Shown one piece after another: positions 1 to 64,000 of a DNA stretch of 64,000 nt. The translations under genes were made by a program, and so were the position numbers. Numbering within the stretch: the stretch's first letter is position 1; each line of letters opens with the position of its first letter. The notes beneath the pieces are model-generated. The model saw nothing but the letters and a program-made list of their open reading frames with translations. It ran no database searches and had not been told where the DNA came from. The stretch covers positions 3,828 to 67,827 of the forward strand of contig CAZNNO010000009.1 in assembly GCA_964574435.1 (NCBI GenBank). Reading direction: 5' to 3'. The DNA comes from an uncultured Opitutaceae bacterium. Its GTDB lineage: Bacteria > Verrucomicrobiota > Verrucomicrobiia > Opitutales > Opitutaceae.

Positions 1-769
1 CCTCGGCCTCGTTTCCGGCACCCAGCAGGGCCGCCGGCTGGGCATGCTGTGGCTCTCCTTCCTCCTTTTCACCGAGTACTTCTTCGTGGACGACGTCTAT
101 TCGGGCGTCTACGACCGGTTCAACACGACACTCAAGTGGTGGCCCTGGGTGGCGGCGGGCGCCCTGATGACCCTGGGGCCGTTCGTCCTCGAGCAGGCCC
201 GGCGCCGCTGGGTGCGCGTCGCGGGGATCGTCTTCTGCCTCTATCCCTGCTTCTACGCGATCGACCTCGCGAAGGCCTTCGTCGAGGGGCCCAAGCCCTC
301 GGTCGGCCGGATGGAGGGGACCTACTACCTCACCAAGGACGAGTTTCCGCGGCTGATGCTCGGGCGGCTCAAGGTCGAGCCGCCGGGGGTCGTCGTGGAG
401 CGACCCGACAACGCGGGAGGCTTCACCGACTCGGCCGTCATTCCTCTCTTCGCGGGCAAGCGGATGTGGCTCGGGTGGTACGGGCATGAGCTCCTGTGGC
501 GGGAGTTCAGGGAGGATGTGAGGAAGCGCCATGAGGACCTCATCTCGCTCTTCGACGGCGAGATGCCGGATGCGGGCAACTGGCTGCTCGCGCAGGGGAT
601 CGACTACGTGCTCTGGTACCGGCCGGGGGACAGCCCCGAGCTCTGGAAGAAGGTGAATGATTCCGTGTCCCCTGAGTACGTCTGGTGCGACGTCCTCACC
701 TACGAGGACCCCCGCGAAGACGCGAGGCGGGTTGGCCTTTGGAGGCGCGCCCTCGCGCCGGACCCCTGA
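1..769 (+). CDS. Membrane protein, C-terminal part (possibly DUF2298/YYY-like); 5' end lies outside the window
   Basis: The frame is open from position 2 through the listed ORF 44..769 with no stop. Hydrophobic segments are present, and the RFNTTLKWWPW motif resembles DUF2298 membrane proteins. Converges on glf. Confidence 0.4.
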   Translation, partial: LGLVSGTQQGRRLGMLWLSFLLFTEYFFVDDVYSGVYDRFNTTLKWWPWVAAGALMTLGPFVLEQARRRWVRVAGIVFCLYPCFYAIDLAKAFVEGPKPSVGRMEGTYYLTKDEFPRLMLGRLKVEPPGVVVERPDNAGGFTDSAVIPLFAGKRMWLGWYGHELLWREFREDVRKRHEDLISLFDGEMPDAGNWLLAQGIDYVLWYRPGDSPELWKKVNDSVSPEYVWCDVLTYEDPREDARRVGLWRRALAPDP

Positions 770-771
770 GC

Positions 772-1908
772 TCAGGGCCCCGCGTCCCTCAGCTTCTCGT
801 AGGTGTGGAGGGCTGCAGCGACCACCTGGTCCATGTTAAGGTAGCGGTACTGCGCGAGGCGCCCGATGAAGGTCACGCCCGGCACCTTCTCGGCCAGCTC
901 CCGGTAGCGCGTTGCGAGGGAGTCGCTCTCCGGGCCGGGAACGGGGTAATTGGGATCGCTCTCCCCCGGGCGGTACTCCGCGGGGAACTCGCGCACGAGG
1001 TTGGAGGACCGGCTTGTCTGGCCGGTGACGTGCTTGAGCTCGACGGTCCTCGTGAAGGGCTCGGGACCGGGATAGTTCACCTGCAGGACCGGCTGGACGA
1101 ACCCCCCTGCGGGGACCTGGCTCGGGTCCAGCTCCTCCAGCGCGTAGCGCGCGGTCCGGTAGGGCAGGGGCCCGAAGCGGCAATCGAAATACTCGTCGAG
1201 AGGCCCCGAGTAGATCAGGTGCCGGTGGCGGATACGCGGCAGGACGTCGCGGTAGTCGGTCCCGAGCCGCAGGTCGGCCTTCGATGCCTCGAGGAGCGCC
1301 TCGAACATCGGGTGGTAGCCGTGCTTTGGCAGGGCCTGGAATTCGTCGCGGAAATAGCGCTCGTCGAGGCCCGCGTGGATGGGGATCCTCCGGCAGACCG
1401 AGGCGTCAAGGGCCTCGGCCGGTCGTCCCCATTGCTTCTCCGTGTAGCCCTTGTAGAAGAGCTCGTAGAGTTCGACGCCCACGGCCGACAGGATGGCCTC
1501 CTTGGAATTGGACGGGGTGGCGATCGGCACGGCGCTGCGCGCAAGGTACTCCTTGAAGTCGAGCTCCGTCGCCGCCGGATTGCGGCTGAACTGTCGAAAC
1601 GTCCCAAGGTTTATGGGGAAGCTCCAGAACGTGCCCCTCGTGAAAACGTTGACGCGGTACTTGGCGTCGGTCCACTCGGTGAACCGGCTCAGGTAGGCGC
1701 GCACCAGCTCGGAATTTGTGCGGAAATAGTGCGGACCATAGACATGGTAGAAGAGACCGTTGCGGTCCTTGCGGTCGTGGCAGTTCCCGCCTATGTGTTC
1801 GCGCCGCTCGACGACGAGGCAGCTTCGCCCCAGCGAGCCGAGGCGCTCGGCGAGGACGAGGCCCGACAGGCCGGCCCCGACGATCAGGTAGTCATAGCTG
1901 TCGCGCAT
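772..1908 (-). CDS. glf: UDP-galactopyranose mutase
   Basis: ATG at 1908. N-terminal FAD fold DYLIVGAGLSGLVLAERL, then ERREHIGGNCHD, YGPHYF and length about 378 aa, all typical of Glf. Confidence 0.9.
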   Translation of the reverse strand: MRDSYDYLIVGAGLSGLVLAERLGSLGRSCLVVERREHIGGNCHDRKDRNGLFYHVYGPHYFRTNSELVRAYLSRFTEWTDAKYRVNVFTRGTFWSFPINLGTFRQFSRNPAATELDFKEYLARSAVPIATPSNSKEAILSAVGVELYELFYKGYTEKQWGRPAEALDASVCRRIPIHAGLDERYFRDEFQALPKHGYHPMFEALLEASKADLRLGTDYRDVLPRIRHRHLIYSGPLDEYFDCRFGPLPYRTARYALEELDPSQVPAGGFVQPVLQVNYPGPEPFTRTVELKHVTGQTSRSSNLVREFPAEYRPGESDPNYPVPGPESDSLATRYRELAEKVPGVTFIGRLAQYRYLNMDQVVAAALHTYEKLRDAGP

Positions 1909-1912
1909 TCCC

Positions 1913-2731
1913 TCAATGCCCTAGACCAAACAGGTCCCGATGCAATCGCAGCGCCTTGGGTACAAACCCCCACAGGCGCACCGTCGGGTGCCCCCCGATC
2001 CTGTCGCGGAAATGAATGGGCACCTCCTCGAAGCCCTCGGGCTCCAGGAGGAGGGCCATGGCGATGTTCGCCAGGCTGAAGCTTGCCGGAATGCGCCGCG
2101 CCGCCGCGGCGGCGAGCGGAGCGCGGTAAAGGCGGAACGGCACGTTCGTGTCGTTGAGCCTCGTCCCGCGGGCAACCTTGAGCGAGGCGCGCAGGACGCT
2201 GCTGATCACCCTTCGCGCCATCCCGTCGTCCCGGCTCATGCGCCTGCCGTAGACCGCCGCGACCTTCCCCCGCCTCGCCCAGACGCCTGCGAATCCGGCC
2301 GGGTCGCACTGCCCGTCGGAATCAATCTGGAAGATATAGGTGGCGCCCAGCCTGTCGGCCTCAATGTATCCGGCAAGGCAGCTCTGGCCGTGCCCGCGGT
2401 TGGCGTGCCGGTGGACCCGCAGCTCGGGCCAGCCCAGGGCCGAGAGGCGCGCGGGGGTCGCGTCGGTGGACCCGTCGTCGACCACGAGGATGAGAAAGCG
2501 CCCATCGCCGACCGTGCGCGACAGCTCGGCGCGCCACTCCGTCAGGACGGGAACGATCGCGTCCTCCTCGTTGTACACGGGCACGATCAGTACGAGCTCG
2601 GGCTGTGGGTTGGGCACTGTTGAAAGCGCGTTTGGTCCGTGGGACTCGGGCGCCGGAGTTTCGCAGCCGCGCCCGGGCCTAGCAACGCCAATTCCTCGGA
2701 CCGCGCGCCCGCGGCCCCCTGGGCCCCTCAT
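1913..2731 (-). CDS. Family 2 glycosyltransferase
   Basis: LVLIVPVYNEEDAI and VVDDGSTDAT motifs (GT-A fold, DXD region). Lies 4 nt upstream of glf. The start is uncertain: ATG at 2731 gives a 45-aa leader, and GTG near 2617 is an alternative. Confidence 0.85.
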   Translation of the reverse strand: MRGPGGRGRAVRGIGVARPGRGCETPAPESHGPNALSTVPNPQPELVLIVPVYNEEDAIVPVLTEWRAELSRTVGDGRFLILVVDDGSTDATPARLSALGWPELRVHRHANRGHGQSCLAGYIEADRLGATYIFQIDSDGQCDPAGFAGVWARRGKVAAVYGRRMSRDDGMARRVISSVLRASLKVARGTRLNDTNVPFRLYRAPLAAAAARRIPASFSLANIAMALLLEPEGFEEVPIHFRDRIGGHPTVRLWGFVPKALRLHRDLFGLGH

Positions 2732-2765
2732 TTAAAGGAATTTTGACCGCACGGGACCGTCGGAG

Positions 2766-3830
2766 TCAGGGCCCCGCGGTCAGGCTGGGGTAGTCGGTGT
2801 AGCCCTTTGGGCCCGTTCCGTAGAATGTCTCGGGCTGCGGTGCGTTCAGAGCCGCCCCGAGCGCGAAGCGCCTGGGCAGATCCGGGTTGGCGATGAACGG
2901 GGTGCCGAAGGCGACGGCGTCCGCCTCGCCCGCGGCGATCACCTGCTCCGCGGCCTCCCTCGAGAACCTCTCGTTCGCGATGAAGCCCCCGCCGAAGTCG
3001 GCCTTCAGCCTCGGGCCTATCCTGTTTGGGCCAAGCGACTCGCGCGCGCATAGGAAGGCGATCCTGCGCTTGCCGAGCTCGCGTGCGACATAGCCGAAGG
3101 TCGCCAGAGGGTCCGAGTCCCCCATTGACTGGCCGTCGCCCCGCGGAGCAAGGTGCATGCCGACCCGTCCGGCCCCCCAGACCGATATGGCCGCGTCCGT
3201 GACCTCGATCATCAGCCGCGCCCGGTTCTCGATGCTTCCCCCGTAGTCGTCTGTCCTGCGGTTGGATCCGTCCTGGAGAAACTGGTCGAGCAGGTATCCA
3301 TTCGCGCCGTGCACCTCGACGCCGTCGAAACCGGCTGCCTGCGCGTTCTGGGCGCCCTTGCGGTAGGCCCCGACTATGCCCGGCAGCTCGGATGTCTCGA
3401 GTGCGCGCGGCGTGACATAGGGCCTCTGGGGGCGGACGAGCCGCACAAAGCCCGCCGGGGCGATCGCGCTTGGCGCAACGGGCAGCGCCCCTTCGAGGAA
3501 GCACGGGTCGGAGATCCGCCCGACATGCCAGAGCTGCAAAACCATCCTTCCGCCGGCCGCGTGGACCGCGGCCGTGATCGAGCGCCAGCCCGCCACCTGC
3601 TCCGGCGACCAGATGCCAGGCGTGTCCGCGTAACCGACGCCCATGGGCGTCACTGCGGTCGCCTCCGAGATGATCAGCCCGGCGGAGGCCCGCTGCGCGT
3701 AGTACTCGGCCATGAGGGCGTTCGGGACGCGCCCGCCGCCGCCGGCGCGTGCCCGGGTGAGCGGTGCCATCACCACGCGATTGGGCAGTCTGAGCTCGCC
3801 GAGGATCAGGGGATCAAGGAGTCCGGGCAT
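2766..3830 (-). CDS. Old Yellow Enzyme family NADH:flavin oxidoreductase (N-ethylmaleimide reductase-like)
   Basis: ATG at 3830. LRLPNRVVMAPLTRARA, LQLWHVGR, GFDGVEVHGANGYLLDQFL and RTDDYGGS are classic OYE motifs. Confidence 0.9.
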   Translation of the reverse strand: MPGLLDPLILGELRLPNRVVMAPLTRARAGGGGRVPNALMAEYYAQRASAGLIISEATAVTPMGVGYADTPGIWSPEQVAGWRSITAAVHAAGGRMVLQLWHVGRISDPCFLEGALPVAPSAIAPAGFVRLVRPQRPYVTPRALETSELPGIVGAYRKGAQNAQAAGFDGVEVHGANGYLLDQFLQDGSNRRTDDYGGSIENRARLMIEVTDAAISVWGAGRVGMHLAPRGDGQSMGDSDPLATFGYVARELGKRRIAFLCARESLGPNRIGPRLKADFGGGFIANERFSREAAEQVIAAGEADAVAFGTPFIANPDLPRRFALGAALNAPQPETFYGTGPKGYTDYPSLTAGP

Positions 3831-3887
3831 GAGGGTCTGCGTCCAAGAGAGCCGCCTTTCCGCGTTTGTCGAACGCAGCGGCCAGTC

Positions 3888-4376
3888 CTATTCCGAGATA
3901 AGCTCGGCCCCCTCGAGCGCCAGGAGGCGCGTCTTCGTCCGGACGCCGCCCGGACCCGAGAATCCCGTCATCTTCCCCGTGGCCGACACGACCCGGTGGC
4001 ACGGCACTATGAGCGGCCAAGGGTTTGCCGCGAGGGCAGAACCCACCGCGCGGGCGCCGCCGGGGCCGAGCGCGAGCGCCCGGGCGATCTCGCCGTAGCT
4101 TCTCAGGTATCCCGCCCTTATCGAGAGCGCCTGCTGGAGGACCGCCCTCTGGAAAGCGCTGACGATTGACCAATCGATCGCGGTGCCCGAGAAATCCTGC
4201 GGGTCGCCCTCGAGGTGCCGGCGCACCCGCGAGATGACGTCTCGCACCCAGTCCGGCGGGTCGTCCCCGGCGCAGGGGTCCGCGCCCCCGCCGGGAAGGC
4301 GGAAGCGGGAGAGGCCCCGCTCGCTCCACTCCAGGCTGCAGGTGCCGAATGCGGTCAGAAAGCTTGAATGGGACAT
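3888..4376 (-). CDS. ogt: Methylated-DNA--protein-cysteine methyltransferase
   Basis: ATG at 4376. Active-site IVPCHRVV motif, SYGEIA helix-turn-helix region, 162 aa. Confidence 0.9.
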   Translation of the reverse strand: MSHSSFLTAFGTCSLEWSERGLSRFRLPGGGADPCAGDDPPDWVRDVISRVRRHLEGDPQDFSGTAIDWSIVSAFQRAVLQQALSIRAGYLRSYGEIARALALGPGGARAVGSALAANPWPLIVPCHRVVSATGKMTGFSGPGGVRTKTRLLALEGAELISE

Positions 4377-4398
4377 GGCGTGCCTGCTGCCGCCGGCC

Positions 4399-6105
4399 TC
4401 AGGCGGGCACCATCCAGGTCAGGACGTAGGCCTGGAGGTAGACGATCGCCGCCATGACGAGCAGGAGGATGACCGAATGCTTCAATGTGAAGCGGAAGAG
4501 CGAGCCCTCCTCGCCAACCATCCCGGTGGCGGCGCAGGCGACGGCGATCGACTGCGGCGAGATCATCTTGCCCATGACTCCGCCGCTCGTGTTGGCTGCG
4601 CAGGTGAGGAGCGGATTGACGCCCAGCTGCTCGGCCGCCTTTTTCTGCAGGCTCCCGAAGAGCACGTTGCTCGACGTGTCGGAGCCCGTGAGGAACACCC
4701 CGACCCACCCGAGGATCGGCGAGATGAAGGGGAACCACCGGCCGGCCCTCGTCGAGAATATGCCGAGGCAGGGTGTCATGCCGGATGCGTTCATCACGTA
4801 GGCGAGCGCGAGCACCGAGCCGATCGTGACCGCGGGATAGCGCATGTCGTGGAGCGTCTTGCCGAGAAGCCGCAGCGTCCCTGCCGCCCCTGTGCCGCAG
4901 ACGAGCGCCGAAATCAGGGCCGCGATCAGCACGGCCGAGCCGCCGCTGGCAAGGTAATCGAGCTTGAACTTGGCGGGCAGCGGCACGGCCCCGCCCGGGG
5001 TCGACTGCTGCCGAGCGGCGGCCGGCGGCCTGGCGATGGCATTGTCGAGGCCGCTTACGGGGATCAGGAGCGTGCTCCGGTTCAGTGCCGCCTTCACCGG
5101 CGGTACCCCCCAAAGCAGCACCATCGCCGTGAGGGCGATGTAGGGTGACCACGCATGCACGACCTGCGCAGCGGTATAGGAGTGGCGCTCGGCGCCGGAC
5201 ACGGGATCATGGTCGAACCGGAATACCGCCGGCGGCCGCCAGAACCTGAGCAGGACCATCAGGGCGGCCATCGACGCCAGTGAGGACAGGATGTCGGGCA
5301 GGTAGGGCCCGAGGTAGCTCGACACCGCCCACTGGCAGGTCGCGAACGTGGCGCCGCAGGCGGCGACGGCCGGAAGGACCTCGATCGTCCTCCTGAATCC
5401 CGCCATGATGAGGACCAGGTAGGTGGGAAGGATGAGCGAGATGAACGGGAGCTGGTGTCCCACGATGGCCGATAGCTTCATCAAGCCCGCGTCGCTCAGC
5501 CCGATGACACCCCCGAGCGCCACGATCGGGATCCCGATGGTCCCGAAGGCCACCGGCGCCGTGTTCGCCACGAGGCAGATCCCGGCGGCGTAGAAGGGGC
5601 GGAACCCGAGGCCAACAAGCGTCGCGCCCGCGATGGCCACGGGCGCTCCGAAGCCGGCCGCGCCCTCTATGAAGGCCCCGAAGCAGAAGGCGATAAGCAG
5701 CGCCTGCAGCCTGCGGTCGGCCGTGACGCTGGCGAGCGACGCGCGGATGACCTCGAACTGCCCGCTCCTGACCGTTATGTTGAAGAGGAACAGGCTTGCC
5801 AGCACGATGAAGAAAACGGGGAACACGCCGAAGGCGGCGCCCTGGGCGGCGGCGAGCCCTGCGAGCCCTGCCGGCATTCCCCACGCGAAGACCGAGAGGA
5901 GGAGGGCTGTGGAGAGGGCGAGAAGGGACGCGTTGTGGGCCTTCATCCTCAGGACGGCGAGGCAGAAGAAAATGACGGCCAGTGGGACGGCCGCCACCGC
6001 GGCGGACAGGCCCGCGCTTCCCGCGACCGGGGAGTAGGCCTGTATCCAGGGAATGTTTGCGGGGGCCAAGGCGGCAAGGGAAACGCACGCGCCCGTTCGC
6101 GGCAA
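4399..6105 (-). CDS. lctP: L-lactate permease family transporter
   Basis: 568-aa polytopic protein. The N-terminal WIQAYSPVAGS..SAAVAAVPLAVIFFCLAVLRMKAH and the overall pattern resemble LctP/GlcA. The listed start is TTG at 6105; TTG at 6069 is an alternative. Confidence 0.8.
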   Translation of the reverse strand: MPRTGACVSLAALAPANIPWIQAYSPVAGSAGLSAAVAAVPLAVIFFCLAVLRMKAHNASLLALSTALLLSVFAWGMPAGLAGLAAAQGAAFGVFPVFFIVLASLFLFNITVRSGQFEVIRASLASVTADRRLQALLIAFCFGAFIEGAAGFGAPVAIAGATLVGLGFRPFYAAGICLVANTAPVAFGTIGIPIVALGGVIGLSDAGLMKLSAIVGHQLPFISLILPTYLVLIMAGFRRTIEVLPAVAACGATFATCQWAVSSYLGPYLPDILSSLASMAALMVLLRFWRPPAVFRFDHDPVSGAERHSYTAAQVVHAWSPYIALTAMVLLWGVPPVKAALNRSTLLIPVSGLDNAIARPPAAARQQSTPGGAVPLPAKFKLDYLASGGSAVLIAALISALVCGTGAAGTLRLLGKTLHDMRYPAVTIGSVLALAYVMNASGMTPCLGIFSTRAGRWFPFISPILGWVGVFLTGSDTSSNVLFGSLQKKAAEQLGVNPLLTCAANTSGGVMGKMISPQSIAVACAATGMVGEEGSLFRFTLKHSVILLLVMAAIVYLQAYVLTWMVPA

Positions 6106-6188
6106 CCCTTCAGTTCCCCTTGCCGCTGCGCCGAAGGCCGCGCCAAAATCCCTTTGCCCGGCGGCTGGCGCCGGCCCAAGATCCGCCG

Positions 6189-6599
6189 ATGAAGCCGCTA
6201 CGATGGCTGGTGAAGCAGGAGCCCGAGAGCTATTCCTGGGCGCAGTTCGAGCGCGACGGCCGAACGTCGTGGGACGGCGTCCGAAACTACCAGGCGCGAA
6301 ACAACCTCAGGGCAATGCATGCCGGCGACCGCGTTCTCTTCTATTCCAGCGGGGCTATGAAGGCGGTGGTCGGAGTCGCAAGGGTCAGCAGGGCATGCTA
6401 CCCCGATCCGACGTCGGATGAGCCGGCGTGGGTTTCGGTGGAGCTCGAGGCGCAGCGGGCGCTTGCGCGCCCCGTGACCCTCGCCGAGATCAGGGCCGAC
6501 CCGCTCCTTGCCGGGGTCCCCATCGTCCGCAACAGCCGGCTTTCGGTGATGCCGCTCGCGGCCGCTGATTTTGACCGCATCATCCGGCTCGAAGGCTGA
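6189..6599 (+). CDS. EVE (PUA-like) domain protein
   Basis: ATG at 6189 begins MKPLRWLVKQEPESYSWAQFERDGRTSWDGVRNYQARNNLRAMHAGDRVLFY, the canonical EVE-domain N-terminus. The upstream extension of ORF 5982..6599 is Arg/Pro-rich and overlaps lctP. Confidence 0.8.
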   Translation: MKPLRWLVKQEPESYSWAQFERDGRTSWDGVRNYQARNNLRAMHAGDRVLFYSSGAMKAVVGVARVSRACYPDPTSDEPAWVSVELEAQRALARPVTLAEIRADPLLAGVPIVRNSRLSVMPLAAADFDRIIRLEG

Positions 6600-6610
6600 G
6601 GCCGGCTCCG

Positions 6611-9600
6611 TCAGTCGGCCGGACGGCGGACGAGGCGGCCCGATTCCGGCGGCGGCGCCACCTCGGGCTGCTCCTCGGCGAACGCCCGCGTGGGCGCGAG
6701 CGCCTGGCCGGATGCCGTCTGCAGCCTGCCGTCCTTCACCGCCACGTCCTCGACCCGGTAGAGGCGGCCCTCCCTCCGCAGGAACGCATCGAACTCGCCC
6801 GCGTTGAACGGGCGGCTGCCGCGCCTGCCGAAGACCACGGTCTGGTTGCCGGTCTCGTCGACCACCCGGTCGCGATCGAGTCCGCGGCTCACGGCCACGG
6901 CCGCGCCCCGGGTCGGGTAGGTGGCGATCAGCCTCGGGTTCGGGGCCGGGCTGAATCCCATGTAGCCGGGGACGTTCTCGGGCGAGATCATCTGGAGGAC
7001 CCGCAGGCCGTTCTTCCCGTCAGCGACGAGCGCGTACATGGACGCGCTCACGGAGCCGATCTGCACGGCGCGCGTGTCATTGAGCTGCCCGCCGGCGCTG
7101 AAAATCTCCCTGAGGCTCGGGGACGCCGGATTCTTGATGTCCACGATCGCGAGGCCCTCGGAGCCGTCGGCGACATAGAGGTAGGTCCGGGCCGCGTAGA
7201 GGCCCTGCGCATCCCTCAGGGGGACCGTGGCGCCCGCCAGGGGCGCGGGATTGTCCGGGTCGGCCAGGTCGAGGACCTTCACGCCGTCGTCGTCGGTGAC
7301 GAAGGCGTACAGGAACTGGACGGCCAGGCTCCGCGGGTTGCGCAGGAACCCGGCGGGCGTGCGGCCTGTTATCCGCGGCTTCGTCGGGTCGCTCACATCG
7401 ACAACCACGAGGCCCGCGGTGCAGGTCACGTAGAGTCGCCTTCCGGCGACATAGGCGTGCGTCGCCCCGTCGAGCGCGCCGCCGGGGTTGAAGCGCGTGA
7501 CGTCCGAATCCCTGAAGAAGTTGTTCGTGGGATCGCCGTCGAGGAGCGTCCCGACCATCACGTCGACCAGGCCCTCGTAGCGGTCGGTGACGTAGACGTA
7601 ACCGTAGACCAGGCTGATCGGCTGCTCCTCGTTCTCCGGCCGGTGGGTGCGAAGGGGGTCGATGCCGAGCGTGCTGGGAAGGGCCACGCTTGTCGCATAC
7701 TTCGTGCGGACCCAGAGGCGCTGGCCGAGGGGCGAGACCGGGGCCGAGACGATGCGCTCCGAGAAGCCCTTGTTGTCGACATTCGCGACGTCGAATACCT
7801 CGAATCCGCCGGGGCCGTTGGCCGTGTACAGGTACTCGCCGCGCAGCGTGAGGTCCCTGATGTCCTCGCCGTCGTGGTGCCAGCCCTCCTTGAGGACGCC
7901 CGCGTTGGCCTCGACATGCAGCCTGTAGTTGTCCGGATACGCGAGGCGCTGGAGGTGGCTGCCCAGGGGCGCCTGGGGCTCCTCGCGCTCCGTCCACGCG
8001 ACGGCGTCAAAGCCGTCGCGCCCGGAGCCGACATAGGCGTAGCGTCCGAAGAAGTTGACCGTGCCCGTCCCGAAGCCGAGCAGCTGGGTCACCCAGGCAT
8101 TGTTGTCGTTCGAGGCGGACAGGTGGCAATCCGTGCAGTTCTTCGTCGTGCCCACCGAGCTTGTCGTGTGGGGGAAATGCGGGTTGAAGGCCTGGCCTGA
8201 GTAGCCCTCCGCCGATATGGTCTGCTGCTGAGAATAGATCCATTCGCGGTTGGCGTTCTGCGATCCCACGATGACCGCGCTCGACGAGCGCAGGACGGCC
8301 AGGCGGTTCCCCTTGTAGGTGGCGTCCTTGCCGAGCATGAACACGTCGTCGCGCACGACCTGGGGGTTGTAGCTCGTGTAGTTGCGCGTGGTCGTCCCCT
8401 CGAACTTGTTGGCCTGGACCATCTTGTTTGCGCGCATCGGCAGGTGGCAGCCGAAGCAGCTCGTCGCCCATGACGTGTGGCATATCTGGCACGAGATATT
8501 GGAATTTGCGTGGGCAAGCTGCTCGGAGATGATGACGGGGTTCGCGGGCACGTCGCCCCACGTTACCCCGTCCCGCCGCAGGGTCTTCGCGTAGGCGGAC
8601 TTCGGGTTGTAATGCTCCGAGGCGGGGTTGATCGTGTCGATAGTCTGCGGGACCTCCCAGACCACGTCGGGGGTCATCATCGAGCGCTGGTAGAGCCGGC
8701 GCCCGACCCAGAAGAACCTGGGTCCCCACGGCGTGGAGCCCTTGGACAGGTCGGACGGCTCGACTTTTCCGTCCTCAAAGGTCCCGGAATTGCCCGTGGT
8801 CACCAGCGTCGGCCTCCGCTCTACGGTGCCGTGGCAGTCGATGCACTCGATTGCGGTCGCAGCGCGCGGTTCGCCGTAGAGCAGCCCGTTGCCGTGCACA
8901 TCGGTCCCGAAGTGGCAGTCGACGCACTGCATGCCGCGCGCAAGATGGACGTCCTTCAGGTGCACTGCCTTCGTGAACTTCGCGGGGTCGTCGTGGTCGA
9001 TGGGCTTGTCGTCGAGCGTGAGGAGGTTGCCCTCGCGATCCTTCTTGAATACGGCGCGGAACACCCATCCGTGGCCATGGTAGTCGGCAAACTGGGTCTG
9101 CTTCAGCTTGGGATTGAGCTCGGCTACCTTCTCCAGGAAGTCGGGATCGCCCCAGAGGCCCCTCGCCGCGGCAGCCTCGGGGTTGCGCTGCAGCGAAGCC
9201 GCCACCTCGGCCTCCGTCGGGTTCCTCTGGGAGGCCGGGTACATGAATTCGCCGTCGCTCTCCTGGTCCCACCAGATGTAGCCGAGAAAGGGGTTAACAA
9301 ACAGGTTGCCCTGGTGCATGTGGCAGGTGATGCACTGGCTCGACGGGATGCTGCGCGTGAACTGGTGGCGGATCGGGTGGGCCTTCTCGCGCTTGGAGAT
9401 CATGGGGTCGCCAGTGAAGCTGAGTCCCTGGTTGCCGTACTTGGACCACCAGCCGGAATTGGTCGGCGACCGGTCGTTCGCATAGACAACATGGCAGGCG
9501 GCGCAGCCCGACGAGCGGTAGTCGCCCGGGTGGTCGTTCGAGCCCATGAAGCCGAGGAGGGGATCGTGCAGCCGGGTCTTCTGAAGGTTGAGGAACACGG

Positions 9601-10498
9601 GGTCGATGCGGTTGAGCGTCCCAAGGCCCCTTTCCGAGAGGCGCCGCTCCGGATGACCGGGCGTCTCGAACGGGTCGGGAATCCCGATCCGCTCCTGCTT
9701 CTCGCCGCCCTCCTCGAAGATCCGCAGGATGTTCGACGGCTGGCCGAGCTCGAAGCGGGGCAGCGGCTCGAGGTAGGGAAGGATGCCGTTGAGCCGGGTC
9801 AGCTCCGGGGAGACGGGCACGGGGCTCTCCAGCCGCAGGGCCTCGCCATTGGCCCCGTACGCCTGACCGTAGCGCGGGTTCTTGAACGGAACCGCGCCGT
9901 TGTTATAGAGGGCGGCGCCCCAGAGCATCGCCCCGTGGTTCATCATGCTCTTGCCGACATGCTGGACTATCTCGCCGTGGCATAACCCGCAGGCCTTGTC
10001 CGCCACCCGCAGATCCGCCGGGTTCACGAACCGGATGAACTCCTCCGACTCGTGGTTGAGCAGGACCGAGGAGTCGGAGGGTTTTGCCGAGCTCTGCCAG
10101 AAGACCGGGTTGCGCGGCGCGACGTGGGCCTTTCGCATCGTCAGCCCGGGTGTCGGGTCGCCTCCGTGGCAGTCGACGCAGCCGAGGACCACGAAGGGCG
10201 AGGCGTGCATGTCCTCGACTCCGCTGTGGCACTGCAGGCAGCCGGCGCTCTTGCGCCGGGCCGCCTCCGGGCTCTGGTCCACGAGGGTGGCCTCCTTCGG
10301 CGCAGGCAGGGGGGCATCGGACGAGCGCGCGTCCCGCGAGACGGAGATCGGCGGACCAAAGAGCGTCGGTCCCGCCGGGGCCTGGGCTGCGCCTGGGGTC
10401 CCCGCCGGCTGCGCGAGCGAACACAGCGCCAGGCCCGCGCCCGCGACGGCCGCGATCAGGCGCTGGGCGCGTACGGGCTTCTTCGGTGGGAAAGGCAT
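6611..10498 (-). CDS. Secreted decahaem c-type cytochrome fused to a C-terminal LVIVD-repeat beta-propeller
   Basis: ATG at 10498. Sec-type signal peptide (RLIAAVAGAGLALCSLAQP). Ten CXXCH motifs in the first ~800 aa (CLQCH, CVDCH, CGLCH, CAACH, CITCH, CVDCH, CIDCH, CQICH, CFGCH, CTDCH). The C-terminal ~450 aa carries repeated GFEVFDVANVDN, GLVVVDVSDPTKP, GVKVLDLADPDNP, GLAIVDIKNPASP and GLRVLQMISPEN units typical of LVIVD repeats. Confidence 0.85.
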   Translation of the reverse strand: MPFPPKKPVRAQRLIAAVAGAGLALCSLAQPAGTPGAAQAPAGPTLFGPPISVSRDARSSDAPLPAPKEATLVDQSPEAARRKSAGCLQCHSGVEDMHASPFVVLGCVDCHGGDPTPGLTMRKAHVAPRNPVFWQSSAKPSDSSVLLNHESEEFIRFVNPADLRVADKACGLCHGEIVQHVGKSMMNHGAMLWGAALYNNGAVPFKNPRYGQAYGANGEALRLESPVPVSPELTRLNGILPYLEPLPRFELGQPSNILRIFEEGGEKQERIGIPDPFETPGHPERRLSERGLGTLNRIDPVFLNLQKTRLHDPLLGFMGSNDHPGDYRSSGCAACHVVYANDRSPTNSGWWSKYGNQGLSFTGDPMISKREKAHPIRHQFTRSIPSSQCITCHMHQGNLFVNPFLGYIWWDQESDGEFMYPASQRNPTEAEVAASLQRNPEAAAARGLWGDPDFLEKVAELNPKLKQTQFADYHGHGWVFRAVFKKDREGNLLTLDDKPIDHDDPAKFTKAVHLKDVHLARGMQCVDCHFGTDVHGNGLLYGEPRAATAIECIDCHGTVERRPTLVTTGNSGTFEDGKVEPSDLSKGSTPWGPRFFWVGRRLYQRSMMTPDVVWEVPQTIDTINPASEHYNPKSAYAKTLRRDGVTWGDVPANPVIISEQLAHANSNISCQICHTSWATSCFGCHLPMRANKMVQANKFEGTTTRNYTSYNPQVVRDDVFMLGKDATYKGNRLAVLRSSSAVIVGSQNANREWIYSQQQTISAEGYSGQAFNPHFPHTTSSVGTTKNCTDCHLSASNDNNAWVTQLLGFGTGTVNFFGRYAYVGSGRDGFDAVAWTEREEPQAPLGSHLQRLAYPDNYRLHVEANAGVLKEGWHHDGEDIRDLTLRGEYLYTANGPGGFEVFDVANVDNKGFSERIVSAPVSPLGQRLWVRTKYATSVALPSTLGIDPLRTHRPENEEQPISLVYGYVYVTDRYEGLVDVMVGTLLDGDPTNNFFRDSDVTRFNPGGALDGATHAYVAGRRLYVTCTAGLVVVDVSDPTKPRITGRTPAGFLRNPRSLAVQFLYAFVTDDDGVKVLDLADPDNPAPLAGATVPLRDAQGLYAARTYLYVADGSEGLAIVDIKNPASPSLREIFSAGGQLNDTRAVQIGSVSASMYALVADGKNGLRVLQMISPENVPGYMGFSPAPNPRLIATYPTRGAAVAVSRGLDRDRVVDETGNQTVVFGRRGSRPFNAGEFDAFLRREGRLYRVEDVAVKDGRLQTASGQALAPTRAFAEEQPEVAPPPESGRLVRRPAD

Positions 10499-10516
10499 GG
10501 CGATGGTGGCCCGGGT

Positions 10517-12841
10517 TCAGTAGGTGAACGTTCCGGCGAGAATTGCGCTGTACAAAAATTGGTCAACCTTGCCGCTCGAGGCGGGCGTGAATCCGGGCAC
10601 GGCCGGCACCGTGTTCGTGTAGATGTCCCGGTAGCCGCTTCCGGGAAGCAGGACACCGCAGCCGGCGGAGATAATGACGTTGCTAATGAGGAAGGGGCGC
10701 CACTGGAACCCGAGGCTCAGGTCGAAGCCGATGCTGCGGCCCGCCTGGTTTGTCATGAGGACCGTCTTCAGGGTGTCGGTCGAGTCAAACTGGAGGTAGT
10801 TTGCGTTCGCGAAGGCCCGAAGCTTCGGGGTAATGTCCGCCTCGGCGCCCAGGCCGTACAGCAGCAGGCCCGGATTCACGAAATTGGACTGTCCCTCGAA
10901 GGAGCCTCCCGCGCGAAGGTCGGGAAGCAGGCTGAAGCGCTGCTTGAGCGGGACCGACGTCCCGCCGAGGTTGAAGCTTTGGCGCACCCAGTAGCTGAAC
11001 GGCCCCCCGGTGAAGTTCGTGTTGTCCTCGATCGAGTCAAAGCCCGTTGCGCGCCCGCCCTGAGGGTCCCTGTCGCCCGACGCGTAGAAGAACGAGGCCT
11101 TGTAGCGGATCCAGTCCCTGTCGAAGCTCAGCTCGATCGCCGCCATCTCCGCCAAGATGTCCTCCGGGCGCCCCGCAAGGCCGTTGAACTCGTCGCGGCC
11201 TGTGACGAGATAGAGGGCGTCATCCACGTTCAGCTTGCCGATATGACCGTCCCCGGTCAGCCCGATGTAGTAGCTGTCGACGCGGTGGGCTCGAACCGTG
11301 CCGATCGGCGCGGGGCGAACAAGGAATCCGTTCGTGTCGTACTTGGTGCCCGGCTGGTCGAAGCTGCCCAGGACGCTGAGCTCCGTGGTGAACCCGGGGA
11401 ACAGCGAGTCCTGGCGGTAGACGTTCGCGACCGCCACGAGCTGGCCGCGCCTCTGGAAAGTGTTGAGGTCCGAGTCCGTGTCCTTCTCGCGCAGGTCGAA
11501 CAGGGCGAGGTTGTATTGCCACTTGTTGTTGCCGTAGTTGCCGAAGAAGCGGGCGCCGAGGTTCGTGTCGTTGAATATGAAGCCGCGGAAGTCGCTGTTG
11601 AACGTCTGGTTTCCGACGTCGACGGCGCAGAAGTCGTAGTTGGGGGACAGGTCGGCGAGGTGCACCTCGAGGAACGCCTCCTGGAGCGAAACGTAGGTCC
11701 TGTCCCGGGATGTCGCCTGGGTGCCGGCCAGGCTTCCCGGGGCGGGAGTGAGCCCCCCGAGGAGCGAGCCCACGTCGCCCGGGTTTGTGACCCCACCGTC
11801 GTCCGTTCCCGTCCCGTTCGAGGTCAGCGACCCGGTCGGGCTCGGGGAAACCTGGGCCGTCTCGCGGAAATCCACGTGGTTGAAGTCGAAGACGGGCTTG
11901 ATATGCACCAGCCAGTCGACCGGCTTGAACACCGTGTCCCCCTTGAAGAGGTCGAACTCGAGCGCGAGGTCCGACGTGAAGAGCCGCGAGCCGCTGTTCC
12001 CGTAGAAATTGAAGCTTCCCGCGGACGCCGCGCTCGGGCCGCTGGGAACCGGCAGCGTCCGGTCCTCGCCGACAAAGTCGGCCGTCGCGGTGAGCCTGAG
12101 GAACACGTCCTGGCCGCTTATCGGCAGGTCTCCCTTGAGCATGCTCTGGCGGTAATAGTGCCAGAACTCGGGATCGGAATGAAAATACGGCATCTCCTCG
12201 GTGTCGCCGGAGGTGTAGCGGCGCCAGGGCTCGAAGCCTTCCCGCCAGCGGTCGGGCACGGGCCGCGCCCCGGGGAACGCGCCGGGGGTGTCCGCAGGCG
12301 GGTAGGAGCCCGGGGCGCTCCAGTGGCCCGGGATGAACTCGTCCTCGCGCACGCCCGCCCTCGGGAGCCTGAGCGGCGCGGGGAGGGGCTCCTGGCCGTA
12401 GCCGGACGGCGCGGCGGCCTCGGGGGCCTGCGCGATCTGGACCCGCTCGAGGGGCCCGCGGGCCACGCTGACCTGCGCGGTCTCCTGCTTGGCCGGCTCC
12501 GCGGCCTGGAACGTCGAGAAAAGGGAAGGCTCCGGTGCGGGCGCCACTGCCTGCCAGGCTCCGGGGTCCGGGTCGAACTGGAGCGCGGGCTGGGCGCCAT
12601 TGCCCTCTGGGATACGCCTGAGCACGAGGACAGGCGGGGGAAGCGCCACGGGCGGCGCCGGCAGGGGCGCGCCCGGATCGACGTGGACATCGCTCGGCGC
12701 CGCGGGAGGCGTTCCCCTGGACTCCCGTTGCATGGGGCGCGGCTTGTCGGCGGGCAGGACGTCGGGCGCGACCGCGGGGCCGCTCCGGCAAGCCGCCAGG
12801 GCGACAAGGACGAAGGCCGACGTCAGCAGCGCTCGCCTCAT
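10517..12841 (-). CDS. Large outer-membrane beta-barrel lipoprotein (porin-like component)
   Basis: The internal ATG at 12841 gives MRRALLTSAFVLVALAACRSG (lipobox LAAC) and overlaps the upstream stop by 4 nt (ATGA). A ~200-aa Pro/Ala-rich linker is followed by ~550 aa with alternating hydrophobic/polar, Gly/Asp/Asn/Tyr/Phe-rich barrel-type composition, ending ...LAGTFTY with a C-terminal aromatic residue. The longer ORF to 13072 is rejected. Confidence 0.7.
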   Translation of the reverse strand: MRRALLTSAFVLVALAACRSGPAVAPDVLPADKPRPMQRESRGTPPAAPSDVHVDPGAPLPAPPVALPPPVLVLRRIPEGNGAQPALQFDPDPGAWQAVAPAPEPSLFSTFQAAEPAKQETAQVSVARGPLERVQIAQAPEAAAPSGYGQEPLPAPLRLPRAGVREDEFIPGHWSAPGSYPPADTPGAFPGARPVPDRWREGFEPWRRYTSGDTEEMPYFHSDPEFWHYYRQSMLKGDLPISGQDVFLRLTATADFVGEDRTLPVPSGPSAASAGSFNFYGNSGSRLFTSDLALEFDLFKGDTVFKPVDWLVHIKPVFDFNHVDFRETAQVSPSPTGSLTSNGTGTDDGGVTNPGDVGSLLGGLTPAPGSLAGTQATSRDRTYVSLQEAFLEVHLADLSPNYDFCAVDVGNQTFNSDFRGFIFNDTNLGARFFGNYGNNKWQYNLALFDLREKDTDSDLNTFQRRGQLVAVANVYRQDSLFPGFTTELSVLGSFDQPGTKYDTNGFLVRPAPIGTVRAHRVDSYYIGLTGDGHIGKLNVDDALYLVTGRDEFNGLAGRPEDILAEMAAIELSFDRDWIRYKASFFYASGDRDPQGGRATGFDSIEDNTNFTGGPFSYWVRQSFNLGGTSVPLKQRFSLLPDLRAGGSFEGQSNFVNPGLLLYGLGAEADITPKLRAFANANYLQFDSTDTLKTVLMTNQAGRSIGFDLSLGFQWRPFLISNVIISAGCGVLLPGSGYRDIYTNTVPAVPGFTPASSGKVDQFLYSAILAGTFTY

Positions 12842-14541
12842 GGCAGCTTCGCCGTCAACGACCCCCTGGACAGCATCGCCGGCATGTTGTGGTAGACGTG
12901 GCAGGTCGTGCAGCTGTGCGCGACGCCGCCCTTCGGGCTGTGGCATCGGACGCAGCTCTGCTGCGTCGGAAGGATGACGTCGGAGGTGCGCTCGCTTGCG
13001 GCCGCCGCGTGGCACTCGGTGCAGGCCATGGCCGAGTGGGCCGAATGGCGGAACGAAGCGCCGAGCAGCCACCGGTCGGGCGTCTCCGGGGGCGTCACCT
13101 GGGGAACCGCGCTCCCGCGCCAGGCGACGTCGTGGCAGAGCGCGCAGCCCGCGAATTTCGCCCGCTCCTCTCCTCCACCGGCGGCCGGCATGGTCTTGCC
13201 GTTGCTGAGAAAGACCTCCCGCTCAAGTTCCTCGCCGCTGTGCGCGCGCTGGCGCAGCGACTCGAGCTTGCGCCGCACAAAGGCCTCGACCTCCCTTTGG
13301 GAGGAGATCCCGAGCTTGCGAACGGCGAAGTCGGCGTACTGGACTGGGAGGCTTCGCAGGAACGCCCGCACGAACGCCGCGTTGCCGTGCGGAAGGTTCA
13401 TCCCGGGCGTCCGTTCGTCGAAGTCGAGTGCGTGGCAGGCGCGGCATGAGCCCTCGAAGGAGATCCGGGACATGTAGGCCCCGGAGGCGTCGGGCCTGTG
13501 GCAGTAGGCGCAGTCGAGCGGACGGCCGTCCACCAGCGGGATGTCGGTGCCGACCAGGTGGAGACGGTGGTTGAAGCGGAGCGTGTTGACGTCCTGGGAC
13601 TTGTCGCGCAGCACCCGGAACTCGGGGTGATCGGCGGCAAACCCCGTAATCACCTCGGTGTATCCGTCGACAGGCCTGCGCACCGAATGAACGACGAGGC
13701 CGGGAGGGGCCGGACGCTCGAACAGGATCGCCGGCAGGGGCCGGCTCAGCTGGCGCGACGCCTGCATCTGCCTTGGGTCGCCGTGGCACGCGATGCAGTT
13801 CTGCCCGGATACCGCCAGCATCGGGCCGGAGCCCTGGTGCTCCCGGTGGCAGACGGGGCACGAGGTTGCGCGCGCCACGTCGGCCTCGTGGAAGCCCCGC
13901 GCCGCATGGCAGGCCAGGCAAGAACGGTCCATGCGCGAGAAATCCTTCGGGTGATCGCCCGTCAGGTCCGCGAAGCGAAGCGAGGTCCGGGAGGCCGCGA
14001 GGGCATCCAGGGCTAGGTCGCTGAACGTCGAATTCGCGACCGCATGGCAGAGGACGCAGCCCTGCCCGCCCTTCGCGCCCGGCACGCCCGCGGCCAGGTG
14101 CGCGAATTCGGGGCCCGAATGCTGCCGGGAGAGCGGCCGGGGATTTATGAAAATGTCCCGCGCCGAACCCGACAGGCCGACCAGGAGCGCCCCAAGCGCC
14201 GCCGCGGTCACCGCAAGGGCGACCTGGCCGCGGCGCGCCCGCAGGCTGCGCACCGGCTTGCATCGGGGGACCGCGCGGCAGCACGCGCCGTCGGGCAGCG
14301 GCCCGGCCTCGCACGGGCCGCCCCAGTCTTCGGGCCGCGTGCAAACCCACGTGCCCTTTGTTTCGCCCGGCTTGAGCGCGAGACGCGGGGCGCACTCCGT
14401 CGTTGCGCGGCATTTGCCGGTCGGACTCGGGCCGATGCGGCACGGGCACCCGTCCTTCGCGTTGCCGCACACCCAGTCCTTGTTCGGGCGCTCGTAGCGG
14501 CCGCTATTGAAGTCCGGCGTGGGCGCTCTTCCCTCGCTCAT
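12838..14541 (-). CDS. Signal-anchored decahaem c-type cytochrome with N-terminal cytoplasmic Cys-rich domain
   Basis: ATG at 14541 overlaps the upstream stop (ATGA). Residues ~20-95 contain 10 Cys (WVCGNAKDGCPC..GKC..TEC..WVC..GPC..ACC..PRC). These are followed by RSLRARRGQ and one TM helix (VALAVTAAALGALLVGL), then ten CXXCH motifs (CVLCH, CLACH, CPVCH, CIACH, CAYCH, CRACH, CALCH, CTECH, CVRCH, CTTCH). Confidence 0.85.
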   Translation of the reverse strand: MSEGRAPTPDFNSGRYERPNKDWVCGNAKDGCPCRIGPSPTGKCRATTECAPRLALKPGETKGTWVCTRPEDWGGPCEAGPLPDGACCRAVPRCKPVRSLRARRGQVALAVTAAALGALLVGLSGSARDIFINPRPLSRQHSGPEFAHLAAGVPGAKGGQGCVLCHAVANSTFSDLALDALAASRTSLRFADLTGDHPKDFSRMDRSCLACHAARGFHEADVARATSCPVCHREHQGSGPMLAVSGQNCIACHGDPRQMQASRQLSRPLPAILFERPAPPGLVVHSVRRPVDGYTEVITGFAADHPEFRVLRDKSQDVNTLRFNHRLHLVGTDIPLVDGRPLDCAYCHRPDASGAYMSRISFEGSCRACHALDFDERTPGMNLPHGNAAFVRAFLRSLPVQYADFAVRKLGISSQREVEAFVRRKLESLRQRAHSGEELEREVFLSNGKTMPAAGGGEERAKFAGCALCHDVAWRGSAVPQVTPPETPDRWLLGASFRHSAHSAMACTECHAAAASERTSDVILPTQQSCVRCHSPKGGVAHSCTTCHVYHNMPAMLSRGSLTAKLP

Positions 14542-15365
14542 CGCGCCCCCCCTGAAAAAGCATAGACCAACACGACATGCACGCCCGTGAACGTCAGCAT
14601 CGCATAGGTCAGCGGTATGTGGACAAACAGCCAGCCCTTCAGGACGAGCTGCATCGAGCGGTGGAGGTCGAGGGCGTCCTTCTCGCGCACCAGAGCCGCG
14701 AGCTCGACCGCCGCCGACTTCTCAAAGTGGCTCAGGTACTTCTTGATCTCCCCGATGTCCGCAAGGAGCCTGTTCAGGGTGTGGCGGGAGCCAAGCAGAT
14801 GCGGCCCGAAGTTCGCCGGGCCGGCGAAGAAGCCGCTCAGCCTCGCGGCGTAGAAGTCGGCAAGGGTCGTCGCGCCCGCCGTGGGGATGCCGGCGACCAC
14901 AAGGGCCTCGGCGCGCTCGCGCAGCGACCGGCGGATGGACGGGATTCGCTCGTAGGGGACCTCGCCCCCGGCGCTCGTCAGCCTGCGCGGCAGGACGCTC
15001 GAAAGCCACCAGCCGGCGATGCCGCTCAGCGTTACCCCGACGAAGAGCGCGGCCAGCGTTGCCTCGAACGGCCCCCGGGGAAGGCGCCGGCCCGCGTGCA
15101 TGAAAAATACGATGGCCGTCAGCATCCCAATCCAGGAATGAAGCCGCATCCAGGTCCGAGAGCTCACTAGCGGCAGGAAGGCGATCTTCTTGCGCAGGTT
15201 GTAGGCGGTCAGGAAAAGCGTCAGGGCAAACAGAACCCACCCCGTGAGGTAGGCCAGGCGGGGGTTAACCGTCTCGGCCCTGCTGAACGCCCAGATGGCC
15301 GCTGCCGCGGCCCCGGTCGCCGCGGCCGGATAACCGGCCCGCCTTAGGATCCGGCCCGCCTTCAT
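14538..15365 (-). CDS. Polytopic membrane protein with four intramembrane His (candidate dihaem b-type cytochrome)
   Basis: ATG at 15365 (MKAGRIL) overlaps the upstream stop by 4 nt. About 5 predicted TM helices, with His in helices at WMRLHSWIG, VFFMHAG, LFVHIPL and FTGVHVVL, plus a ~110-aa soluble loop. Haem b binding is an inference. Confidence 0.65.
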   Translation of the reverse strand: MKAGRILRRAGYPAAATGAAAAAIWAFSRAETVNPRLAYLTGWVLFALTLFLTAYNLRKKIAFLPLVSSRTWMRLHSWIGMLTAIVFFMHAGRRLPRGPFEATLAALFVGVTLSGIAGWWLSSVLPRRLTSAGGEVPYERIPSIRRSLRERAEALVVAGIPTAGATTLADFYAARLSGFFAGPANFGPHLLGSRHTLNRLLADIGEIKKYLSHFEKSAAVELAALVREKDALDLHRSMQLVLKGWLFVHIPLTYAMLTFTGVHVVLVYAFSGGAR

Positions 15366-17086
15366 CTTTGAATCCAGCTCACGAGCTCGTCGAGCGTGTT
15401 GAGGTTGATCCTTTTCAGCGCGTCGTGAGGGCACGCGCGCTCGCAGGCCGGCCCCCCGTACTGGTCATTGCAGAGGTCGCACTTGGTCGCCTTGTGGATC
15501 GGGTTGGAATCGCTCGCGAGGAGGATGGCCCCCTTTCGGTCGCGCTGCTCGACCATGCGGATGGCCCCGTACGGGCAGTTGTTGGCACAGGCCGAGCAGC
15601 CGATGCAGCTCGAAGGGTTGATGACGACGTTTCCCTCAAAGGTCTCGCGGTGGATGGCGCCCGTCGGGCACCCGATCATGCAGATCGGGTCCGTGCAGTG
15701 CATGCAGGCCTGGGCCACCATGAGGTTGTTGTGGATGGGGCCGTGCCTCAGGAAGCGCGGGTTGTTGTCATGAGTGGCGGCGCACGCCCGGACGCAGTCG
15801 TCGCACCGGGTGCAGTGGTCCAGGTCGATGACCATGGTCTTCGTCCCGTTGAAGAACCTGTTCTGGGTGACGAATTCCATGACCTCCGCCGCCACGCGCG
15901 CGTCGGGCGACTCCGGTGAGGAGGCGGGCCTGAGACGCGCGTCGGCGCGGCGGTCGCCCTCGATCGGGGGCGGAAGCATGGCGTCGGGCATCGCCGGCAG
16001 CACGATCTCCTCTATGATGGAGGCCGGTATCACGAGCACATGCGTGTACCCGATGACGCGAAGGGTGTGCTGGAGGGCGACGTGGTCGTTCGGCCGGCGC
16101 CAGTTGTGAGCGATCTCGTCGAAGCCGTACATGCGTCCCGAGCCGAGGTAGCTGAGGGTGCGGTGCCCGCTTCCATAGCGCTGCGTGACGCGCGCGAACC
16201 CGGCCCGGATCATCACGACGCTGTTGGGGTAGTCGCCCTCGACCGCGATCGTCGGCTCCTGCGCGGCCGAGGCCCCGGACTGCACGAGCTGCTTGTATTC
16301 GCCGGACCAGTCGTATTCCCCGTAAGTCTCGAACTGCGTCGCGTCCATCAGGCGCCTCTTGGCGTCCGCGCCGAGGAACCTCATGAACGGCAGCTCCTCC
16401 AGGTAGGTCGAGAGGGCCCTGTCCCTGTAGATCCCGTCGATGAACTTCCTGACTTGGGGGTCGTAGCGCATGAGGTCGCGCAGGCCCTGCCAGCGGATCT
16501 CGAGCATCTCGGCGCCACCGGCCTTTGCCAGGATTGTCGCGGTCCGAGGGAGTCGAGAAAGCGCGGCTATCTCGCCGAAGACGTCGCCGACGCTGATGGT
16601 CGCTGTGCGCTGGCCGCTCAGGACGCGCGGGATGTCCTGGAGGATGATGCCGGGCTCGGCGTCGCCCGACCGCGCCGCAGGGGTGTCGGCTCCCGCGCCC
16701 CCCTTCGCCACCTCGTCCTCGGCGGGATTCGTCCAGAGCTGGGCAAGCGCCCGGAACAGTCCCCGTCGGGCCGGTTCGCTTCGTCCCACGAGCCTCGGCG
16801 GCAGACCCGGGCTTAGGACGACCTCTGCGGAGCCCGACATGACCATGAAAGCCGAGTTCCCATAGTCGCCCTCGCGCACGATGATCTCGCCGGGCTTGAA
16901 CTGGCGCAGGCGCGCGTCGTTCCTAAGGATGTCGTGGAGCTGTGCCGATCTCGGGAAGCTCTCCGGGTTCATTTCCTTGAACGGGGGGATCCTCAGGAGC
17001 CGGCCCACGTCCATCTCGGACATGTCCTTGCTGAACGGGACATCCCACCGCCTCGGACGATTGAGACCGGACGTGGACTGGCTCAT
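15362..17086 (-). CDS. Two cyclic-nucleotide-binding domains fused to a four-cluster [4Fe-4S] ferredoxin (DmsB/NrfC-like), cytoplasmic
   Basis: ATG at 17086 (MSQSTSGLN) shares 1 nt with the upstream stop (TGATG). cNMP-type segments are FKPGEIIVREGDYGNSAFMVMSG...GDVFGEIAAL and a second AVEGDYPNSVVMIRAGFARV...GRMYGFDEI. The C-terminus has CTRCDDCVRAC, CMHCTDPICMIGCP, CIGCSACANNCP and CDLCND..ACERACP. No signal peptide. The upstream extension to 17431 is rejected. Confidence 0.85.
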   Translation of the reverse strand: MSQSTSGLNRPRRWDVPFSKDMSEMDVGRLLRIPPFKEMNPESFPRSAQLHDILRNDARLRQFKPGEIIVREGDYGNSAFMVMSGSAEVVLSPGLPPRLVGRSEPARRGLFRALAQLWTNPAEDEVAKGGAGADTPAARSGDAEPGIILQDIPRVLSGQRTATISVGDVFGEIAALSRLPRTATILAKAGGAEMLEIRWQGLRDLMRYDPQVRKFIDGIYRDRALSTYLEELPFMRFLGADAKRRLMDATQFETYGEYDWSGEYKQLVQSGASAAQEPTIAVEGDYPNSVVMIRAGFARVTQRYGSGHRTLSYLGSGRMYGFDEIAHNWRRPNDHVALQHTLRVIGYTHVLVIPASIIEEIVLPAMPDAMLPPPIEGDRRADARLRPASSPESPDARVAAEVMEFVTQNRFFNGTKTMVIDLDHCTRCDDCVRACAATHDNNPRFLRHGPIHNNLMVAQACMHCTDPICMIGCPTGAIHRETFEGNVVINPSSCIGCSACANNCPYGAIRMVEQRDRKGAILLASDSNPIHKATKCDLCNDQYGGPACERACPHDALKRINLNTLDELVSWIQR

Positions 17087-18381
17087 CAGGCGTCGATTAC
17101 CAGCGCGGTGGCGGGCCGGCAGATGCACGCGAGGCAGGAACCCTGCTCCACGTCGGCCCCGTGAGCGCCTATGTATTCCACCGAACCGGACTTGATCGCG
17201 ACAAGGCAGGAGCCGCAGTTGCCGGCGCGACACCCGGCGTCGATCCGGATCTGTGCCTCCTCGGCCAGCTCGAGGAGGGAACGCCCGCCGCCCTGCCAGG
17301 TGACCTTGCGGCCAGATTTCGCGAACGTGACCTCCAGGCCGCCAAACGGGGCGAACGTGACGGCGACCTTCGCCTCGGGCTTTGCCGCGCGCTTTACCGA
17401 GGCGGGGCCGAAGGCCTCGAAATGCACCCACTCGTCAGGCACTCCCCATTTCCTGAGGTCCTCGGTTATGCTCTCCATGAATGCGCCGGGGCCGCAGAGG
17501 AAATACTCGAAGTTGTTGGAGGGAAGCACCTGCTTGAAGAGGTCCACCGTGACCCGCCCCTGATGCTGGTAATCGCGGCCCTTTACGTCCGACTCTAGCG
17601 GCTTGGAATAGCAGATGTGAACCCGCACGTTCCTGTGATCGCTGCCAAGAGCGCTCATGTAGCCCTTGAACATGTGATCCTTGTTGTTCCGGGCCCCGTG
17701 GAAGAACCAGATCTCGCGGGACGACTTGGTCTCCAGCAGCGCGTTGGCCATGGCCACCATGGGCGTCACGCCCACTCCGCCCGAGATGAGGACGACCGGC
17801 CGCTCCTGCTCCGGGTCGAGGTGGAAGTGCCCGTTCGGCGCCTTCACGTCGAGGATGTCGCCAACCTTGACCTGGTCGCAGAAGAAGGACGAACCCACGC
17901 CTGGCGGGTGGATTCCCCCCTCTGCCGGAGGGCAGCGCTTTATGGTAACGCGGTAGTGCGTCGCCCGGGCGCAGTCCGAGAGCGAGTAGCATCGCACCAG
18001 CGGTTTTCCGAGTCCCGGGATGTTCAGCAGGAACGTGAGGTACTGGCCGGGCTTGAACGGGGGCAGGGGTTTGCCGTCGTGGGGCTTGAGGTAGAACGAG
18101 TAGGTGTCTGCGCATTCCATCACCTTCTGGGTCACCGAGAACTTGCGGATTCCGTTCCAGGCCGACTTGGCCTCCTCAACGTTCTTTATCTGCTGGCGGG
18201 CCTTCTCGATCTCGAGCTCCAGCCGCCGGCACTGCAACGCCGCCCGCCTTCTCTCCGCAAGCAGCCCGAGGATTCCGGTCGCTGCCAGGACACACACCTC
18301 CGTCGCGAGACCGAGGACGATCAGGACACCTGCGGTCGCCTCGGGGTGATCGGCGACAAATTTTAAGATCCTCACCAGCAT
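17086..18381 (-). CDS. Membrane-anchored FNR-family flavoprotein oxidoreductase with C-terminal plant-type [2Fe-2S] ferredoxin domain
   Basis: ATG at 18381. N-terminal TM helix (GVLIVLGLATEVCVLAATGILGLL) and a coiled stretch. FAD-binding RCYSLSD (RxYS), NAD(P)-binding VVLISGGVGVTPMVAM, then CRAGNCGSC...CLAC 2Fe-2S ligands. Confidence 0.85.
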   Translation of the reverse strand: MLVRILKFVADHPEATAGVLIVLGLATEVCVLAATGILGLLAERRRAALQCRRLELEIEKARQQIKNVEEAKSAWNGIRKFSVTQKVMECADTYSFYLKPHDGKPLPPFKPGQYLTFLLNIPGLGKPLVRCYSLSDCARATHYRVTIKRCPPAEGGIHPPGVGSSFFCDQVKVGDILDVKAPNGHFHLDPEQERPVVLISGGVGVTPMVAMANALLETKSSREIWFFHGARNNKDHMFKGYMSALGSDHRNVRVHICYSKPLESDVKGRDYQHQGRVTVDLFKQVLPSNNFEYFLCGPGAFMESITEDLRKWGVPDEWVHFEAFGPASVKRAAKPEAKVAVTFAPFGGLEVTFAKSGRKVTWQGGGRSLLELAEEAQIRIDAGCRAGNCGSCLVAIKSGSVEYIGAHGADVEQGSCLACICRPATALVIDA

Positions 18382-18497
18382 TCAATAAATGTGGATTATG
18401 CGCGCAAGGGCCAGAACGGCGACATTTGACGCTGGAATTGAAGCCCCAGACAACCCATTGGTAGTGGAGACTCTCCTACCGGGCCAAACCAAATATC
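18382..18497. promoter_or_regulatory. Divergent promoter region between the redox operon and the multihaem cytochrome gene
   Basis: 116-bp intergenic spacer flanked by two divergently oriented ATG starts (18381 minus, 18498 plus). It is relatively AT-rich compared with the flanks. No specific operator was identified. Confidence 0.35.
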
Positions 18498-19640
18498 ATG
18501 CGACCGGCAACAAAAGTGGGCATCGTGGCGATCCTGGGCCTGGCCGCCCTGGCTCCCCTTGCGCCGGCGGCCGCCCTTGAGGGGCTCGGGGCAGGCACGT
18601 GCTCCACAAGCGGCTGCCATGGGGGCGCGGGCGAAATGAGCAACCAGTATGTCGTTTGGGTGCAACGAGACGTGCATTCCCGGTCCTATGCCACGCTCAA
18701 CACGGCGCGCTCCGCCCGAATGGCCGAGGCGCTGTCCGTGGCCAATCCGGCAACAAGTCCGCGCTGCATCGTGTGCCATGCGCCGCTGGCGAGCATCCCG
18801 TCCATGGGCCCAGGCGCGGGATTCGACCCGGCCGAGGGCGTTTCGTGCGTGAGCTGCCACGACCTGCCGGCCGGCTGGCTTCGCAGTCACACCCGCAAGG
18901 ACTGGACGCACGCCGACCGCGTCGCGGCCGGCATGCGCGACTTGAACGACCTTTATTGCCGGGCGAACACCTGCGTCGCCTGCCACCAGAATGTCGATCC
19001 CGAGCTTGTGAGCGTCGGACGCCACCCCGCTCTCATCTTCGAGCTCGACGGTCAGACCCAGGACGAGCCGAAGCATTGGCGCGAGCGCTCGGCCGACATT
19101 GGAGCCCAGGCCTGGTTTGTCGGGCAGGCGGTTGCCCTGAGGGAGGTCAGCTGGGCCCTCCTCAACGGCCGGGCGGACACCGCGCGCTCAATTCCCGTAT
19201 GGCGGGGACTGGTCTGGCTGCTGGCCCGCAGCGGAGTGGACGCCGGGTTGGCGCCGTTGGCCCTGTCGGCGCCCTCGCAGTCGGCGCTGGCGTCCGCAGT
19301 CGAGACTGCCGACCTGCTGGCGAAGAGGGCGGCGCAGACCTGGGAGCCGCAGTCCGCTGGCACCGTGCTAAGGCGCCTCGCAGCGACCCAGGATGACTTC
19401 CTCGCCACGGACATTCCGCAGCTTGAGCAGGCATGCCGCGCCGAGCGGCTCGTCCTGGCCCTCGACCGGCTCCTGGCCGCAGTGCCGGCCGAAGGCCGCC
19501 CGCCCGAAGCCTCCAAGCGGCTGGACCGGCTCTTCAGGCTCGCGCAGTCGCAGCCGGATTTCGTGCCGGCCGACTTTGCGCACGAGCTCGCGGCCTTTTC
19601 AGGGGCGCTCGGCGGGCTCAGTGGCTCGACGACGCGCTGA
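18498..19640 (+). CDS. Secreted multihaem c-type cytochrome (3 CXXCH plus one CX4CH)
   Basis: ATG at 18498. Signal peptide (VGIVAILGLAALAPLAPAAA). Motifs CSTSGCH (CX4CH), CIVCH, CVSCH and CVACH in the first ~170 aa, followed by a ~200-aa Ala/Leu-rich non-haem C-terminal region. Confidence 0.8.
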   Translation: MRPATKVGIVAILGLAALAPLAPAAALEGLGAGTCSTSGCHGGAGEMSNQYVVWVQRDVHSRSYATLNTARSARMAEALSVANPATSPRCIVCHAPLASIPSMGPGAGFDPAEGVSCVSCHDLPAGWLRSHTRKDWTHADRVAAGMRDLNDLYCRANTCVACHQNVDPELVSVGRHPALIFELDGQTQDEPKHWRERSADIGAQAWFVGQAVALREVSWALLNGRADTARSIPVWRGLVWLLARSGVDAGLAPLALSAPSQSALASAVETADLLAKRAAQTWEPQSAGTVLRRLAATQDDFLATDIPQLEQACRAERLVLALDRLLAAVPAEGRPPEASKRLDRLFRLAQSQPDFVPADFAHELAAFSGALGGLSGSTTR

Positions 19641-21129
19641 CCGGCGGGGTCGGCGGGTTGAGCTCGGGCTCGCGCGGGAACACGGCGTAGGGCAGCCTGG
19701 CGCCGAGATAGGTGAAATTGTCGGCCCGTATGGCGGGATCCGGTTGGAATCCCGGCGTGCCAGAGGCCGAGATCAGGTCGTCCTGGTCGACGCCGTCCCC
19801 CGATACGCCGATTGCCCCGATGAGCACGCCGTTGCGGTAGAGGGGGAATCCGCCGGGGAAAATGGTGATCCCGTCGGGAAGGTTGCCGTTGATGGTGCCT
19901 GTGCCGCTTATGATTGGGGCCGAGAAGGTCGCCTGCAGGCCGTTGAAGGGGCCCGGCGGCTCGCCGTCAATCCCGGGGGGGTACATCGACTGCGCCAGGA
20001 ACCCCACGGTTCTCGCGGAGAACGCCCGGCTTGCGTCCGAGAAGAAGAGCGCCGTGCGCGCCTTCTGGACTGAGACATCCCACGAGAAGAGCGTGGCGTC
20101 GGGCGTCCGGAAGGTGCCGAGGACAACGGGCGCCTCGCCGGGACTGTTCGGGTTGTTGACGACCGAGATGAACACCTCCGCATTCTGGCCCACCGGCAGT
20201 CGGATGCCGGCTCGCGTCACAAGGGAGCGGGCGGCCGCGCTGGAGATGATGCCCCTGACCTCGGCCGCCGAGAGGCGCGCCTGTCCGGAAATGGCGCCGG
20301 GTGCCGGGTCGGCTATGATCGGCGACCTAACCTGGCCGAGCACCCCTCCCATCACCGCCGTCGGCCATGCGAGCGGGGAGAGTTCGACCAGGCCGGTCGT
20401 GTCCGGAGCGACAGCGGCCGAAATCGGCCCAGGGGAGCTCGCCACATAGGGGAAGCCGATGCCGCCGACGTAGATGCCTGTGGCAAGGATGTCCTGGGGG
20501 GGGGCGTAGCCTACCTGCCCCGTCAGGGCGACCACCTCGTTGGTGTCGGGACCGTAGATGCTTCCGTCCTCGACCTCGGGTCCGGCGCCGGTGACTCCGA
20601 TGCCGGCAAGGAGGACGCCGTTCTTGTAGAGCGGGACCCCCCCGGGCGAGCCGTAGAGCCGGGTGCCCGGAATGCGGCTTCCGTCGAGGCGGCGGAAGCT
20701 GTTGATGTCCGAGAACGCCAGGGAAGAGAACCCGACGCCCACAAGGGGCCCCGGGGGCGTGTTCGCAACGCCTGGTGGGTAGTGCTGCTGGATTATGAAG
20801 CCGGCCGTCCGCGACGTCAGGGCCTCGCCGTCGCTGCTCAGGAATGCGGCCGTGCCTGCCTTTGAAACGGCTATGGCCTCCTCGGTCTCGGAGAAATTCT
20901 GGGTGCCGTCGGCCGCGCGCACCAGCAGCTCGCGTCCGTCGCGGTCCACGATCGCGATGACCGAGGCAGGTGAGATCTGCCGGGCGATGCCGGCCGCCTG
21001 AGAAAAAATCGTCGCCTGGTCATCGACGGTCAGGCCCTGGCCGGAGGCAGCCGACGCGACTGCGAGGGCGCCCGCGCACAGGAGCGTCTGGCGCAGCGTC
21101 TGAAATCCGCTTCCAAGGGCCTCGATCAC
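19618..21129 (-). CDS. Secreted protein with two tandem GlcG/HbpS-like (DUF336) domains
   Basis: GTG start at 21129 and a signal-like N-terminus. Two copies of the pattern ..IAIVDRDG..L....DG.......A..KA.TA..F... and GG.PLY.NGVL.G.IGV.G (GGVPLYKNGVLLAGIGVTG and GGFPLYRNGVLIGAIGVSG). Confidence 0.7.
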   Translation of the reverse strand: MIEALGSGFQTLRQTLLCAGALAVASAASGQGLTVDDQATIFSQAAGIARQISPASVIAIVDRDGRELLVRAADGTQNFSETEEAIAVSKAGTAAFLSSDGEALTSRTAGFIIQQHYPPGVANTPPGPLVGVGFSSLAFSDINSFRRLDGSRIPGTRLYGSPGGVPLYKNGVLLAGIGVTGAGPEVEDGSIYGPDTNEVVALTGQVGYAPPQDILATGIYVGGIGFPYVASSPGPISAAVAPDTTGLVELSPLAWPTAVMGGVLGQVRSPIIADPAPGAISGQARLSAAEVRGIISSAAARSLVTRAGIRLPVGQNAEVFISVVNNPNSPGEAPVVLGTFRTPDATLFSWDVSVQKARTALFFSDASRAFSARTVGFLAQSMYPPGIDGEPPGPFNGLQATFSAPIISGTGTINGNLPDGITIFPGGFPLYRNGVLIGAIGVSGDGVDQDDLISASGTPGFQPDPAIRADNFTYLGARLPYAVFPREPELNPPTPPVSASSSH

Positions 21130-21792
21130 GCCCGGGAATCAAGGAATCGCGCCGGAAAAAGGCCAGACCATTCCTCGCGCAAGCGAGGTGCGCATGTCCG
21201 ATGACTTGAACCCGGGAGCTGGTGTTCGCGGGGACGAAGGGCAACCGGCGCCGAATTTGGCAAGAGATGGTCGTGTCTTGTCCTGAGGTGCCGCCTTACT
21301 TGCCTTGGCGGCGGCCGGCTCCGAGACGAGGGCGTTCCCTGGCCGCGGTGTCCGCACGCCTCCGAGTTTTATGCCGGATGCGGCTACCTCTCCAAGTCCG
21401 GCCCGTGGCCTTCTTCGGCGACCGGCCTCCAAACGTGCCTGTGCCGATTGACGTGACCGCGCCCGACGGAACCCGTGCCACGCATCCCTTCCAAGCCAGT
21501 GTCCCGCGGATCGTGATTCGGAAGTGTCCCTGATCCATGCTTGGATTGGGTGGGCTGCGCGGGGGTGTTGTGTCGCCCGAGCAGTCGCGCCGGACCCGTC
21601 TGGCGTTCGTCGGATTCCGGCGGCAGAGCAAGATATGCGCAGCCTTCGTCAAGCTGCGCGCAGCGGGTTGGCTCATAATCGGATAGGCTCCCACCGATGC
21701 TTCGCAGCCCGACCCTGCCCGTTTCCAAGGACCTAGGCCGACCCGCAGTTGGTTCCGGGTGCCCGTGGCCGCAATGGATATGACGTATCTAG

Positions 21793-21810
21793 TTAATATA
21801 ACAATATTAA
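21793..21810. promoter_or_regulatory. Perfect AT-only palindrome TTAATAT-AACA-ATATTAA upstream of hemA (candidate operator)
   Basis: Read directly: 7-bp arms at 21793-21799 and 21804-21810, about 75 bp upstream of the hemA ATG, inside the only AT-rich patch of a 754-bp intergenic region. Confidence 0.3.
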
Positions 21811-21883
21811 GCGAATTCTTGCACAGCTCATCCCGGGCCGCTGCTCCATGGATCCTCGATACGAGTGAACTAGGCTATACCGC

Positions 21884-22993
21884 ATGAACACTCCACTCCT
21901 CTTCGTCGTTGGAGCCACCCATCGCACCGCCTCTTTCGTGTTTCGGGAAAAGCTTGCCTTAGGAGGTGAGCAGGAGGCCCAATTCTCAAAGGAACTTGCT
22001 TCTATGCAGCATCTTATGGAATTTGCTGTGCTCAATACGTGCAACAGGGTCGAAATCTATGGGGTTGCGGGCCGGGATGACCTGCCAAGCCGGGTCAGCG
22101 CGGCCCTTTGCGCCCGTCATGGCGTGGAGAGCGCAGCTTTTGCCGAGTTCGGCTTCGTCTCCATGGGCCTTGAGGCTGTCCGGCACCTTCTGGAAACGGC
22201 CTCGGGACTTGATTCTCAGATGCTGGGCGAGACGGAGATCCTCGGCCAGGTGAAGAAGGCGTATATGAACGCCCAGGCGCGCGGATCCGCGGGTCCCGTT
22301 TTGAATCGGCTGTTTCAAAAAGCCTTTCAGGCGGCCAAGCACGTTCGCACCCAGACGGCGATATCGGTAGGGCAGGTCAGTGTCGCCAATCTCGCGGTGG
22401 ACCTTGCCGCAGGCATCTTCGGGCGCCTCGAGAACACCCGTGTGCTCATCCTCGGGGCCGGGGCGATGGGCGAGAAAAGCGGCAAAGCCTTTGCAAGCCG
22501 CGGAGCCAGAACCTTTGCCGTTTCCAGCCGCAGGCTCGAGAGCGCCGGCGAGCTCGCCGAAAAACTCGGCGCCTCGGTGCTCCCGTTCGAGGAGCGCGAA
22601 CAGGCGCTGGCCGATTGGGACGTCGTCGTCTGCTCCGCGGCCGCGTCCGGGGCAGTCATTTCCGCTGGAGCCGTGCGGGGAGCCGTCGAGCGCCGGGGCG
22701 CCCGGCCGATCCTCTTCGTCGACCTCGCGATGCCCAGGGACGTGGACGCAGCCGCCGTCGAGGCGGGCAATGTCTTCCTGTACAATCTGGACGACCTGGC
22801 GCAGATTGCTGCCAAGAACCGCCTTGCCCGCGCGGCGGAGGCTGAGCGGGCCCTGCAGATCCTCGCCCCGCGCGCCGAATCGCTCTGGCTGCAGGTGCGG
22901 GCCCAGTTCAGCGGCAGGGGCTCCGCGGGCGGCCGCCCCTTGGAGCCCGCCGCCCCGCAGGCGGCGCCCGCGCTGGCATGGGCCGCCCAGTGA
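21884..22993 (+). CDS. hemA: Glutamyl-tRNA reductase
   Basis: ATG at 21884. VVGATHRTASFVFREKLAL, the LNTCNRVEIYGV active-site Cys motif, GETEILGQVKKAY and a Rossmann VLILGAGAMGE. At 369 aa it is short for the family. Confidence 0.9.
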   Translation: MNTPLLFVVGATHRTASFVFREKLALGGEQEAQFSKELASMQHLMEFAVLNTCNRVEIYGVAGRDDLPSRVSAALCARHGVESAAFAEFGFVSMGLEAVRHLLETASGLDSQMLGETEILGQVKKAYMNAQARGSAGPVLNRLFQKAFQAAKHVRTQTAISVGQVSVANLAVDLAAGIFGRLENTRVLILGAGAMGEKSGKAFASRGARTFAVSSRRLESAGELAEKLGASVLPFEEREQALADWDVVVCSAAASGAVISAGAVRGAVERRGARPILFVDLAMPRDVDAAAVEAGNVFLYNLDDLAQIAAKNRLARAAEAERALQILAPRAESLWLQVRAQFSGRGSAGGRPLEPAAPQAAPALAWAAQ

Positions 22994-23016
22994 CGCGAGG
23001 CGACCTGACCCGCCCC

Positions 23017-24420
23017 ATGGTCCTTCCAAATGAATCCGCCTCCGGCTCAGGGGTCGACCTCGACCTCGAGCTGATCCGCAAGTATTCGGTCGCGGGTCCG
23101 CGCTACACCTCGTATCCGCCCGCGACGCGCTTTGCGCCGGACGTCAGCTCCGAGCGCTACGACGCGGCGATCGCCGCGGACAACGCGCCCGGTGCCGGTC
23201 CGCTCTCCCTCTATTTCCACCTGCCTTTCTGCGAGTCGCTCTGCTGGTATTGCGGCTGCAACACCGTGGTGACGCGCAGGCGCGGCGCGGTGCGCGAGTA
23301 CCTGGACGACCTCGGCAAAGAGGTGTCAATGACCGTCGCCCGCATCGACAGAAGCAGGCCGGTAACCCAGATACACCTCGGGGGCGGAACGCCGACCTTC
23401 CTCCTCCCCGAGGAGCTGGCCGAGCTCGGCCTCCTGATCCACGGCAACTTCAACGTCTCCGACGCCTGCGAGTTCGGCGTCGAGATCGATCCGAGGCGTC
23501 TGTCCCAGGAGCACGTCGAGGCCCTGAGCGTCATCGGCGCGAACCGGGCCTCGCTCGGAATCCAGGACACGGATCCGCGTGTGCAGCTCGCGATCCACCG
23601 GTGGCAGCCGACACGGCTCAATGTCCAGGCAATGGAATGGCTGCGCCTCGCGGGTTTCGCCTCGGTCAACGTGGACCTGATCTACGGGCTGCCCCTCCAG
23701 ACGAGGGCCTCGTTCGGCAAGACGATAGACGATGTGCTCAGGCTGGGCCCGGACCGCCTCTCGGTGTTCAGCTATGCGCATGTGCCGTGGCTGCGGCCGG
23801 CCCAGCGCATATTTGACGATCGGGGGGAGCTGCCCCCTCCGGAGGAGAAGCTCTCCATGTTCGCCCTTGCGCATGAGAAGCTAAGCTCGGCCGGCTACGT
23901 TGACATCGGGCTCGACCATTTTGCGCGGCCGGACGACGAGCTCGCCCTAGCCCGGGACACGGGAAAGCTCCAGCGCAACTTCCAGGGATACAGCACCGCC
24001 GCCGGGGCTTCGCTCTACGGCTTTGGGGTGTCCTCGATCTCCTCGACCGCTGACAGCTACCGCCAGAACCACAAGGACCTCGGGGAATGGAGCGCGGCGC
24101 TGGCCGCGGGGCACCTTCCGATCGAGCGCGGACTGATCCTGAGCGACGAGGACCGGCGCCGGCGCGCCCTGGTCATGGGGCTGATGTGCGAGAGGCGCAT
24201 CGATTATGCCGAGCTCTCAAGAAAGCTGGGTGTCGACGTCGCAGCTCGTTACGCCCGGGAAATAGCTGGTCTTGAGGACCTTGAGGCCGACGGACTCCTG
24301 CTCCGGACGGATGAGGGGATTCGGGTGCTGCCCCGCGGAGCCCCGCTCCTGCGCGTGATCGCGATGCGCTTTGATGCGACCCTGGCTCCGGGCTCCGGGC
24401 ACCACTCGAAGACAATCTGA
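23017..24420 (+). CDS. hemN: Oxygen-independent coproporphyrinogen III oxidase (radical SAM)
   Basis: GPRYTSYPPATRF and the radical-SAM motif LYFHLPFCESLCWYCGCN. The ATG at 23017 spaces the LIRKY motif as in characterised HemN. The listed ORF start 22978 would overlap hemA by 16 nt. Confidence 0.9.
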   Translation: MVLPNESASGSGVDLDLELIRKYSVAGPRYTSYPPATRFAPDVSSERYDAAIAADNAPGAGPLSLYFHLPFCESLCWYCGCNTVVTRRRGAVREYLDDLGKEVSMTVARIDRSRPVTQIHLGGGTPTFLLPEELAELGLLIHGNFNVSDACEFGVEIDPRRLSQEHVEALSVIGANRASLGIQDTDPRVQLAIHRWQPTRLNVQAMEWLRLAGFASVNVDLIYGLPLQTRASFGKTIDDVLRLGPDRLSVFSYAHVPWLRPAQRIFDDRGELPPPEEKLSMFALAHEKLSSAGYVDIGLDHFARPDDELALARDTGKLQRNFQGYSTAAGASLYGFGVSSISSTADSYRQNHKDLGEWSAALAAGHLPIERGLILSDEDRRRRALVMGLMCERRIDYAELSRKLGVDVAARYAREIAGLEDLEADGLLLRTDEGIRVLPRGAPLLRVIAMRFDATLAPGSGHHSKTI

Positions 24421-24538
24421 ACCCCATGCGCGGCAATTTCCCAATCCGGTGCCGCCTCACGGAGGCCAGGGCAAGAAATGCGCAGACACCGGCAATCCGC
24501 GCGGAGCGAGCGCCGCAAGCCGTGCGGTAGGATCATTT

Positions 24539-24733
24539 ATGGCCGTTATTCCACTCACACTAACCATCAGCCTCGTGCTGGTCCTGACCTTCGTCGCGTT
24601 CTTTGTCCGTGAGCAAAAGCGGGGCAGCCGCGGCGGCGCTGAGCGCGATTCCCTGCTCCCCCTCGCCGACGAGGTGAGGACTCCGGTTCCGGCGCGCGTG
24701 GCGTCCGACCCAGCCGCTCCGCGGCGCAGCTGA
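24539..24733 (+). CDS. ccoS: Small single-TM protein, CcoS/FixS-like cbb3 oxidase maturation protein
   Basis: The internal ATG at 24539 gives MAVIPLTLTISLVLVLTFVAFFV followed by a charged tail (64 aa). Size, topology and position directly upstream of ccoN fit CcoS. The canonical GQ(F/Y)DD motif is not clearly present. Confidence 0.55.
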   Translation: MAVIPLTLTISLVLVLTFVAFFVREQKRGSRGGAERDSLLPLADEVRTPVPARVASDPAAPRRS

Positions 24734-24751
24734 AGCCCCACACTTCCGGAT

Positions 24752-27079
24752 ATGTCCAACGAAAAGACCACAATCGAATTCAACGACGGGATCGTACGCC
24801 AGTTCCTGATCGCCACCGTCGTCTGGGCCGCCGTGGCGATGCTGGTCGGCGTCCTCATCGGTGCGCAGCTCAACTTCTGGCAGCTCAATTTCAACACGTC
24901 CTGGCTGACCTGGAGCCGGCTGCGGCCGCTCCACACCAACGCCGCGATCTTCGCGTTCGTCGGAAACATGATGTTCGCCGGCGTCTACTACTCGACGCAG
25001 AGGCTGGTCAAGGCCCGACTGGCGAGCAACTTCCTCTCCCAGTTCCACTTCTGGGGCTGGCAGGCCATCATCGTCTCCGCGGCGGCGACGCTCCCCTTCG
25101 GGCTGACCCGCAGCAAGGAGTATGCGGAGCTGATCTGGCCCATTAACGTCCTGGTGGTGATCGTCTGGGTCGTCTTTGCGGTCAACTTCTTCTGGACCCT
25201 GGCGCGCCGCAACGAGCCCAGCCTGTACGTCGCAATCTGGTTCTACATAGCGACGATCGTGACGGTGGCGATGCTCTACATCGTCAACCACCTGTCGATC
25301 CCGACCAGCTTCACCCACAGCTACTCCGTGTTCGGCGGGGTGCAGGATGCGCTTGTCCAGTGGTGGTACGGCCACAACGCCGTGGCTTTCTTCCTGACGA
25401 CGCCGATCCTCGGCATCATGTACTACTTCCTGCCGAAGGCGGCAGAACGGCCGGTGTATTCGTACAAGCTCTCGGTCATCCATTTCTGGTCGCTCGTCTT
25501 CGTCTACATCTGGGCCGGCCCCCATCACCTCCTCAACACCGCTCTGCCCAACTGGCTGCAGACGCTGGGAATGACCTTCTCGCTGATGCTCTGGGCGCCG
25601 TCCTGGGGCGGCATGCTCAACGGGCTGCTCACGCTCCGGGGGGCCTGGGACAAGGTGCGCACCGACCCGGTGCTGAAGTTCTTTGCGGCGGGTGTCACCT
25701 TCTACGGCATGGCGACCTTCGAGGGGCCGCTCCTGGCAATACGCTCGGTCAACGCCCTGGCCCACTACACGGACTGGATCATCGCGCACGTCCACGGCGG
25801 GACCCTCGGCTGGAACGGGTTCATGGCCGCTGGGATGATCTACTGGCTGCTGCCGCGCCTCTGGAACAAGCCGCTGTACTCGACAGCCCTCGCGAACCTT
25901 CACTTCTGGATAGGGCTGGTCGGAATCCTCCTCTACGTCTCGGCAATGTGGACCAGCGGGATCACGCAGGGCCTGATGCTGAACGCCACGACCGACAATG
26001 GAACGGTCCTGGCCTACCCGAACTTCCTGGACACGCTCAACGCCATCCGCCCGATGATGCTTATGCGGGTGATCGGGGGGGCGCTCTACCTGGCCGGATG
26101 GCTTCTCCTGGCCTACAATTTCTTCCGCACGGTTCGCGGCGCCCGGCCCGTGAACGGGAGCATCGAGGTGTTCGTCGAGCCCGCCTCGTCGACACCCCCG
26201 CGGCTCACCCTCTCCGGGTCGGTCGTCAACCCACCGGTCATCTTCTCGGTGATCGCCGTCGCCTTCGCCTGCGCGTGGATGTTCGGCGGAGACTACCTGA
26301 AGATTGCGGGGATTGTCGGGGCCCTTTTCAGCCTTGTCGCTGCCTACCTCCACTTTGAGTCAAGGGGGAGGCAATGGGCTGCTTGGTACGACCGGCTGCT
26401 CGTCACCGCGCTTCCGTTCACGGTCCTGACGCTGATAGCCGTGGTCGCGGGCGGCCTGATCCAGATCATCCCGACCGTTGTCGCGCAACAGGCCGCAAAC
26501 GTTGAGGATCGCCGCCAGATCCCGTACACGCCGCTCGAGCTGGCCGGCAGGGACCTGTACGTGAGCGACGGGTGCTACCTCTGCCATTCGCAGATGATTC
26601 GCACGCTCGTGCCCGACGTGCTGCGCTACGGCGATTATTCGCGCCTTGGGGAGTCCATCTACGACCATCCGTTCCAGTGGGGCTCGAAGCGCAACGGGCC
26701 CGACCTGGCCCGGGTCGGCGGAAAGTACCCGAACATCTGGCACCTGCGCCATCTCCAGGACCCCAGGTCCGTGTCGGCAGGATCGAACATGCCCAACTTC
26801 CAGTGGTTGCTGACGGACAAGTACGACCTGGCCGCCCTTCCGAAGAAAATCTCCGTGATGCGCATGCTTGGCGTGCCATATCCAGCGATGAGCGCCGCCG
26901 CCGTCATGGCCAACGCGAAGGCGCAGGCCGACGGCATTGCCGACGACCTCCGCGCGGCCGGCGCAACCGTTGAGCCCGACAGGCAGGTCATTGCCCTCAT
27001 AGCCTACCTGCAGGAGCTCGGCAAGTTCGAGCCCGTGAAGCAGAAGGTGCCCGAGCAGGGCTCCCGCCTCAGCGATTGA
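24752..27079 (+). CDS. ccoNO: cbb3-type cytochrome c oxidase, fused subunits I and II (CcoN-CcoO)
   Basis: The N-terminal ~500 aa is CcoN (LRPLHTNAAIFAFVGNMMFAG, WYGHNAVAFFLTTP, HFWSLVFVYIWAGPHH, HYTDWIIAHVHGG). The C-terminal ~230 aa is CcoO (GRDLYVSDGCYLCHSQMIR, GSKRNGPDLARVGGKYP..WHLRHLQDPR). Confidence 0.95.
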   Translation: MSNEKTTIEFNDGIVRQFLIATVVWAAVAMLVGVLIGAQLNFWQLNFNTSWLTWSRLRPLHTNAAIFAFVGNMMFAGVYYSTQRLVKARLASNFLSQFHFWGWQAIIVSAAATLPFGLTRSKEYAELIWPINVLVVIVWVVFAVNFFWTLARRNEPSLYVAIWFYIATIVTVAMLYIVNHLSIPTSFTHSYSVFGGVQDALVQWWYGHNAVAFFLTTPILGIMYYFLPKAAERPVYSYKLSVIHFWSLVFVYIWAGPHHLLNTALPNWLQTLGMTFSLMLWAPSWGGMLNGLLTLRGAWDKVRTDPVLKFFAAGVTFYGMATFEGPLLAIRSVNALAHYTDWIIAHVHGGTLGWNGFMAAGMIYWLLPRLWNKPLYSTALANLHFWIGLVGILLYVSAMWTSGITQGLMLNATTDNGTVLAYPNFLDTLNAIRPMMLMRVIGGALYLAGWLLLAYNFFRTVRGARPVNGSIEVFVEPASSTPPRLTLSGSVVNPPVIFSVIAVAFACAWMFGGDYLKIAGIVGALFSLVAAYLHFESRGRQWAAWYDRLLVTALPFTVLTLIAVVAGGLIQIIPTVVAQQAANVEDRRQIPYTPLELAGRDLYVSDGCYLCHSQMIRTLVPDVLRYGDYSRLGESIYDHPFQWGSKRNGPDLARVGGKYPNIWHLRHLQDPRSVSAGSNMPNFQWLLTDKYDLAALPKKISVMRMLGVPYPAMSAAAVMANAKAQADGIADDLRAAGATVEPDRQVIALIAYLQELGKFEPVKQKVPEQGSRLSD

Positions 27080-27088
27080 TCCCCTCCC

Positions 27089-27292
27089 ATGTTCCAAAGA
27101 CTCATCCTCCAAGACTCGGCTGCGCTCTACACGATCGCAGCCTTCTCCGTCGCCTCATCGATATTTGTCGCGGTTGCCTGGCGCGCGCTCCGGATGAACA
27201 GGTCGCAGGTCGACCGCTTTTCCCAGCTTCCCTTCGAAACCGCAACCCCTGCCAGCCAGCATGAGCGCCGATCCGAATCGTCAGACCTCTGA
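27089..27292 (+). CDS. Small membrane protein at the CcoQ position (putative cbb3 subunit IV)
   Basis: ATG at 27089. One hydrophobic helix (LYTIAAFSVASSIFVAVAW), 67 aa, located between ccoNO and ccoP. It overlaps ccoP by 32 nt. Assigned by position and size only. Confidence 0.35.
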   Translation: MFQRLILQDSAALYTIAAFSVASSIFVAVAWRALRMNRSQVDRFSQLPFETATPASQHERRSESSDL

Positions 27293-27860
27293 GCCGTCGG
27301 TCCGTCCCCACATCTACGACGGCATCAGGGAATTCAACAACCGCCTACCGAATTGGTGGCTGTTCACGCTGTATGCCACAATCGTGTTCTGGATCGGCTA
27401 CTGGGCCTACTACGAGTGGTTCCGGATAGAACCCGAGGGCCCGAGGAGCGTGGAGCTTGCCATGTCGAGGATCGAGGCCACGAGGCTCGCCGCCGCCGCG
27501 ACGGCGAACATCGATGACAAGAGCCTCTGGGCGATGAGCCGCAACCCGGTCTTCGTCGACGCGGGCCGCCAGACCTTCAACTCAAACTGCGTCGCCTGCC
27601 ACCTCCAGAGCCTGCGGGGCAAGAGCGAGAACCCCGCGGCGATCGGCCCGGACCTCACGGATCAGATCTGGATCCATGGGGGGCATCCGACCGACCTCTA
27701 CCGCACCGTGACCGAGGGCGTCCCAGCAAAGGGCATGCCCACATGGGGTCCCGTGCTGGGGGCGAAGCGGATAACCGAGGCGGTGGCCTACGTGCTCAGC
27801 CACCACCAGGAGGGCGAGCCGATCATAATCGACGGCTCGAGCCCCGCCCCGCCACAGTAG
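27261..27860 (+). CDS. ccoP: cbb3-type cytochrome c oxidase subunit III, monohaem form
   Basis: FixP N-terminal motif IYDGIREFNNRLPNWWLFTLYATIVFWIGYW. A single CXXCH (CVACH) with downstream MPTWG. At 199 aa it has one haem domain rather than two. Confidence 0.85.
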   Translation: MSADPNRQTSEPSVRPHIYDGIREFNNRLPNWWLFTLYATIVFWIGYWAYYEWFRIEPEGPRSVELAMSRIEATRLAAAATANIDDKSLWAMSRNPVFVDAGRQTFNSNCVACHLQSLRGKSENPAAIGPDLTDQIWIHGGHPTDLYRTVTEGVPAKGMPTWGPVLGAKRITEAVAYVLSHHQEGEPIIIDGSSPAPPQ

Positions 27861-27863
27861 AGG

Positions 27864-29276
27864 ATGCAGACCAACTCGCCCTTCAAGCCGGTCCGCGACT
27901 TGGTAACCACTATTCGTGAGGATGGTTCGCGCAGGTTCCTCTATCCCGCCGATTCCTCCGGCCGATTTGCCACAGCCCGGCGCTTCGTGGCGCTCGCCCT
28001 GATCGGCGTTTACCTGCTGCTCCCATGGATAAGGGTGGGGGGATATCCCGCGGTGTTCCTGGATGTCGCCCAGCGCCGGTTCCACCTGTTCGGGCTCACC
28101 CTTGCCGCGCAGGACCTCTGGCTGCTTTTCTTCCTCATCAGCGGCGTCGGCTTCGGGCTCTTCTTCGTAACCGCGCTCTTCGGGCGCATCTGGTGCGGCT
28201 GGGCCTGCCCACAGACCGTGTTTCTCGACCATGTGTACCGGCGGGTCGAACGCTGGATCGAGGGGGATGGCGTGAGGCGCCGCGCTCTTGCGAAGGCGCC
28301 CTGGAGCGCCTCGAAGATCCTTCGCAGGGGCCTGAAGCAGGCGATCTTTCTGCTGCTCGCGGCCGCGATCGCGCACCTCTTCCTCGCCTATTTCGTGTCG
28401 ATCCCATCGGTCTGGGCGATGATGCGCGACGCCCCGACGAAAAACTGGGGCACGTTTGTGTTCATCGCCGCCGCCACGGGAGTCGTCTACTTCAATTTTG
28501 CCTGGTTTCGTGAGCAGCTCTGCATCGTGGTGTGCCCTTACGGCCGCCTGCAGTCGGCCCTGACGGACGACCACACGCTCGTCATCGGCTACGACCAGGC
28601 GCGCGGCGAGCCGCGCGGAAGGCCGGAGGACAAGGGTGCCGGGGACTGCGTGGCCTGCGACCGGTGCGTCAGCGTCTGCCCGACGGGAATCGACATCCGG
28701 CATGGCCTCCAGCTCGAATGCATCGGGTGCGCCGCCTGCATCGACGCCTGCAACGAGGTGATGGGCAGGCTGGGGCGCCCGCCCGGCCTCGTGCGCTATG
28801 ACTCGCTGGCCGGCCTCGGCGGCCGGCCCAAGCGCTGGATCCGACCGAGGACGATTCTCTACGGGGCGCTTCTGCTCGCGGGAGCCTCGGTCGCGGGCTG
28901 GAGCATCAGCGGGATCCGGCCCGCTGTCCTAAGCGTCACGCGCATGATTGGCGCCCCCTATTACCTGGACGGCTCCAATGTCCGAAACCAGTTCCTGGTG
29001 CGTCTGGTCAACAAGCGCTCGGTGACTGTGGCCCTTGCGCTGTCCGTCCGCGGCCTGCCGGGTGGGGCGGCCGTTCGGGGATTCGAGGCCCCGGTCGAGA
29101 TACCCCCGATGGGCGAGGAGCTTCGTCCCCTGGTTGTGCAGGTGCCGCGCGGCCGGAATGCGCCGGCCTTCACGTTCGAGGTCGACGCAAGCGACGCAGC
29201 GGGCTCGTTCCATCTGAGGCGGGAGATGGAGTTCCTGGGACCCGAAACGACCCCGTCGCCCTCGGGGCCCCATTGA
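27864..29276 (+). CDS. ccoG: CcoG/FixG-type 4Fe-4S membrane ferredoxin (cbb3 assembly)
   Basis: GRIWCGWACPQTVFLDHVYR, CIVVCPYGRLQ and CVACDRCVSVCPTGIDIRHG.QLECIGCAACIDACN, with TM helices and a C-terminal Ig-like region. Confidence 0.9.
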   Translation: MQTNSPFKPVRDLVTTIREDGSRRFLYPADSSGRFATARRFVALALIGVYLLLPWIRVGGYPAVFLDVAQRRFHLFGLTLAAQDLWLLFFLISGVGFGLFFVTALFGRIWCGWACPQTVFLDHVYRRVERWIEGDGVRRRALAKAPWSASKILRRGLKQAIFLLLAAAIAHLFLAYFVSIPSVWAMMRDAPTKNWGTFVFIAAATGVVYFNFAWFREQLCIVVCPYGRLQSALTDDHTLVIGYDQARGEPRGRPEDKGAGDCVACDRCVSVCPTGIDIRHGLQLECIGCAACIDACNEVMGRLGRPPGLVRYDSLAGLGGRPKRWIRPRTILYGALLLAGASVAGWSISGIRPAVLSVTRMIGAPYYLDGSNVRNQFLVRLVNKRSVTVALALSVRGLPGGAAVRGFEAPVEIPPMGEELRPLVVQVPRGRNAPAFTFEVDASDAAGSFHLRREMEFLGPETTPSPSGPH

Positions 29277-29289
29277 ACCCGCGACTGCG

Positions 29290-29451
29290 ATGAACCCGGC
29301 GCAAGCGGCCCCCAGGGGCCCCCGCTCTAGAATCTGGTGGTGGATTGCCGCCGCCATCGCCCTGCACCTCGCGGCATGGGCCGCCTGGTTCACGATCGCC
29401 ACCAGGCACCCTGTCGCCGACGTGCCCCTGGCCGGGGCATCGCGGCACTGA
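29290..29451 (+). CDS. Unlisted 53-aa single-TM ORF at the FixH/CcoH position
   Basis: Translated by hand: ATG 29290 to TGA 29449-29451 gives MNPAQAAPRGPRSRIWWWIAAAIALHLAAWAAWFTIATRHPVADVPLAGASRH. It fills the gap between ccoG (ends 29276) and the next gene (starts 29454). Too short for the ORF track. Confidence 0.35.
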   Translation: MNPAQAAPRGPRSRIWWWIAAAIALHLAAWAAWFTIATRHPVADVPLAGASRH

Positions 29452-29453
29452 AC

Positions 29454-30149
29454 ATGGAGTACGCCAGCATAAGCTCCCCTGGGGCCGCATTCATCGCCGG
29501 ACTGGTGACAAGCATCCACTGCGCCGGAATGTGCGGGCCCCTGGCCTGCGCGGTGATCCCGTTGCGCCAGCAGCAGGGGGACATTTCGACAGCGGCCACG
29601 GCCTACCACCTTGCGCGCCTTTCCAGCTACGCGGCCCTTGGGGCGCTAGCGGGAGGGCTGGGCAGGATGCCGCTTTCGCTTGTCTCGGGGACCGCCCTCA
29701 GGTGGCTTCCCTGGCTGGGCGTGCTGTTCTTCGTCGGTCTCGCGCTCCGCTGGGACCGCCACTGGCCGAAGATTCCCCTCCTGGGGAGGCTTTACCTGGC
29801 CGTTTCGGGCCTCATGCGCGGATACCCTCCGTCGGCCACCTCCGCAGCGCTGGGGCTCGCCACGCCGCTGCTGCCCTGCGGGCCCCTCTATTTCCTGCTG
29901 GCCCTCGCACTCCTCTCCGGCAGCGTCGCGCGAGGCGCCGAGTTCATGCTCGCGTTCGGTCTTGGCACCGTGCCGCTCCTCTGGATTGCGCAGACCCAGT
30001 TCGGAAGGGTGCAGCGAATGCTGAGCCCGCTGTGGCATGAACGCATCCGGATCGGCCTCGCGCTGGCGGCGGCGCTGGTGGCGGCGTGGCGCCTGCGCGG
30101 AACGCTCGGCGGCGGCGGGCCCGACCCGACCTCATTGGTATGCTTCTAA
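29454..30149 (+). CDS. DsbD_2/TauE-like membrane protein commonly linked to cbb3 assembly clusters
   Basis: The internal ATG at 29454 gives MEYASISSPGAAFIAGLVTSIHCAGMCGPLACAV. The HCxxMCGP motif and ~6 TM helices fit the family. The upstream part of ORF 29337..30149 is Arg-rich and rejected. Confidence 0.65.
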   Translation: MEYASISSPGAAFIAGLVTSIHCAGMCGPLACAVIPLRQQQGDISTAATAYHLARLSSYAALGALAGGLGRMPLSLVSGTALRWLPWLGVLFFVGLALRWDRHWPKIPLLGRLYLAVSGLMRGYPPSATSAALGLATPLLPCGPLYFLLALALLSGSVARGAEFMLAFGLGTVPLLWIAQTQFGRVQRMLSPLWHERIRIGLALAAALVAAWRLRGTLGGGGPDPTSLVCF

Positions 30150-32500
30150 CGGAGGCACCAAGAACGGCCGGGCGCCGTGCGACGGCCTGCCGGCACTGCG
30201 GAGCACCGGTCACAGACCCGCGCCTCAGGGAGACGGGCTTCTGCTGCAGCGGCTGCGCCTACGTCTTCCGCCTCGTGCACGAGCACGGCCTCGACGCCTA
30301 CTACCGCATCAAGGATCCGGTGACGGTTCCGGCCGACGCCGCCGTTTTCGAGCCCCGCGACTACTCGTGGCTCCGGGCCGCGCAGGCGCAGGCCGAAAGC
30401 GCCCCGGCCGGGGTGCCGCCCGAGCTGCATCTCGACATTCAGGGTGTCTCCTGCGCCGGTTGCGTCTGGCTGATCGAGCGCCTGTTCCAGCAGGAGCCGG
30501 GGGCCCGCGACATCGTTGTGAATGCCCAGCTCGGGTCCGTCCGCGTGCGCTGGCTGCCCGGCGCCTTTGACGCGGCGGGCTGGGCGGGCCGGCTTCAGAG
30601 CTTTGGGTACCTGATGGGCCCCGCGGGTGAGAAGCCCGTCCGGCTCGAGAGCACGGACATGGTGAGGCGCATCGGGCTTTGCGCCGCCTTTGCGCTCAAC
30701 GTGATGCTCTTTGCGCTCCCGGCCTACTTCGGGATGCGCCCCGACTTTGAATACGCAGGCCTCTTCCGCCTGCTGTCGCTGCTCTTTGCAACCCTGAGCG
30801 TCCTCGTCGGGGGGACCTACTTCATCGGGCGCGCGGCCCGGGCCCTTCGCACCCGCGTCATGCACATCGACCTGCCGATCGCCATTGGAATCGTCGGCGC
30901 CTACGCAGCCTCCCTCTTCGGGTGGCTGCTCGGGGAAAGCCGCCTCTTCTACCCGGACTTTGTCGCCACCTTCATCCTGCTGATGCTCGTCGGGCGCTGG
31001 GCGCAGGTCTCCGCCGTCGAGCGCAACCGCCAGCGACTCCTCAAGCAGCAGCCGGTGCCGTCGCGCATCCGGCTGGCGATCGGAGGGGCAGTTCCCAGGG
31101 AGCGGCTGGAGAGCGGGCAGGTCATGCTCATCGCCTCGGGCGAGACGGTTCCGGTGGAGGCCCGCCTCGAGGAAGCGGCTGCGGCGTTCTCCCTCGCATC
31201 CATCAACGGCGAGGCGGATGCCCGCATCTTCGGCGCCGGGCAGCACGTGCCGGCGGGCGCCGTCAACCTGGACCGGGCCGAAGCCAGGCTTTGCGCGCTC
31301 CAACCCTGGTCCCGGTCGCTCCTCGCGCAGCTCCTGGCCCCAGCCGAGCGGGCGGGCTTCAGGCATGAGTTCCTTGAGCGGATCGTCCGGGGCTATGTCG
31401 TGGGCATCCTCGCCGCGGCGGCGCTGGCCGGCCTCGGCTGGTGGCTGGCGACCCGTGACCCGGAGCGCGCGGGCGCTGCAGCCATCGCCGTCCTTGTCGT
31501 GTCGTGCCCGTGCGCGATCGGGCTGGCCCTGCCGCTGGCCGACGAGATTGCGACAGGCGCCCTTCGCCGCAGGGGGGTCTTCATCCGCGAGAACGACCTT
31601 TGGTCGAAGCTGGGCCGCGTTCGGACGATCATCTTTGACAAGACGGGAACGCTGACCCTTGAGAACCCGGTCCTGCTCAACCCGGGGGCGCTGGCCGGCC
31701 TGGGGGCGCCCGAGCGCCGGGCGCTCCTCGCGCTCGTGCAGGGCAACCCGCACCCGATCGGCAGGTGCCTGCACGAGAGCCTGCTGGCCGCCGGGGCCGG
31801 CCTCCCCCTCGACGGCGTCCTGGAGGAGGACGTGGGGTTCGGGGTCTGGACAGGGTCCTGGAGCCTGGGCCGGGCGGGATGGCGCGACCGCGGCCCGCAG
31901 GGGCCGGAGACGGTCCTCGCCCGCGACGGCACCGCAGTGGCGAGCTTTCGTTTTTCGGACTGCGTGCGCCCGGGCGTTGCCGCCGAGGTGGCAGGGCTCG
32001 AGAGCGAGGGCTACGGCGTCTATGTCCTGAGCGGCGACCGCGCCGAGAAGGTCGAGGTGCTCGCCGTCGAGCTCGGCCTGGCGCCGTCCCATGCGCTGGG
32101 CGGGCTCTCCCCCGAGCAGAAGGCTGTCTGGATCGAGAACCATGCGCCGGAGCGCGCGCTCATGCTGGGCGACGGCGCCAACGACAGCCTCGCCTTCGAC
32201 CGCGCACTCTGTCGGGGTACACCGGTGATCCACCGCGGCATCCTGGAGAGCAAGGCCGACTTCTATTACCTGCGCCGGGGCATCGGCGGCATCCGCGACC
32301 TCCTCGCCACAAACAGGATCCGCCGCCGGGTCCAGCGCGCGATCATCGCCTTCTCGATCGCCTACAACGTCGTGGCGGCCGGATTCGCGTTCGCCGGGAT
32401 GGTCAATCCCCTCGTGGCCGCCGTGCTGATGCCCGCGAGCTCACTGGCCTCGCTGGCCATTGTCGCGGTCGGAATGAGTCCCGCGAAAGGCTACCGGTGA
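30140..32500 (+). CDS. ccoI: Copper-translocating P1B-type ATPase (CcoI/FixI-like)
   Basis: ATG at 30140. N-terminal CRHCGAPV...CCSGCAYVF zinc-ribbon-like segment, an HMA-type GVSCAGCVWLIE, the TM CPC motif (SCPCAIGLALP), DKTGTLT and GDGANDS. Confidence 0.9.
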   Translation: MLLTEAPRTAGRRATACRHCGAPVTDPRLRETGFCCSGCAYVFRLVHEHGLDAYYRIKDPVTVPADAAVFEPRDYSWLRAAQAQAESAPAGVPPELHLDIQGVSCAGCVWLIERLFQQEPGARDIVVNAQLGSVRVRWLPGAFDAAGWAGRLQSFGYLMGPAGEKPVRLESTDMVRRIGLCAAFALNVMLFALPAYFGMRPDFEYAGLFRLLSLLFATLSVLVGGTYFIGRAARALRTRVMHIDLPIAIGIVGAYAASLFGWLLGESRLFYPDFVATFILLMLVGRWAQVSAVERNRQRLLKQQPVPSRIRLAIGGAVPRERLESGQVMLIASGETVPVEARLEEAAAAFSLASINGEADARIFGAGQHVPAGAVNLDRAEARLCALQPWSRSLLAQLLAPAERAGFRHEFLERIVRGYVVGILAAAALAGLGWWLATRDPERAGAAAIAVLVVSCPCAIGLALPLADEIATGALRRRGVFIRENDLWSKLGRVRTIIFDKTGTLTLENPVLLNPGALAGLGAPERRALLALVQGNPHPIGRCLHESLLAAGAGLPLDGVLEEDVGFGVWTGSWSLGRAGWRDRGPQGPETVLARDGTAVASFRFSDCVRPGVAAEVAGLESEGYGVYVLSGDRAEKVEVLAVELGLAPSHALGGLSPEQKAVWIENHAPERALMLGDGANDSLAFDRALCRGTPVIHRGILESKADFYYLRRGIGGIRDLLATNRIRRRVQRAIIAFSIAYNVVAAGFAFAGMVNPLVAAVLMPASSLASLAIVAVGMSPAKGYR

Positions 32501-32562
32501 CGCCCCGGCCGCGAGCGACCCCGGGAGGCGCCGCTGCGCGATAGTCGGGCCATCGTCCCTCA

Positions 32563-34470
32563 ATGGACACCCAGCCACAGGAGGCCGCGGGCGGCGCGCC
32601 GATGAAGCCGGCGCCGCAGCAGCCCGGCGTCGTGCACCGTGAGACGGCGGTCATCGCCGCGCTCTCGTTCACGGCGATCGCGCTTCACCTCGCGCTCCGG
32701 TTCGGCTTCCGCGCGGGGCCCGCCGCGTTCAACGCGCCGCTCCTTGCGACGCTGGCCCTCGGGGGGGCGCCGCTCCTCTACGACCTGCTCCGGAAGTTCC
32801 TGAGGCGGGAATTCGGCTCGGACCTGCTGGGCGGCATTTCCATAATCACGTCGATCTTCCTCGGGCAGTATCTGGCGGGATCAATCATCGTCCTCATGCT
32901 ATCAGGGGGGGAGGCGCTCGAGGGCTACGCCCTACGAAGCGCCTCGTCGGTCCTGGAGGCGCTCGCCAAGAGGATGCCCTCGATCGCGCACCGGAAGCGC
33001 GCGGCTGGGATCTCGGACGTGGCGCTCGCCGATATCGAGGTGGGCGACACGCTCGTCATCTACCCTCACGAGATCTGCCCGGCGGACGGCGTGGTGCTGG
33101 ACGGCCGCGGGGTGATGGACGAATCCTACCTGACGGGCGAGCCGTTTGAGATCACGAAGACCTGCGGATCGCGGGTCATCTCGGGCGCCGTCAACGGCGA
33201 GGCGGCCCTGACGATCCGCACGACCCAGCGCGCTGCCGACTCGCGCTACGCGAAGATCATGGAGGTCATGCGCGAGTCCGAGAGCAAGCGCCCGCGGCTG
33301 CGCCGGCTGGGGGACCAGCTGGGCGCAATCTATACGCCGGTCGCGCTTGCCGTGGCCGCGCTGGCCTGGGTTGGCAGCGGGCAGTCGGTGCGCTTCCTGG
33401 CCGTCCTGGTGATTGCCACGCCGTGCCCCCTCCTGCTTGCGATCCCGATCGCGGTCATAGGCTCGGTCTCCCTCTGCGCCCGCCGGGCGATAATCGTCAA
33501 GAGCCCCGTCGCGCTCGAGAGGATTACCGGCTGCCGCACGGCCATACTCGACAAGACCGGCACCCTGACCTACGGCGTGCCGCGGCTCGCGGAGCAGCTC
33601 ATCGGCCCCGGCTTCGCCCAGCGCGACGTGCTGACCCTCGTGGCGGGCTTGGAGCGCTACTCCAGGCATCCGCTTGCCCATGCCGTGCTCGCCGCGGCCA
33701 GCGAGGAAGCGCTGCGGCTCCCGGAAGCGACGGAGGTGAGCGAGAGGCCGGGCGACGGGCTGCGCGGCACCGTCGCCGGGGCGCGGATCCAGGTCACAAG
33801 CCGGCGGATGGCCGTGGCGCAGGACCCCGCGATCGCCGGGCAGCTGCCCTCCGTCACCGCGGGCCTCGAATGCGTTGTCGTGATCGACGGCCGGTATGCC
33901 GCGACACTGCGCTTTCGAGACGAACCCAGGGCCGAGAGCCGCTCGTTTGTCATGCACCTCGGCCCGAAGCACCAGTTCCAGCGCGTGATGATCGTCTCGG
34001 GGGACCGCGAGACGGAGGCCCGCTACCTGGCGGGGCAGGTCGGCATCACGGAGATCTATGCGCAGAGGAGCCCTGAGGAGAAGCTCGCCATAGTCCGCCG
34101 GGAAACGGCCGCCGCGCCGACGCTCTACGTGGGGGACGGCATCAACGACGCGCCGGCGATGATGGCGGCCACTGTCGGCCTGGCGATCGGCCAGAATAGC
34201 GACGTCACGTCGGAGGCGGCCGCGGTTGTCGTCATGGACAACTCCCTTCGGAAGGTTGACGAGTTCATGCACATCAGCAGGCGGATGCGAGCGATAGCCC
34301 TGCAGAGCGCGGTGGGCGGCATGGCGCTCAGCGTCGTGGGGATGGCATTTGCCGCCACGGGCAACCTGAGCCCGGTGAGCGGGGCCATCAGCCAGGAGGT
34401 CATTGACGTCCTGGCCGTGCTGAACGCCCTCCGGGCGGCCTTCGCCCCGAGGCTCATCCACGATTTTTGA
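32563..34470 (+). CDS. Heavy-metal P1B-type ATPase with TPCP membrane motif and no N-terminal metal-binding domain
   Basis: ATG at 32563. TGEPFE, ATPCPLLLAIP, ILDKTGTLTYG, VGDGINDAPAM, and a last TM with SQEVIDVLAVLNALR. No CXXC HMA domain and no C-terminal extension. Confidence 0.9.
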   Translation: MDTQPQEAAGGAPMKPAPQQPGVVHRETAVIAALSFTAIALHLALRFGFRAGPAAFNAPLLATLALGGAPLLYDLLRKFLRREFGSDLLGGISIITSIFLGQYLAGSIIVLMLSGGEALEGYALRSASSVLEALAKRMPSIAHRKRAAGISDVALADIEVGDTLVIYPHEICPADGVVLDGRGVMDESYLTGEPFEITKTCGSRVISGAVNGEAALTIRTTQRAADSRYAKIMEVMRESESKRPRLRRLGDQLGAIYTPVALAVAALAWVGSGQSVRFLAVLVIATPCPLLLAIPIAVIGSVSLCARRAIIVKSPVALERITGCRTAILDKTGTLTYGVPRLAEQLIGPGFAQRDVLTLVAGLERYSRHPLAHAVLAAASEEALRLPEATEVSERPGDGLRGTVAGARIQVTSRRMAVAQDPAIAGQLPSVTAGLECVVVIDGRYAATLRFRDEPRAESRSFVMHLGPKHQFQRVMIVSGDRETEARYLAGQVGITEIYAQRSPEEKLAIVRRETAAAPTLYVGDGINDAPAMMAATVGLAIGQNSDVTSEAAAVVVMDNSLRKVDEFMHISRRMRAIALQSAVGGMALSVVGMAFAATGNLSPVSGAISQEVIDVLAVLNALRAAFAPRLIHDF

Positions 34471-34491
34471 ACCCCCGGGCCTCCCCGGGGT

Positions 34492-36939
34492 TCAGGCTCC
34501 GAGCGTGGCCTCGACCGCGACCGCGGTGCGCCCGTCGGCCGGGATCGGAATCACGTTGCCCTCGATCCTGCGCCCGTCGACCACGAGGCTCTTCACTCCC
34601 TTGGACCTTCCCCTTGGGTTGCGCACCGTGACCGTGTAGGTGACGCCGCGGAACTTGCGCTGGACGGTGAAGCCCTTCCATTCGCCGGGGACGCAGGGGT
34701 CGACCCGAAGGCCGCCGAACTCGGGGCGGACGCCGAGGATGTACTGGCTGCCGACGACGAAGGACCAGGCGGCCGTGCCCGTGAGCCAGGAATTCTTGCC
34801 CTCGCCGGGGGTGGGGGAGAACTGGCTCGCCGTCATCTGAGAGTAGACGTAGGGCTCCGAGCGGTAGACATCGTGATCCTTCTTGGCCGACGGGCAGATG
34901 CTCAGGTAGTACTCGAGCGCCCGCTTGCCGTCCCCAAGCAGCGCCCAGCCGATGTGGATCCACGTGTTGTTGTGGGTGAAGACGCCGGCGTTCTCCTTGT
35001 AGCCGGGGGGGTAGCTGCTCACCTCTCCCAGCTCGAGGTGGTACGTCGAATAGGGCGGCCACTGCAGGGCGCAGCCGAGATCCGGGTGGTAGAGGTGCCT
35101 CTCGACGGCCATGAGCGCCTTCCTCGCCCGGCCGTTGTCCGCGCCCGCGCCCCCGAGGACGCACCACGCCTGGCTCTCGATGAACAGCTTTCCCTCCTCG
35201 CAGCTCCTCGAGCCGACCGGGCGGCTCTGCGCGTCGAAAGCCCGGGTGTACCAGGCGCCGTCCCATGCCTGCTCCTCGACCGTCTTGAGCATGTCGGCAT
35301 AGTAGCCGTCGACCCGAACGGCGTCGCCCGTCGATCCCAGGAACCGGTAGAGACCGGCGAGCTCGCGGGCCGCGTAGAGGAAAAGCCCCGCGATCATGAC
35401 CGACTCGGCCTTCGAGCCGGCGATGTCGCCGGTGACCTGGAAGGACTCGTTGGGCTCCTTTGAGAAGCAGTTCAGGTTCAGGCAGTCGTTCCAGTCGGCG
35501 TGGCCTATCAGCGGGAGGCCGTGCGGGCCGCGGTTCCTGAGTGTGAACGCTATCGACGTCTCAATGTGGTGGAGGAGCGTGTCCCGCGAGCCCGGCTTGT
35601 CGGCGTAGCCGCACGGCTCGCCGAGTATCGCGCTGTCCCCGGTCTCGCGGATGTAGGCGCATGTCGACAGGATGAGCCAGAGGGGGTCGTCATTGAAGCC
35701 TCCGCCGATGTCGGCGTTGCCCTTCTTCGTCAGGGGCTGGTACTGGTGGAAGCAGGTGCCGTCGGACAGCTGGGTGGAGGCAATGTCCAGGATGCGCTGG
35801 CGCGCGCGCGCCGGCAGCAGGTGGACAAAGCCGAGGATGTCCTGGTTGGAATCCCGGTAGCCCATGCCCCGGCCGATGCCGGTCTCGTAGCCCGACGTCG
35901 AACGCGAGAGGTTGAAGGTGGCCATGCACTGGACCTGGTTCCAGACGTTGACCGTGCGCTGCAGGTGCTTGTTCGGAACCTGGGTTGCCTGGTAAGTCGA
36001 CAGCAGATCCCTCCAGCGGCCCTGGAGGGCCCCGAAGGCGGCGTCCACGACCGCGAGGTCCGAGTATTTCTTCAGGACCGCCCGGCCCCTCGCCTTGTTC
36101 ATGACAAAGGGCGCGTCGAATTTCTCCAGTTCCCCCTGCTCGACGTAGGCGAGCACGAACGCGAAGGTCTCGGCCGTGCCGGGCTTCACGGCGAGGTCGA
36201 CCTGGTGCGCCCCGACCGGGTTCCAGCCGTAGGCGTGGCTGTTGGAGCAACGCCCCGCGAGGACCGCCTGGGGATCGTGCAGGCCGTGATGGACGCCAAC
36301 GAAGGCGTCGCGCGACGTGTCGTAGCCGGTTACCTTGCGGGTGCAGCCGAAAAGGGTGTAATGGTTGCGGCGCTCCCGGTACTCCGTCTTGTGGTAGATG
36401 GCCGAGCCCTCGACCTCGACCTCGCCGATCGAGTACGTGCGCTGGTAGTTCGTCATGTCATTGAGCGCCTCGAAGAAGCAGAACTCGACGAACGAGAAGA
36501 GGGACAGCTTCTGCGTCGTCTTCGAGGTGTTGCGCACGGTGACCTTCCAGATCTCCACGTTCTCGTCGGGCGGTATGAAGATGAGCTGCTCCACCTCAAC
36601 GCCCGCCTTCCGTCCCTTGATGCGGGTGTAGCCCAGGCCGTGGCGGCACTCGAACGCGTCCAGCTTGGAGCGCACCGGCTTCCAGCCGGGGTTCCAGATG
36701 CTCCTGCCCTGCTTGATGTAGAGGAATCGCCCGTCGTTATCCATCGGGTTGCTGTTGTAGCGGTACCGCGTCAGCCGCCGAAGCCTCGCGTCCTTCCAGA
36801 ACGAGTAGCCCCCGGCGGTCTGGGTGCACAGGCCGTAGAACTCGTCCTGTCCGAGCATGTTGAGCCAGGGCAGCGGCGTGTCCGGGCGCGTGATAACGAA
36901 CTCGCGGTTGGTGTCGTCGAAGTATCCGTATTGGGCCAT
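34492..36939 (-). CDS. GH94-family disaccharide phosphorylase (cellobiose/chitobiose phosphorylase-like)
   Basis: The ATG at 36939 gives MAQYGYFDDTNREFVITRPDTPLPWLNMLG, the typical GH94 N-terminus. At 815 aa, with motifs RDSNQD, GHADWNDCLN and a (alpha/alpha)6 region. The extension to 37077 is rejected. Confidence 0.85.
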   Translation of the reverse strand: MAQYGYFDDTNREFVITRPDTPLPWLNMLGQDEFYGLCTQTAGGYSFWKDARLRRLTRYRYNSNPMDNDGRFLYIKQGRSIWNPGWKPVRSKLDAFECRHGLGYTRIKGRKAGVEVEQLIFIPPDENVEIWKVTVRNTSKTTQKLSLFSFVEFCFFEALNDMTNYQRTYSIGEVEVEGSAIYHKTEYRERRNHYTLFGCTRKVTGYDTSRDAFVGVHHGLHDPQAVLAGRCSNSHAYGWNPVGAHQVDLAVKPGTAETFAFVLAYVEQGELEKFDAPFVMNKARGRAVLKKYSDLAVVDAAFGALQGRWRDLLSTYQATQVPNKHLQRTVNVWNQVQCMATFNLSRSTSGYETGIGRGMGYRDSNQDILGFVHLLPARARQRILDIASTQLSDGTCFHQYQPLTKKGNADIGGGFNDDPLWLILSTCAYIRETGDSAILGEPCGYADKPGSRDTLLHHIETSIAFTLRNRGPHGLPLIGHADWNDCLNLNCFSKEPNESFQVTGDIAGSKAESVMIAGLFLYAARELAGLYRFLGSTGDAVRVDGYYADMLKTVEEQAWDGAWYTRAFDAQSRPVGSRSCEEGKLFIESQAWCVLGGAGADNGRARKALMAVERHLYHPDLGCALQWPPYSTYHLELGEVSSYPPGYKENAGVFTHNNTWIHIGWALLGDGKRALEYYLSICPSAKKDHDVYRSEPYVYSQMTASQFSPTPGEGKNSWLTGTAAWSFVVGSQYILGVRPEFGGLRVDPCVPGEWKGFTVQRKFRGVTYTVTVRNPRGRSKGVKSLVVDGRRIEGNVIPIPADGRTAVAVEATLGA

Positions 36940-37136
36940 GGGAAGGGGGTCGGTGGGTGGGTTTTGCCGCGCGGGAGGCTCTCCCGGCGCCCGGCAACGG
37001 CATGCCGCCACCGGCTGATTGCGGAGGTCCGCGCGGTCCGAAGGGAAATGAATGGGCGGCCCGCTGGGCGTTTGCAAGCCTCGGACGGCCCGGCCTCAGG
37101 CGGGGTCCCCGGGGGCGGGGCCGCGGGCGCCGAGAC

Positions 37137-38288
37137 CTAACGCCCCAGGCGGAGCAAGCGCTCGCCGGCCGCATGGAGCGTCTCCGGCTTCTTCGCGAAA
37201 TTGAGGCGGATGTACCGGTTTTCGCCGGGCATGAAAAAGCTTGAGCCCGGAACGGGGGCGACGCCGATCTCACGGGTCATCCAGTGCGCGAACTCGATGT
37301 CGCTCGCCCAGCCAAACGGGGAGATGTCGACCATGACGAAATAGGCGCCCTCGGGCCGGGTGTAGGAGAGGCCGGTCCGGTCAAGGTAGCCGAGGAGCAC
37401 GTCCCGGGAGCGCGCATAGACCGCGGCCAGCTCGCCGTAGTACTCCGGCGCAAAGCCGAGCGCCGTCACCACGGCGTGCTGGAGGGGCGCCGCGGCCCCG
37501 ACGGTCAGGAAGTCGTGCACCTTTCTGGCCTGCGCTATGATCTCGGGCGCGGCGTGCACGTAGCCCAGCCGCCAGCCGGTGATGGAGAAGGTCTTGGAAA
37601 GGGACGAGCACATGAGGGTGCGCCCCGCCATTCCCGGGAGCGCCGAGAAGTAGGTGTGCCTGTGCGGGGTGAAGACAATGTGCTCGTAGACCTCGTCGGT
37701 CAGCACGAAGACATCGAACTCCTCGGCGGCCGCGGCGATCACCGAAAGCTCGGCGCGCGTGAACACCCGGCCGCAGGGGTTCGAAGGGTTGCACAGGACG
37801 AAGGCCTTGAGCCCGCCCTCGAATGCGCGGCGCAGCTCATCCGGGTCGAACCGGTAGTCCGGGGGGTGGAGCGGCACCAGGACGGGCTGCGCGCCGCAGA
37901 GTATGGCGTCGGCCGAGTAGTTCTCATAGAAGGGCGAGAAGAGGCCGACCTTGTCGCCGGGATCGCAGACGGTCATCATGGCGACCATCATCGCCTCGGT
38001 GGCGCCGCACGTGACGACCAGCTCGCTCGCGTCGTCGACCCGAAGGCCGGTGAAGCGCTCGAGTTTCGCCGCGAGCGCCTTCCTGAGCTCGGGAGCGCCC
38101 CACGTGATGGCGTACTGGTGGCGCCCGGCATCCATGGCGTCCTTCCCCGCCTGGACCAGCTCGGGAGGCGGGTCGAAGTCGGGGAACCCCTGGGCCAGAT
38201 TTATGGCGCCGTGGCGCTGCGCCACCCGCGTCATCTCCCGGATGAGCGATTCTGTGAAGACAGAGGTTCGTCGAGACGTGCTGGGCAT
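37137..38288 (-). CDS. Class I/II PLP-dependent aminotransferase (YbdL/kynurenine aminotransferase-like)
   Basis: ATG at 38288. INLAQGFPDFDPP, NPSNPCGRVF and the SLSKTFSITGWRLGY Lys motif. Confidence 0.85.
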   Translation of the reverse strand: MPSTSRRTSVFTESLIREMTRVAQRHGAINLAQGFPDFDPPPELVQAGKDAMDAGRHQYAITWGAPELRKALAAKLERFTGLRVDDASELVVTCGATEAMMVAMMTVCDPGDKVGLFSPFYENYSADAILCGAQPVLVPLHPPDYRFDPDELRRAFEGGLKAFVLCNPSNPCGRVFTRAELSVIAAAAEEFDVFVLTDEVYEHIVFTPHRHTYFSALPGMAGRTLMCSSLSKTFSITGWRLGYVHAAPEIIAQARKVHDFLTVGAAAPLQHAVVTALGFAPEYYGELAAVYARSRDVLLGYLDRTGLSYTRPEGAYFVMVDISPFGWASDIEFAHWMTREIGVAPVPGSSFFMPGENRYIRLNFAKKPETLHAAGERLLRLGR

Positions 38289-38351
38289 CCACCCTGGAGA
38301 CTCAGATCCGGCGCCAACAGGGCAATTGAAAACGGGCCGCCCGGAACCCCG

Positions 38352-40268
38352 TCATTCCCGGACGAGCGTGGTCAGGCTGCGAGCGGGAAGGGTCAGCACG
38401 CTCCCGGCCCTCCCGGGCGCAATCGCCACATGGCCCTCCTGGTAGCCCGACGACTCGGTTGTCGTCACGGTTCTCCAGGATCCGGGGGGAAGGCCCGTGA
38501 GGGTCGCCTCGCAGCCCGGCCCCACGTTCAGCACGTGCACGACCAGCGCGTCCTTCCGTGCAAAGGCGCTGATCTGGACGTCGGCCCTGTCGCTGGACGT
38601 CCTGACCGCCTCGCTCTTCGTGGGCGTCAGGTTCGCGAACTGCTTCATCAGCCAGAACCTACCCGTCGGCTCGATTGCGCCACCGGGCCCGACATGGACC
38701 AGGGCGTAGTCCTCGGTAAACTGCCAATAGATGAGCGCCTGCGGGCGCGCATGGCGGAGAAGGTCCTGGAACTGTCCGGCCTCCCTGAGGCCGTAGGAAT
38801 AGCTGTCGAACATCCTGTTCTTGTAGGAGCCGGGATCGACGCCGGCCTCGGCGACAAGCAGCGGCAGGTGGAGCCAGGAGGCCACGTCGCCCCATGCCTC
38901 GTACTGCGCCGGCGTGCCGCCTCCCCAGCTGTGGACCGAGACCGCGCCGACGTAACCCATGGCCTCGGGGTCGGCTGCGGCGGCGAGGACGAACTTGTGG
39001 GAATCGCGGGGGTTGGCGGTGTCGCCCAGGAGCATCTTGGTCTTCAGGCCCTTCGCCGCCAGGTACGCCCCGATGCGCTTGATCTCGTCTCGGTGTGTCT
39101 CCGCCGTGAACCCGACGTTCACACCGAGGTCGGACTCGTTGAACGAAAAGAGGTCGGGAGCGGCCCCGTAATTGTCCCTGATGTACACCAGGTAGCTTCC
39201 CAGCAGGTCGAGGAATTCGGGCCAGCGATCGGGCGCGATCTGGCGGGCGAAGGTGCCGAACGGCCGCTGGTTGGGATCCGTGTAGTAGCGCTCGGGAAGG
39301 GACCAGACGCTCAGGATCCACGGGATGCCCATGCGCTGGATGCGCTGCATGAGCTCGAAGTCCCTCTTGAGCATCGGGCCCGGAGAGGCTGCGCCGCGGT
39401 CGTGGTCCCATGCGGTCGCCTTGAACTCGATGCGGGCCCAGGAGACCTGGAGGTTCTTCAGGGTGTAGTCCACTATGGGCGTGTCGGCATAGACGCGGTA
39501 GTTGCCCCCGAAGCCGTCGAAGGGGTAGAGCTCCGCAGCCGGGTCGACGGCGAGGTTGGCCTGAGTCGCGGCGGGGGTGCCCGACAGCCTCAGCGAGAGG
39601 CCGATCTTCAGGGTGTCGCCCATCATCCAGGGCCCCGAGATGAGCCTAACCCGGATGCGGTAGGAGCGCCCCGAGGAATCCCAGACATCCGTGATCGTGA
39701 TGGGCCTCGGCTGGTCGAGCGCGAGCGACAGCCTCCAGTTCCCCGTCGAGTCGGCGAAGGCGACGCCCGCGGAGGTGGCGTCGAAGAAGCGCGGGTCGGG
39801 CGGCTTGGCCAGCGGAAGGGGAGCCCCAGACGGATCGAGGTGCCAGCCCTCGAACGACGCGCGCGGCAGGTCGATCACGTAGTCCACGGACTCGACGTCC
39901 AGCGGGAAGCGAAAGGCGGGCCGCCCCGGGAAGGGCGACTTCGACGTGATTGACGCAGCGAGGGCCACACCCGCTTCGGGCTCGCTCCAGGCCACGTTGA
40001 CCTGGGCCTGGCTGCCGTTCGGGAAGGGCACCGTTCCCGACCAGCTCGTGTCGGGGCCGGGCCTCGCGATCGGCGATCGCTGGTCATTCGGCTGCGCCGA
40101 GTATGCCGGCGCCCCGGTGAACCTGACCGAGAGCTCCCCGCGCACGGGCAACTCGACTCCGCTTGCAATGAGCGAGGTCAATCTTCCGGCCGAGTCATAG
40201 GTAGCGCGCTCGCCGGCCAGGCACGTGGCGGCGGCGCAGAGCGCCAACAGGGGTGCTTTCTTGAGCAT
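38352..40268 (-). CDS. Secreted putative glycoside hydrolase (TIM-barrel, family not resolved)
   Basis: The ATG at 40268 gives the signal peptide MLKKAPLLALCAAATCLAGE. The N-terminal part is beta-rich. The C-terminal part has FGGNYR, NESDLGV and VHSWGG patterns suggestive of a GH5/GH30-like barrel. Assignment is weak. Confidence 0.5.
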   Translation of the reverse strand: MLKKAPLLALCAAATCLAGERATYDSAGRLTSLIASGVELPVRGELSVRFTGAPAYSAQPNDQRSPIARPGPDTSWSGTVPFPNGSQAQVNVAWSEPEAGVALAASITSKSPFPGRPAFRFPLDVESVDYVIDLPRASFEGWHLDPSGAPLPLAKPPDPRFFDATSAGVAFADSTGNWRLSLALDQPRPITITDVWDSSGRSYRIRVRLISGPWMMGDTLKIGLSLRLSGTPAATQANLAVDPAAELYPFDGFGGNYRVYADTPIVDYTLKNLQVSWARIEFKATAWDHDRGAASPGPMLKRDFELMQRIQRMGIPWILSVWSLPERYYTDPNQRPFGTFARQIAPDRWPEFLDLLGSYLVYIRDNYGAAPDLFSFNESDLGVNVGFTAETHRDEIKRIGAYLAAKGLKTKMLLGDTANPRDSHKFVLAAAADPEAMGYVGAVSVHSWGGGTPAQYEAWGDVASWLHLPLLVAEAGVDPGSYKNRMFDSYSYGLREAGQFQDLLRHARPQALIYWQFTEDYALVHVGPGGAIEPTGRFWLMKQFANLTPTKSEAVRTSSDRADVQISAFARKDALVVHVLNVGPGCEATLTGLPPGSWRTVTTTESSGYQEGHVAIAPGRAGSVLTLPARSLTTLVRE

Positions 40269-40400
40269 GGGGGTAGTTCCAGCGTAGCACTGGCTGCAAT
40301 TTCGACAAACCGATTCGTCATTTCTGCCCGCGGCCAGGCTGCGCCGCGGCATGACCTTTCTCAAGAGCGGCCGGGCCGCGGAGGACCAGCCTTCCCTACG

Positions 40401-41663
40401 TCAGACCCCGGTGGCGGGGACAAGGGCGGCCCGGCCGTCCGGACGCCACGCCCAGGCCGCGGCGGCAAACACCAGGATGCCGGCGACGCCGAGGAGCGAG
40501 TCTGCGGCCAGCATCCCGCGCGGACCAAACCCTGTCTCCACCGCCGCAAGAAGCAATCCCATGTACCAGATCGGAAAGTTGGAGAGCGATGCGAAGGCGT
40601 TGTACTTGGTCGCCGCAAGCTTGGCTCCAATTGCCTCCAGCACAAAGGCCGAGAAGGCGGCGTAGGTGAGGCCGGTCGTAAACCAATACGCCAGGCTGCA
40701 GAGCTCGTAGGCCCGCGGCGTCGCCGGCAGAAGCGCCATGGCCAGCGCGACGGCGGCCATGATCGCGCCGTACACGGCATAGCCTGCCCGGGCGCCGAGG
40801 CGCACGCACCCATAGCCTCCCGCGATGCAGCCGGCCATCGAGACCAGGCCGCCGAGGACCCCCTGTATGAGCGAAACGGTCGCCGAGCCGACTCCCCAGT
40901 AGGCCGCCACGTCGGCCTGACCCAGGACGCCGGTCGCGGTGCCGGTGCCGACGGGCACGAAGCAGAGGAGCGCGCACATCGCCCCGCTTCGCGAACGCAC
41001 CACCCGCCAGAGCTCGACAACGATCCCTCGGCCCGAGGCCGCGAGGCTCCCCGTGGCCGGATCGGCCGGTATGTCGGGAACGAGGGCGAGGGCGGCGGCG
41101 CAGGAAAGCGTCAGGACGGCCAGGATGAGGCCCGTCTCCCATCCCGCCGGGAGGACGGTCAGAAGCCAAAGCCCCAGCCCGCCCCCTATCCCCGAGCCGC
41201 CGAGATTGCCCGCCTGCAGCCATCCGCTGACCCTGCCCACGTCCGGTGCCGGCGTCAGGTGCGCGACCATGGCCTCGACCGCGAAGCCGAGGAAGGAGGT
41301 GGCCACCGAGCTCAGCAGTATTATCACCTCGATCAGCTGGAACGTGGCCGGGCCCAGGGGGACGGCCGCCGTTGCGAACAGGCCCGCGGCGATCATCGCC
41401 GCGGACAGGAGGTACCAGCGCCGGCGGCTCAGCGTCGTGTCCGCCACGGGCGCAAGCAGGAACTTCCATACCTGGGGACCCATGAAGGTCGCGATCATGA
41501 GGGCGCCCTGCTGGACGCTCAGCCCCCGCCTCGTCGCGAGAAAGGCGAGCGCCACGCTCACGAAGCCCATGGCCGCGCCATACGGCAGGTACAATATGGC
41601 GAATAGGATCGGATGGCGCTTCGGGTGCGCTCCCTGCGGGTGATTGGATGCCTTGGACTCCAA
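40401..41663 (-). CDS. MFS transporter (AmpG/PAT-like)
   Basis: About 12 predicted TM helices. The N-terminal ILFAILYLPYGAAMGFVSVALAFLATRRGLS resembles AmpG-type permeases. The listed start is TTG. Confidence 0.65.
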   Translation of the reverse strand: MESKASNHPQGAHPKRHPILFAILYLPYGAAMGFVSVALAFLATRRGLSVQQGALMIATFMGPQVWKFLLAPVADTTLSRRRWYLLSAAMIAAGLFATAAVPLGPATFQLIEVIILLSSVATSFLGFAVEAMVAHLTPAPDVGRVSGWLQAGNLGGSGIGGGLGLWLLTVLPAGWETGLILAVLTLSCAAALALVPDIPADPATGSLAASGRGIVVELWRVVRSRSGAMCALLCFVPVGTGTATGVLGQADVAAYWGVGSATVSLIQGVLGGLVSMAGCIAGGYGCVRLGARAGYAVYGAIMAAVALAMALLPATPRAYELCSLAYWFTTGLTYAAFSAFVLEAIGAKLAATKYNAFASLSNFPIWYMGLLLAAVETGFGPRGMLAADSLLGVAGILVFAAAAWAWRPDGRAALVPATGV

Positions 41664-41810
41664 GCGACCGTGCGGGTCTGGCCGTTGGCGCGTGCCCCGG
41701 CAAGGCTTATCTCGGGCGGTCCGGAGAGCCGGACTCCAGCCGTGATCGGGGAAGGCGGCGGCAGCAATGCCGTCGCCTTGCCCGATCCAGCCCGGGAAAC
41801 CCGGCGGCGC

Positions 41811-43013
41811 TCAGTTCCTCCCGGAGGGCCCGATCGCACCCAGGACCTTGCCGAGAAACGGGTCGATGGATTTCCCCTGGATCCAGCGCGCGACGACGAC
41901 CAGGTCGTTGTCCCAATCGATGTAGATGATGTTGGTCCCGTTGCCGACGAAGACCACGCTGTCGGCCGGCGCCGAGGGATACTCCCTCCTGCCGGGGTTC
42001 AGGTACCAGTTCGCGAAACCATAGGCGGGATTGGCGGGGCCCGGAGTTCTCGCCAGGGCTATCCACGTCCCCGAAACGATCTGCCTTCCCGCCCAGCAGC
42101 CGTGCTCAAGGAAGAGGTAGCCGAATCGGGCCATGTCCCAGGCGCTGATGAACATGCCGCCGCCGTAGTGGCCGCCGCCCGAAACGGATTGGATGCGCCG
42201 TCCGCCAATCTCGACCCAGGAGTTGTCGTACCCTTCCCAGTGCCACGTGTCCGACGCGCCTATGGGATCCATGACCTGCTCGCGGAGCACCTCCGGCAGC
42301 GGCCGCTTCCAGACGTGGAGCGCCGCCAGGGCGAGGAGGTTCACGCGGACGTCATTGTATTTGAAGTGCGTGCCCGGCTCATGCATCGGGCGGCGGGGAT
42401 GGTCGGCGGGGGTGGCGCCCTCCGGGCGGTCCGCCCAGTCGGGGATTCCCCAGAGGGTCCCCGACCAGTCGCTCGTCTGGCGAAGCATGTGGTCCCACGT
42501 GATCTTCGCATTGTGCTCCGATTCGAACAGCTCGGGCTCGGGAACATAGCTCTTAACCGGGTCGGAGAGGTCGTGGATCATGCCCTGCTGCCACGCAAGC
42601 CCGACAACCGTGGTCAGGAACGTCTTGGTGACGCTATGCGTCATGTCGACCCGCGCCGGGTCGCCCCAAGCGGCGACGACGTAGCCGTGGCGGATGACGA
42701 GGCCGGTCATCCCGCCCCTGGGCTGGGTCGGGCCGAGAAGCCTCCAGAGCGGCTCGCGCTTGCCGAAGGACTGGCGCAGGTCGAGCGCGACGTCCCTCGG
42801 CCCTGGGCTCTCGTGGGCCTCGGAGAAATCGACGGCAGCCTTCAAGAGCGCGGAATCCATGCCGCAGGTTTCCGCCAGCCGATGCTCCCAGCTGCCCCGC
42901 GGCGGGAAATAGGCCGTTTCCTGGCTGCACAATCCGGCCCGCGCAAGGCAGAAGGCCAGGGCCACGCCGAGGGGCGGCACCCTGTGGGCGACGCGCCAGC
43001 TGGGGAACCTCAT
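41811..43013 (-). CDS. Beta-lactamase-related serine hydrolase
   Basis: ATG at 43013, signal-like N-terminus, SxxK motif (HSVTKTF), 400 aa. Confidence 0.75.
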   Translation of the reverse strand: MRFPSWRVAHRVPPLGVALAFCLARAGLCSQETAYFPPRGSWEHRLAETCGMDSALLKAAVDFSEAHESPGPRDVALDLRQSFGKREPLWRLLGPTQPRGGMTGLVIRHGYVVAAWGDPARVDMTHSVTKTFLTTVVGLAWQQGMIHDLSDPVKSYVPEPELFESEHNAKITWDHMLRQTSDWSGTLWGIPDWADRPEGATPADHPRRPMHEPGTHFKYNDVRVNLLALAALHVWKRPLPEVLREQVMDPIGASDTWHWEGYDNSWVEIGGRRIQSVSGGGHYGGGMFISAWDMARFGYLFLEHGCWAGRQIVSGTWIALARTPGPANPAYGFANWYLNPGRREYPSAPADSVVFVGNGTNIIYIDWDNDLVVVARWIQGKSIDPFLGKVLGAIGPSGRN

Positions 43014-43217
43014 GCCCCATTCACGGGTCGCCGGGAGCTGTTGGCAATTGGGAAACCCCCTGAGAAGGCCCGGTCGCTTCAGGCGCAGAAGCCCGAGACC
43101 GGCAGGATCGCGGCGAATGGCCTCGACGGCCTAAGCCCTTGCAGGCGCGCCTTCACCTGGAAAGCGCCACCGCTTTCCCCTGGGCGCGGGGCTGCGGAAT
43201 GGGGCGGGGGAGAGGAT

Positions 43218-43982
43218 TCAGGACCTCGCCGACGCGCGCTGGCGGCGAGCCAGGAGCGAGAGGCCTGCCAGGGCGACGCCCACCAGGGCGGCCGTGCTGG
43301 ACGCGTCCGGGACGGCGCTTGAGCCGCTGCTAAAATTGGCCGTGAATGCCAGGTCGCCAAAGTCATAACCGTCATCCCAGGTGCCGACCTCGCCGATGTT
43401 CGAGTAATTGAACCCGCCGCCGCCGTCGTTGGCGACATGGCCGAATTCGGTGTCGCCAAAAACGCCGAAGTTGGAGCTCGGTCCGGTGAGGTCGGTCAAA
43501 TCGACGACGTAGCTGTCACCCGCCACAAGTGAAAGTCCGCCAGGGATCGTGACCGTCACCGCATCGAATGCGCCATCGGAAGTGACGGTGAAGCTCGGGC
43601 TCGTGTAGAGCGCTGGTCCCGTGGTGCCCTGGCTTGGGTTGCCCGCCTGGAGGCCGCCCGTCCAGTTGAAGACCTCGCCGATGACGGAATACTGGTCGCC
43701 GACGGCATCGGGAAGGTAGCCATCCGCTCCCGTGGCGCCGTCTGAGCTCCCGACGTAGAAGGTGTAACTGTTGAGGTAGGTGTTTCCGGCAGGCGCGACG
43801 AAGGTTTCACCGTAGGTCGGCGTGTCATCCGCCGATGCCGGGCCAAATGCGCCAATGCTCGAAGCGCCGTCCCATCCTGGGGTCGTGTCGTAGCTCTGGC
43901 CGGCACGTGCGGACGGGGAAAGGCAAACAACCGCCATTGCCCCGGCAGTTATCAGGAATTTTCTCGGGTCGAAATGTGTCAT
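43218..43982 (-). CDS. PEP-CTERM sorting-domain protein
   Basis: ATG at 43982 and a signal peptide. The C-terminus VPDASSTAALVGVALAGLSLLARRQRA is a PEP-CTERM motif, TM helix and basic tail. Confidence 0.75.
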   Translation of the reverse strand: MTHFDPRKFLITAGAMAVVCLSPSARAGQSYDTTPGWDGASSIGAFGPASADDTPTYGETFVAPAGNTYLNSYTFYVGSSDGATGADGYLPDAVGDQYSVIGEVFNWTGGLQAGNPSQGTTGPALYTSPSFTVTSDGAFDAVTVTIPGGLSLVAGDSYVVDLTDLTGPSSNFGVFGDTEFGHVANDGGGGFNYSNIGEVGTWDDGYDFGDLAFTANFSSGSSAVPDASSTAALVGVALAGLSLLARRQRASARS

Positions 43983-44449
43983 GGGGTCGGTGGGTGGATG
44001 GTTAATTTTGCCAAACTGCTCCCCCTAAATGCAAATGTTGGGCCAATTCAATGGCTTGGGCGTTGTCTTTGTATAAGTAACAACTTTGCAATAAGATAAC
44101 GAAGTCGCTGCCCGGCCTGTTTTTGAGCTGAAGTCACGGAATGTAAGATAATCTGACAAATTATAAGGAGAATTGTCGTAGGCAGGTAGTTATGAATTCT
44201 CTCAAATAATTTATTATTAATTTATATACAATAACTTACGTATAACAGTTCCCACGCATTTTTGCACTGGATTGAGCACCGCTGGCTGGGCGCCTTGGAT
44301 TTGAAAATTCCTTACACTTTCCGGCCGGGATTTCACGGTAGCGCCACGCGGTATGCCCAAACCCTACCCCTGGCAGACACCCTGAATAGCGTGTCCCGGG
44401 AGTGACTCACGCTCAATCGAGCGGTCGGCCACGGGCCGCCTCACGAACG
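43983..44449. promoter_or_regulatory. AT-rich 467-bp intergenic region (promoter of the PEP-CTERM gene and 3' flank of the repeat-protein gene)
   Basis: The 44000-44280 core is strongly AT-biased (for example aataatttattattaatttatatacaataacttacgtataac), in a window that is otherwise about two-thirds G+C. No convincing ORF. Confidence 0.35.
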
Positions 44450-47400
44450 TCAGGGAGCCGACGACGGCACGTCGTAGACCTCGATCAATCCGGTCCCGGT
44501 GGTCCCGTTGACACCGCTCACCTGGGCCGTGTACGCGCCCGGTGGCAGGGTCGCGACAAAAGCGGAATCGGCTGAACCGGCAGGGAGCGCGAACGCATCA
44601 ACGCTGGCGATCACGGCCGCCGTGGCCGCCTGGACGCCGGCCGCGACGCTTGAATTGCCCTGGAGGCTGGCGTTGGACCAGCCGACATTGGTCGCAATGA
44701 CGTTGCCGGAGCTATCGTAAAGTGTCAGCTGCGGAGCCGCCAGGGTCCCCGTTACGCCGAAGGAGCCCAGTGCCGGCCCAACGCCGCGGATCAGGAGGGT
44801 TTCCGAGGTCGTTCCCGATACCACAAAACCCGCCACCAAGACGCTCGATCCGCTCCCAACCTGGGCCCGCGCTGACAGATTGGTCAGGTGGGAGGTGGGG
44901 GCGCCGGAGCCGGCATCGGTCAACTCGGCCATTGCGACACCGGTGGCCTGGTTCAGGCCGCTAAGCTTGGCCGTGTACACTCCTGCCGGCAAGTCTGCGA
45001 GCAACGCGCAGTCCGGGGAGCCGACCGGCAGCCCGAAGACGTTGAGCTGCGCAAAAAGGGCCGAACTGGCCGGTTGAACACTGGCCGCGATTGGCGACGG
45101 CCCTGTGGCCAGGGGGCTGCTCCAGCCGCTGTTGGCGGCAATGAGGCTCCCGGACACATCGTAAAGCGAAAGCTGGGGGCTCGCGAGCGGGCCTGCGACC
45201 TGGAAGAGGTCCAGCGATGGACCGATGCCGCGGATCAGCAGCGGCTCGGGGCCGATTCCGGCTACCGCGAATCCCGTCAAAAGGGATTGATCGTCGGTGG
45301 CGCCGACATGGGCGCGGGTGGAGGCGTCAATGAGGCGGGCGTCGGCCGTGACGCCCACGATGGCCGCACCGGTCCCAATCGAGCCATCCGGATTCGTGAC
45401 GACGGCCGTGTAGGTCCCGGCCTGATTTGTTCCGATACTGGCGAGGGTGAGCGTTGGCCCGGTGGCCCCGCCAATGGCGGCACCATTGAACAGCCATTGG
45501 ACCGTGCCCGACGCCGAGACGCTCAGCGTTGGGCTCGCACCCGCTCCAACCGTCAGTGAGGCAGGCGAGACCGCAAGCAGCGTGGCGCCCGACGCCTCCG
45601 GGGCACCCAACGCAGCGGCGCTGCCGGATCCCGGAGTGGCCACCTTGGCCGTCGAACGGGTGTTTGCAGGGATTGCCGTCACCGTCTGTGTCACGCTGGC
45701 GGCGGCTGAATAGGTGGCATTGCCGCCCTGGCTGGCAACGATCGTCACCGGGAGGAGATTCAGGATCTTAAGGCTCGTCCCGGTGATCGTGGCGTCGCCG
45801 CTCAGAACGGTGAGAGTCACGGGAAGACCTGAGGAGGCAGTCGCGCTCAGGGTGTAGGGCAGGCCCTGCATGACGGTGCCGATCGTCGTGAAATTGATCG
45901 TCTGGGAGGCCTGCGCAACCACCACGGTATAAGCCTGGCTCCCCGTGAACGGTGCGCCGACACCCGTTGAACTGTCGGTCGCCGTCACCGTGAAGGTGAA
46001 CGTTCCCGCCGTCGTCGGTCCGCCTGACAGGACGCCCCCGCTCGACAGGAGGAGACCCGGGACCGGAGTACCCGAGGTTACCAAGAAGCTGTAGGGCGGC
46101 GTGCCGCCCGAGGCCGTGATCGTCTGCGAGTAGGCGGCTCCGATCGACGTGCCCGGCAGGCTGCCCGGGCTGACCGTCAACGTGACTGAGCTGATCGTGA
46201 TCACCAGCGTGGCCGTTCCCGTCCCTGCGGCGTTTGTCGCGCCGATCGTCACGTCGAACACCCCGGCCTGGCTGGGAATCCCGGTAATTTGGCCGTTGGC
46301 CGGATTAAGGAGCAAACCGGACGGCAGGCCGATCGCGCTGAAGGACACGGGCGAATCGATTGCCGAGATGGTATAGGTCACGAAGCCGACGCCGACCGTG
46401 CCGCTTGCCGCGAGCGACGCGTCGGAAATCACCGGAGCCAGGTTCGCGGCCGCCACCCAGGTCGGCGCGATGAAGGCCGTGCCCGAGCCGACGCCGTCGC
46501 CCGAAAGAATGCTCCGGGCTCCCCCTGTGGGATTGACCGAGATCACGCTGTTGGCCGTGCCGCTGGCGCCCTCCTCGAAGTAGTAGATTGTCCCGCCCAG
46601 GGTCACGGTGGCAAATTCGGGTACGTCCAGAGCCACGCCGCTTCCGGCGCCGTTGCCGGTGACGAAAGTCCGGTCACCGGTCGAGGGATCGACACGGATG
46701 ATTCCCGAGTTAGATGACGATGTCCCTGCGTCCGAGGCGATCAGGGTGGAGGTCGAAAGGTCCCACGCCAGCCCGGTCACGGCCACGAAGGCGGAGCCGG
46801 AGCCGAGGGGACCGCTTCCTCCAGAGACCAGCGTGCGCGCACCGTTGGCTGGATTGACCGCGACCACTCCATCCGCCGTGCCCGATGCCGTCGTCTCATA
46901 GTAGTAGATTGTGCCGTTGGCAGCCACGGTTGCGAACTGGGGATTGTCAATGGCCGCCCCGCTCCCGAGGCCGTTGCCCGTAATCTGCGTGCGGTTGCCC
47001 GAGGAAGGATCCACGCCCAGGATTCCGGAGTTGTTCGCGGAGGAACCTGAATCGGACACGACCAAGCTCGATGTCGCCAGGTCCCAGGCCAGGCCGCTGA
47101 CGGCGACAAACGCCGGTCCGGTCCCGACGCCGTCGCCTGACACGAGCGCGCGGGCTCCGGTCGCGGGATTTATGGAGAAAACGCCAAGGGCCGTGCCCGA
47201 GGCTGTCGTATCGTAGTAGTAGACCGTCCCGTTTGGCGCCACCGTGACAAGGGTGGGATTATTGAGACTCACGCCGCTGCCAACGCCGTCTCCGGTGACG
47301 ACCGTGCGCGCGCCGCCGGAGCCGGCAGCGTTGATTACAGCGGCCGAAGCGGCGCTTGTACCGGCGTCGGAGACTTCCGCGTCGCCATTCACGGCGGCGC

Positions 47401-47488
47401 GCACGCCCACGGTCAGCCCGAAGCTGACCGCGAGGAGGAGAAGGTTGCTGCTAAATCGGCCCAGCGACCGGCCGAAGACGGATGTCAT
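44450..47488 (-). CDS. Large secreted repeat protein (propeller-type repeats, Ig/cadherin-like domains, duplicated C-terminal module)
   Basis: The ATG at 47488 gives the signal peptide MTSVFGRSLGRFSSNLLLLAVSFGLTVGVRA; the listed TTG at 47539 is the alternative start. Contents: three ~105-aa repeats; PSGLLLNPANGQITGIPSQAGVFDV (putative Ig/dystroglycan-like); GTYTAVVTNPDGS (Ig-like); two C-terminal NLSARAQVG...LLIRGVGP...PQLTLYD modules. Confidence 0.8.
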   Translation of the reverse strand: MTSVFGRSLGRFSSNLLLLAVSFGLTVGVRAAVNGDAEVSDAGTSAASAAVINAAGSGGARTVVTGDGVGSGVSLNNPTLVTVAPNGTVYYYDTTASGTALGVFSINPATGARALVSGDGVGTGPAFVAVSGLAWDLATSSLVVSDSGSSANNSGILGVDPSSGNRTQITGNGLGSGAAIDNPQFATVAANGTIYYYETTASGTADGVVAVNPANGARTLVSGGSGPLGSGSAFVAVTGLAWDLSTSTLIASDAGTSSSNSGIIRVDPSTGDRTFVTGNGAGSGVALDVPEFATVTLGGTIYYFEEGASGTANSVISVNPTGGARSILSGDGVGSGTAFIAPTWVAAANLAPVISDASLAASGTVGVGFVTYTISAIDSPVSFSAIGLPSGLLLNPANGQITGIPSQAGVFDVTIGATNAAGTGTATLVITISSVTLTVSPGSLPGTSIGAAYSQTITASGGTPPYSFLVTSGTPVPGLLLSSGGVLSGGPTTAGTFTFTVTATDSSTGVGAPFTGSQAYTVVVAQASQTINFTTIGTVMQGLPYTLSATASSGLPVTLTVLSGDATITGTSLKILNLLPVTIVASQGGNATYSAAASVTQTVTAIPANTRSTAKVATPGSGSAAALGAPEASGATLLAVSPASLTVGAGASPTLSVSASGTVQWLFNGAAIGGATGPTLTLASIGTNQAGTYTAVVTNPDGSIGTGAAIVGVTADARLIDASTRAHVGATDDQSLLTGFAVAGIGPEPLLIRGIGPSLDLFQVAGPLASPQLSLYDVSGSLIAANSGWSSPLATGPSPIAASVQPASSALFAQLNVFGLPVGSPDCALLADLPAGVYTAKLSGLNQATGVAMAELTDAGSGAPTSHLTNLSARAQVGSGSSVLVAGFVVSGTTSETLLIRGVGPALGSFGVTGTLAAPQLTLYDSSGNVIATNVGWSNASLQGNSSVAAGVQAATAAVIASVDAFALPAGSADSAFVATLPPGAYTAQVSGVNGTTGTGLIEVYDVPSSAP
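46460..47296 (-). repeat. Intragenic tandem repeat, three units of about 315 bp (about 105 aa each)
   Basis: Protein-level repeats start at TGDGVGSGVSLNNP, TGNGLGSGAAIDNP and TGNGAGSGVALDVP, each followed by ..TV..NGT(I/V)YYY(D/E)..ASGT.. and ..GLAWDL(A/S)TS(S/T)L..SD(S/A)G(S/T)S. Coordinates are approximate. Confidence 0.7.
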
Positions 47489-47535
47489 GACGTGGAAGAG
47501 GTGTTGAGTCCGGCCGGAGAACCATGGCGAATGAA

Positions 47536-48048
47536 TCAATTGCGGGAGGGGAAGATACCCTGGAAGGCGATGCAGAAGTTGAGGACCACGGTTGGCTGAA
47601 GCGTCGAAACCGGCACGCTGCCGCCTGCGGCACCGATAGATGCTCCCGCAAGAGCGACAGTGGGGGCCACTGCGTCGTAGATTTCCGGCCCGCTGCGCGC
47701 GGGCTGTGCCAGGAATGCGCCCGAAGGATTCTGGGTCGTGGCGCCGCCGCTACTTGCGCCCAGGCTGTGGGTATGTTGGGGCATGTTCGTCTGAAGGAGC
47801 GTCACCGACTCAGCGCCGCCCGCTTGGCCAAGATCGTAGACCCCCCCTTCCTGGTGGATCGGCACTCGGCCGCGAAAGTCCGGAAGCGCGAAGTTGTTCA
47901 CTCCATTGCCGCCATACGTCGTGCCAAGAATGGAAAAGAGAGCGGTATACTGGGAAATCGCGAGGAGCTGGCCCTGGCACTGGAACCAGCCGGTGGGATT
48001 GAAATTGAAGGAAAAGACCCTAACTTCGCCTAGAAATGGTTCGGACAT
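47536..48048 (-). CDS. Phage tail collar domain protein (MdpB/COG4675-like), paralog 3
   Basis: MSEPFLGEVRVFSFNFNPTGWFQCQGQLLAISQYTALFSILGTTYGGNGVNNFALPDFRGR and C-terminal GIFPSRN. Its stop overlaps the TTG at 47539 of the next ORF. Confidence 0.9.
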   Translation of the reverse strand: MSEPFLGEVRVFSFNFNPTGWFQCQGQLLAISQYTALFSILGTTYGGNGVNNFALPDFRGRVPIHQEGGVYDLGQAGGAESVTLLQTNMPQHTHSLGASSGGATTQNPSGAFLAQPARSGPEIYDAVAPTVALAGASIGAAGGSVPVSTLQPTVVLNFCIAFQGIFPSRN

Positions 48049-48057
48049 GGGACGGCT

Positions 48058-48582
48058 TTAGTTGCGAGATGGGAAGATTCCCTCGAGTGCAATGATGAAG
48101 CTCAAGGCCAGATACGGCTGGAGATTGCTGACGGGCTGGCTGCTGCCTGAGATGCCGAGCGCGGCCGGATTCAGGGCCACGCTGCTTCCGCCGGCGTTGT
48201 AGATGGCCTGATTGCGACCCACGTCGGCCAGCGCTGTACTCGATGACGGAGTTCGCGTGGTCCCCGCAGCACTGCTCGCCAGCAGTTGATGGGTGTGCGT
48301 CGGAAGATTTTCGGAATTAAGGCTGGTATTCTGCGAGCCAAGTGCTTGGCCTATGACGCGGGGAGAAAGCCCCGGTCCCTGTCCCTGCGACATCGGGACG
48401 CTGCTCTGGAGGTTGGGGAGGGCGAAGTTATTCACGCCATTGCCTCCGTAGGTGGTTCCCACAAGGGCGAAAAGCGCCTGATTCTGGTTGATGGCCAGGA
48501 TCTGGCCGTTGCAGAACGCCCAGCCGCGGGGCGCGAAATTTCCCGCAAAGATTCTGATTTCACCTAGGTAAGGAGAGCCCAT
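48058..48582 (-). CDS. Phage tail collar domain protein, paralog 2
   Basis: MGSPYLGEIRIFAGNFAPRGWAFCNGQILAINQNQALFALVGTTYGGNGVNNFALPNLQ and C-terminal EGIFPSRN. Confidence 0.9.
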   Translation of the reverse strand: MGSPYLGEIRIFAGNFAPRGWAFCNGQILAINQNQALFALVGTTYGGNGVNNFALPNLQSSVPMSQGQGPGLSPRVIGQALGSQNTSLNSENLPTHTHQLLASSAAGTTRTPSSSTALADVGRNQAIYNAGGSSVALNPAALGISGSSQPVSNLQPYLALSFIIALEGIFPSRN

Positions 48583-48591
48583 GGGGATGGT

Positions 48592-49113
48592 TCAGTTGCG
48601 GCTTGGGAATATGCCGAAAAGCGCGATGATGAAACTGACGACCAGGTAGGGCTGTTCGCGGGTGAACGGCTGACTGTCCCCGGTCAGGTTCACCGACCCG
48701 GGGAACAGTGTCACGTCGGACGTCGGGGCGTAAAGTGGCGGCCCGTTGCGCAGGGGCTGGCTCAAAAAGTTGCCGTTCGGGCTCCCGAGCGTCGGCGCGT
48801 CACTGCTCGCTAAAAGCTGATGGCTGTGGGCGGGCATCGTCGAATCGTTCAGCGTGACCGTCGTCGAACCCCCAGTCTGGCCAATTTCATTGGTGAATCC
48901 GCCCGGGCTGGTGCCCCAATGCAGCGGAATCCTGCCCTGCAGGTTGGGCAACGCAAACGTGGTCTGGCCGTTGCCACCATAGGTCGTGCCTATGAGGCTG
49001 AAGAGAGCGGCATTCTGCGAGATCGACATGGTCTGACCGTTGCAAAACTGCCACCCGTTCGGCGGGAAATTACCGGCAAACATTCTGATTTCTGCTATAA
49101 ACGGTTCCGCCAT
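48592..49113 (-). CDS. Phage tail collar domain protein, paralog 1
   Basis: MAEPFIAEIRMFAGNFPPNGWQFCNGQTMSISQNAALFSLIGTTYGGNGQTTFALPNLQGR and C-terminal FGIFPSRN. Confidence 0.9.
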   Translation of the reverse strand: MAEPFIAEIRMFAGNFPPNGWQFCNGQTMSISQNAALFSLIGTTYGGNGQTTFALPNLQGRIPLHWGTSPGGFTNEIGQTGGSTTVTLNDSTMPAHSHQLLASSDAPTLGSPNGNFLSQPLRNGPPLYAPTSDVTLFPGSVNLTGDSQPFTREQPYLVVSFIIALFGIFPSRN

Positions 49114-49145
49114 GGGATTGTGATTTTTGTACCGGAGATTAAGAC

Positions 49146-49664
49146 TTGCATTGCGGGGAAGGTCTGGAAGGTGATGGGCGCCTCGTGGGCGACATTGTTA
49201 CTCTGGTTGATTCGACTCCGGGCGACGAAGATTTCCTCTTCAAGGTCTACGCGGGCGTCCGCCGCGAGGAGGTGGCCGCCTGGGGCTGGGACCGCGCACA
49301 GCAGGATGGCTTCTTGAGAATGCAGTTCATGGCGCAACAGGGCGGCTACCGCGCTCGTTTCCCCGATGCCGTGTATTCAATAATCCGATGCGGCGGGATT
49401 CCCGTGGGAAGCATGATCGTCGCACGTGAAAAGGGGGAGATCATGCTCGTCGACATCGCCCTCCTGCCCGAGCACCGGCGCAAGGGAACCGGCCGGAGGC
49501 TTTTGGAGGGACTGCTCGCGGAGTCGGCCAGGACCGGGCTGCCGTTGCGGCTGTCGGTGAGGAGGGACAATCCATCCATCAGGTTGTACTCACAAATCGG
49601 ATTTTCTGTGGTCGCAGAGGACGATGTGTACCTCATGATGGAAAACGGGACGCGGTATAAATGA
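49146..49664 (+). CDS. GNAT family N-acetyltransferase
   Basis: Acetyl-CoA binding motif VDIALLPEHRRKGTGRRLLEGLL and C-terminal YSQIGFSVV. The listed start is TTG at 49146; GTG at 49185 is an alternative. Confidence 0.75.
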   Translation: MHCGEGLEGDGRLVGDIVTLVDSTPGDEDFLFKVYAGVRREEVAAWGWDRAQQDGFLRMQFMAQQGGYRARFPDAVYSIIRCGGIPVGSMIVAREKGEIMLVDIALLPEHRRKGTGRRLLEGLLAESARTGLPLRLSVRRDNPSIRLYSQIGFSVVAEDDVYLMMENGTRYK

Positions 49665-49734
49665 TGACAATCCTTAATATGTCCAAGTAATAAAAGTGAT
49701 TTGCGAATATTTTTTCCGACACCCATTCCCTGCC

Positions 49735-50322
49735 ATGCAATCCAGCCTGCGCCTCGCGGTAACCTTTGACCCGGTCCGTCTGCAAGCCGATCTCGATCGG
49801 ATTCTTACGGATGATTTTGTGCCGCATTTCAACAAGGGATACTATACCGGCGACTGGAGTGTCGTCCCCTTGCGCTCGATCGGCGGTCAGGCGCGGCAGA
49901 TCTACCCCGATCCCACGGCCAAATCCACATGGCAGGACACGCCGCTTCTGGATCGTTGTCCCTATGTGCGTGAGGTTCTTGCGTATTTCCGATGCCCCCA
50001 GCAGGCCGTGCGGTTCATGCGCCTGAAGGCCGGGTCGGTCATCAGGGAGCACCGGGACCTTGCCTTGAGCTTCAAGGACGGGGAGGTTCGCCTGCATATT
50101 CCGGTGCGCACGAACCCCGAGCTGGATTTCCGGTTTGCCGGTCGGCGGGTGGTGATGGCGGAAGGGGAATGCTGGTACCACGATTTCACGGAGCTCCACA
50201 GCGTGGCCAACCGGGGCGAGACGGACCGGATCCACCTGGTGATCGATTGCGTCGTCAACGAGTGGCTGAGCGACCTGCTCCTGTCGGAGTCCGCGCGCGC
50301 CGAGGCCCAGCAGGGCGGCTAG
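49735..50322 (+). CDS. Aspartyl/asparaginyl beta-hydroxylase family (cupin, Fe/2-oxoglutarate) protein
   Basis: The internal ATG at 49735 gives MQSSLRLAVTFDP. Motifs are MRLKAGSVIREHRD, VRLHIPVRTN, ECWYHDF..LHSVAN.G..DRIHLVIDC. The stop overlaps the convergent sulfotransferase stop (CTAG). Confidence 0.8.
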   Translation: MQSSLRLAVTFDPVRLQADLDRILTDDFVPHFNKGYYTGDWSVVPLRSIGGQARQIYPDPTAKSTWQDTPLLDRCPYVREVLAYFRCPQQAVRFMRLKAGSVIREHRDLALSFKDGEVRLHIPVRTNPELDFRFAGRRVVMAEGECWYHDFTELHSVANRGETDRIHLVIDCVVNEWLSDLLLSESARAEAQQGG

Positions 50323-51284
50323 CGCTGCCGCGCCGTTTCCAGCTGTTCGTACAGGCCGCCGAGCCAGACCTGCGCCCGGCGCCGGATTTCCCCCGTGGCC
50401 TCCTCCTGCTTGGCGGCTGAGTCCGCTTGGAAGGCGAACGATGGATTCTTGGCATCGCGGAGGGCGGCAGCGCCCATGCCCGCCTCCTCCTCCGGCGTGA
50501 ATTCGGCGCCGAAATGGCGGGCTATCGCGGCCGGCACGGCCCCGGGCAGCTCGCGGTAATTGACGAGGAGTCCCCGGCCTCGCCCAGTGAAGGCCAATGC
50601 AGCCTTGCAAATCTGCGCCAGGACGCGGGCGGCGTATTCCCCGACGGCGGCCGGGTCGACGCTGGCCGGATCTAGGCCAAGCCGCCGGGGATTGACAAAG
50701 CCAGGGACCGTCTGTGCGCCCGGCACGCGGTGGTGAGAGACCAGCACCTCGACTGGATCACGGTAGAGGAAGATCCACGGCACGCCGGGGAAGGCATCGA
50801 GGATCGCGGGCAACTCCAGGAGATGCCAGCTGTCGAACTTGACGAAGAACCGTGTCTCGGCGCCGCGCGGCCGGGCCCATGCACTCATGAGGCCCCGTAG
50901 CGAGGCGATCCGCGGGTCCGGCGCCGAGGCGCTCATCGGAAAATTGAGCACCTGGTCGAAGGGCGGCGGCTCGGAGACGACGATGTTCGCAGCGACGGCG
51001 GCCAGCATCTGTGAAACCAGCGTCGAGCCGCACCGCGAAAGGTGAAAGACGAATCCGGTGGGCGGGATGCCTGGGCTATCGCGGGCGAGGGTTTCCAGGA
51101 AACCGATCGGGGATTCCCTTCGGAACAGCATGCGCGCGGGATGGCCGAGGGCGTGATTGACCGTCTGCTGGAAGAAGGGATCGGTAAAACGTATGCCGTG
51201 GAAATTGGCCCAGTCGACGACGGGTCCCGACGGACCCCGCCGGACAGAGATCGGCATCCAGTCGCGCCACCGGGAGCTGTTCAC
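50319..51284 (-). CDS. Sulfotransferase family protein
   Basis: 5'-PSB-like loop HLSRCGSTLVSQML and 3'-PB-like FLYRDPVEVLVSHH. The GTG at 51284 overlaps the upstream stop; ATG at 51257 is an alternative. Confidence 0.75.
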   Translation of the reverse strand: MNSSRWRDWMPISVRRGPSGPVVDWANFHGIRFTDPFFQQTVNHALGHPARMLFRRESPIGFLETLARDSPGIPPTGFVFHLSRCGSTLVSQMLAAVAANIVVSEPPPFDQVLNFPMSASAPDPRIASLRGLMSAWARPRGAETRFFVKFDSWHLLELPAILDAFPGVPWIFLYRDPVEVLVSHHRVPGAQTVPGFVNPRRLGLDPASVDPAAVGEYAARVLAQICKAALAFTGRGRGLLVNYRELPGAVPAAIARHFGAEFTPEEEAGMGAAALRDAKNPSFAFQADSAAKQEEATGEIRRRAQVWLGGLYEQLETARQR

Positions 51285-51505
51285 GGTCCGATCCGCCCGC
51301 GCCAGGATCCGCAGGCCGCCGACCAGGCGTCTCGGACCTGGAGCGACGTGAAAACCAGGCCCCTGGCCCGCCCAAGCTCGACGGCCCGATCCGCCATCTT
51401 CTGCACATCCTGAAACACGCCGAGATCCTCCAGCAGCTCGGGCTCCTCCTGCACACGGGCGCTAAACGCCTCGAATGCCGCGCCGGGATTATCCGCGGGC
51501 TTCAA
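51281..51505 (-). CDS. Small Nif11-like domain protein (74-85 aa)
   Basis: AFEAFSARVQEEPELLEDLGVFQDVQKMADRAVELGRARGLVFTSLQV matches the Nif11 N-terminal domain pattern (L..F...V..D..L...L........V..A.E.GF.FT..EL). The TTG at 51505 overlaps the upstream TGA (TTGA); the listed TTG at 51538 would overlap the upstream gene by 37 nt. Its stop overlaps the sulfotransferase start. Confidence 0.5.
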   Translation of the reverse strand: MKPADNPGAAFEAFSARVQEEPELLEDLGVFQDVQKMADRAVELGRARGLVFTSLQVRDAWSAACGSWRGRIGP

Positions 51506-51894
51506 CCGAAGCGATTGAAAATCGCCCGGTAGAAGCAATCGGCGCCGGACTTCGAGCCGGGCACGACGAGGACCGCCATGCGGCCCATCTCGGGGTGCAC
51601 GAAATCGTAGGTGCCCTGGGCCAGCTGCCTGCGGGAATCCCCGCGGAAGCGCAGGGAGGCGGTCTCTATGCCCTGGGATCGCCGGTGACTCACGTCGTCA
51701 AGCGTCAGGCGTTGCGCTCCCTCCGGGCCCGCCACTTCAAAAGAGGTCCCGCGATAACGGGTGAATGCGGCTCCAGACCAACCCTCGGGTCCCACCGCCG
51801 CCGCTCGGGGCTTAGAAAGCCAGCCGACGGACGGGGCGACCGCAAGGGCGGCCGCGCCAACGGCAAGATCACGGATGAAATCGCGTCGTTGCAT
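51502..51894 (-). CDS. Small Tat-signal protein of unknown function
   Basis: ATG at 51894. Twin-arginine motif MQRRDFIRDLAVGAAALAVAP. 130 aa, with a beta-rich C-terminal domain ending YRAIFNRFG. Confidence 0.6.
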   Translation of the reverse strand: MQRRDFIRDLAVGAAALAVAPSVGWLSKPRAAAVGPEGWSGAAFTRYRGTSFEVAGPEGAQRLTLDDVSHRRSQGIETASLRFRGDSRRQLAQGTYDFVHPEMGRMAVLVVPGSKSGADCFYRAIFNRFG

Positions 51895-51957
51895 TGTCTA
51901 ATAGAGACCAGTAGGCAGGCTGGTCGTCCGCGTAAAGGAAAAATCCTCAACAAATTC

Positions 51958-52989
51958 ATGTCCGCACCCGCAACACCCCTCGCCGCGGCCACCGACCCCG
52001 GCTCCCTCGGCGTCTTTCAGGTCAAGCGGCTCTGGTCGCGCCACATGGCCGCGCGCCAGGCCCGCGCAGCCGGCGCTCCCGGCGAATCGTACCGCGACAT
52101 GCTGGTGATCCACGCGCTGGGCCTCGGTCTCGAGCCGACCCTGCAATTTCTGTACCGCAAGGGCCCTTCGTTCGAGGAATTTGAGCGTTGGATTGTGGCC
52201 ACGGCGGGGGCGCCCGATCCCGTGCAGGCGGCCCGCATCAATGCTGCAATCGCCGGGACCGAGGCTCCGGAGGAGTCCCGCCGTCTCCAGGCGGCCGTCG
52301 ACTCGGCGCCGCCGGTGCTTTCGCCTGCCGATATGGCATTCTGGGAGGAGCACGGCTACGTCATCGTGCACGACGCCGTTACGGCAGAAATGTGCGCAGC
52401 GACCGAACGGGTGATCTGGGAGCATCTGGGCATGCGGCCGGACGAACCCGGCACCTGGTACTCGGAACGCACCCAAGGAATCATGGTGCAGCTTTTCCGG
52501 CACGCCGCCCTGGACGCGAACCGGCGGTCGCCGCGCATCCACAAGGCCTTTGCGCAGCTCTGGGGAACATCGGACCTCTGGGTCACAACGGACCGCGTGG
52601 GCTTCAACCCGCCGGAGCGGCCCGGATGGAAATTCCCTGGGCCTGACCTGCATTGGGACGTCAGCCTGTATCCGCCGATGCCCTTCGGCACGCAGGGGAT
52701 CCTCTATCTGACCGACACGCCGGCGGAGCAGGGGGCCTTCACCTGCGTGCCGGGATTTCACCGGCGGCTCGCCGCCTGGCTTCAAAGTTTGCCGCCGGGA
52801 ACCGACCCTCGCAGGGAGGACATTCACGCCTTGGGTTCAAAGCCCATCGCCGGTCGCGCTGGCGACCTCATAATCTGGCACCAGGGCCTTCCCCATGGGA
52901 GCCGCCCCAACCGGGGAACCCGCCCACGATTGGTCCACTACATCAATATGTATACGGCGCACCTCGAGGAACAGCCCACGTGGCGCTGA
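51958..52989 (+). CDS. Phytanoyl-CoA dioxygenase (PhyH) family Fe/2-oxoglutarate oxygenase
   Basis: The internal ATG at 51958 gives MSAPATPL. FWEEHGYVIVHDAV, LHWDVS (HxD), ILYLTD and GDLIIWHQGLPHGSRPN are PhyH-type motifs. The upstream part of ORF 51475..52989 overlaps minus-strand genes and is rejected. Confidence 0.8.
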   Translation: MSAPATPLAAATDPGSLGVFQVKRLWSRHMAARQARAAGAPGESYRDMLVIHALGLGLEPTLQFLYRKGPSFEEFERWIVATAGAPDPVQAARINAAIAGTEAPEESRRLQAAVDSAPPVLSPADMAFWEEHGYVIVHDAVTAEMCAATERVIWEHLGMRPDEPGTWYSERTQGIMVQLFRHAALDANRRSPRIHKAFAQLWGTSDLWVTTDRVGFNPPERPGWKFPGPDLHWDVSLYPPMPFGTQGILYLTDTPAEQGAFTCVPGFHRRLAAWLQSLPPGTDPRREDIHALGSKPIAGRAGDLIIWHQGLPHGSRPNRGTRPRLVHYINMYTAHLEEQPTWR

Positions 52990-53478
52990 GATTCCGGGCA
53001 ATACTGCAAAGGATTGGCTTTGCCGATTCCTCTGAAGGCGAAGTTGCCAGGCGCTGCATCCCATGGATCGAGGCGTCGCAAAATTTGGAAAAGTGTAAAC
53101 GTACAACCAATTTTGTCGGCATTTCTTACGATTTTTGGGTTGTGACTCTTGCCGCTCGAAAGGCAGTTCAAGATGATTGATCTGGTAATGAGCGCTGTAG
53201 AATGGCTTATATTGGAATGCCGATTGATAGCTGAATCCAAAAACTTGCGGCACAATTAATGCTTTGTTTTTGCTGCCGTTTCATGCCGTGTTGGGTCCAA
53301 CTTAAACCTGCTGAAGTAGGCAATTTCCCGTAGTGTATCAGTTTGGGGTGCGGGAGATGCCCCAAATCCCCAACGGGAGGGCCGTTAAGTGCGAGGGGCA
53401 CTTCCAGGCCGTTTTTGCCATCCCGCTTATCCATCGTCGTTGACCCGAAGGGGGTCGAAGGCGGACCCTAGCAAGCGT

Positions 53479-54360
53479 ATGACCATTGTACTTGGTTTCG
53501 CATGCAAGGATACCCTGATTTTCGCCAGCGACAGCCAGATGGGCCTAATCGGGGACACGTTTAAACGGTGGGATGAACCCAAACTTAGCTCCGTCCAGTT
53601 CAAGAATCATGTGCATGCAATGGTTGGGATTTCGGGGGTTTTGGATTCAGCCAATTACTTTCAAGACATTTTCGAACGGAGAGCTTTGAATGCTGTCGTT
53701 GAGAGCTCTCAGGATATCGCAAACGTCGCAGAGGAATCCTTCAGGGAAACGCGGATCAAGTTTCTAGAGTACGTCGATGACGGGGTAATGACCCTAGAGG
53801 CCAAGCAAAGGCATTTAGACAGCCTTCATTTTGCGGTCCTACTGGGATGCTATTGGCAAGATAAGCCGCACCTATTCGTGGGGGATTTTTATCACGGCAG
53901 GCTAAAGCGAAGCCGTCGCCCTTTTGAGGCCATCGGATGCGGCCACAATATCGCAAGTTTTGTCTTAGCTGGATGCGACCTACCCTCGCTTAATTTTAGC
54001 GATGGCTTGGGCGTGGCTGTTTATGCGGTAGAAAAATGCAAGAAATTCGACGACGCATGCGGCGGCCCAGTTCAGCACTTGATCGTGAACGATGGATGGA
54101 ATGGCTACCCGTTTTCATTTCCACCATGGATTCTGGACGTTTACGCTAGGGCCACGGAAGCTCTCGATAAGAAAATGCCTCAAATGCTGATCTCAGTAAT
54201 TTCTGAGGAGATTAAAAAGGTGGCTGATCAAGTGAGCCGAGAAGTAGCGGAACGATCTAAATTCACGCCGCCTTCTCCTGACTCATGGAATCCATCATCC
54301 GAACCACGTCCGTCATCTCCCAAACCTGATCCGCAACACCCGCCTGCATCGCCGGGGTGA
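53479..54360 (+). CDS. Orphan HslV/proteasome beta-subunit-like Ntn hydrolase; 3' end runs into an IS element
   Basis: The internal ATG at 53479 gives M-TIVLGFACKDTLIFASDSQMGLIGDTFKRWDEPKL (Thr directly after Met; Asp17 and Lys33-34 equivalents), GISGVLDSANYFQDIFERR (equivalent to GGTADAFTLFELFERK in HslV) and EAIGCGHNIASFVLAG (GSG-loop equivalent). The last ~33 codons (54263-54360) are antisense to the transposase gene and Pro/Ser-rich. Confidence 0.65.
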   Translation: MTIVLGFACKDTLIFASDSQMGLIGDTFKRWDEPKLSSVQFKNHVHAMVGISGVLDSANYFQDIFERRALNAVVESSQDIANVAEESFRETRIKFLEYVDDGVMTLEAKQRHLDSLHFAVLLGCYWQDKPHLFVGDFYHGRLKRSRRPFEAIGCGHNIASFVLAGCDLPSLNFSDGLGVAVYAVEKCKKFDDACGGPVQHLIVNDGWNGYPFSFPPWILDVYARATEALDKKMPQMLISVISEEIKKVADQVSREVAERSKFTPPSPDSWNPSSEPRPSSPKPDPQHPPASPG

Positions 54361-55145
54361 CCCGAAGCGTCGTATGAATCCTGCAAAAATTGTAATGCAT
54401 GAAGTAGAGTGCCAAGGCATGTCCATGGTTCTCGACCTTCTTGGAGAATCCGTTTGTAAGGCGGGTGAACCGGCGCATTCCCATACGCATCGTCAGGTTT
54501 TGACGCTCCACATAGCTTGTGGAAATCCCGCCCGACTGGGGCTTGCCGGTGACAACCGAAACCTTGGTGCCCGTGCATTTCGGGGGGCTGGAACGTCCTC
54601 CTCTGGAACCGTCCTCGAAGATTTTGACGAGTTGGGCGTAGTCAACGTCGCCAGCAAACGCGCTCTCGACGGCGACCAAGTAGGGCTTGTGGGCGTCTGT
54701 GGTAAGCTGGACGCGGTGGGTGAGGCGGGAAGCCAAGTCGTGCATGAACTCAACCGCAGCGCCCGTGTTCCTGTTGCCGACCAGCCAGCACGGGATCAGC
54801 TTCGTTTCGGCGTCAATGGCCGTCCAAGTCCAAACGTCGCCGTAGCCGAACTGCCCTCGCTTGTCCTCGGGCACGTTCTTCTCTTTCGCGTAGCAGAAAG
54901 ACCAAATTTCGTCGCACTCAATCCGCTTGCAGGTGAGGTTGCGGAACGCCCCGTCTTGGTACTCCGAGCACGCTTGCCCGGCTTCAATCTGGAGCTTGAC
55001 GACCGTGTTGATGGCGACTCCGCAAAGGCGAGCAGTTGCCCGAATGCTGACCCCTTCAACGAGGCAAGAAAGGATGCGGGCTCGGTTTTCGATGGGCAGT
55101 TGGTTCATGCCTTTCACGATACGAAATATCGTTTAGCGGTCAAGC
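54245..55145 (-). mobile_element. IS1-family insertion sequence (boundaries approximate)
   Basis: A single transposase ORF in a lower-GC context. Only an imperfect candidate terminal inverted repeat was seen by eye (around 54245-54265 and 55118-55140, sharing an AACGAT core). No target-site duplication was verified. Confidence 0.45.
54263..55108 (-). CDS. IS1-family DDE transposase
   Basis: MNQLPIENRARILSCLVEGVSIRATARLCGV (HTH), CDEIWSF, WTWTAIDAETKL, TDAHKPY and YVERQNLTMRMGMRRFTRLTNGFSKKVENH..ALALYFMHYNFCRIHTTL. ATG at 55108; GTG at 55117 is an alternative. Confidence 0.85.
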   Translation of the reverse strand: MNQLPIENRARILSCLVEGVSIRATARLCGVAINTVVKLQIEAGQACSEYQDGAFRNLTCKRIECDEIWSFCYAKEKNVPEDKRGQFGYGDVWTWTAIDAETKLIPCWLVGNRNTGAAVEFMHDLASRLTHRVQLTTDAHKPYLVAVESAFAGDVDYAQLVKIFEDGSRGGRSSPPKCTGTKVSVVTGKPQSGGISTSYVERQNLTMRMGMRRFTRLTNGFSKKVENHGHALALYFMHYNFCRIHTTLRVTPAMQAGVADQVWEMTDVVRMMDSMSQEKAA

Positions 55146-55207
55146 ATTTTATATCATCAAAAACATGAAACAAATACTAGCAAAAGAACGAGTTACAAAA
55201 CTATCAC

Positions 55208-55426
55208 CTACCAATGGCTCAACACGTCGCGAATTAAAGCGGCCTCTTGCGGATTCGAGGATCCAATTTCGGATAGCTTCTTTGAAATTAGCCGTCGCCG
55301 GGCTGCGGAAAACATCGGCTGAACTTCGCTCAAATCTTGAGAATTTAGTGAGAGCTTTTTCGCTACCTCTGACAGGGCCTCTAGGAGCGCCTCGTCCCCA
55401 ATCTGGATTAGATAGCGATAAGCCAT
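55208..55426 (-). CDS. Small hypothetical helical protein (possibly the remnant of a 110-codon gene interrupted by an in-frame TAG)
   Basis: ORF MAYRYLIQIGDEALLEALSEV... An ATG at 55540 in the same frame overlaps the upstream stop (ATGA), but that reading frame hits TAG at codon 16. Confidence 0.25.
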   Translation of the reverse strand: MAYRYLIQIGDEALLEALSEVAKKLSLNSQDLSEVQPMFSAARRRLISKKLSEIGSSNPQEAALIRDVLSHW

Positions 55427-55536
55427 TACGGCCGGGACAAGATCAGAGACGAGTTTTGTCTGCGCTTGCAGATCGAAAATAAGTTTTTCGACCTATTCTT
55501 GGAGGCCCTCCAAGTCCTCCTCAAATTCATTGGCTT

Positions 55537-55761
55537 TCATGACTTCGCACCCCACCGCGCCTCCGCGCCCTTCTTGGCTATCGCAGCTCTTTGCTCAGGC
55601 GTCAGGGACGCGGCGCGGGCCGGTCCTCCGACACGTCCGCCTCGCCTTCCGAGGGCCACGGCGGCGCGGTTCTTGGGCTTCACTGAGGGGACTGGCGAGA
55701 ACTCGCCGTGCGTTGCCTGCGCGACAACTCGTGCTGCGATCTGGTTCATGTCCGGTTTCAT
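55537..55761 (-). CDS. Small basic protein with GRRGG...LTPEQRAAIAKKGAEARW motif (phage/plasmid-type hypothetical)
   Basis: 74-aa ORF in the lower-GC islet. The C-terminal motif recurs in small mobile-element-associated proteins (from memory, not searched). Confidence 0.4.
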   Translation of the reverse strand: MKPDMNQIAARVVAQATHGEFSPVPSVKPKNRAAVALGRRGGRVGGPARAASLTPEQRAAIAKKGAEARWGAKS

Positions 55762-55838
55762 GCCCTCAACTTACCCACGGTTGACCGCTCAAGCAATCCC
55801 GATTCCAAAATGATACATTACCCAATTTCCATAAGACT

Positions 55839-56354
55839 ATGAAATCCATCCGTTCTGCGCTAATCTGTGCCGTGATCGTCGGCATGGGGGTTGAAGCTCG
55901 TGCCGACCAGTCCTACGAATGGACCGGGGGCGCAGCGGATTTCGGCGGCTTAATCGTGCTGGATTCGTCCTCAAATGCAGCGGGTTCCCTGACCGACATT
56001 GTCGCGGCCGGAATATTCACTCCGCAGGGCGGCTTCTCTTTCGATCCGTCGTCGGCCATTTTGCTTCAGCCCGACTTTGCATGGAATCCATCGCAGATCA
56101 CCGACATGTTCATTGCTTGGAGCGTCGGTCCCTCCTTGGCGGGGTTTGGGGAAAACGTCGTTGAGCTGTCGGGGGCGAACCTAGTGATAAGCGAGATAGA
56201 CGGTGCGGACGGAGCCATGTCGGCGGATCTCACTGGGTCTTGGCAGGCGGTACCCGGGGCGCAGGTTCCCGATGCGGCGCCAACAGCGCTGTTGGTTGGA
56301 CTCGGCTTGCTCGGCATTGCCCTGGCGAGCCGGAAAAGATTTGCGGCCGTATAG
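55839..56354 (+). CDS. PEP-CTERM sorting-domain protein
   Basis: Signal peptide MKSIRSALICAVIVGMGVEARA. C-terminal VPDAAPTALLVGLGLLGIALASRKR. Confidence 0.75.
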   Translation: MKSIRSALICAVIVGMGVEARADQSYEWTGGAADFGGLIVLDSSSNAAGSLTDIVAAGIFTPQGGFSFDPSSAILLQPDFAWNPSQITDMFIAWSVGPSLAGFGENVVELSGANLVISEIDGADGAMSADLTGSWQAVPGAQVPDAAPTALLVGLGLLGIALASRKRFAAV

Positions 56355-56650
56355 GCAGGCGGGGAAGCGGCCTTTTTAGCGAGGCGCGAGACCGCGGACC
56401 GGGGCCTGCTTGGCGGTTGCGCCGGAAGGGGTTGGCACGGCACCATCCTGTCACGAATTTGGGTAAGGCGGGAATGTGCGCCAATATGCCATGATAGCCG
56501 TGGCTTTTTTGACTCGAGGCACCCCAACTCAGGGGCTGCCACTCACACCAACACAGCTCTGGCTCCAAGGAGCGGCAGCACGCAGTCTGGATCGATTCCC
56601 AAGGGCGGCAACCGCGCGTTCCGCGGTGTGCCCGTGAGCGCAAGGCGACG

Positions 56651-59389
56651 CTACTGCTTGTCCGAATCTCGCCCTTGGGCGCTGTCCTCCAGACACCTTA
56701 TTGCCAACGCCGACCAGCCTGTCTGATGGCTCGCGCCGACACCCCGACCGGTGTCGCCATGAAAATATTCGTAGAACAGCATCAGGTTTCGGAAATGGGG
56801 GTCGCTGGCATAAAGCTCGCAGTCGCCGTGAACGGGCCGCCGGCCGCTCCCGTCGGCTAGGAAGATCGAGCCGAGGCGCCTCTGGAGTTCGAGAGCTGCG
56901 TCCCCGAGCGTCACCATTCTGCCAGAGCCCGCCGGCATCTCGACCACGAGCCCGTCCCCGTAGTAGCTGTGATAGCGCTCGAGAGCCTCCACCAGCAGGT
57001 AGTTGACGGGAAACCAGACCGGTCCGCGCCAGTTAGAGTTGCCGCCAAAAAGGTAGCTGTTGCCCTCCGCCGGCGTATAATCGAGCCGCAGCTCGCGGCC
57101 GTCGGCGGCAAACGTGAACGGATGCTTCTCGTGATGCTTGGACACGCCCCGGATTCCATGCGGCGAGAAGAACTCGGTTTCGTCGAGCATGTACCGGAGC
57201 ACCCGGACCAGGCGCTCGCGCGAGGGGATGGCGAGGAGCGCCCTGCGGTGTCCCAATTCGCAGTCGGCCTCAGCGTTCGAGATGTGCCGGGATAGCTCGG
57301 GACGGTGGCGCAGGAACCACTCGTAGCGCTTCCGGAATCCAGGGAGCGCGTCGATCTGGTCGCGATCCAGCACCTCGACGGCGATGAGCGGCAGGAGACC
57401 CACGAGCGAGCGCGTCCTGAGCGGCATCGTGTGGCTGCCGAAATCAATTTGGTCGTAGTAGAACCCATCCTGCTCGTCCCAGAGGCCCGTGCCCCCGGCG
57501 CTGTTCATGGCGTCGGTGATCTGCACGAAATGCTCGAAGAACTTTGAGGCCATGTCCTCGTAGGCGGTGTTGACAGTGCCATCCGAATTGCGGGCGAGCT
57601 CCAGGGCCATCGAGAGCATAGTGTTGGCATAGAAGGCCATCCAGGCCGTGCCGTCGGCCTGGCGGAGGTGGCCGCCCCCCGGGATGGGCTGGCCCCTGTC
57701 GAAGACGCCGATGTTGTCGAGGCCGAGGAAGCCGCCGGAGAACAGGTTCTTGCCCTCCGAGTCCTTGCGATTGACCCACCAGGTGAAGTTCAGGAGCAGC
57801 TTCTGGAATACGCTCTCAAGGAACGCCCGGTCGCGCTCGCCCCGGCGGCCGGAGATTTTGTAGACCCTCCACGCAGCCCAGGCGTGAACGGGCGGGTTGA
57901 CGTCTCCGAACGCAAACTCGTACGCGGGGATTTGGCCGTTCGGGTGCATGTACCATTCCCTAAGGAAGAGCAGCAGCTGGCCCTTGGCGAATTCGGGATC
58001 GATCCGGGCGAACGGGATCATGTGGAACGCGAGATCCCAGGCCGCGAACCAGGGGTACTCCCACTTGTCTGGCATCGAGATGATGTCGCGGCTGTGGTGG
58101 TGGCGCCATTCGCTGTTGCGGCCGTTCGTCCGCGAGCGGGGCGGCTGCAACGTGGAGGGGTCGCCCTCGAGCCAGTGATCGACGACATAGTAATAGAACT
58201 GCTTCGACCAGAGCAGGCCCGCATATCCCTGCCGGATCACGTTGCTCTCGTCGGGCGTCGACCCGGCCGGGACGATGCGAGCGTAGAACTCGTCGGCCTC
58301 GCGCTCCGCACGTTTCATCTCCCGATCGAAGGCGCGCCCGAACGCCACGGGCTGCTCCCCGCGCGCGTAGAGCTGAAATTCGATTGTCTGCTCCCCTCCC
58401 GCCGGGATTTCGAGGGCGTAGTCAAGCGCGGCCTTGGTGCCTGTATGGGCGGGATTCACCGCGGCACGCTCCCCCTTGACGACGAAGCGGTGGAAGGCGT
58501 CCTTGACGTAGGGGGACGGGTTTGGCGCTCCCCACAGGCGCTCGGAATTGGTCTCGTTCTCCGTGAAAAGCGGGACGGGTACTGTGCCGCCGGACGACGG
58601 GGCGTAGGCGATGTTGAAGGATCCCAGCGTCTCGTGGTCGGCGGTTAGCGTGAGATCGCCGGCAAGCGAGAGGATGGGCTTCTTGGCCACGCCCTCAAGC
58701 GTGCAGCCCCAGGTCCACATGTTGCGGAACCACGCCTGCGGAAGGACATGGATGGAGGCCGCGGAGGGACCACGATTGGCGACCCTGATTCGGACAAGCA
58801 TGCGGTCGGCTCCCGCCTTCGCATAGTCGGCAAACACGTCGAAATAGCGGCCTCCGTCGAACACACCGGTGTCGGACACCTCGTATTCCAGGCCGCCGAT
58901 GCCCCTGCGGCGGTTCTCCTCGAGAAGCTTTGCGTAGGGATACTCCGCCTGCGGGTACTTGTAGAGCGCCCGCATCCACGAATGGGTCGGGGTGGAGTCG
59001 AGGTAGTAGTAGAGTTCCTTCACGTCCTCGCCGTGGTTTCCCTCGGGTCCGGTAAGCCCGAAGAGGCGCTCCTTGAGGATTGGGTCGCGTCCATTCCAGA
59101 GGGCTAGTCCGAAGCACAGGCGGCATTCGCGGTCGGTGAAGCCCAGCAGGCCGTCCTCGCCCCAGCGGTAGGCACGGCTTCGGGCGTGGTCGTGCGGGAA
59201 ATAGTCCCAGCAGGTGCCGTCGGGCGAATAGTCCTCGCGAACCGTGGCCCACTGGCGCTCAGAGAGGTAGGGGCCCCAGCGCTTCCAGTTCTTGGCCCGC
59301 GCACGGTCCTCGGCCAGGCGCTGGCCCTCGGCGGTGGCTACGGGGCGTTGGATGGGAGGATTGCCTGCGGATGGGGTTGATTGGGGCAC
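56651..59389 (-). CDS. GH63-like (MGH1/glucosidase-type) glycoside hydrolase
   Basis: The GTG at 59389 lies 11 nt downstream of the preceding gene. NWKRWGPYLSERQWATVREDYS..WDYFPHDHARSRAYRWGEDGL..FGLTGPEGNHGEDVKE and the C-terminal (alpha/alpha)6 motifs WEYPWFAAWD and GASHQTGW fit the family. The extension to 59674 overlaps the upstream gene and is rejected. Confidence 0.8.
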   Translation of the reverse strand: MPQSTPSAGNPPIQRPVATAEGQRLAEDRARAKNWKRWGPYLSERQWATVREDYSPDGTCWDYFPHDHARSRAYRWGEDGLLGFTDRECRLCFGLALWNGRDPILKERLFGLTGPEGNHGEDVKELYYYLDSTPTHSWMRALYKYPQAEYPYAKLLEENRRRGIGGLEYEVSDTGVFDGGRYFDVFADYAKAGADRMLVRIRVANRGPSAASIHVLPQAWFRNMWTWGCTLEGVAKKPILSLAGDLTLTADHETLGSFNIAYAPSSGGTVPVPLFTENETNSERLWGAPNPSPYVKDAFHRFVVKGERAAVNPAHTGTKAALDYALEIPAGGEQTIEFQLYARGEQPVAFGRAFDREMKRAEREADEFYARIVPAGSTPDESNVIRQGYAGLLWSKQFYYYVVDHWLEGDPSTLQPPRSRTNGRNSEWRHHHSRDIISMPDKWEYPWFAAWDLAFHMIPFARIDPEFAKGQLLLFLREWYMHPNGQIPAYEFAFGDVNPPVHAWAAWRVYKISGRRGERDRAFLESVFQKLLLNFTWWVNRKDSEGKNLFSGGFLGLDNIGVFDRGQPIPGGGHLRQADGTAWMAFYANTMLSMALELARNSDGTVNTAYEDMASKFFEHFVQITDAMNSAGGTGLWDEQDGFYYDQIDFGSHTMPLRTRSLVGLLPLIAVEVLDRDQIDALPGFRKRYEWFLRHRPELSRHISNAEADCELGHRRALLAIPSRERLVRVLRYMLDETEFFSPHGIRGVSKHHEKHPFTFAADGRELRLDYTPAEGNSYLFGGNSNWRGPVWFPVNYLLVEALERYHSYYGDGLVVEMPAGSGRMVTLGDAALELQRRLGSIFLADGSGRRPVHGDCELYASDPHFRNLMLFYEYFHGDTGRGVGASHQTGWSALAIRCLEDSAQGRDSDKQ

Positions 59390-59400
59390 GGGTTTGGGTG

Positions 59401-61398
59401 TTAGGAGCGCTTGGAACCGCGGCCGGGGACGGCGCGAACAGGGGGTGTAGGTTTTCGGGGATCGGCGCGGAGTACCAGGCTCTCCAGCCGGATCAGCTCG
59501 GCAAGGGACCACGCCTGGAACGGGCAGCCGCCGGGCGTGTGGGGAGCGTCGCCGTCGGCGACCTCGCTCACGTGCCTCAGGCCCGAGGTGCCGAGATGGG
59601 CGTGGATCGGCGCCAACAGGCGCTGGCGAACCTCGGTTCGATTGAGCGGCGTATTTCCCTTCACCCGCAGCCACGCCTCGGCATACGCACCGATGAGCCA
59701 GGGCCAGACGGTGCCCTGGTGGTAGGCACCGTCGCGTTCGCGCACGCCACCGGCATAGCGGGCCCGGTAGTCGGCATGCCCCGGGTCAAGGGAGCGGAGG
59801 CCGAGAGGGGTGAGCAGCCGCTCCTCCACGATTCGCAGGACGCCTTCCGCCCGTTCGCCTGAGAGCAGCGCGAACGGCAGGCCGCCAATCGCAAGGATCT
59901 GGTTCGGTCTCACGCTGGCGTCGATCCGGCCTGCGCGGTGGTCAGCGTCGACGACGTCGAAGAGGCATCCCAGCGCGGGGTTCCAAAACCTGAGGAGAAA
60001 GGAGGCGTTCGCCCGCTCCGCAAGGTCCGCCCATCCCGGATTGAATTTTGCGGCAATCCGAAGGGCGTTGATCCAAAGCGCCTGGACTTCGACCGGCTTC
60101 CCGATGCGCGGCGTGACCACCCAGTCGTCCACCTTCGCGTCCATCCACGTGAGCTGCACTCCGGGCTGTCCGGCGCTGAGCAGCCCGTCCTCGTCGGCGC
60201 CTATGCCGAACCGGGTACCTCGAGCGTAGCCCTCCACGATCGCCTCGACGGCCTCGAGCAGGCTCCTCAGCTCGCCGTCGGCGGCCGGCCTGCCCGCGAC
60301 GAGCATCGCCTCGATATAGTCGTGGACGGCGACGATGTACCAGAGCGAGGCGTCGACGGAGTTGTACTCCGGCCGGCCGTTGCCGTCCGGAAAGAAGTTG
60401 GGCAGCATCCCCTCTGAGACGGCGCCGGACCATGCGAGCAGGATGGAACGGGCCGTGTCCAGGCAGCCCGTAGCCAGGCAGAGCCCGCGCAGGCTGATGA
60501 ACGTGTCGCGCCCCCAATCGGTGAACCAGGGGTAACCTGCGATGATCGTATGCCCGGTGCCGCGCCGCACGATGTAGTCGTCCGCAGCCTGGTGGAGGGC
60601 GCTGGCGAAGGCGCCCCGCCGCCTGAGCTCAGCCTCGCGCCATTTTTTGGCGACCGAGGCCGCGGGGTTCTGGAAGAAGTCGCCGTAGCCCTCGCCTGTC
60701 ATCGGCGCAGCGAGGATTAGCACCGCGGGGCCGTCTCCCAGATTCCAGGAAAAGACTCCTGGCGCTGCAAGATCCTCGCTGGCGTCGAGGCCCCTGGCGC
60801 TCTCCTCCTCGTAAAGGAACTGACGGTACCACTCGGGAGCATGGGTGTAGCAGCCGTTCGACTTCACCGAGACCGCCGGCACGCCGGGGTACGGCTGCCA
60901 ACGGAGCAGGCCGCCGATACGCTCGGGCTCAAAGCGGAACTCCCGGTTCTCATGGTGGGTTGAGTGCAGGTCCCTGCCTGAAAAAAAGGGACGGACCTCG
61001 AGCGGCAGGTCCGCCTTGTCACCCACGAGACTCCAAATGACAACCGTTGCCGCAGGCTCGCGCACCGCGAATACCTCCTGGCGGACCTCGCGGCCGCCGC
61101 GAATCGAAAAAGACCACGTCGGCCACGGCTCACCCTCGAAGCTCCTTATGGAATCGGCCCCATCGGGAGCCGTGACACCCGGCTGGTAGCGCTGGGCGCT
61201 CAGCGCCACGCGATCGGGCCCCGCCCCGACGAAGGCGTCGAGCCCATTGACGAGCACAAACCGGTTCGACGGGGAGTCTGCCGCGCGCAAGAGCAGCGCA
61301 TGGTAGCGACGCGTGCGGGCGAGGGCGACCGTGCCCGAGGCGAATCCGCCCAGGCCGTCGGGCTCCAGCCATTCCTGGTTAGCAAAGCGTGCGGTCAT
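59401..61398 (-). CDS. Glycogen debranching enzyme family protein (amylo-alpha-1,6-glucosidase, GDE_N plus GDE_C)
   Basis: ATG at 61398. EWLEPDGLGGFASGTVALARTRRYHALL, GYPWFTDWGRDTFISLRGL, QGTVWPWLIGAY. Confidence 0.9.
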   Translation of the reverse strand: MTARFANQEWLEPDGLGGFASGTVALARTRRYHALLLRAADSPSNRFVLVNGLDAFVGAGPDRVALSAQRYQPGVTAPDGADSIRSFEGEPWPTWSFSIRGGREVRQEVFAVREPAATVVIWSLVGDKADLPLEVRPFFSGRDLHSTHHENREFRFEPERIGGLLRWQPYPGVPAVSVKSNGCYTHAPEWYRQFLYEEESARGLDASEDLAAPGVFSWNLGDGPAVLILAAPMTGEGYGDFFQNPAASVAKKWREAELRRRGAFASALHQAADDYIVRRGTGHTIIAGYPWFTDWGRDTFISLRGLCLATGCLDTARSILLAWSGAVSEGMLPNFFPDGNGRPEYNSVDASLWYIVAVHDYIEAMLVAGRPAADGELRSLLEAVEAIVEGYARGTRFGIGADEDGLLSAGQPGVQLTWMDAKVDDWVVTPRIGKPVEVQALWINALRIAAKFNPGWADLAERANASFLLRFWNPALGCLFDVVDADHRAGRIDASVRPNQILAIGGLPFALLSGERAEGVLRIVEERLLTPLGLRSLDPGHADYRARYAGGVRERDGAYHQGTVWPWLIGAYAEAWLRVKGNTPLNRTEVRQRLLAPIHAHLGTSGLRHVSEVADGDAPHTPGGCPFQAWSLAELIRLESLVLRADPRKPTPPVRAVPGRGSKRS

Positions 61399-61417
61399 GG
61401 TCGGCTCGGCAATCGGC

Positions 61418-62290
61418 CTAGCCTCCGGTATCGAATCCGGGGTAGAGCGTCATGCCTCCGTCCACGAAAAGGGTGGTCCCGTTCACGTAGTCGGAATCGT
61501 CGGAGGCGAGCCACACCGCGGCGCGGCCGATCTCCTCGGCCTCGCCGATGCGCTTGTACGGGATCAGCTTCAACAGCGCCTCATAGGCTCCACGTGTTCC
61601 CCAGGCCTCGGTGTTTATGGGCGTGCGGATCGCGCCCGGGCCGATGCTGTTGACTCGGATTCTCCAGGGGGCGACCTCCTGTGAAATGCTCTTCATCATG
61701 AGCATTACTCCGCCCTTTGACGCGGCGTAGTTCACGTGGCCGGCCCAGGGGATAACCTCGTGGACGGACGACACGCAGATGATCTTGCCGGCCGAGCATG
61801 AGACCTCCTTTCGCACCCCCCGCCGCTTGAACTCGCGCACGGCCTCCCTGGCGCAAAGGAACTGCCCGGTCAGGTTCACATCGATGACCCGCTGCCAATG
61901 TGCCAGGCTGAGTTGGTCGAAGGGCGCATCCTTTTGAATGCCGGCGTTGTTGACGAGGATGTCCACCGTCCCGAAATGCTCGCGGGCGAGGGCGAACATG
62001 CCCTGGACGTCCGCTTCGCTGCTCACGTCAGCCTTGTGGATGATGGCCTTTGCGCCGCAGCGGCGGATTTCCTCGGCGACGGCTTCCGCGTCCTCCGGGC
62101 CGGAGACATAGTTCACCATCACGTCCGCGCCGGCGTGGCCGAGCGCGATCGCGATGGCCTTTCCGATCCCGGAACTGGCGCCGGTGACGATTGCACGCTG
62201 GCCGCGGAGCACCTTGGAGATCGAGCAGGCGGGCATCACCGGCTCGGGGAAGTTCTGTTTTACGAATTCGGGATCTATTGTCGGGCTCAT
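61418..62290 (-). CDS. SDR family oxidoreductase (glucose 1-dehydrogenase-like)
   Basis: ATG at 62290. TGASSGIGKAIA, NNAGI, and the YAASKGG catalytic Tyr-x3-Lys. Confidence 0.9.
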   Translation of the reverse strand: MSPTIDPEFVKQNFPEPVMPACSISKVLRGQRAIVTGASSGIGKAIAIALGHAGADVMVNYVSGPEDAEAVAEEIRRCGAKAIIHKADVSSEADVQGMFALAREHFGTVDILVNNAGIQKDAPFDQLSLAHWQRVIDVNLTGQFLCAREAVREFKRRGVRKEVSCSAGKIICVSSVHEVIPWAGHVNYAASKGGVMLMMKSISQEVAPWRIRVNSIGPGAIRTPINTEAWGTRGAYEALLKLIPYKRIGEAEEIGRAAVWLASDDSDYVNGTTLFVDGGMTLYPGFDTGG

Positions 62291-62344
62291 GATGAAGGTT
62301 GGGATTGGGTCGAAGGGGATGCGGATTAGATGGCCCGTTAACCA

Positions 62345-62386
62345 ATTTATTCCCTCTGCAAAAAAAGGCTTTTCCCGGGAATAAAT
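62345..62386. promoter_or_regulatory. Perfect 10-bp inverted repeat ATTTATTCCC / GGGAATAAAT with a 22-nt spacer (terminator or operator candidate)
   Basis: Read directly in the 111-bp spacer between the aquaporin stop (62402) and the SDR start (62290). The spacer contains an A7 run. Confidence 0.3.
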
Positions 62387-62401
62387 CGGCCGATTCCTTG
62401 C

Positions 62402-63238
62402 TCAGAGCGGGGGAGTTTCGGGAGGCAACGATTTCTGGGAGTATTCGCAGAAGATGCATCGCATCCGGTCCACGTGCCTGAGCTTGGCGCACCTGACGCG
62501 CCGAAGACCGTAGCGCGCGCGGTACGCCGCCGCCGCTGCGATCATGCCGAGCGGCGGCGCCACGAGATAAACCCAGAGTGCCGTCATGTCTCGGGCGGCG
62601 ATCGCGCTCGCGAGCGTTCGCGCGGGATTGAGGCTCATGCCGGAGTATGGTGCCTCCAACGTGATGAAGAGGGCCACACAGGCGCCCGCGGCCACGCCTG
62701 TGTAGCGGGCGATGCTCGGCGTGTTAGAGAATGTCAGAACGACCCCCATCAGGATAAAGGTGATCGCGAACTCCGCGCCGAACGCGCCGGCCGGGCCCGC
62801 CGGCCCGGGCCGGGTGACCACGAAGTACACGGCCGGATGCGCGAGCCACCGGCCGATCGCCAGTGAGGCCGCTGCCATTCCGAGTGAGCCGCCAAGGAAT
62901 TGGGCGACGGCGTAGCCCACGAGGTCCCGGTGTGCGACCTTGCCGAGCCAGAAGAACGTGAGCGTGACGGCGGGGTTGAAATGAGCCCCGGACCGCTGGC
63001 CCCAGGGCGAGTAGATCAGGGCGATGGCGGTCGCCCCCATTGCGGCGCCCATGATTGCGCGCCGAAGCAGGGCGCTCGGAATCAAGGCGTGGAAGGGGGA
63101 GGCGGGATGCTCGAGCAGCACCGCGAAGATGCTCGCCGAGATCATGAAAAGGCCGAGGCCTGCGGCCTCGATCAGGTACTCGCGCCAGTTAGGGGGCGCG
63201 GCCCCGTTGGTCCTACCGCCGCTGGAGCTCAACGACAT
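62402..63238 (-). CDS. MIP/aquaporin family channel with Cys-rich C-terminal tail
   Basis: The internal ATG at 63238 gives MSLSSSGGRTNG. Two NPA boxes (HFNPAVTL, LNPARTL) and six TM helices. The tail is RCAKLRHVDRMRCIFCEY. The extension to 63505 is rejected. Confidence 0.9.
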   Translation of the reverse strand: MSLSSSGGRTNGAAPPNWREYLIEAAGLGLFMISASIFAVLLEHPASPFHALIPSALLRRAIMGAAMGATAIALIYSPWGQRSGAHFNPAVTLTFFWLGKVAHRDLVGYAVAQFLGGSLGMAAASLAIGRWLAHPAVYFVVTRPGPAGPAGAFGAEFAITFILMGVVLTFSNTPSIARYTGVAAGACVALFITLEAPYSGMSLNPARTLASAIAARDMTALWVYLVAPPLGMIAAAAAYRARYGLRRVRCAKLRHVDRMRCIFCEYSQKSLPPETPPL

Positions 63239-64000
63239 GGCCGTCGGGATCACGCACAAGGAGGTCCGCCGGATCCTCATTGGGCGATTGGGTCGAGACG
63301 AGGCGGCCGCCAGCGCGCAGCAGCTTGTCCGCCGCGGCCCTCGGGCTGTACGTCGCCACGGTGGTGCGCCAGGCCACGAGGTCGTTGAGCCGCGCGTCCG
63401 GGGGCATCGGGCGACCGTCCCCAGGGGAAAGATATTCCAGGAGCTCGACCCCGAGGCTTCCCGGGATCCGAAGGGAGGTGATGCGAAGGTGCGCGCCAAA
63501 GACATTGTTCAGCCGCTCCTGCTCGGGCCCAAAGTTCTCAGAGGTTCCCGAAACCCCTAGCCCGAGCACGTCACGGTAGAAGGCGAGGCTCCGCTCGGTG
63601 TCCGAGACGACCAGGGCGGTGTGGTCGATGCCGAGAAACAGCCGGCCCGTGTCGGCGTGCTGCCATCGTGGGTCGCCCTTCCCATCTGGAAAATGGATGA
63701 CCTCAAGGTGGTGCCCGTCCGGATCGCGAAAATAAAAAGCCTCGATGCCGCCGGCATTCGGGTTCCAGTCCGGAAGGCGTTGCGGGGCAGGGGATCCGTG
63801 GCGCACGTGAAGGGCGCGCAGGTGGGCATAGGCGCGGTCCATGTCCGAGGTGACGATGGCTATGTGCTGAAACCAACGGTCGTTACTGCGTGTTCCCTGC
63901 GGGAAAGGCGCTCCCTCTGGCGCGAGGAACTCAACGAGCTCAATTTCCTCGGCTCCGAGGCTCAGGCGTTCCGACCGTGCCCGCGCCCCGAAGACCCCGG
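63213..64000 (-). CDS. VOC (glyoxalase/bleomycin-resistance/dioxygenase) family protein; 5' end lies outside the window
   Basis: The frame stays open upstream of the listed Met (hand translation ...NDRWFQHIAIVTSDMDRAYAHL). Repeated VOC modules are present (FYFRDPDGHHLEVI, IDHTALVVSDTERSLAFYRDVLGL, VRDPDGHVVEL). Confidence 0.8.
   Translation of the reverse strand, partial: GVFGARARSERLSLGAEEIELVEFLAPEGAPFPQGTRSNDRWFQHIAIVTSDMDRAYAHLRALHVRHGSPAPQRLPDWNPNAGGIEAFYFRDPDGHHLEVIHFPDGKGDPRWQHADTGRLFLGIDHTALVVSDTERSLAFYRDVLGLGVSGTSENFGPEQERLNNVFGAHLRITSLRIPGSLGVELLEYLSPGDGRPMPPDARLNDLVAWRTTVATYSPRAAADKLLRAGGRLVSTQSPNEDPADLLVRDPDGHVVELQRR

Follow-up and report, generated by a model that had tools for sequence, protein, structure and literature searches.

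In Fre-MsrQ of E. coli, and likewise in NADPH oxidase and ferric reductases, a cytoplasmic NAD(P)H flavoprotein passes electrons to a two-haem membrane protein and from there to the periplasmic side. The closest described relative of the locus reported here is the ptdABCDEFG cluster of marine Alphaproteobacteria, Nitrospirales, Planctomycetes and others, the function of which was stated to be 'completely unknown' (bioRxiv 10.1101/2023.11.21.568154). The same study credits PtdE with cNMP-binding and 4Fe-4S content, counts two clusters in it and gives its PSORTb location as the cytoplasmic membrane (Table S8). In the Fe(II) oxidiser Ferrigenium straubiae a module consisting of a [4Fe-4S] protein, a 5-TM protein and an FHA-nonahaem cytochrome has been reported (bioRxiv 10.64898/2026.01.22.701106). 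From Verrucomicrobia, He et al. 2017 (PMC5615132) described a different, eight-haem porin-cytochrome cluster and made no mention of a PtdE-like protein.

We analysed a window of 64,000 nucleotides from an uncultured Opitutaceae bacterium (contig CAZNNO010000009.1 of assembly GCA_964574435.1, positions 3,828 to 67,827). The ptdE-like gene lies at 15362..17086 on the minus strand, stop codon included, and its 574-aa product joins tandem cyclic-nucleotide-binding (CNB) domains to a predicted four-[4Fe-4S] ferredoxin module. An earlier note on this DNA had given the span exactly; a plus-strand reading of 15362-17086 is ruled out by stops inside the frame. The ATG at 17086 overlaps the TGA of the upstream gene by one base, and the TGA at 15362-15364 forms an overlapping ATGA with the start of the downstream gene; the gene is translationally coupled to both neighbours. 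We rejected an extended ORF with a GTG start at 17431 because homologues begin at a conserved MS..RPRRWD, and it is that ATG which overlaps the upstream stop.

Judged by its domain content, its neighbours and its homologues in marine loci of the published gene order, the protein is a probable orthologue of PtdE and a member of the family of that name. The published PtdE and the window protein have their cNMP-binding and 4Fe-4S content in common, as well as the same neighbours, namely the FAD/NAD(P) oxidoreductase PtdC, tetrahaem PtdD, the TM protein PtdF and decahaem PtdG. Moreover, proteins encoded in two loci of the published order, one from SAR324 (L113) and one from Alphaproteobacteria (L126), are 47-50% identical to the window protein over the full length. 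Gene order in the window is, however, rearranged, with ptdC directly upstream of ptdE and the tetrahaem gene divergent. This ptdD-like cytochrome (18498..19640, plus strand) contains three CXXCH motifs and a fourth, CX4CH site picked out in the earlier note, whereas in the marine loci its homologue is co-oriented with ptdC and ptdE and sits between them. A 226-aa minus-strand ORF at 18396-19076 is spurious, an antisense shadow of the divergent cytochrome gene. The outer parts differ as well: in place of the pentahaem PtdA and porin PtdB of the published cluster, the window has a different, putative outer-membrane barrel (10517..12841, minus strand), conserved only in Verrucomicrobiota loci, and a decahaem cytochrome fused to LVIVD repeats (6611..10498, minus strand; domain profiles and haem motifs), the last gene of the operon. 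Neither gave a tblastn match in the marine ptd loci.

The earlier note had seen no catalytic partner nearby. This is correct only for a molybdoenzyme, since the gene is flanked immediately upstream by that of an FNR-type flavoprotein and immediately downstream by that of a four-His membrane protein. The former, ptdC-like (17086..18381, minus strand), has an N-terminal TM helix followed by FAD_binding_6, NAD_binding_1 and a [2Fe-2S] Fer2 domain, and is the probable electron donor. The latter, a ptdF-like helical membrane protein of 275 aa (14538..15365, minus strand), is placed by its His pattern, by synteny and by natural fusions to PtdE. Its H76, H90, H249 and H263 are invariant and pair up on two helices with a spacing of 14 residues within each pair, which makes it a probable di-haem b relay. 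It is the His pattern that carries this role, since Pfam matches were sub-threshold throughout (DUF4405, cytochrome b561 and Ferric_reduct PF01794, the last with 15 bits against 28, E 0.027) and the model (pLDDT 89) returned no PDB relative in Foldseek at E <= 0.001, the best being E 0.24. A 'ferric-reductase-like' fold is thus unsupported by Pfam cut-offs, by PDB profile search and by Foldseek. Downstream, and conserved in that position, follows the ptdG-like membrane-anchored decahaem cytochrome c (12838..14541, minus strand), recognised by Pfam and ten CXXCH motifs. Three proteins (P0135, P0177 and P0187) carry PtdE and PtdF as a natural single chain, and these fusions argue for the C-terminus of the ferredoxin contacting the cytoplasmic N-terminus of the membrane protein directly.

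On balance we lean towards PtdE being a cytoplasmic Fe-S wire that exports NAD(P)H electrons, with the CNB tandem as a regulatory input that switches on nucleotide. In this scheme NAD(P)H would reduce the FAD of the PtdC-like flavoprotein, which is tethered to the membrane, and the FAD in turn its [2Fe-2S] cluster. Electrons would then run along the four [4Fe-4S] clusters of the PtdE-like protein and cross the membrane by two b haems, for which the four invariant His of the PtdF-like protein would be the ligands. From the membrane haems they would reach the periplasmic decahaem cytochrome, the barrel and finally the outer decahaem protein. The earlier note's 'respiratory wire' would accordingly be better described as a direct NAD(P)H-to-periplasm path that probably lies outside the quinone-linked respiratory chain. 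PtdC, PtdE and PtdF share the logic of Fre-MsrQ and NADPH oxidase, here with a [2Fe-2S] and four [4Fe-4S] clusters predicted between flavin and haems; because the Ferric_reduct match is sub-threshold and no PDB fold matches, the likeness to Fre-MsrQ and the ferric reductases is one of analogy and not of membership. The F. straubiae module is likened by layout, in that a cytoplasmic Fe-S protein and a small helical membrane protein are again combined with a multihaem cytochrome anchored in the membrane. It too has a cytoplasmic-side signalling domain, which is however of the FHA type and belongs to the cytochrome; a CNB domain is not among the features reported for it.

Flow could in principle run the other way, with electrons from Fe(II), reduced humics or a partner cell entering through the cytochromes and the membrane haems to PtdE and NAD(P)+. 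Porin-cytochrome conduits such as MtoAB and PioAB do run inward, which counts for such a direction. So does the occurrence of the related three-gene modules in an Fe(II) oxidiser, F. straubiae; inward flow, there to quinone, is considered in the study that reported them (bioRxiv 10.64898/2026.01.22.701106). Inward flow to NAD(P)+ would nonetheless have to work against both the membrane potential and the low potential of that acceptor, domain profiles reveal no ion-coupling subunit in the operon, and the relatives of the source organism are, from the titles of their records, heterotrophs of peat, soil and lake. We therefore regard an inward module as improbable.

The arrangement around PtdE is conserved well beyond the window. 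We compared 127 related loci from named species genomes. In 118 of 122 the ptdE-like gene has a ptdF-like neighbour on its own strand, all of the 70 loci with wide flanks contain an FNR-like gene, and haem-rich ORFs were found in every locus with enough downstream sequence (106/106). The core of flavoprotein, PtdE, membrane protein and cytochrome is near-universal in the 127 loci. The co-occurrence with multihaem clusters that the earlier note proposed to check is borne out by the same 106 loci, and a habitual association of the fusion with unrelated enzymes, which it had named as counting against its reading, was not observed. A PtdE relative is present in at least 581 species genomes from Verrucomicrobiota, Planctomycetota, Alphaproteobacteria, SAR324, Nitrospinota and others, and the PtdE-containing module is widespread but patchy.

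Residues 400-574 (15365..15889, minus strand) make up the C-terminal part of the protein, a ferredoxin module of HycB/HydN-like type that contains four Cys motifs. It is delimited by Pfam and equivalog profiles and by Cys conservation and preceded by a conserved helix, MEF(L/V)T.NRFFNG. PF13247 (Fer4_11) exceeds its cut-off of 26.2 with 36.8 bits, and eight further Fer4 families also pass theirs. The protein contains exactly 16 Cys, every one of them within the four motifs (C425/428/431/435, C461/464/469/473, C494/497/500/504 and C536/539/548/552), in the CxxCxxCxxxC / CxxCx4CxxxCP / CxxCxxCxxxCP / CxxCxnCxxxCP layout of the HycB/DmsB superfamily. All 16 are invariant in 39 homologues with identities down to 37%. 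From this we infer that the module holds four [4Fe-4S] clusters, as against the two counted for PtdE in bioRxiv 10.1101/2023.11.21.568154. The best sequence matches to residues 418-569 are of HycB, HydN and HycB3 type (E 1.7e-17), including the subunits of formate hydrogenlyase (7z0s_B) and hydrogen-dependent CO2 reductase (7qv7_A), which have in common with PtdE the four Cys motifs, a cytoplasmic location and a place as inter-subunit wire. In contrast to these, the PtdE-like protein falls far under every equivalog cut-off and is accompanied by neither a hydrogenase nor a formate dehydrogenase, and the 400-residue CNB tandem is unique to the PtdE family.

The label 'DmsB/NrfC-type' given in the earlier note did not survive this comparison, the closest type being the cytoplasmic HycB/HydN one. 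Orthology was rejected on equivalog cut-offs for DmsB (TIGR02951, 63.4 vs 214.1), NrfC (TIGR03149, 40.8 vs 377.6) and also HydN itself (NF007658, 68 vs 260). The beta subunits DmsB, NrfC and PsrB do share the superfamily (PF13247) and the four-cluster layout; unlike theirs, the PtdE operon has no Tat signal, molybdopterin subunit or NrfD-type anchor. The earlier note was right that a Tat signal is missing: the conserved RPRRWD, as part of RPRRWDxPF, is followed by an acidic, non-hydrophobic stretch with no h-region, the maximum 12-residue Kyte-Doolittle mean over the first 60 residues being 0.41, and Tat export was rejected. Moreover, no TM segment is predicted in the PtdE-like protein, and a cytoplasmic location is supported.

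A protein combining CNB domains with Fe-S clusters recalls FNR-type sensors. It might accordingly be asked whether PtdE is mainly a sensor, the clusters of which report redox state or O2 and which, together with a nucleotide signal, regulates its neighbours by binding, in the manner of a Crp/Fnr protein that does not bind DNA. The presence of several signalling domains in the PtdE module would suit such a role. A HycB-like arrangement of four complete ferredoxin-type motifs is, however, typical of wires and not of sensors, and the protein lacks an HTH or any other output domain. PtdE moreover stands between donor and membrane relay, and some genomes encode it and the relay as one chain, so that we consider a sensor very improbable. 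The identity of the protein as an actual Crp/Fnr regulator was rejected because it has no HTH; no HTH family appeared in the Pfam scan and the C-terminal half is ferredoxin.

The N-terminal part was described in the earlier note as two cNMP-binding modules ahead of the four Cys clusters. A Pfam scan confirmed the fusion, recovering a split CNB1, a CNB2 and the nine Fer4 families above their cut-offs, but only one of the two CNB domains is canonical. PF00027 (cNMP_binding) scores 70.1 bits over the whole protein (cut-off 27.5, E 1.6e-19) in three stretches. Two belong to CNB1, at residues 61-90 and 160-207, corresponding to model positions 2-31 and 41-87, and the gap between model positions 31 and 41 implies an insert of some 69 residues in the beta4-beta5 loop. 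CNB1 accordingly consists of N-terminal helices and strands beta1-beta4 (residues ~35-91; 16814..16984, minus strand; pLDDT ~90) and the family-specific insert (residues ~92-155; 16622..16813, minus strand; pLDDT <50), in which the homologue alignment shows the conserved motifs LPP..GR.E and LAQLW..EDE and an amphipathic helix, RGLFRALAQLW, with a hydrophobic moment of 0.74, before the phosphate-binding cassette is reached. This cassette, FGEIAALSRLPRTAT (residues 170-184; 16535..16579, minus strand), aligns residue for residue with functional PKG and PKA cassettes. F170, G171, A175, R178 and R181 are invariant in the 39 homologues, and conservation reaches at least 90% at E172, T182 and T184. 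CNB1 thus keeps Gly171, Glu172, Arg181 and Thr182, the residues that the earlier note had wished to see inspected, and their loss in all orthologues is not observed. Across the family, a canonical CNB1 cassette is found in 92/123 representatives at 33-56% identity; the other 31 have lost Glu172 or Arg181. With this loss in about a quarter of representatives, the wire in some lineages would work without the canonical site.

CNB2 (residues ~235-365; 15992..16384, minus strand) is delimited by Pfam and by position statistics. Its stretch, residues 279-360, scores 27.6 bits with the cut-off at 27.5, and its match to Crp (4ev0) is weak (E 0.2). The barrel is conserved and the cassette is non-canonical, G321-F-D-E324-IAHNW ... 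TLRVIG346; alignment and position statistics placed GFDEIAHNW...QHTLRV where a canonical Glu / Arg-Thr/Ser-Ala cassette was sought, and none was found in CNB2. The AlphaFold model has pLDDT ~90 across CNB1 and CNB2, and the best Foldseek matches to residues ~30-370 are the tandem CNB-A/B domains of PKA-R and PKG (E 4e-17 to 1e-13). PtdE therefore has in common with the PKA/PKG regulatory subunits both the tandem structure and a CNB1 cassette that aligns with functional sites. Identity is, however, only ~14%; PtdE has neither a docking domain nor an inhibitor segment and no kinase as its partner, and it differs further by the CNB1 insert and a divergent CNB2 cassette.

Between the tandem and the ferredoxin module lies a Pro-rich linker (residues 366-399; 15890..15991, minus strand), the length of which varies among homologues and which has pLDDT <50. 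The Fe-S half of the AlphaFold model likewise has pLDDT <50, with no usable interdomain geometry or contacts. A long, variable and low-confidence linker does not favour tight allosteric coupling between the CNB domains and the ferredoxin.

These features could also be read as those of a mere scaffold, in which the CNB tandem serves to dock the wire to the flavoprotein, to the membrane subunit or to the surface of the membrane. A nucleotide, where bound, would then be a structural ligand that is always in place, and control of flow would lie elsewhere, for instance in transcription or in the supply of substrate. The non-canonical CNB2, the 31/123 representatives lacking the canonical CNB1 cassette and the flexible linker to the Fe-S module all fit this account, as does the conserved insert, which with its amphipathic helix resembles a docking element; the PSORTb placement of PtdE at the cytoplasmic membrane (Table S8, bioRxiv 10.1101/2023.11.21.568154) points the same way. 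Strict retention of Gly-Glu...Arg-Thr in three quarters of the family at ~35% identity is, however, hard to explain unless a ligand is bound. Moreover, FHA signalling domains have repeatedly been gained in the same region, which speaks for regulation: nine PtdE representatives carry added FHA domains, either N-terminal or between the CNB domains. All nine keep the CNB1 cassette, and therefore the N-terminal part behaves as a signal-input platform; the idea that FHA domains substitute for a degenerate cassette was rejected on the same count. Overall we consider a pure scaffold unlikely.

Returning to PtdE as a regulated export wire, CNB1 with its intact cassette would bind cAMP or cGMP, and the ligand-bound domain would shift the tandem relative to the flexibly tethered ferredoxin module or to partner proteins, turning electron export on or off. 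Export of NAD(P)H electrons by this route would bypass the quinone pool and dissipate membrane potential, and should therefore run only on demand. Second-messenger control of electron flow via PtdE is a plausible hypothesis. The more specific proposal, that cAMP or cGMP on CNB1 directly opens or closes the path from flavoprotein through four clusters to the membrane haems, is put forward only tentatively. It would be without precedent to our knowledge, no second messenger being known to gate an electron-transfer wire at the level of the protein.

If the scheme is correct, NAD(P)H electrons would pass straight across the inner membrane to multihaem cytochromes, avoiding the quinone pool and under second-messenger control, so that hundreds of species in several phyla would possess a regulated 'electron valve' venting them outside the cell. 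This would be a new route and a new control mode for extracellular electron transfer in bacteria of peat, soil, lake and ocean, with a bearing on redox balancing and on how iron and humic substances are reduced, and would offer synthetic biology a ligand-switchable electron conduit. The PtdE-like protein is a good biochemical target, being soluble and having a clear ligand hypothesis with named residues, and it occurs in cultured hosts, among them Verrucomicrobia bacterium IMCC26134, Hwanghaeella grinnelliae and Tistlia consotensis.

Lastly, the genomic context of nucleotide signalling counts in favour of a nucleotide input. The source genome encodes three class III nucleotide cyclases, and such cyclases occur in 19/20 other PtdE genomes as against 4/14 control genomes, a comparison that discriminates weakly given how common cyclases are in these phyla. 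The source genome also encodes, on a different contig, an NrfD-type subunit in which a canonical CNB domain is embedded, hinting that second-messenger control of redox complexes may be more general.

The reading of positions 15362-17086 as cyclic-nucleotide-binding (CNB) domains fused to a four-cluster ferredoxin holds. Only the minus strand is open here, for a protein of 574 residues (P0001). The gene starts with an ATG at 17086, which overlaps the upstream TGA by one base (TGATG), and its TGA in turn overlaps the next gene's ATG (ATGA). A GTG at 17431 would give a longer frame, which was set aside, as homologues start at a conserved MS..RPRRWDxPF. Pfam analysis returned cNMP_binding in three stretches (E 1.6e-19, 70.1 bits, cut-off 27.5) and nine Fer4 families above cut-off at residues ~455-565. 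To place the CNB stretches, the organism's genome was searched in six frames. CNB1 occupies residues 61-90 (model 2-31) and 160-207 (model 41-87), and this split therefore marks an insertion of about 69 residues in the beta4-beta5 loop. CNB2 spans residues 279-360 and, at 27.6 bits, is barely at the cut-off. In an AlphaFold2 model with 39 homologues as input, both CNB domains reach a pLDDT of about 90, but confidence falls below 50 across most of the Fe-S half and in the linker and insert. The best matches to the model in the PDB all come from tandem CNB-A/B domains in PKA regulatory subunits and PKG (E 4e-17 to 1e-13, about 350 columns). Four ferredoxin motifs account for all of the protein's cysteines, exactly 16, each of them invariant in an alignment of 39 homologues reaching down to 37% identity. 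Since the N-terminus has no hydrophobic region and no transmembrane segment is predicted, the protein is placed in the cytoplasm, and the lack of a Tat signal reported in the earlier note is confirmed.

Six genes run in the same direction here, the ptdE-like gene being the second. Upstream lies an FNR-type flavoprotein with an N-terminal transmembrane helix, FAD_binding_6, NAD_binding_1 and a C-terminal [2Fe-2S] domain (17086-18381, minus strand), and downstream on the same strand are a helical membrane protein of 275 residues (14538-15365), a membrane-anchored decahaem cytochrome (12838-14541), a putative barrel (10517-12841) and a decahaem-LVIVD protein (6611-10498). A divergent cytochrome with three CXXCH motifs is found at 18498-19640 on the plus strand. 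The 226-aa ORF antisense to it (18396-19076, minus strand) has no family match. The conservation it seems to show in other loci reflects that of the divergent cytochrome gene, and it is very probably not a real gene. A 503-aa protein further along (19618-21129, minus strand) contains two HbpS-like stretches (haem-degrading/GlcG-type, PF03928) and tblastn places it no more than a few kb from the operon in many loci of Opitutaceae; it is possibly a haem-related accessory or sensor.

Synteny was sampled in 127 related loci from species-representative genomes. The membrane protein gene directly follows the ptdE-like gene on the same strand in 118 of the 122 loci with room for it. Haem-rich ORFs occur in every locus with at least 2.6 kb downstream (106/106), with a decahaem downstream of the membrane protein in all but one. 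An FNR-like gene is present in all 70 loci with wide flanks, immediately upstream in 56, whilst a tetrahaem gene takes the directly upstream position in 12. The linkage across loci is thus to cytochromes and not to unrelated enzymes.

A full-text search yielded a single description of this arrangement, a preprint naming the ptdABCDEFG operon (bioRxiv 10.1101/2023.11.21.568154). Its members include a pentahaem PtdA, a porin PtdB, an FAD/NAD(P) oxidoreductase PtdC, a tetrahaem PtdD, a PtdE with cNMP-binding and 4Fe-4S domains, a transmembrane 'ferric reductase-like' PtdF and a decahaem PtdG; the function 'remains completely unknown', and carriers are spread across several phyla (its Table S7). 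We observed the published order in loci from SAR324 (L113; pentahaem ... FNR - tetrahaem - PtdE-like - membrane protein - decahaem) and from marine Alphaproteobacteria (L126, which ends inside the FNR gene), whose PtdE-like proteins are 47-50% identical to that of the window over the full length. Gene order and identity thus identify the window gene as a probable orthologue of PtdE whose cluster is a Verrucomicrobial variant, and the protein joins a named, uncharacterised family. Unlike the ptd cluster, the window has ptdC directly upstream of the ptdE-like gene and ptdD divergent; moreover, its outer-membrane and outer cytochrome parts differ, and tblastn gave no match to them among the marine loci. 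The porin-cytochrome cluster of Verrucomicrobia in He et al. 2017 (PMC5615132) is a different, eight-haem one, and a PtdE-like protein is absent from their text. The layout of Fe-S protein, membrane protein and multihaem cytochrome resembles a trio of [4Fe-4S] protein, 5-TM protein and FHA-nonahaem cytochrome in Ferrigenium straubiae, function not known (bioRxiv 10.64898/2026.01.22.701106).

The closest sequences to the Fe-S module are the cytoplasmic four-cluster HycB3 and HycB4 of hydrogen-dependent CO2 reductase (7qv7, E 1.7e-17, residues 418-569) and HycB of formate hydrogenlyase (7z0s_B). The top NCBIfam ranks were AegA (N-terminal part), HydN and DmsB, all far under their cut-offs (HydN 68 against 260, DmsB 63.4 against 214.1, NrfC 40.8 against 377.6). 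Therefore, the DmsB/NrfC-type label stands as to the four-cluster ferredoxin superfamily and falls as to orthology with DmsB or NrfC.

In the adjoining membrane protein, four histidines are invariant among 20 homologues, H76 and H90 on one helix and H249 and H263 on another, each pair 14 residues apart as expected for two stacked bis-His b haems. Pfam matches to DUF4405, Ferric_reduct and cytochrome b561 were all sub-threshold, a PDB profile search gave no match, and for the confident AlphaFold model (pLDDT 89) the best structural hit in the PDB was not significant (E 0.24). The 'ferric-reductase-like' label from the literature is therefore not confirmed; we infer from the histidine pattern that the protein carries two b haems, and it may represent an undescribed haem-binding membrane fold. 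Outside the window, the cluster representatives P0135, P0177 and P0187 are single chains in which a PtdE-like protein runs into the four-His membrane protein; assembly or gene-calling artefacts are conceivable, and these fusions suggest that the two proteins touch and that the membrane protein N-terminus is cytoplasmic.

The CNB1 cassette (FGEIAALSRLPRTAT, residues 170-184) aligns without gaps to the functional cassettes of Plasmodium PKG (FGERALLYDEPRTAS), PKA and SthK; it retains the Gly, the Glu that binds ribose, the Arg that binds phosphate and the Thr after it. In the 39-sequence alignment F170, G171, A175, R178 and R181 are invariant and E172, T182 and T184 at least 90% conserved. For clusters built at 50% identity, 123 representatives sharing 33-56% identity with the query were compared: Gly171 is retained in 119, Glu172 in 102 and Arg181 in 107 (His in 10). 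The full Gly-Glu/Asp/Gln...Arg pattern is kept in 92/123 and absent in 31/123, so that the binding residues have not been lost in all orthologues. Arg-Thr is found in PKG, HCN and CNG sites; judged by its motif, CNB1 does not reveal a preference for cAMP or cGMP. The sole match to CNB2 was Thermus Crp (E 0.2). Its cassette region bears a family-specific motif, G321-[LF]-x-E324-[ILV] ... [ST]-L342-R343-A-[VI]-G346, and lacks Arg-Thr/Ser-Ala; CNB2 may bind another ligand or be a structural or relay domain. The CNB1 insert (16622-16813, minus strand, residues 92-155) is conserved and modelled with low confidence. It holds an acidic EDE motif and an amphipathic helix, RGLFRALAQLW, with the third highest hydrophobic moment in the protein (0.74), and may serve to bind the membrane surface or a partner.

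Further evidence that bears on regulation comes from relatives and from the organism's own genome. Nine representatives carry one or two FHA (phosphothreonine-binding) domains (P0128, P0133, P0169, P0205, P0230, P0231, P0241, P0129 and P0152). These domains are placed at the N-terminus (two copies in P0128) or separate CNB1 from CNB2 (P0133, P0169, P0205 and others), and all nine proteins keep the CNB1 cassette. The N-terminal part of PtdE-like proteins evidently gathers signalling domains. The window organism's genome encodes three class III nucleotide cyclases and has 13 CNB matches in at least 8 ORFs. Cyclases occur in 19/20 other PtdE-bearing genomes against 4/14 control genomes, which is weak evidence given how common they are in these phyla. 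On a different contig (L139, G000:C36), an NrfD-family membrane subunit of 560 aa (656-2338, plus strand; PF03916, E 7e-37) embeds a canonical CNB domain (PF00027, E 4e-19, residues 299-382, cassette FGEVSAITGTARAATAVA). It is directly preceded by a PsrB/NrfC-type four-cluster Fe-S gene (3-647, plus strand), with a multihaem cytochrome gene 3.5 kb away (5856-6929, minus strand). A CNB domain is thus built into a second redox complex as well, and CNB domains in redox subunits recur in this organism.

Electrons would pass from NAD(P)H through FAD, [2Fe-2S], four [4Fe-4S] clusters and two b haems, reaching the decahaem and then the outer parts. Flow in this outward direction would be favoured by redox potentials and membrane potential, and would dissipate the latter and bypass energy conservation, offering a rationale for a fast switch at the protein level. 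By analogy with the PKA regulatory subunit, nucleotide bound to CNB1 would shift the B/C helices (residues ~199-249), and CNB2 would change position. Because a variable Pro-rich linker (residues 366-399) tethers it to the ferredoxin, the tandem could mask or expose a docking surface; examples would be the terminal cluster or the conserved MEF(L/V)T.NRFFNG helix (residues 400-414). The variability of that linker, together with a degenerate CNB1 cassette in 25% of relatives, leaves real room for the tandem serving as a docking scaffold only, with electron flow controlled elsewhere. The reading in the earlier note is thus supported in part; gating of electron flow by a nucleotide would be an attractive mechanism, testable by ordinary biochemistry.

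Lastly, 568 50%-identity clusters match the protein at E <= 1e-30, and relatives occur in at least 581 species genomes. The distribution within the phylum is patchy, the gene being present in 12/401 sampled genomes (the window's own counted) and in 7/35 genomes of the family (the window's own not counted). The nearest relatives, up to 84% identical, are in Opitutaceae MAGs from peat and lakes. Despite the patchiness, close relatives are also found in Planctomycetota, Alphaproteobacteria, SAR324, Nitrospinota and Methylomirabilota, which suggests an accessory module spread by horizontal transfer.

Follow-up and report, generated by a model that had tools for sequence, protein, structure and literature searches.

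The three tandem collar genes in the window, the 64,000-nucleotide stretch of an uncultured Opitutaceae genome that was analysed here, are real, belong to no phage and form part of a widespread bacterial cassette that most likely builds one mixed, three-chain binding knob. Stand-alone Collar proteins (COG4675, RhiB/MrpB) are very numerous. The family comprises 44,980 cluster representatives at an E-value of 1e-3 or better, and its members have been detected in soil metaproteomes (PMC5579227). Fixed triplets, a dedicated acetyltransferase, a barrel protein, natural fusions (some with a secretion signal) and a branch equipped with a hydroxylase and a sulfotransferase make their function accessible to experiment, and a three-chain knob gives it a hypothesis with chemical read-outs, namely mass shifts of +42, +16 and +80 Da. 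Such a knob would exemplify a phage receptor-binding module adopted for cellular use in at least ten phyla.

Table 1. Genes of the collar cassette and the large gene beside it (positions in the window)
Feature	Position	Strand	Basis and remarks
Large exported protein, 1012 aa	44450..47488	-	signal-peptide-like N-terminus, repeats, He_PIG Ig domains
Collar paralogue 3, 170 aa	47536..48048	-	PF07484, E 7.8e-27
Collar paralogue 2, 174 aa	48058..48582	-	PF07484, E 6.9e-28
Collar paralogue 1, 173 aa	48592..49113	-	PF07484, E 1.3e-29; HxH motif, head segment, C-terminal GIFPSRN
Cassette GNAT acetyltransferase	49146..49664	+	GNAT Pfam families; divergent from the collar genes
2-oxoglutarate oxygenase, Asp/Asn beta-hydroxylase family	49696..50322	+	PF05118, E 6e-19
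Sulfotransferase-fold protein	50319..51284	-	PF13469, E 1.5e-7
Small Nif11-like protein	51281..51538	-	PF07862, E 0.0018, below cut-off; overlaps both neighbours
DUF6916 protein, twin-arginine (Tat) signal MQRRDFIRDLAVGAAALAVAP	51502..51894	-	PF21880, E 3e-16
PhyH-type 2-oxoglutarate oxygenase	51970..52989	+	PF05721, E 1e-14

The three collar genes occupy the minus strand from 49113 to 47536 (Table 1). A first-pass annotation had placed their products in the Collar/COG4675 family, and all three indeed match PF07484 (E 1e-27 to 1e-29), with scores of 93-102 bits against a Pfam gathering cut-off of 24 bits. The 9-nt gaps that it had listed between the genes and the common GIFPSRN end of the proteins were recovered as well; the gaps measure exactly 9 nt and read TGA-ACCATCCCC-ATG and TAA-AGCCGTCCC-ATG. 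Successive start codons lie 531 and 534 nt apart, so that one reading frame is common to all three genes. The paralogues are 50-52% identical in pairwise comparisons, which makes them about equidistant from one another, and share 63 invariant alignment columns. These invariant features include the histidine pair H96 and H98 (HxH) and the C-terminal GIFPSRN; across 18 relatives both histidines are still invariant, and the C-terminal motif is reduced to G167 and P170. The N-termini (MAEPFIAEIR, MGSPYLGEIR and MSEPFLGEVR) contain no hydrophobic signal segment, which agrees with the earlier statement that none of them carries a signal peptide.

In each protein the Pfam Collar match begins at residue 7-8, and a shaft or baseplate-attachment region N-terminal to the collar is absent from all three. 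Paralogue 1 matches T4 gp12 and the long tail fibre 8kec in phmmer searches, through the HxH motif, and the tail protein family phrog_9116 over residues 7-165; PHROG profiles of 455-1024 positions are matched over an internal stretch only. One could read the PHROG matches, together with the label 'tail fiber protein' that NCBI attaches to the homologues and an IS1-like transposase and lower-GC stretch 1.3 kb past the cassette, as traces of a decayed prophage or tailocin, with the collars as leftover tail-fibre fragments. This is hardly credible: no further phage structural gene was found in the window, the same non-phage partners accompany the collars in 10 phyla, and the proteins, which are intact and shaft-less with the collar at their very beginning, have kept about 50% identity across phyla. 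Membership of a phage tail fibre was likewise rejected, given the missing shaft, the cellular neighbours and the genome itself (4.26 Mb, 92.5% complete), in which the only Collar matches are the three of the window. The genes neighbouring the cassette encode an aminotransferase, an MFS transporter and a beta-lactamase-fold protein.

The unit described in the first-pass annotation was a single operon ending at position 49113. Neither part of that description survived: beyond that position (49146-52989) follow the GNAT, DUF6916, hydroxylase, sulfotransferase, Nif11-like and PhyH genes, and the genes form four short transcription units. Among 89 Collar loci the number of tandem collar genes is three in 73, four in two, two in one and one in 13. 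Of 75 triplet loci, 65 have a GNAT gene next to the collars and 62 have a DUF6916 gene, and these partners recur across 10 phyla. GNAT and DUF6916 are the partners of the collars that are conserved across phyla, and the window represents a rarer variant with tailoring enzymes: a hydroxylase and/or sulfotransferase accompanies collar genes in 39 loci from eight named phyla. A search with the sulfotransferase as query returned 50 loci, with Collar genes in 32, a hydroxylase in 34, GNAT in 26 and DUF6916 in 27. No description of the cassette (collars, GNAT, DUF6916 and a giant protein) was found in the literature searched.

The partner proteins allow some predictions of function. The GNAT is 34-37% identical to GNATs that share the operon of the triplet in four Opitutaceae genera, and among proteins of solved structure it comes closest to RimI and N-terminal acetyltransferases (E 3e-5). 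Of 294 collars, 264 carry Ala, Ser or Gly at position 2 of the chain, and the dedicated GNAT most likely acetylates the N-terminus exposed by removal of the methionine. The first oxygenase is Asp/Asn- or Pro-hydroxylase-like, its best solved relative being L-proline cis-4-hydroxylase (4p7w, E 9e-10); GNAT-hydroxylase fusions with the domain order of the window occur in five other loci. Homologues of the Nif11-like protein are found at the equivalent place in the loci L109 and L110, where the PhyH oxygenase is syntenic too; the latter is also present in L144 and L145. For the DUF6916 protein AlphaFold2 (AF2) models a six-strand beta-barrel over residues 41-130 (pLDDT about 95). A Tat-like signal was seen in 34 of 114 DUF6916 ORFs, and because only about one third carries it, hitch-hiking on Tat is not the general export route; the collars, which have no signal peptide of their own, may still be exported by some route.

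The hydroxylase, the sulfotransferase and the GNAT could act on small molecules instead. The Nif11-like ORF and the sulfotransferase gene are translationally coupled, the nearest solved relatives of the hydroxylase act on free proline, and none of the enzymes has a signal peptide, as might be expected of a RiPP-like cluster for a modified peptide or small molecule in which the collars are accessory, e.g. a carrier or immunity factor. We regard such a cluster as very unlikely: the Nif11 match (18.9 bits) stays below the Pfam cut-off (23.8 bits), most loci devoid of a hydroxylase or sulfotransferase still have GNAT and DUF6916 alongside the collars, and the typical protease, transporter and cyclase were not found in the window. 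Among the ORFs scanned there were no maturation or export-protease partners either, and membership of a Nif11-type RiPP cluster was rejected. Nothing points to the bacteriocin hinted at previously, and the PADLOC defence-system models gave no match to seven proteins of the cassette.

The proposal, already made in the first-pass annotation, that the three paralogues form an obligate heterotrimer is well supported indirectly, because 73 of the 89 loci hold triplets, the phylogeny tracks gene position, three-unit fusions exist and three virophage Collar proteins assemble 1:1:1. On a FastTree tree of the 170-aa proteins, the deep nodes of which are weak, the position label changes 26 times, as against about 105 times after shuffling, and the pure positional clades have 40-64 members each. 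Each window paralogue has its own counterpart in L109 (support 97-99): paralogue 1 at position 1 (support 97), paralogue 2 at position 2 (support 99), with a further position-2 counterpart in L057, and paralogue 3 at position 3 in both L109 and L110. A Burkholderiales locus likewise contains counterparts of paralogues 2 and 3, and the clade that holds these two has 26 members, all from loci that also have tailoring enzymes. As a point against the heterotrimer, the window genes do not fit the three canonical classes: they belong neither to the canonical position-1 clade nor to the position-3 clade, and paralogues 2 and 3 come from a single clade. Natural fusions recur: a representative library contains at least 18 seamless three-unit collar proteins and about 29 two-unit ones, several of which combine one unit per class (e.g. 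P0004, P0041 and P0099), and six fusion proteins carry Sec signal peptides. An AF2 model of the in-frame read-through fusion reached a pLDDT of 80-89 only in the three HxH/head segments and was poor overall (mean pLDDT 53.6, pTM 0.47), and a Foldseek search with it returned no match.

The phage Collar proteins T4 gp12 and gp37 are homotrimers, and the window genes might accordingly encode three separate homotrimers with different ligand specificities, i.e. a small repertoire rather than one complex. Single-gene cassettes, found in 13 of the 89 loci, speak for this, as does the nearly equal distance between the window paralogues; 12 single-gene forms, presumably homotrimeric, fall within the clade of paralogues 2 and 3. 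A repertoire would, however, be expected to vary in copy number, whereas exactly three genes is the rule. Moreover, the positions are orthologous across phyla, the fusions always comprise either two or three units, drawn from different classes, and the virophage triplet is a heterotrimer, so that separate homotrimers seem rather unlikely.

The large gene lies 3' of the third collar gene. As called, it runs from a TTG codon (44450-47539, minus strand, 1029 aa); the start is more probably the ATG at 47488, which opens a signal-peptide-like sequence (MTSVFGRSLGRFSSNLLLLAVSFGLTVGVRA). With that start about 47 nt separate the two genes and there is no overlap, which qualifies the earlier wording that the collars run straight into it. 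The N-terminal domain consists of three 107-aa repeats with six sub-repeats, followed by He_PIG Ig domains and a duplicated C-terminal module of about 145 aa.

Having a large exported neighbour is conserved among collar triplets: 37 of 69 triplet loci have an ORF of at least 1500 aa no more than 800 bp away, compared with 3.6% of random spans, and this ORF is nearly always on the same strand as the collar genes. In this respect the coupling suggested by the first-pass annotation stands, but the protein of the window is not a homologue of the canonical giants. In a phmmer comparison with 109 large ORFs from related loci, of which 62 make up the canonical giant cluster, it showed no homology to the giants; its sole match, to one of the 109, was through a C-terminal module that is lineage-wide. 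Conversely, the conserved region of the canonical giants had no match in the window's own genome.

It may therefore be that the large gene is a mere neighbour, encoding a lineage-specific surface protein, and that the functional unit consists of the collars, GNAT, DUF6916 and the tailoring enzymes. Within the window's own genome the C-terminal module is matched 58 times, in about 30 proteins, so that the adjacency is possibly incidental outside the three related genomes; about a third of the triplet loci have no large ORF nearby, and the gap after the third collar gene agrees with this. On the other hand, two more Opitutaceae genomes have the N-terminal 370-aa domain after the triplet even though the remainder of the protein has been swapped; it is kept at the same gene position with 64% (L109) and 43% (L110) identity. 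A protein of the window type recurs only in these two relatives. Large same-strand neighbours are about 15 times as frequent as chance across phyla, and the stretch that separates the large gene from the collars contains no terminator-like site. A chance neighbour hence seems the less probable case, albeit one to be taken seriously.

Taken together, we favour, tentatively and with a little less than even confidence, a reading in which the three collars form one heterotrimeric cellular knob within a GNAT/DUF6916 cassette, tailored by enzymes and acting at the envelope together with the large protein. The three genes would supply three distinct subunits, each a shaft-less, free-standing collar-plus-head unit like that at the receptor-binding tip of a phage fibre, and the invariant HxH pairs, one from each chain, probably coordinate a metal ion on the pseudo-threefold axis. 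The DUF6916 beta-barrel protein would in the window be exported by the Tat pathway, while the hydroxylase-like oxygenase, the sulfotransferase with its Nif11-like partner and PhyH probably modify either the knob or its partner. At the cell envelope, the knob most likely acts together with the large exported protein, in adhesion or in recognition of a ligand, probably of the glycan or LPS type. A far more specific version is improbable as a whole: a metal-centred heterotrimeric lectin knob, assembled in the cytoplasm, acetylated, hydroxylated and sulfated, exported in folded form by the Tat-DUF6916 barrel and docking, outside the membrane, on the pseudo-threefold domain of three 107-aa repeats in the adjacent surface protein. 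If true, it would be a phage-derived but fully cellular recognition organelle tailored after translation.

Several known systems resemble the window in part. The C-terminal domain of T4 gp12 (PDB 1OCY/1PDI/5IV5), the gp37 tip and the fibre 8KEC match at the level of the Collar sequence, for 8KEC with the PxHxH motif and C-terminal strand included, and PHROG tail families cover the window collars over nearly their full length. These phage fibre proteins, 385-1024 aa in size, form homotrimers whose long shafts anchor to a baseplate, whereas the window proteins start at the collar, are shaft-less and occur as three paralogues outside any phage. Cellular, non-phage Collar proteins are also known: RhiB of the Rhizobium leguminosarum rhiABC operon has a Collar domain (PMC13133039), and MrpB of Microcystis has been described as highly similar to RhiB (PMC3328848). 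Their operons combine one Collar protein (COG4675, 'microcystin-dependent protein') with RhiA/MrpA-type proteins, in contrast to the three collars of the window, and rhiABC is under quorum-sensing control, whereas luxI/luxR genes were not seen in the window.

The virophage DSLV2 shares more, namely three consecutive small PF07484 genes, a similar subunit size and positional conservation across relatives. Its three Collar proteins co-purify 1:1:1 as a heterotrimer (Chu et al., J Virol 2025, PMC12724248) and bind Synechococcus cells in ELISA, and docking suggests LPS as the receptor (PMC12724248). The DSLV2 genes adjoin a capsid gene and make a virion fibre, whereas no viral genes, capsid included, are present beside the window triplet, which has GNAT, DUF6916, tailoring enzymes and a cellular exported protein instead. 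Finally, the cellular collar-triplet cassette has three tandem collar genes, GNAT and DUF6916 in common with the window. The canonical form carries a giant Ig/beta-helix exoprotein and a short cytoplasmic copy of DUF6916, neither of which occurs in the window, whereas the window adds the hydroxylase, the sulfotransferase, the Nif11-like protein and PhyH.

The three small proteins all match the Pfam Collar family (PF07484; E 1e-27 to 1e-29), and the ORFs, the Pfam matches and the spacers of exactly 9 nt confirm the arrangement described in the first-pass annotation, three tandem collar genes followed by a large downstream gene. The three proteins are 50-52% identical in pairwise comparison and share 63 invariant columns, among them an HxH pair (H96, H98) and, at the C-terminus, GIFPSRN; one reading frame is common to all three genes. 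No further Collar matches were found in the window's own genome (4.26 Mb, 92.5% complete), and neither the collar proteins nor the large protein had a match in NCBIfam. The G+C content is 58.5% across the collar genes and about 66% elsewhere. Collar genes were present in 9 of the 61 Opitutaceae genomes searched (60 genera). Low G+C, an IS1-like transposase and the patchy spread in the family fit horizontal acquisition. Just past the cassette, at 53000-55200, the G+C content again falls to 55-58%.

Features of the collar locus and its surroundings in the window
Feature	Coordinates	Strand	Remarks
VPDSG-CTERM protein, 254 aa	43218-43982	minus	sorting signal; just under Pfam and TIGRFAM cut-offs
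Large ORF, 1029 aa	ends 44450	minus	3' of collar paralogue 3
Large protein, C-terminal module	44450-45340		ends at the stop codon
Large protein, N-terminal repeat domain	46360-47400		residues ~30-350
Collar paralogue 3, 170 aa	48048-47536	minus	ORF and Pfam Collar
Collar paralogue 2, 174 aa	48582-48058	minus	ORF and Pfam Collar
Collar paralogue 1, 173 aa	49113-48592	minus	ORF and Pfam Collar
GNAT acetyltransferase	49146-49664		divergent from the collar genes
Hydroxylase	49696-50322	plus	Asp/Asn-hydroxylase family
Sulfotransferase	50319-51284	minus	
Nif11-like ORF	51281-51538	minus	
DUF6916 protein	51502-51894		twin-arginine signal
PhyH oxygenase	51970-52989	plus	
IS1-like transposase	54263-55117	minus	1.3 kb past the PhyH gene

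The neighbourhood of the triplet (three tandem collar genes) was first compared with that in five other Opitutaceae genera that have one. In this set a GNAT acetyltransferase, and not the large protein, is the recurrent neighbour, encoded on the triplet strand in four of the five genera and divergently in the window, and small proteins of the Pfam family DUF6916 recur near the triplets as well. The DUF6916 and GNAT genes of the window are separated by genes for a Nif11-like protein, a sulfotransferase and an oxygenase of the Asp/Asn-hydroxylase family (hereafter the hydroxylase), and a PhyH oxygenase is encoded beyond. In view of these partners between and around GNAT and DUF6916, the locus therefore covers 44450-52989, about 8.5 kb, and comprises four short transcription units; a promoter and terminator scan of the window gave signals no better than in shuffled sequence. 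The first-pass annotation had missed both this extent and the identity of the partners, as GNAT, DUF6916 and the tailoring enzymes are all found outside 44450-49113. A "family" of 463-aa ORFs at two loci (L026 and L027) was dropped as a neighbour, since these ORFs run antisense to the GNAT and hydroxylase genes.

A scan with an alignment of eight collar sequences, using one genome per species, yielded 80 loci in 10 phyla at roughly 50% identity. Carriers of the cassette among the loci of this analysis include Myxococcus, Mesorhizobium, Bradyrhizobium and Paenibacillus, along with a Deinococcus ficus plasmid. Counted with HMMs built in this analysis, 89 Collar loci contain exactly three tandem collar genes in 73 cases, four in 2, two in 1 and one in 13. 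GNAT accompanies 65, and a DUF6916 gene 62, of the 75 loci holding three or four. A Tat-like signal was seen on 34 of 114 DUF6916 ORFs; where a locus has two DUF6916 copies, exactly one of them carries it in 21 of 26 cases. Around the cassette (triplet, GNAT and DUF6916 gene) lie genes for an aminotransferase, an MFS transporter and a beta-lactamase-fold protein. PHROG gave hits for the collar proteins alone, all to tail-fibre families, and no PADLOC defence model matched within the cassette. As judged from its gene content, the locus is neither a prophage nor a known defence system. Full-text literature searches returned no paper on DUF6916, nor on a bacterial collar triplet with partners of the GNAT/DUF6916 type.

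In PLSDB the cassette occurs on 74 plasmid or chromid records, which are large and mostly non-mobilizable, most with three places each; an example is the Deinococcus ficus plasmid pDFI2 (L160; NZ_CP021083.1, 379633-395118). On plasmids the cassette is annotated as three 'tail fiber protein' genes and a GNAT, with a beta-helix protein nearby. The rhi region, whose RhiC is at most a candidate DUF6916 protein, was not recovered in the plasmid search. The Collar family as a whole counts 44,980 representatives (E <=1e-3) in the representative library. Another architecture repeats the collar domain alone (residues about 3-100) several times within one chain, for instance in L028:7943-8833 (G048) and in P0002 (4832 aa, 12 stretches); the full-unit triplets use the domain differently.

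The window belongs to a variant of the cassette that is associated with tailoring enzymes. None of its collar proteins belongs to the canonical clades of position 1 or position 3: paralogue 1 groups with the canonical position-2 proteins, and paralogues 2 and 3 belong to a clade of 26 members, 12 of them single-gene forms, in which the locus of each member also has a sulfotransferase and/or a hydroxylase. A search seeded with the sulfotransferase alone gave 50 loci with a Collar gene in 32, the hydroxylase in 34, GNAT in 26 and DUF6916 in 27. Collar genes are combined with the hydroxylase and/or sulfotransferase in 39 loci from 8 named phyla, and in five loci GNAT and hydroxylase form a single polypeptide, in the same order as the two genes of the window. 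The column that best separates the variant from other collars, although confounded with phylogeny, is the C-terminal residue (window residue 173), which is Asn in 84% of the collars from hydroxylase/sulfotransferase loci and in 27% of those elsewhere. Asn is likewise preferred to Asp at positions 25 and 48 in these loci, with the same confounding by phylogeny. The C-terminal Asn and positions 25 and 48 are possible candidate sites of modification, as are conserved Pro and Asn residues of the collar proteins.

The nearest solved relatives of the GNAT are, weakly, RimI and N-terminal acetyltransferases (E 3e-5). Of 294 collar proteins, 264 have Ala, Ser or Gly as their second residue, and the start M-[AS]-[EDQ]-P-[FY] is conserved, which would fit removal of Met followed by N-terminal acetylation of the collar proteins. 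Among solved structures, sequence search places the hydroxylase nearest L-proline cis-4-hydroxylase (E 9e-10) and gives no relative for the sulfotransferase. The DUF6916 domain is confidently modelled as a six-strand beta-barrel (pLDDT about 95), for which Foldseek gave weak matches alone (E >0.002, TM <=0.42): Psb28, a diffocin baseplate protein, a Mu-like 43-kDa tail protein and tail tube proteins. Some of these are phage tail tube or hub barrels, and we draw no homology from such weak likeness between models.

For the large gene, the ATG at 47488 is the probable start codon; the protein read from there has a signal-peptide-like N-terminus. The protein consists of N-terminal repeats, He_PIG Ig domains and a duplicated C-terminal module. 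The N-terminal domain, which lacks a Pfam family, comprises three units of 107 aa, each made of two sub-repeats of ~52 aa, and would be six-bladed with pseudo-threefold symmetry. The loci closest to the window are from Opitutaceae assemblies; in two of these, L109 and L110, which are fully syntenic with it, conservation of the large protein is limited to this domain (64% and 43% identity), the remainder being swapped for MBG or FG-GAP domains. The C-terminal module (~145 aa, usually duplicated) matches 58 times in the window's own genome, where about 30 large ORFs end in it, and large proteins of other Verrucomicrobia (L022, L158) have it too; probably this is a domain specific to the lineage that serves in anchoring or sorting. 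Directly 3' of the large gene lies the VPDSG-CTERM gene.

The proposed link between collar genes and a large exported protein holds in the wider sample. A loose test (an ORF of >=800 aa within 2.5 kb) does not discriminate, being passed by 59% of the random spans taken from this GC-rich genome, and was replaced by stricter thresholds. Of 69 triplet loci, 37 have an ORF of >=1500 aa no more than 800 bp away and 44 have one of >=1200 aa; for random spans the corresponding rates are 3.6% and 11%. Nearly all of the large ORFs at the triplet loci are on the collar strand. The wider sample and strict thresholds reversed an earlier reading, based on the five genera, that the large protein is not a conserved partner. 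The giants beside the triplets form one BLAST cluster (62 proteins, 58 loci), with a right-handed beta-helix in one member. The window protein lies outside this cluster, and a search of the window's own genome with the conserved region of the giants gave no match. A large exported neighbour is therefore conserved, and that of the window is a non-homologous, lineage-specific substitute.

Indirectly but consistently, several observations suggest that the three collar proteins of the window form one putative heterotrimer. A tree of 228 collar proteins needs 26 changes of gene position, compared with about 105 when the positions are shuffled, and has pure positional clades of 40-64 members. The window paralogues pair one-to-one with the collars of L109 (support 97-99), and paralogues 2 and 3 also with a Burkholderiales locus. 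The representative library contains at least 18 seamless proteins of three full units (496-595 aa) and about 29 of two units; P0004, P0041 and P0099 hold one unit of each canonical class. Six three-unit fusions (P0004, P0007, P0013, P0017, P0040 and P0143) carry a classical Sec signal peptide, which points to an extracytoplasmic destination in at least those lineages. Of 88 split triplets, 23 have all three genes in the same frame, more than the expected 1/9 (binomial 7e-5, related genomes not being independent); among the 23 are the window (47536-49113), L109:3798-5384 and L148:4688-6256, with only a stop codon and a few codons between genes. The excess is consistent with genes having repeatedly split and fused, passing between the split and the single-chain form. 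In an AF2 model of the window read-through fusion, made with 23 paired rows, overall quality is poor (mean pLDDT 53.6) and exactly the three head segments with the HxH motif are confident (pLDDT 80-89); Foldseek found no match for the model.

The interpretation given in the first-pass annotation is thus partly supported. Most likely, as far as sequence comparison goes, the three chains would assemble into a metal-centred binding knob that may be tailored by the cassette's own enzymes and, after putative export, would bind its ligand at the envelope together with the adjacent surface protein. The window's contribution to this picture is the variant with tailoring enzymes, the three-unit fusions that occur in nature, and a large partner of non-canonical type. 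The idea of a heterotrimer stands up on the fixed copy number, the positional orthology and the natural fusions, and is in line with a precedent from the virophage DSLV2, whose three Collar proteins purify together in a 1:1:1 ratio, as a heterotrimer able to bind cyanobacterial cells (PMC12724248).
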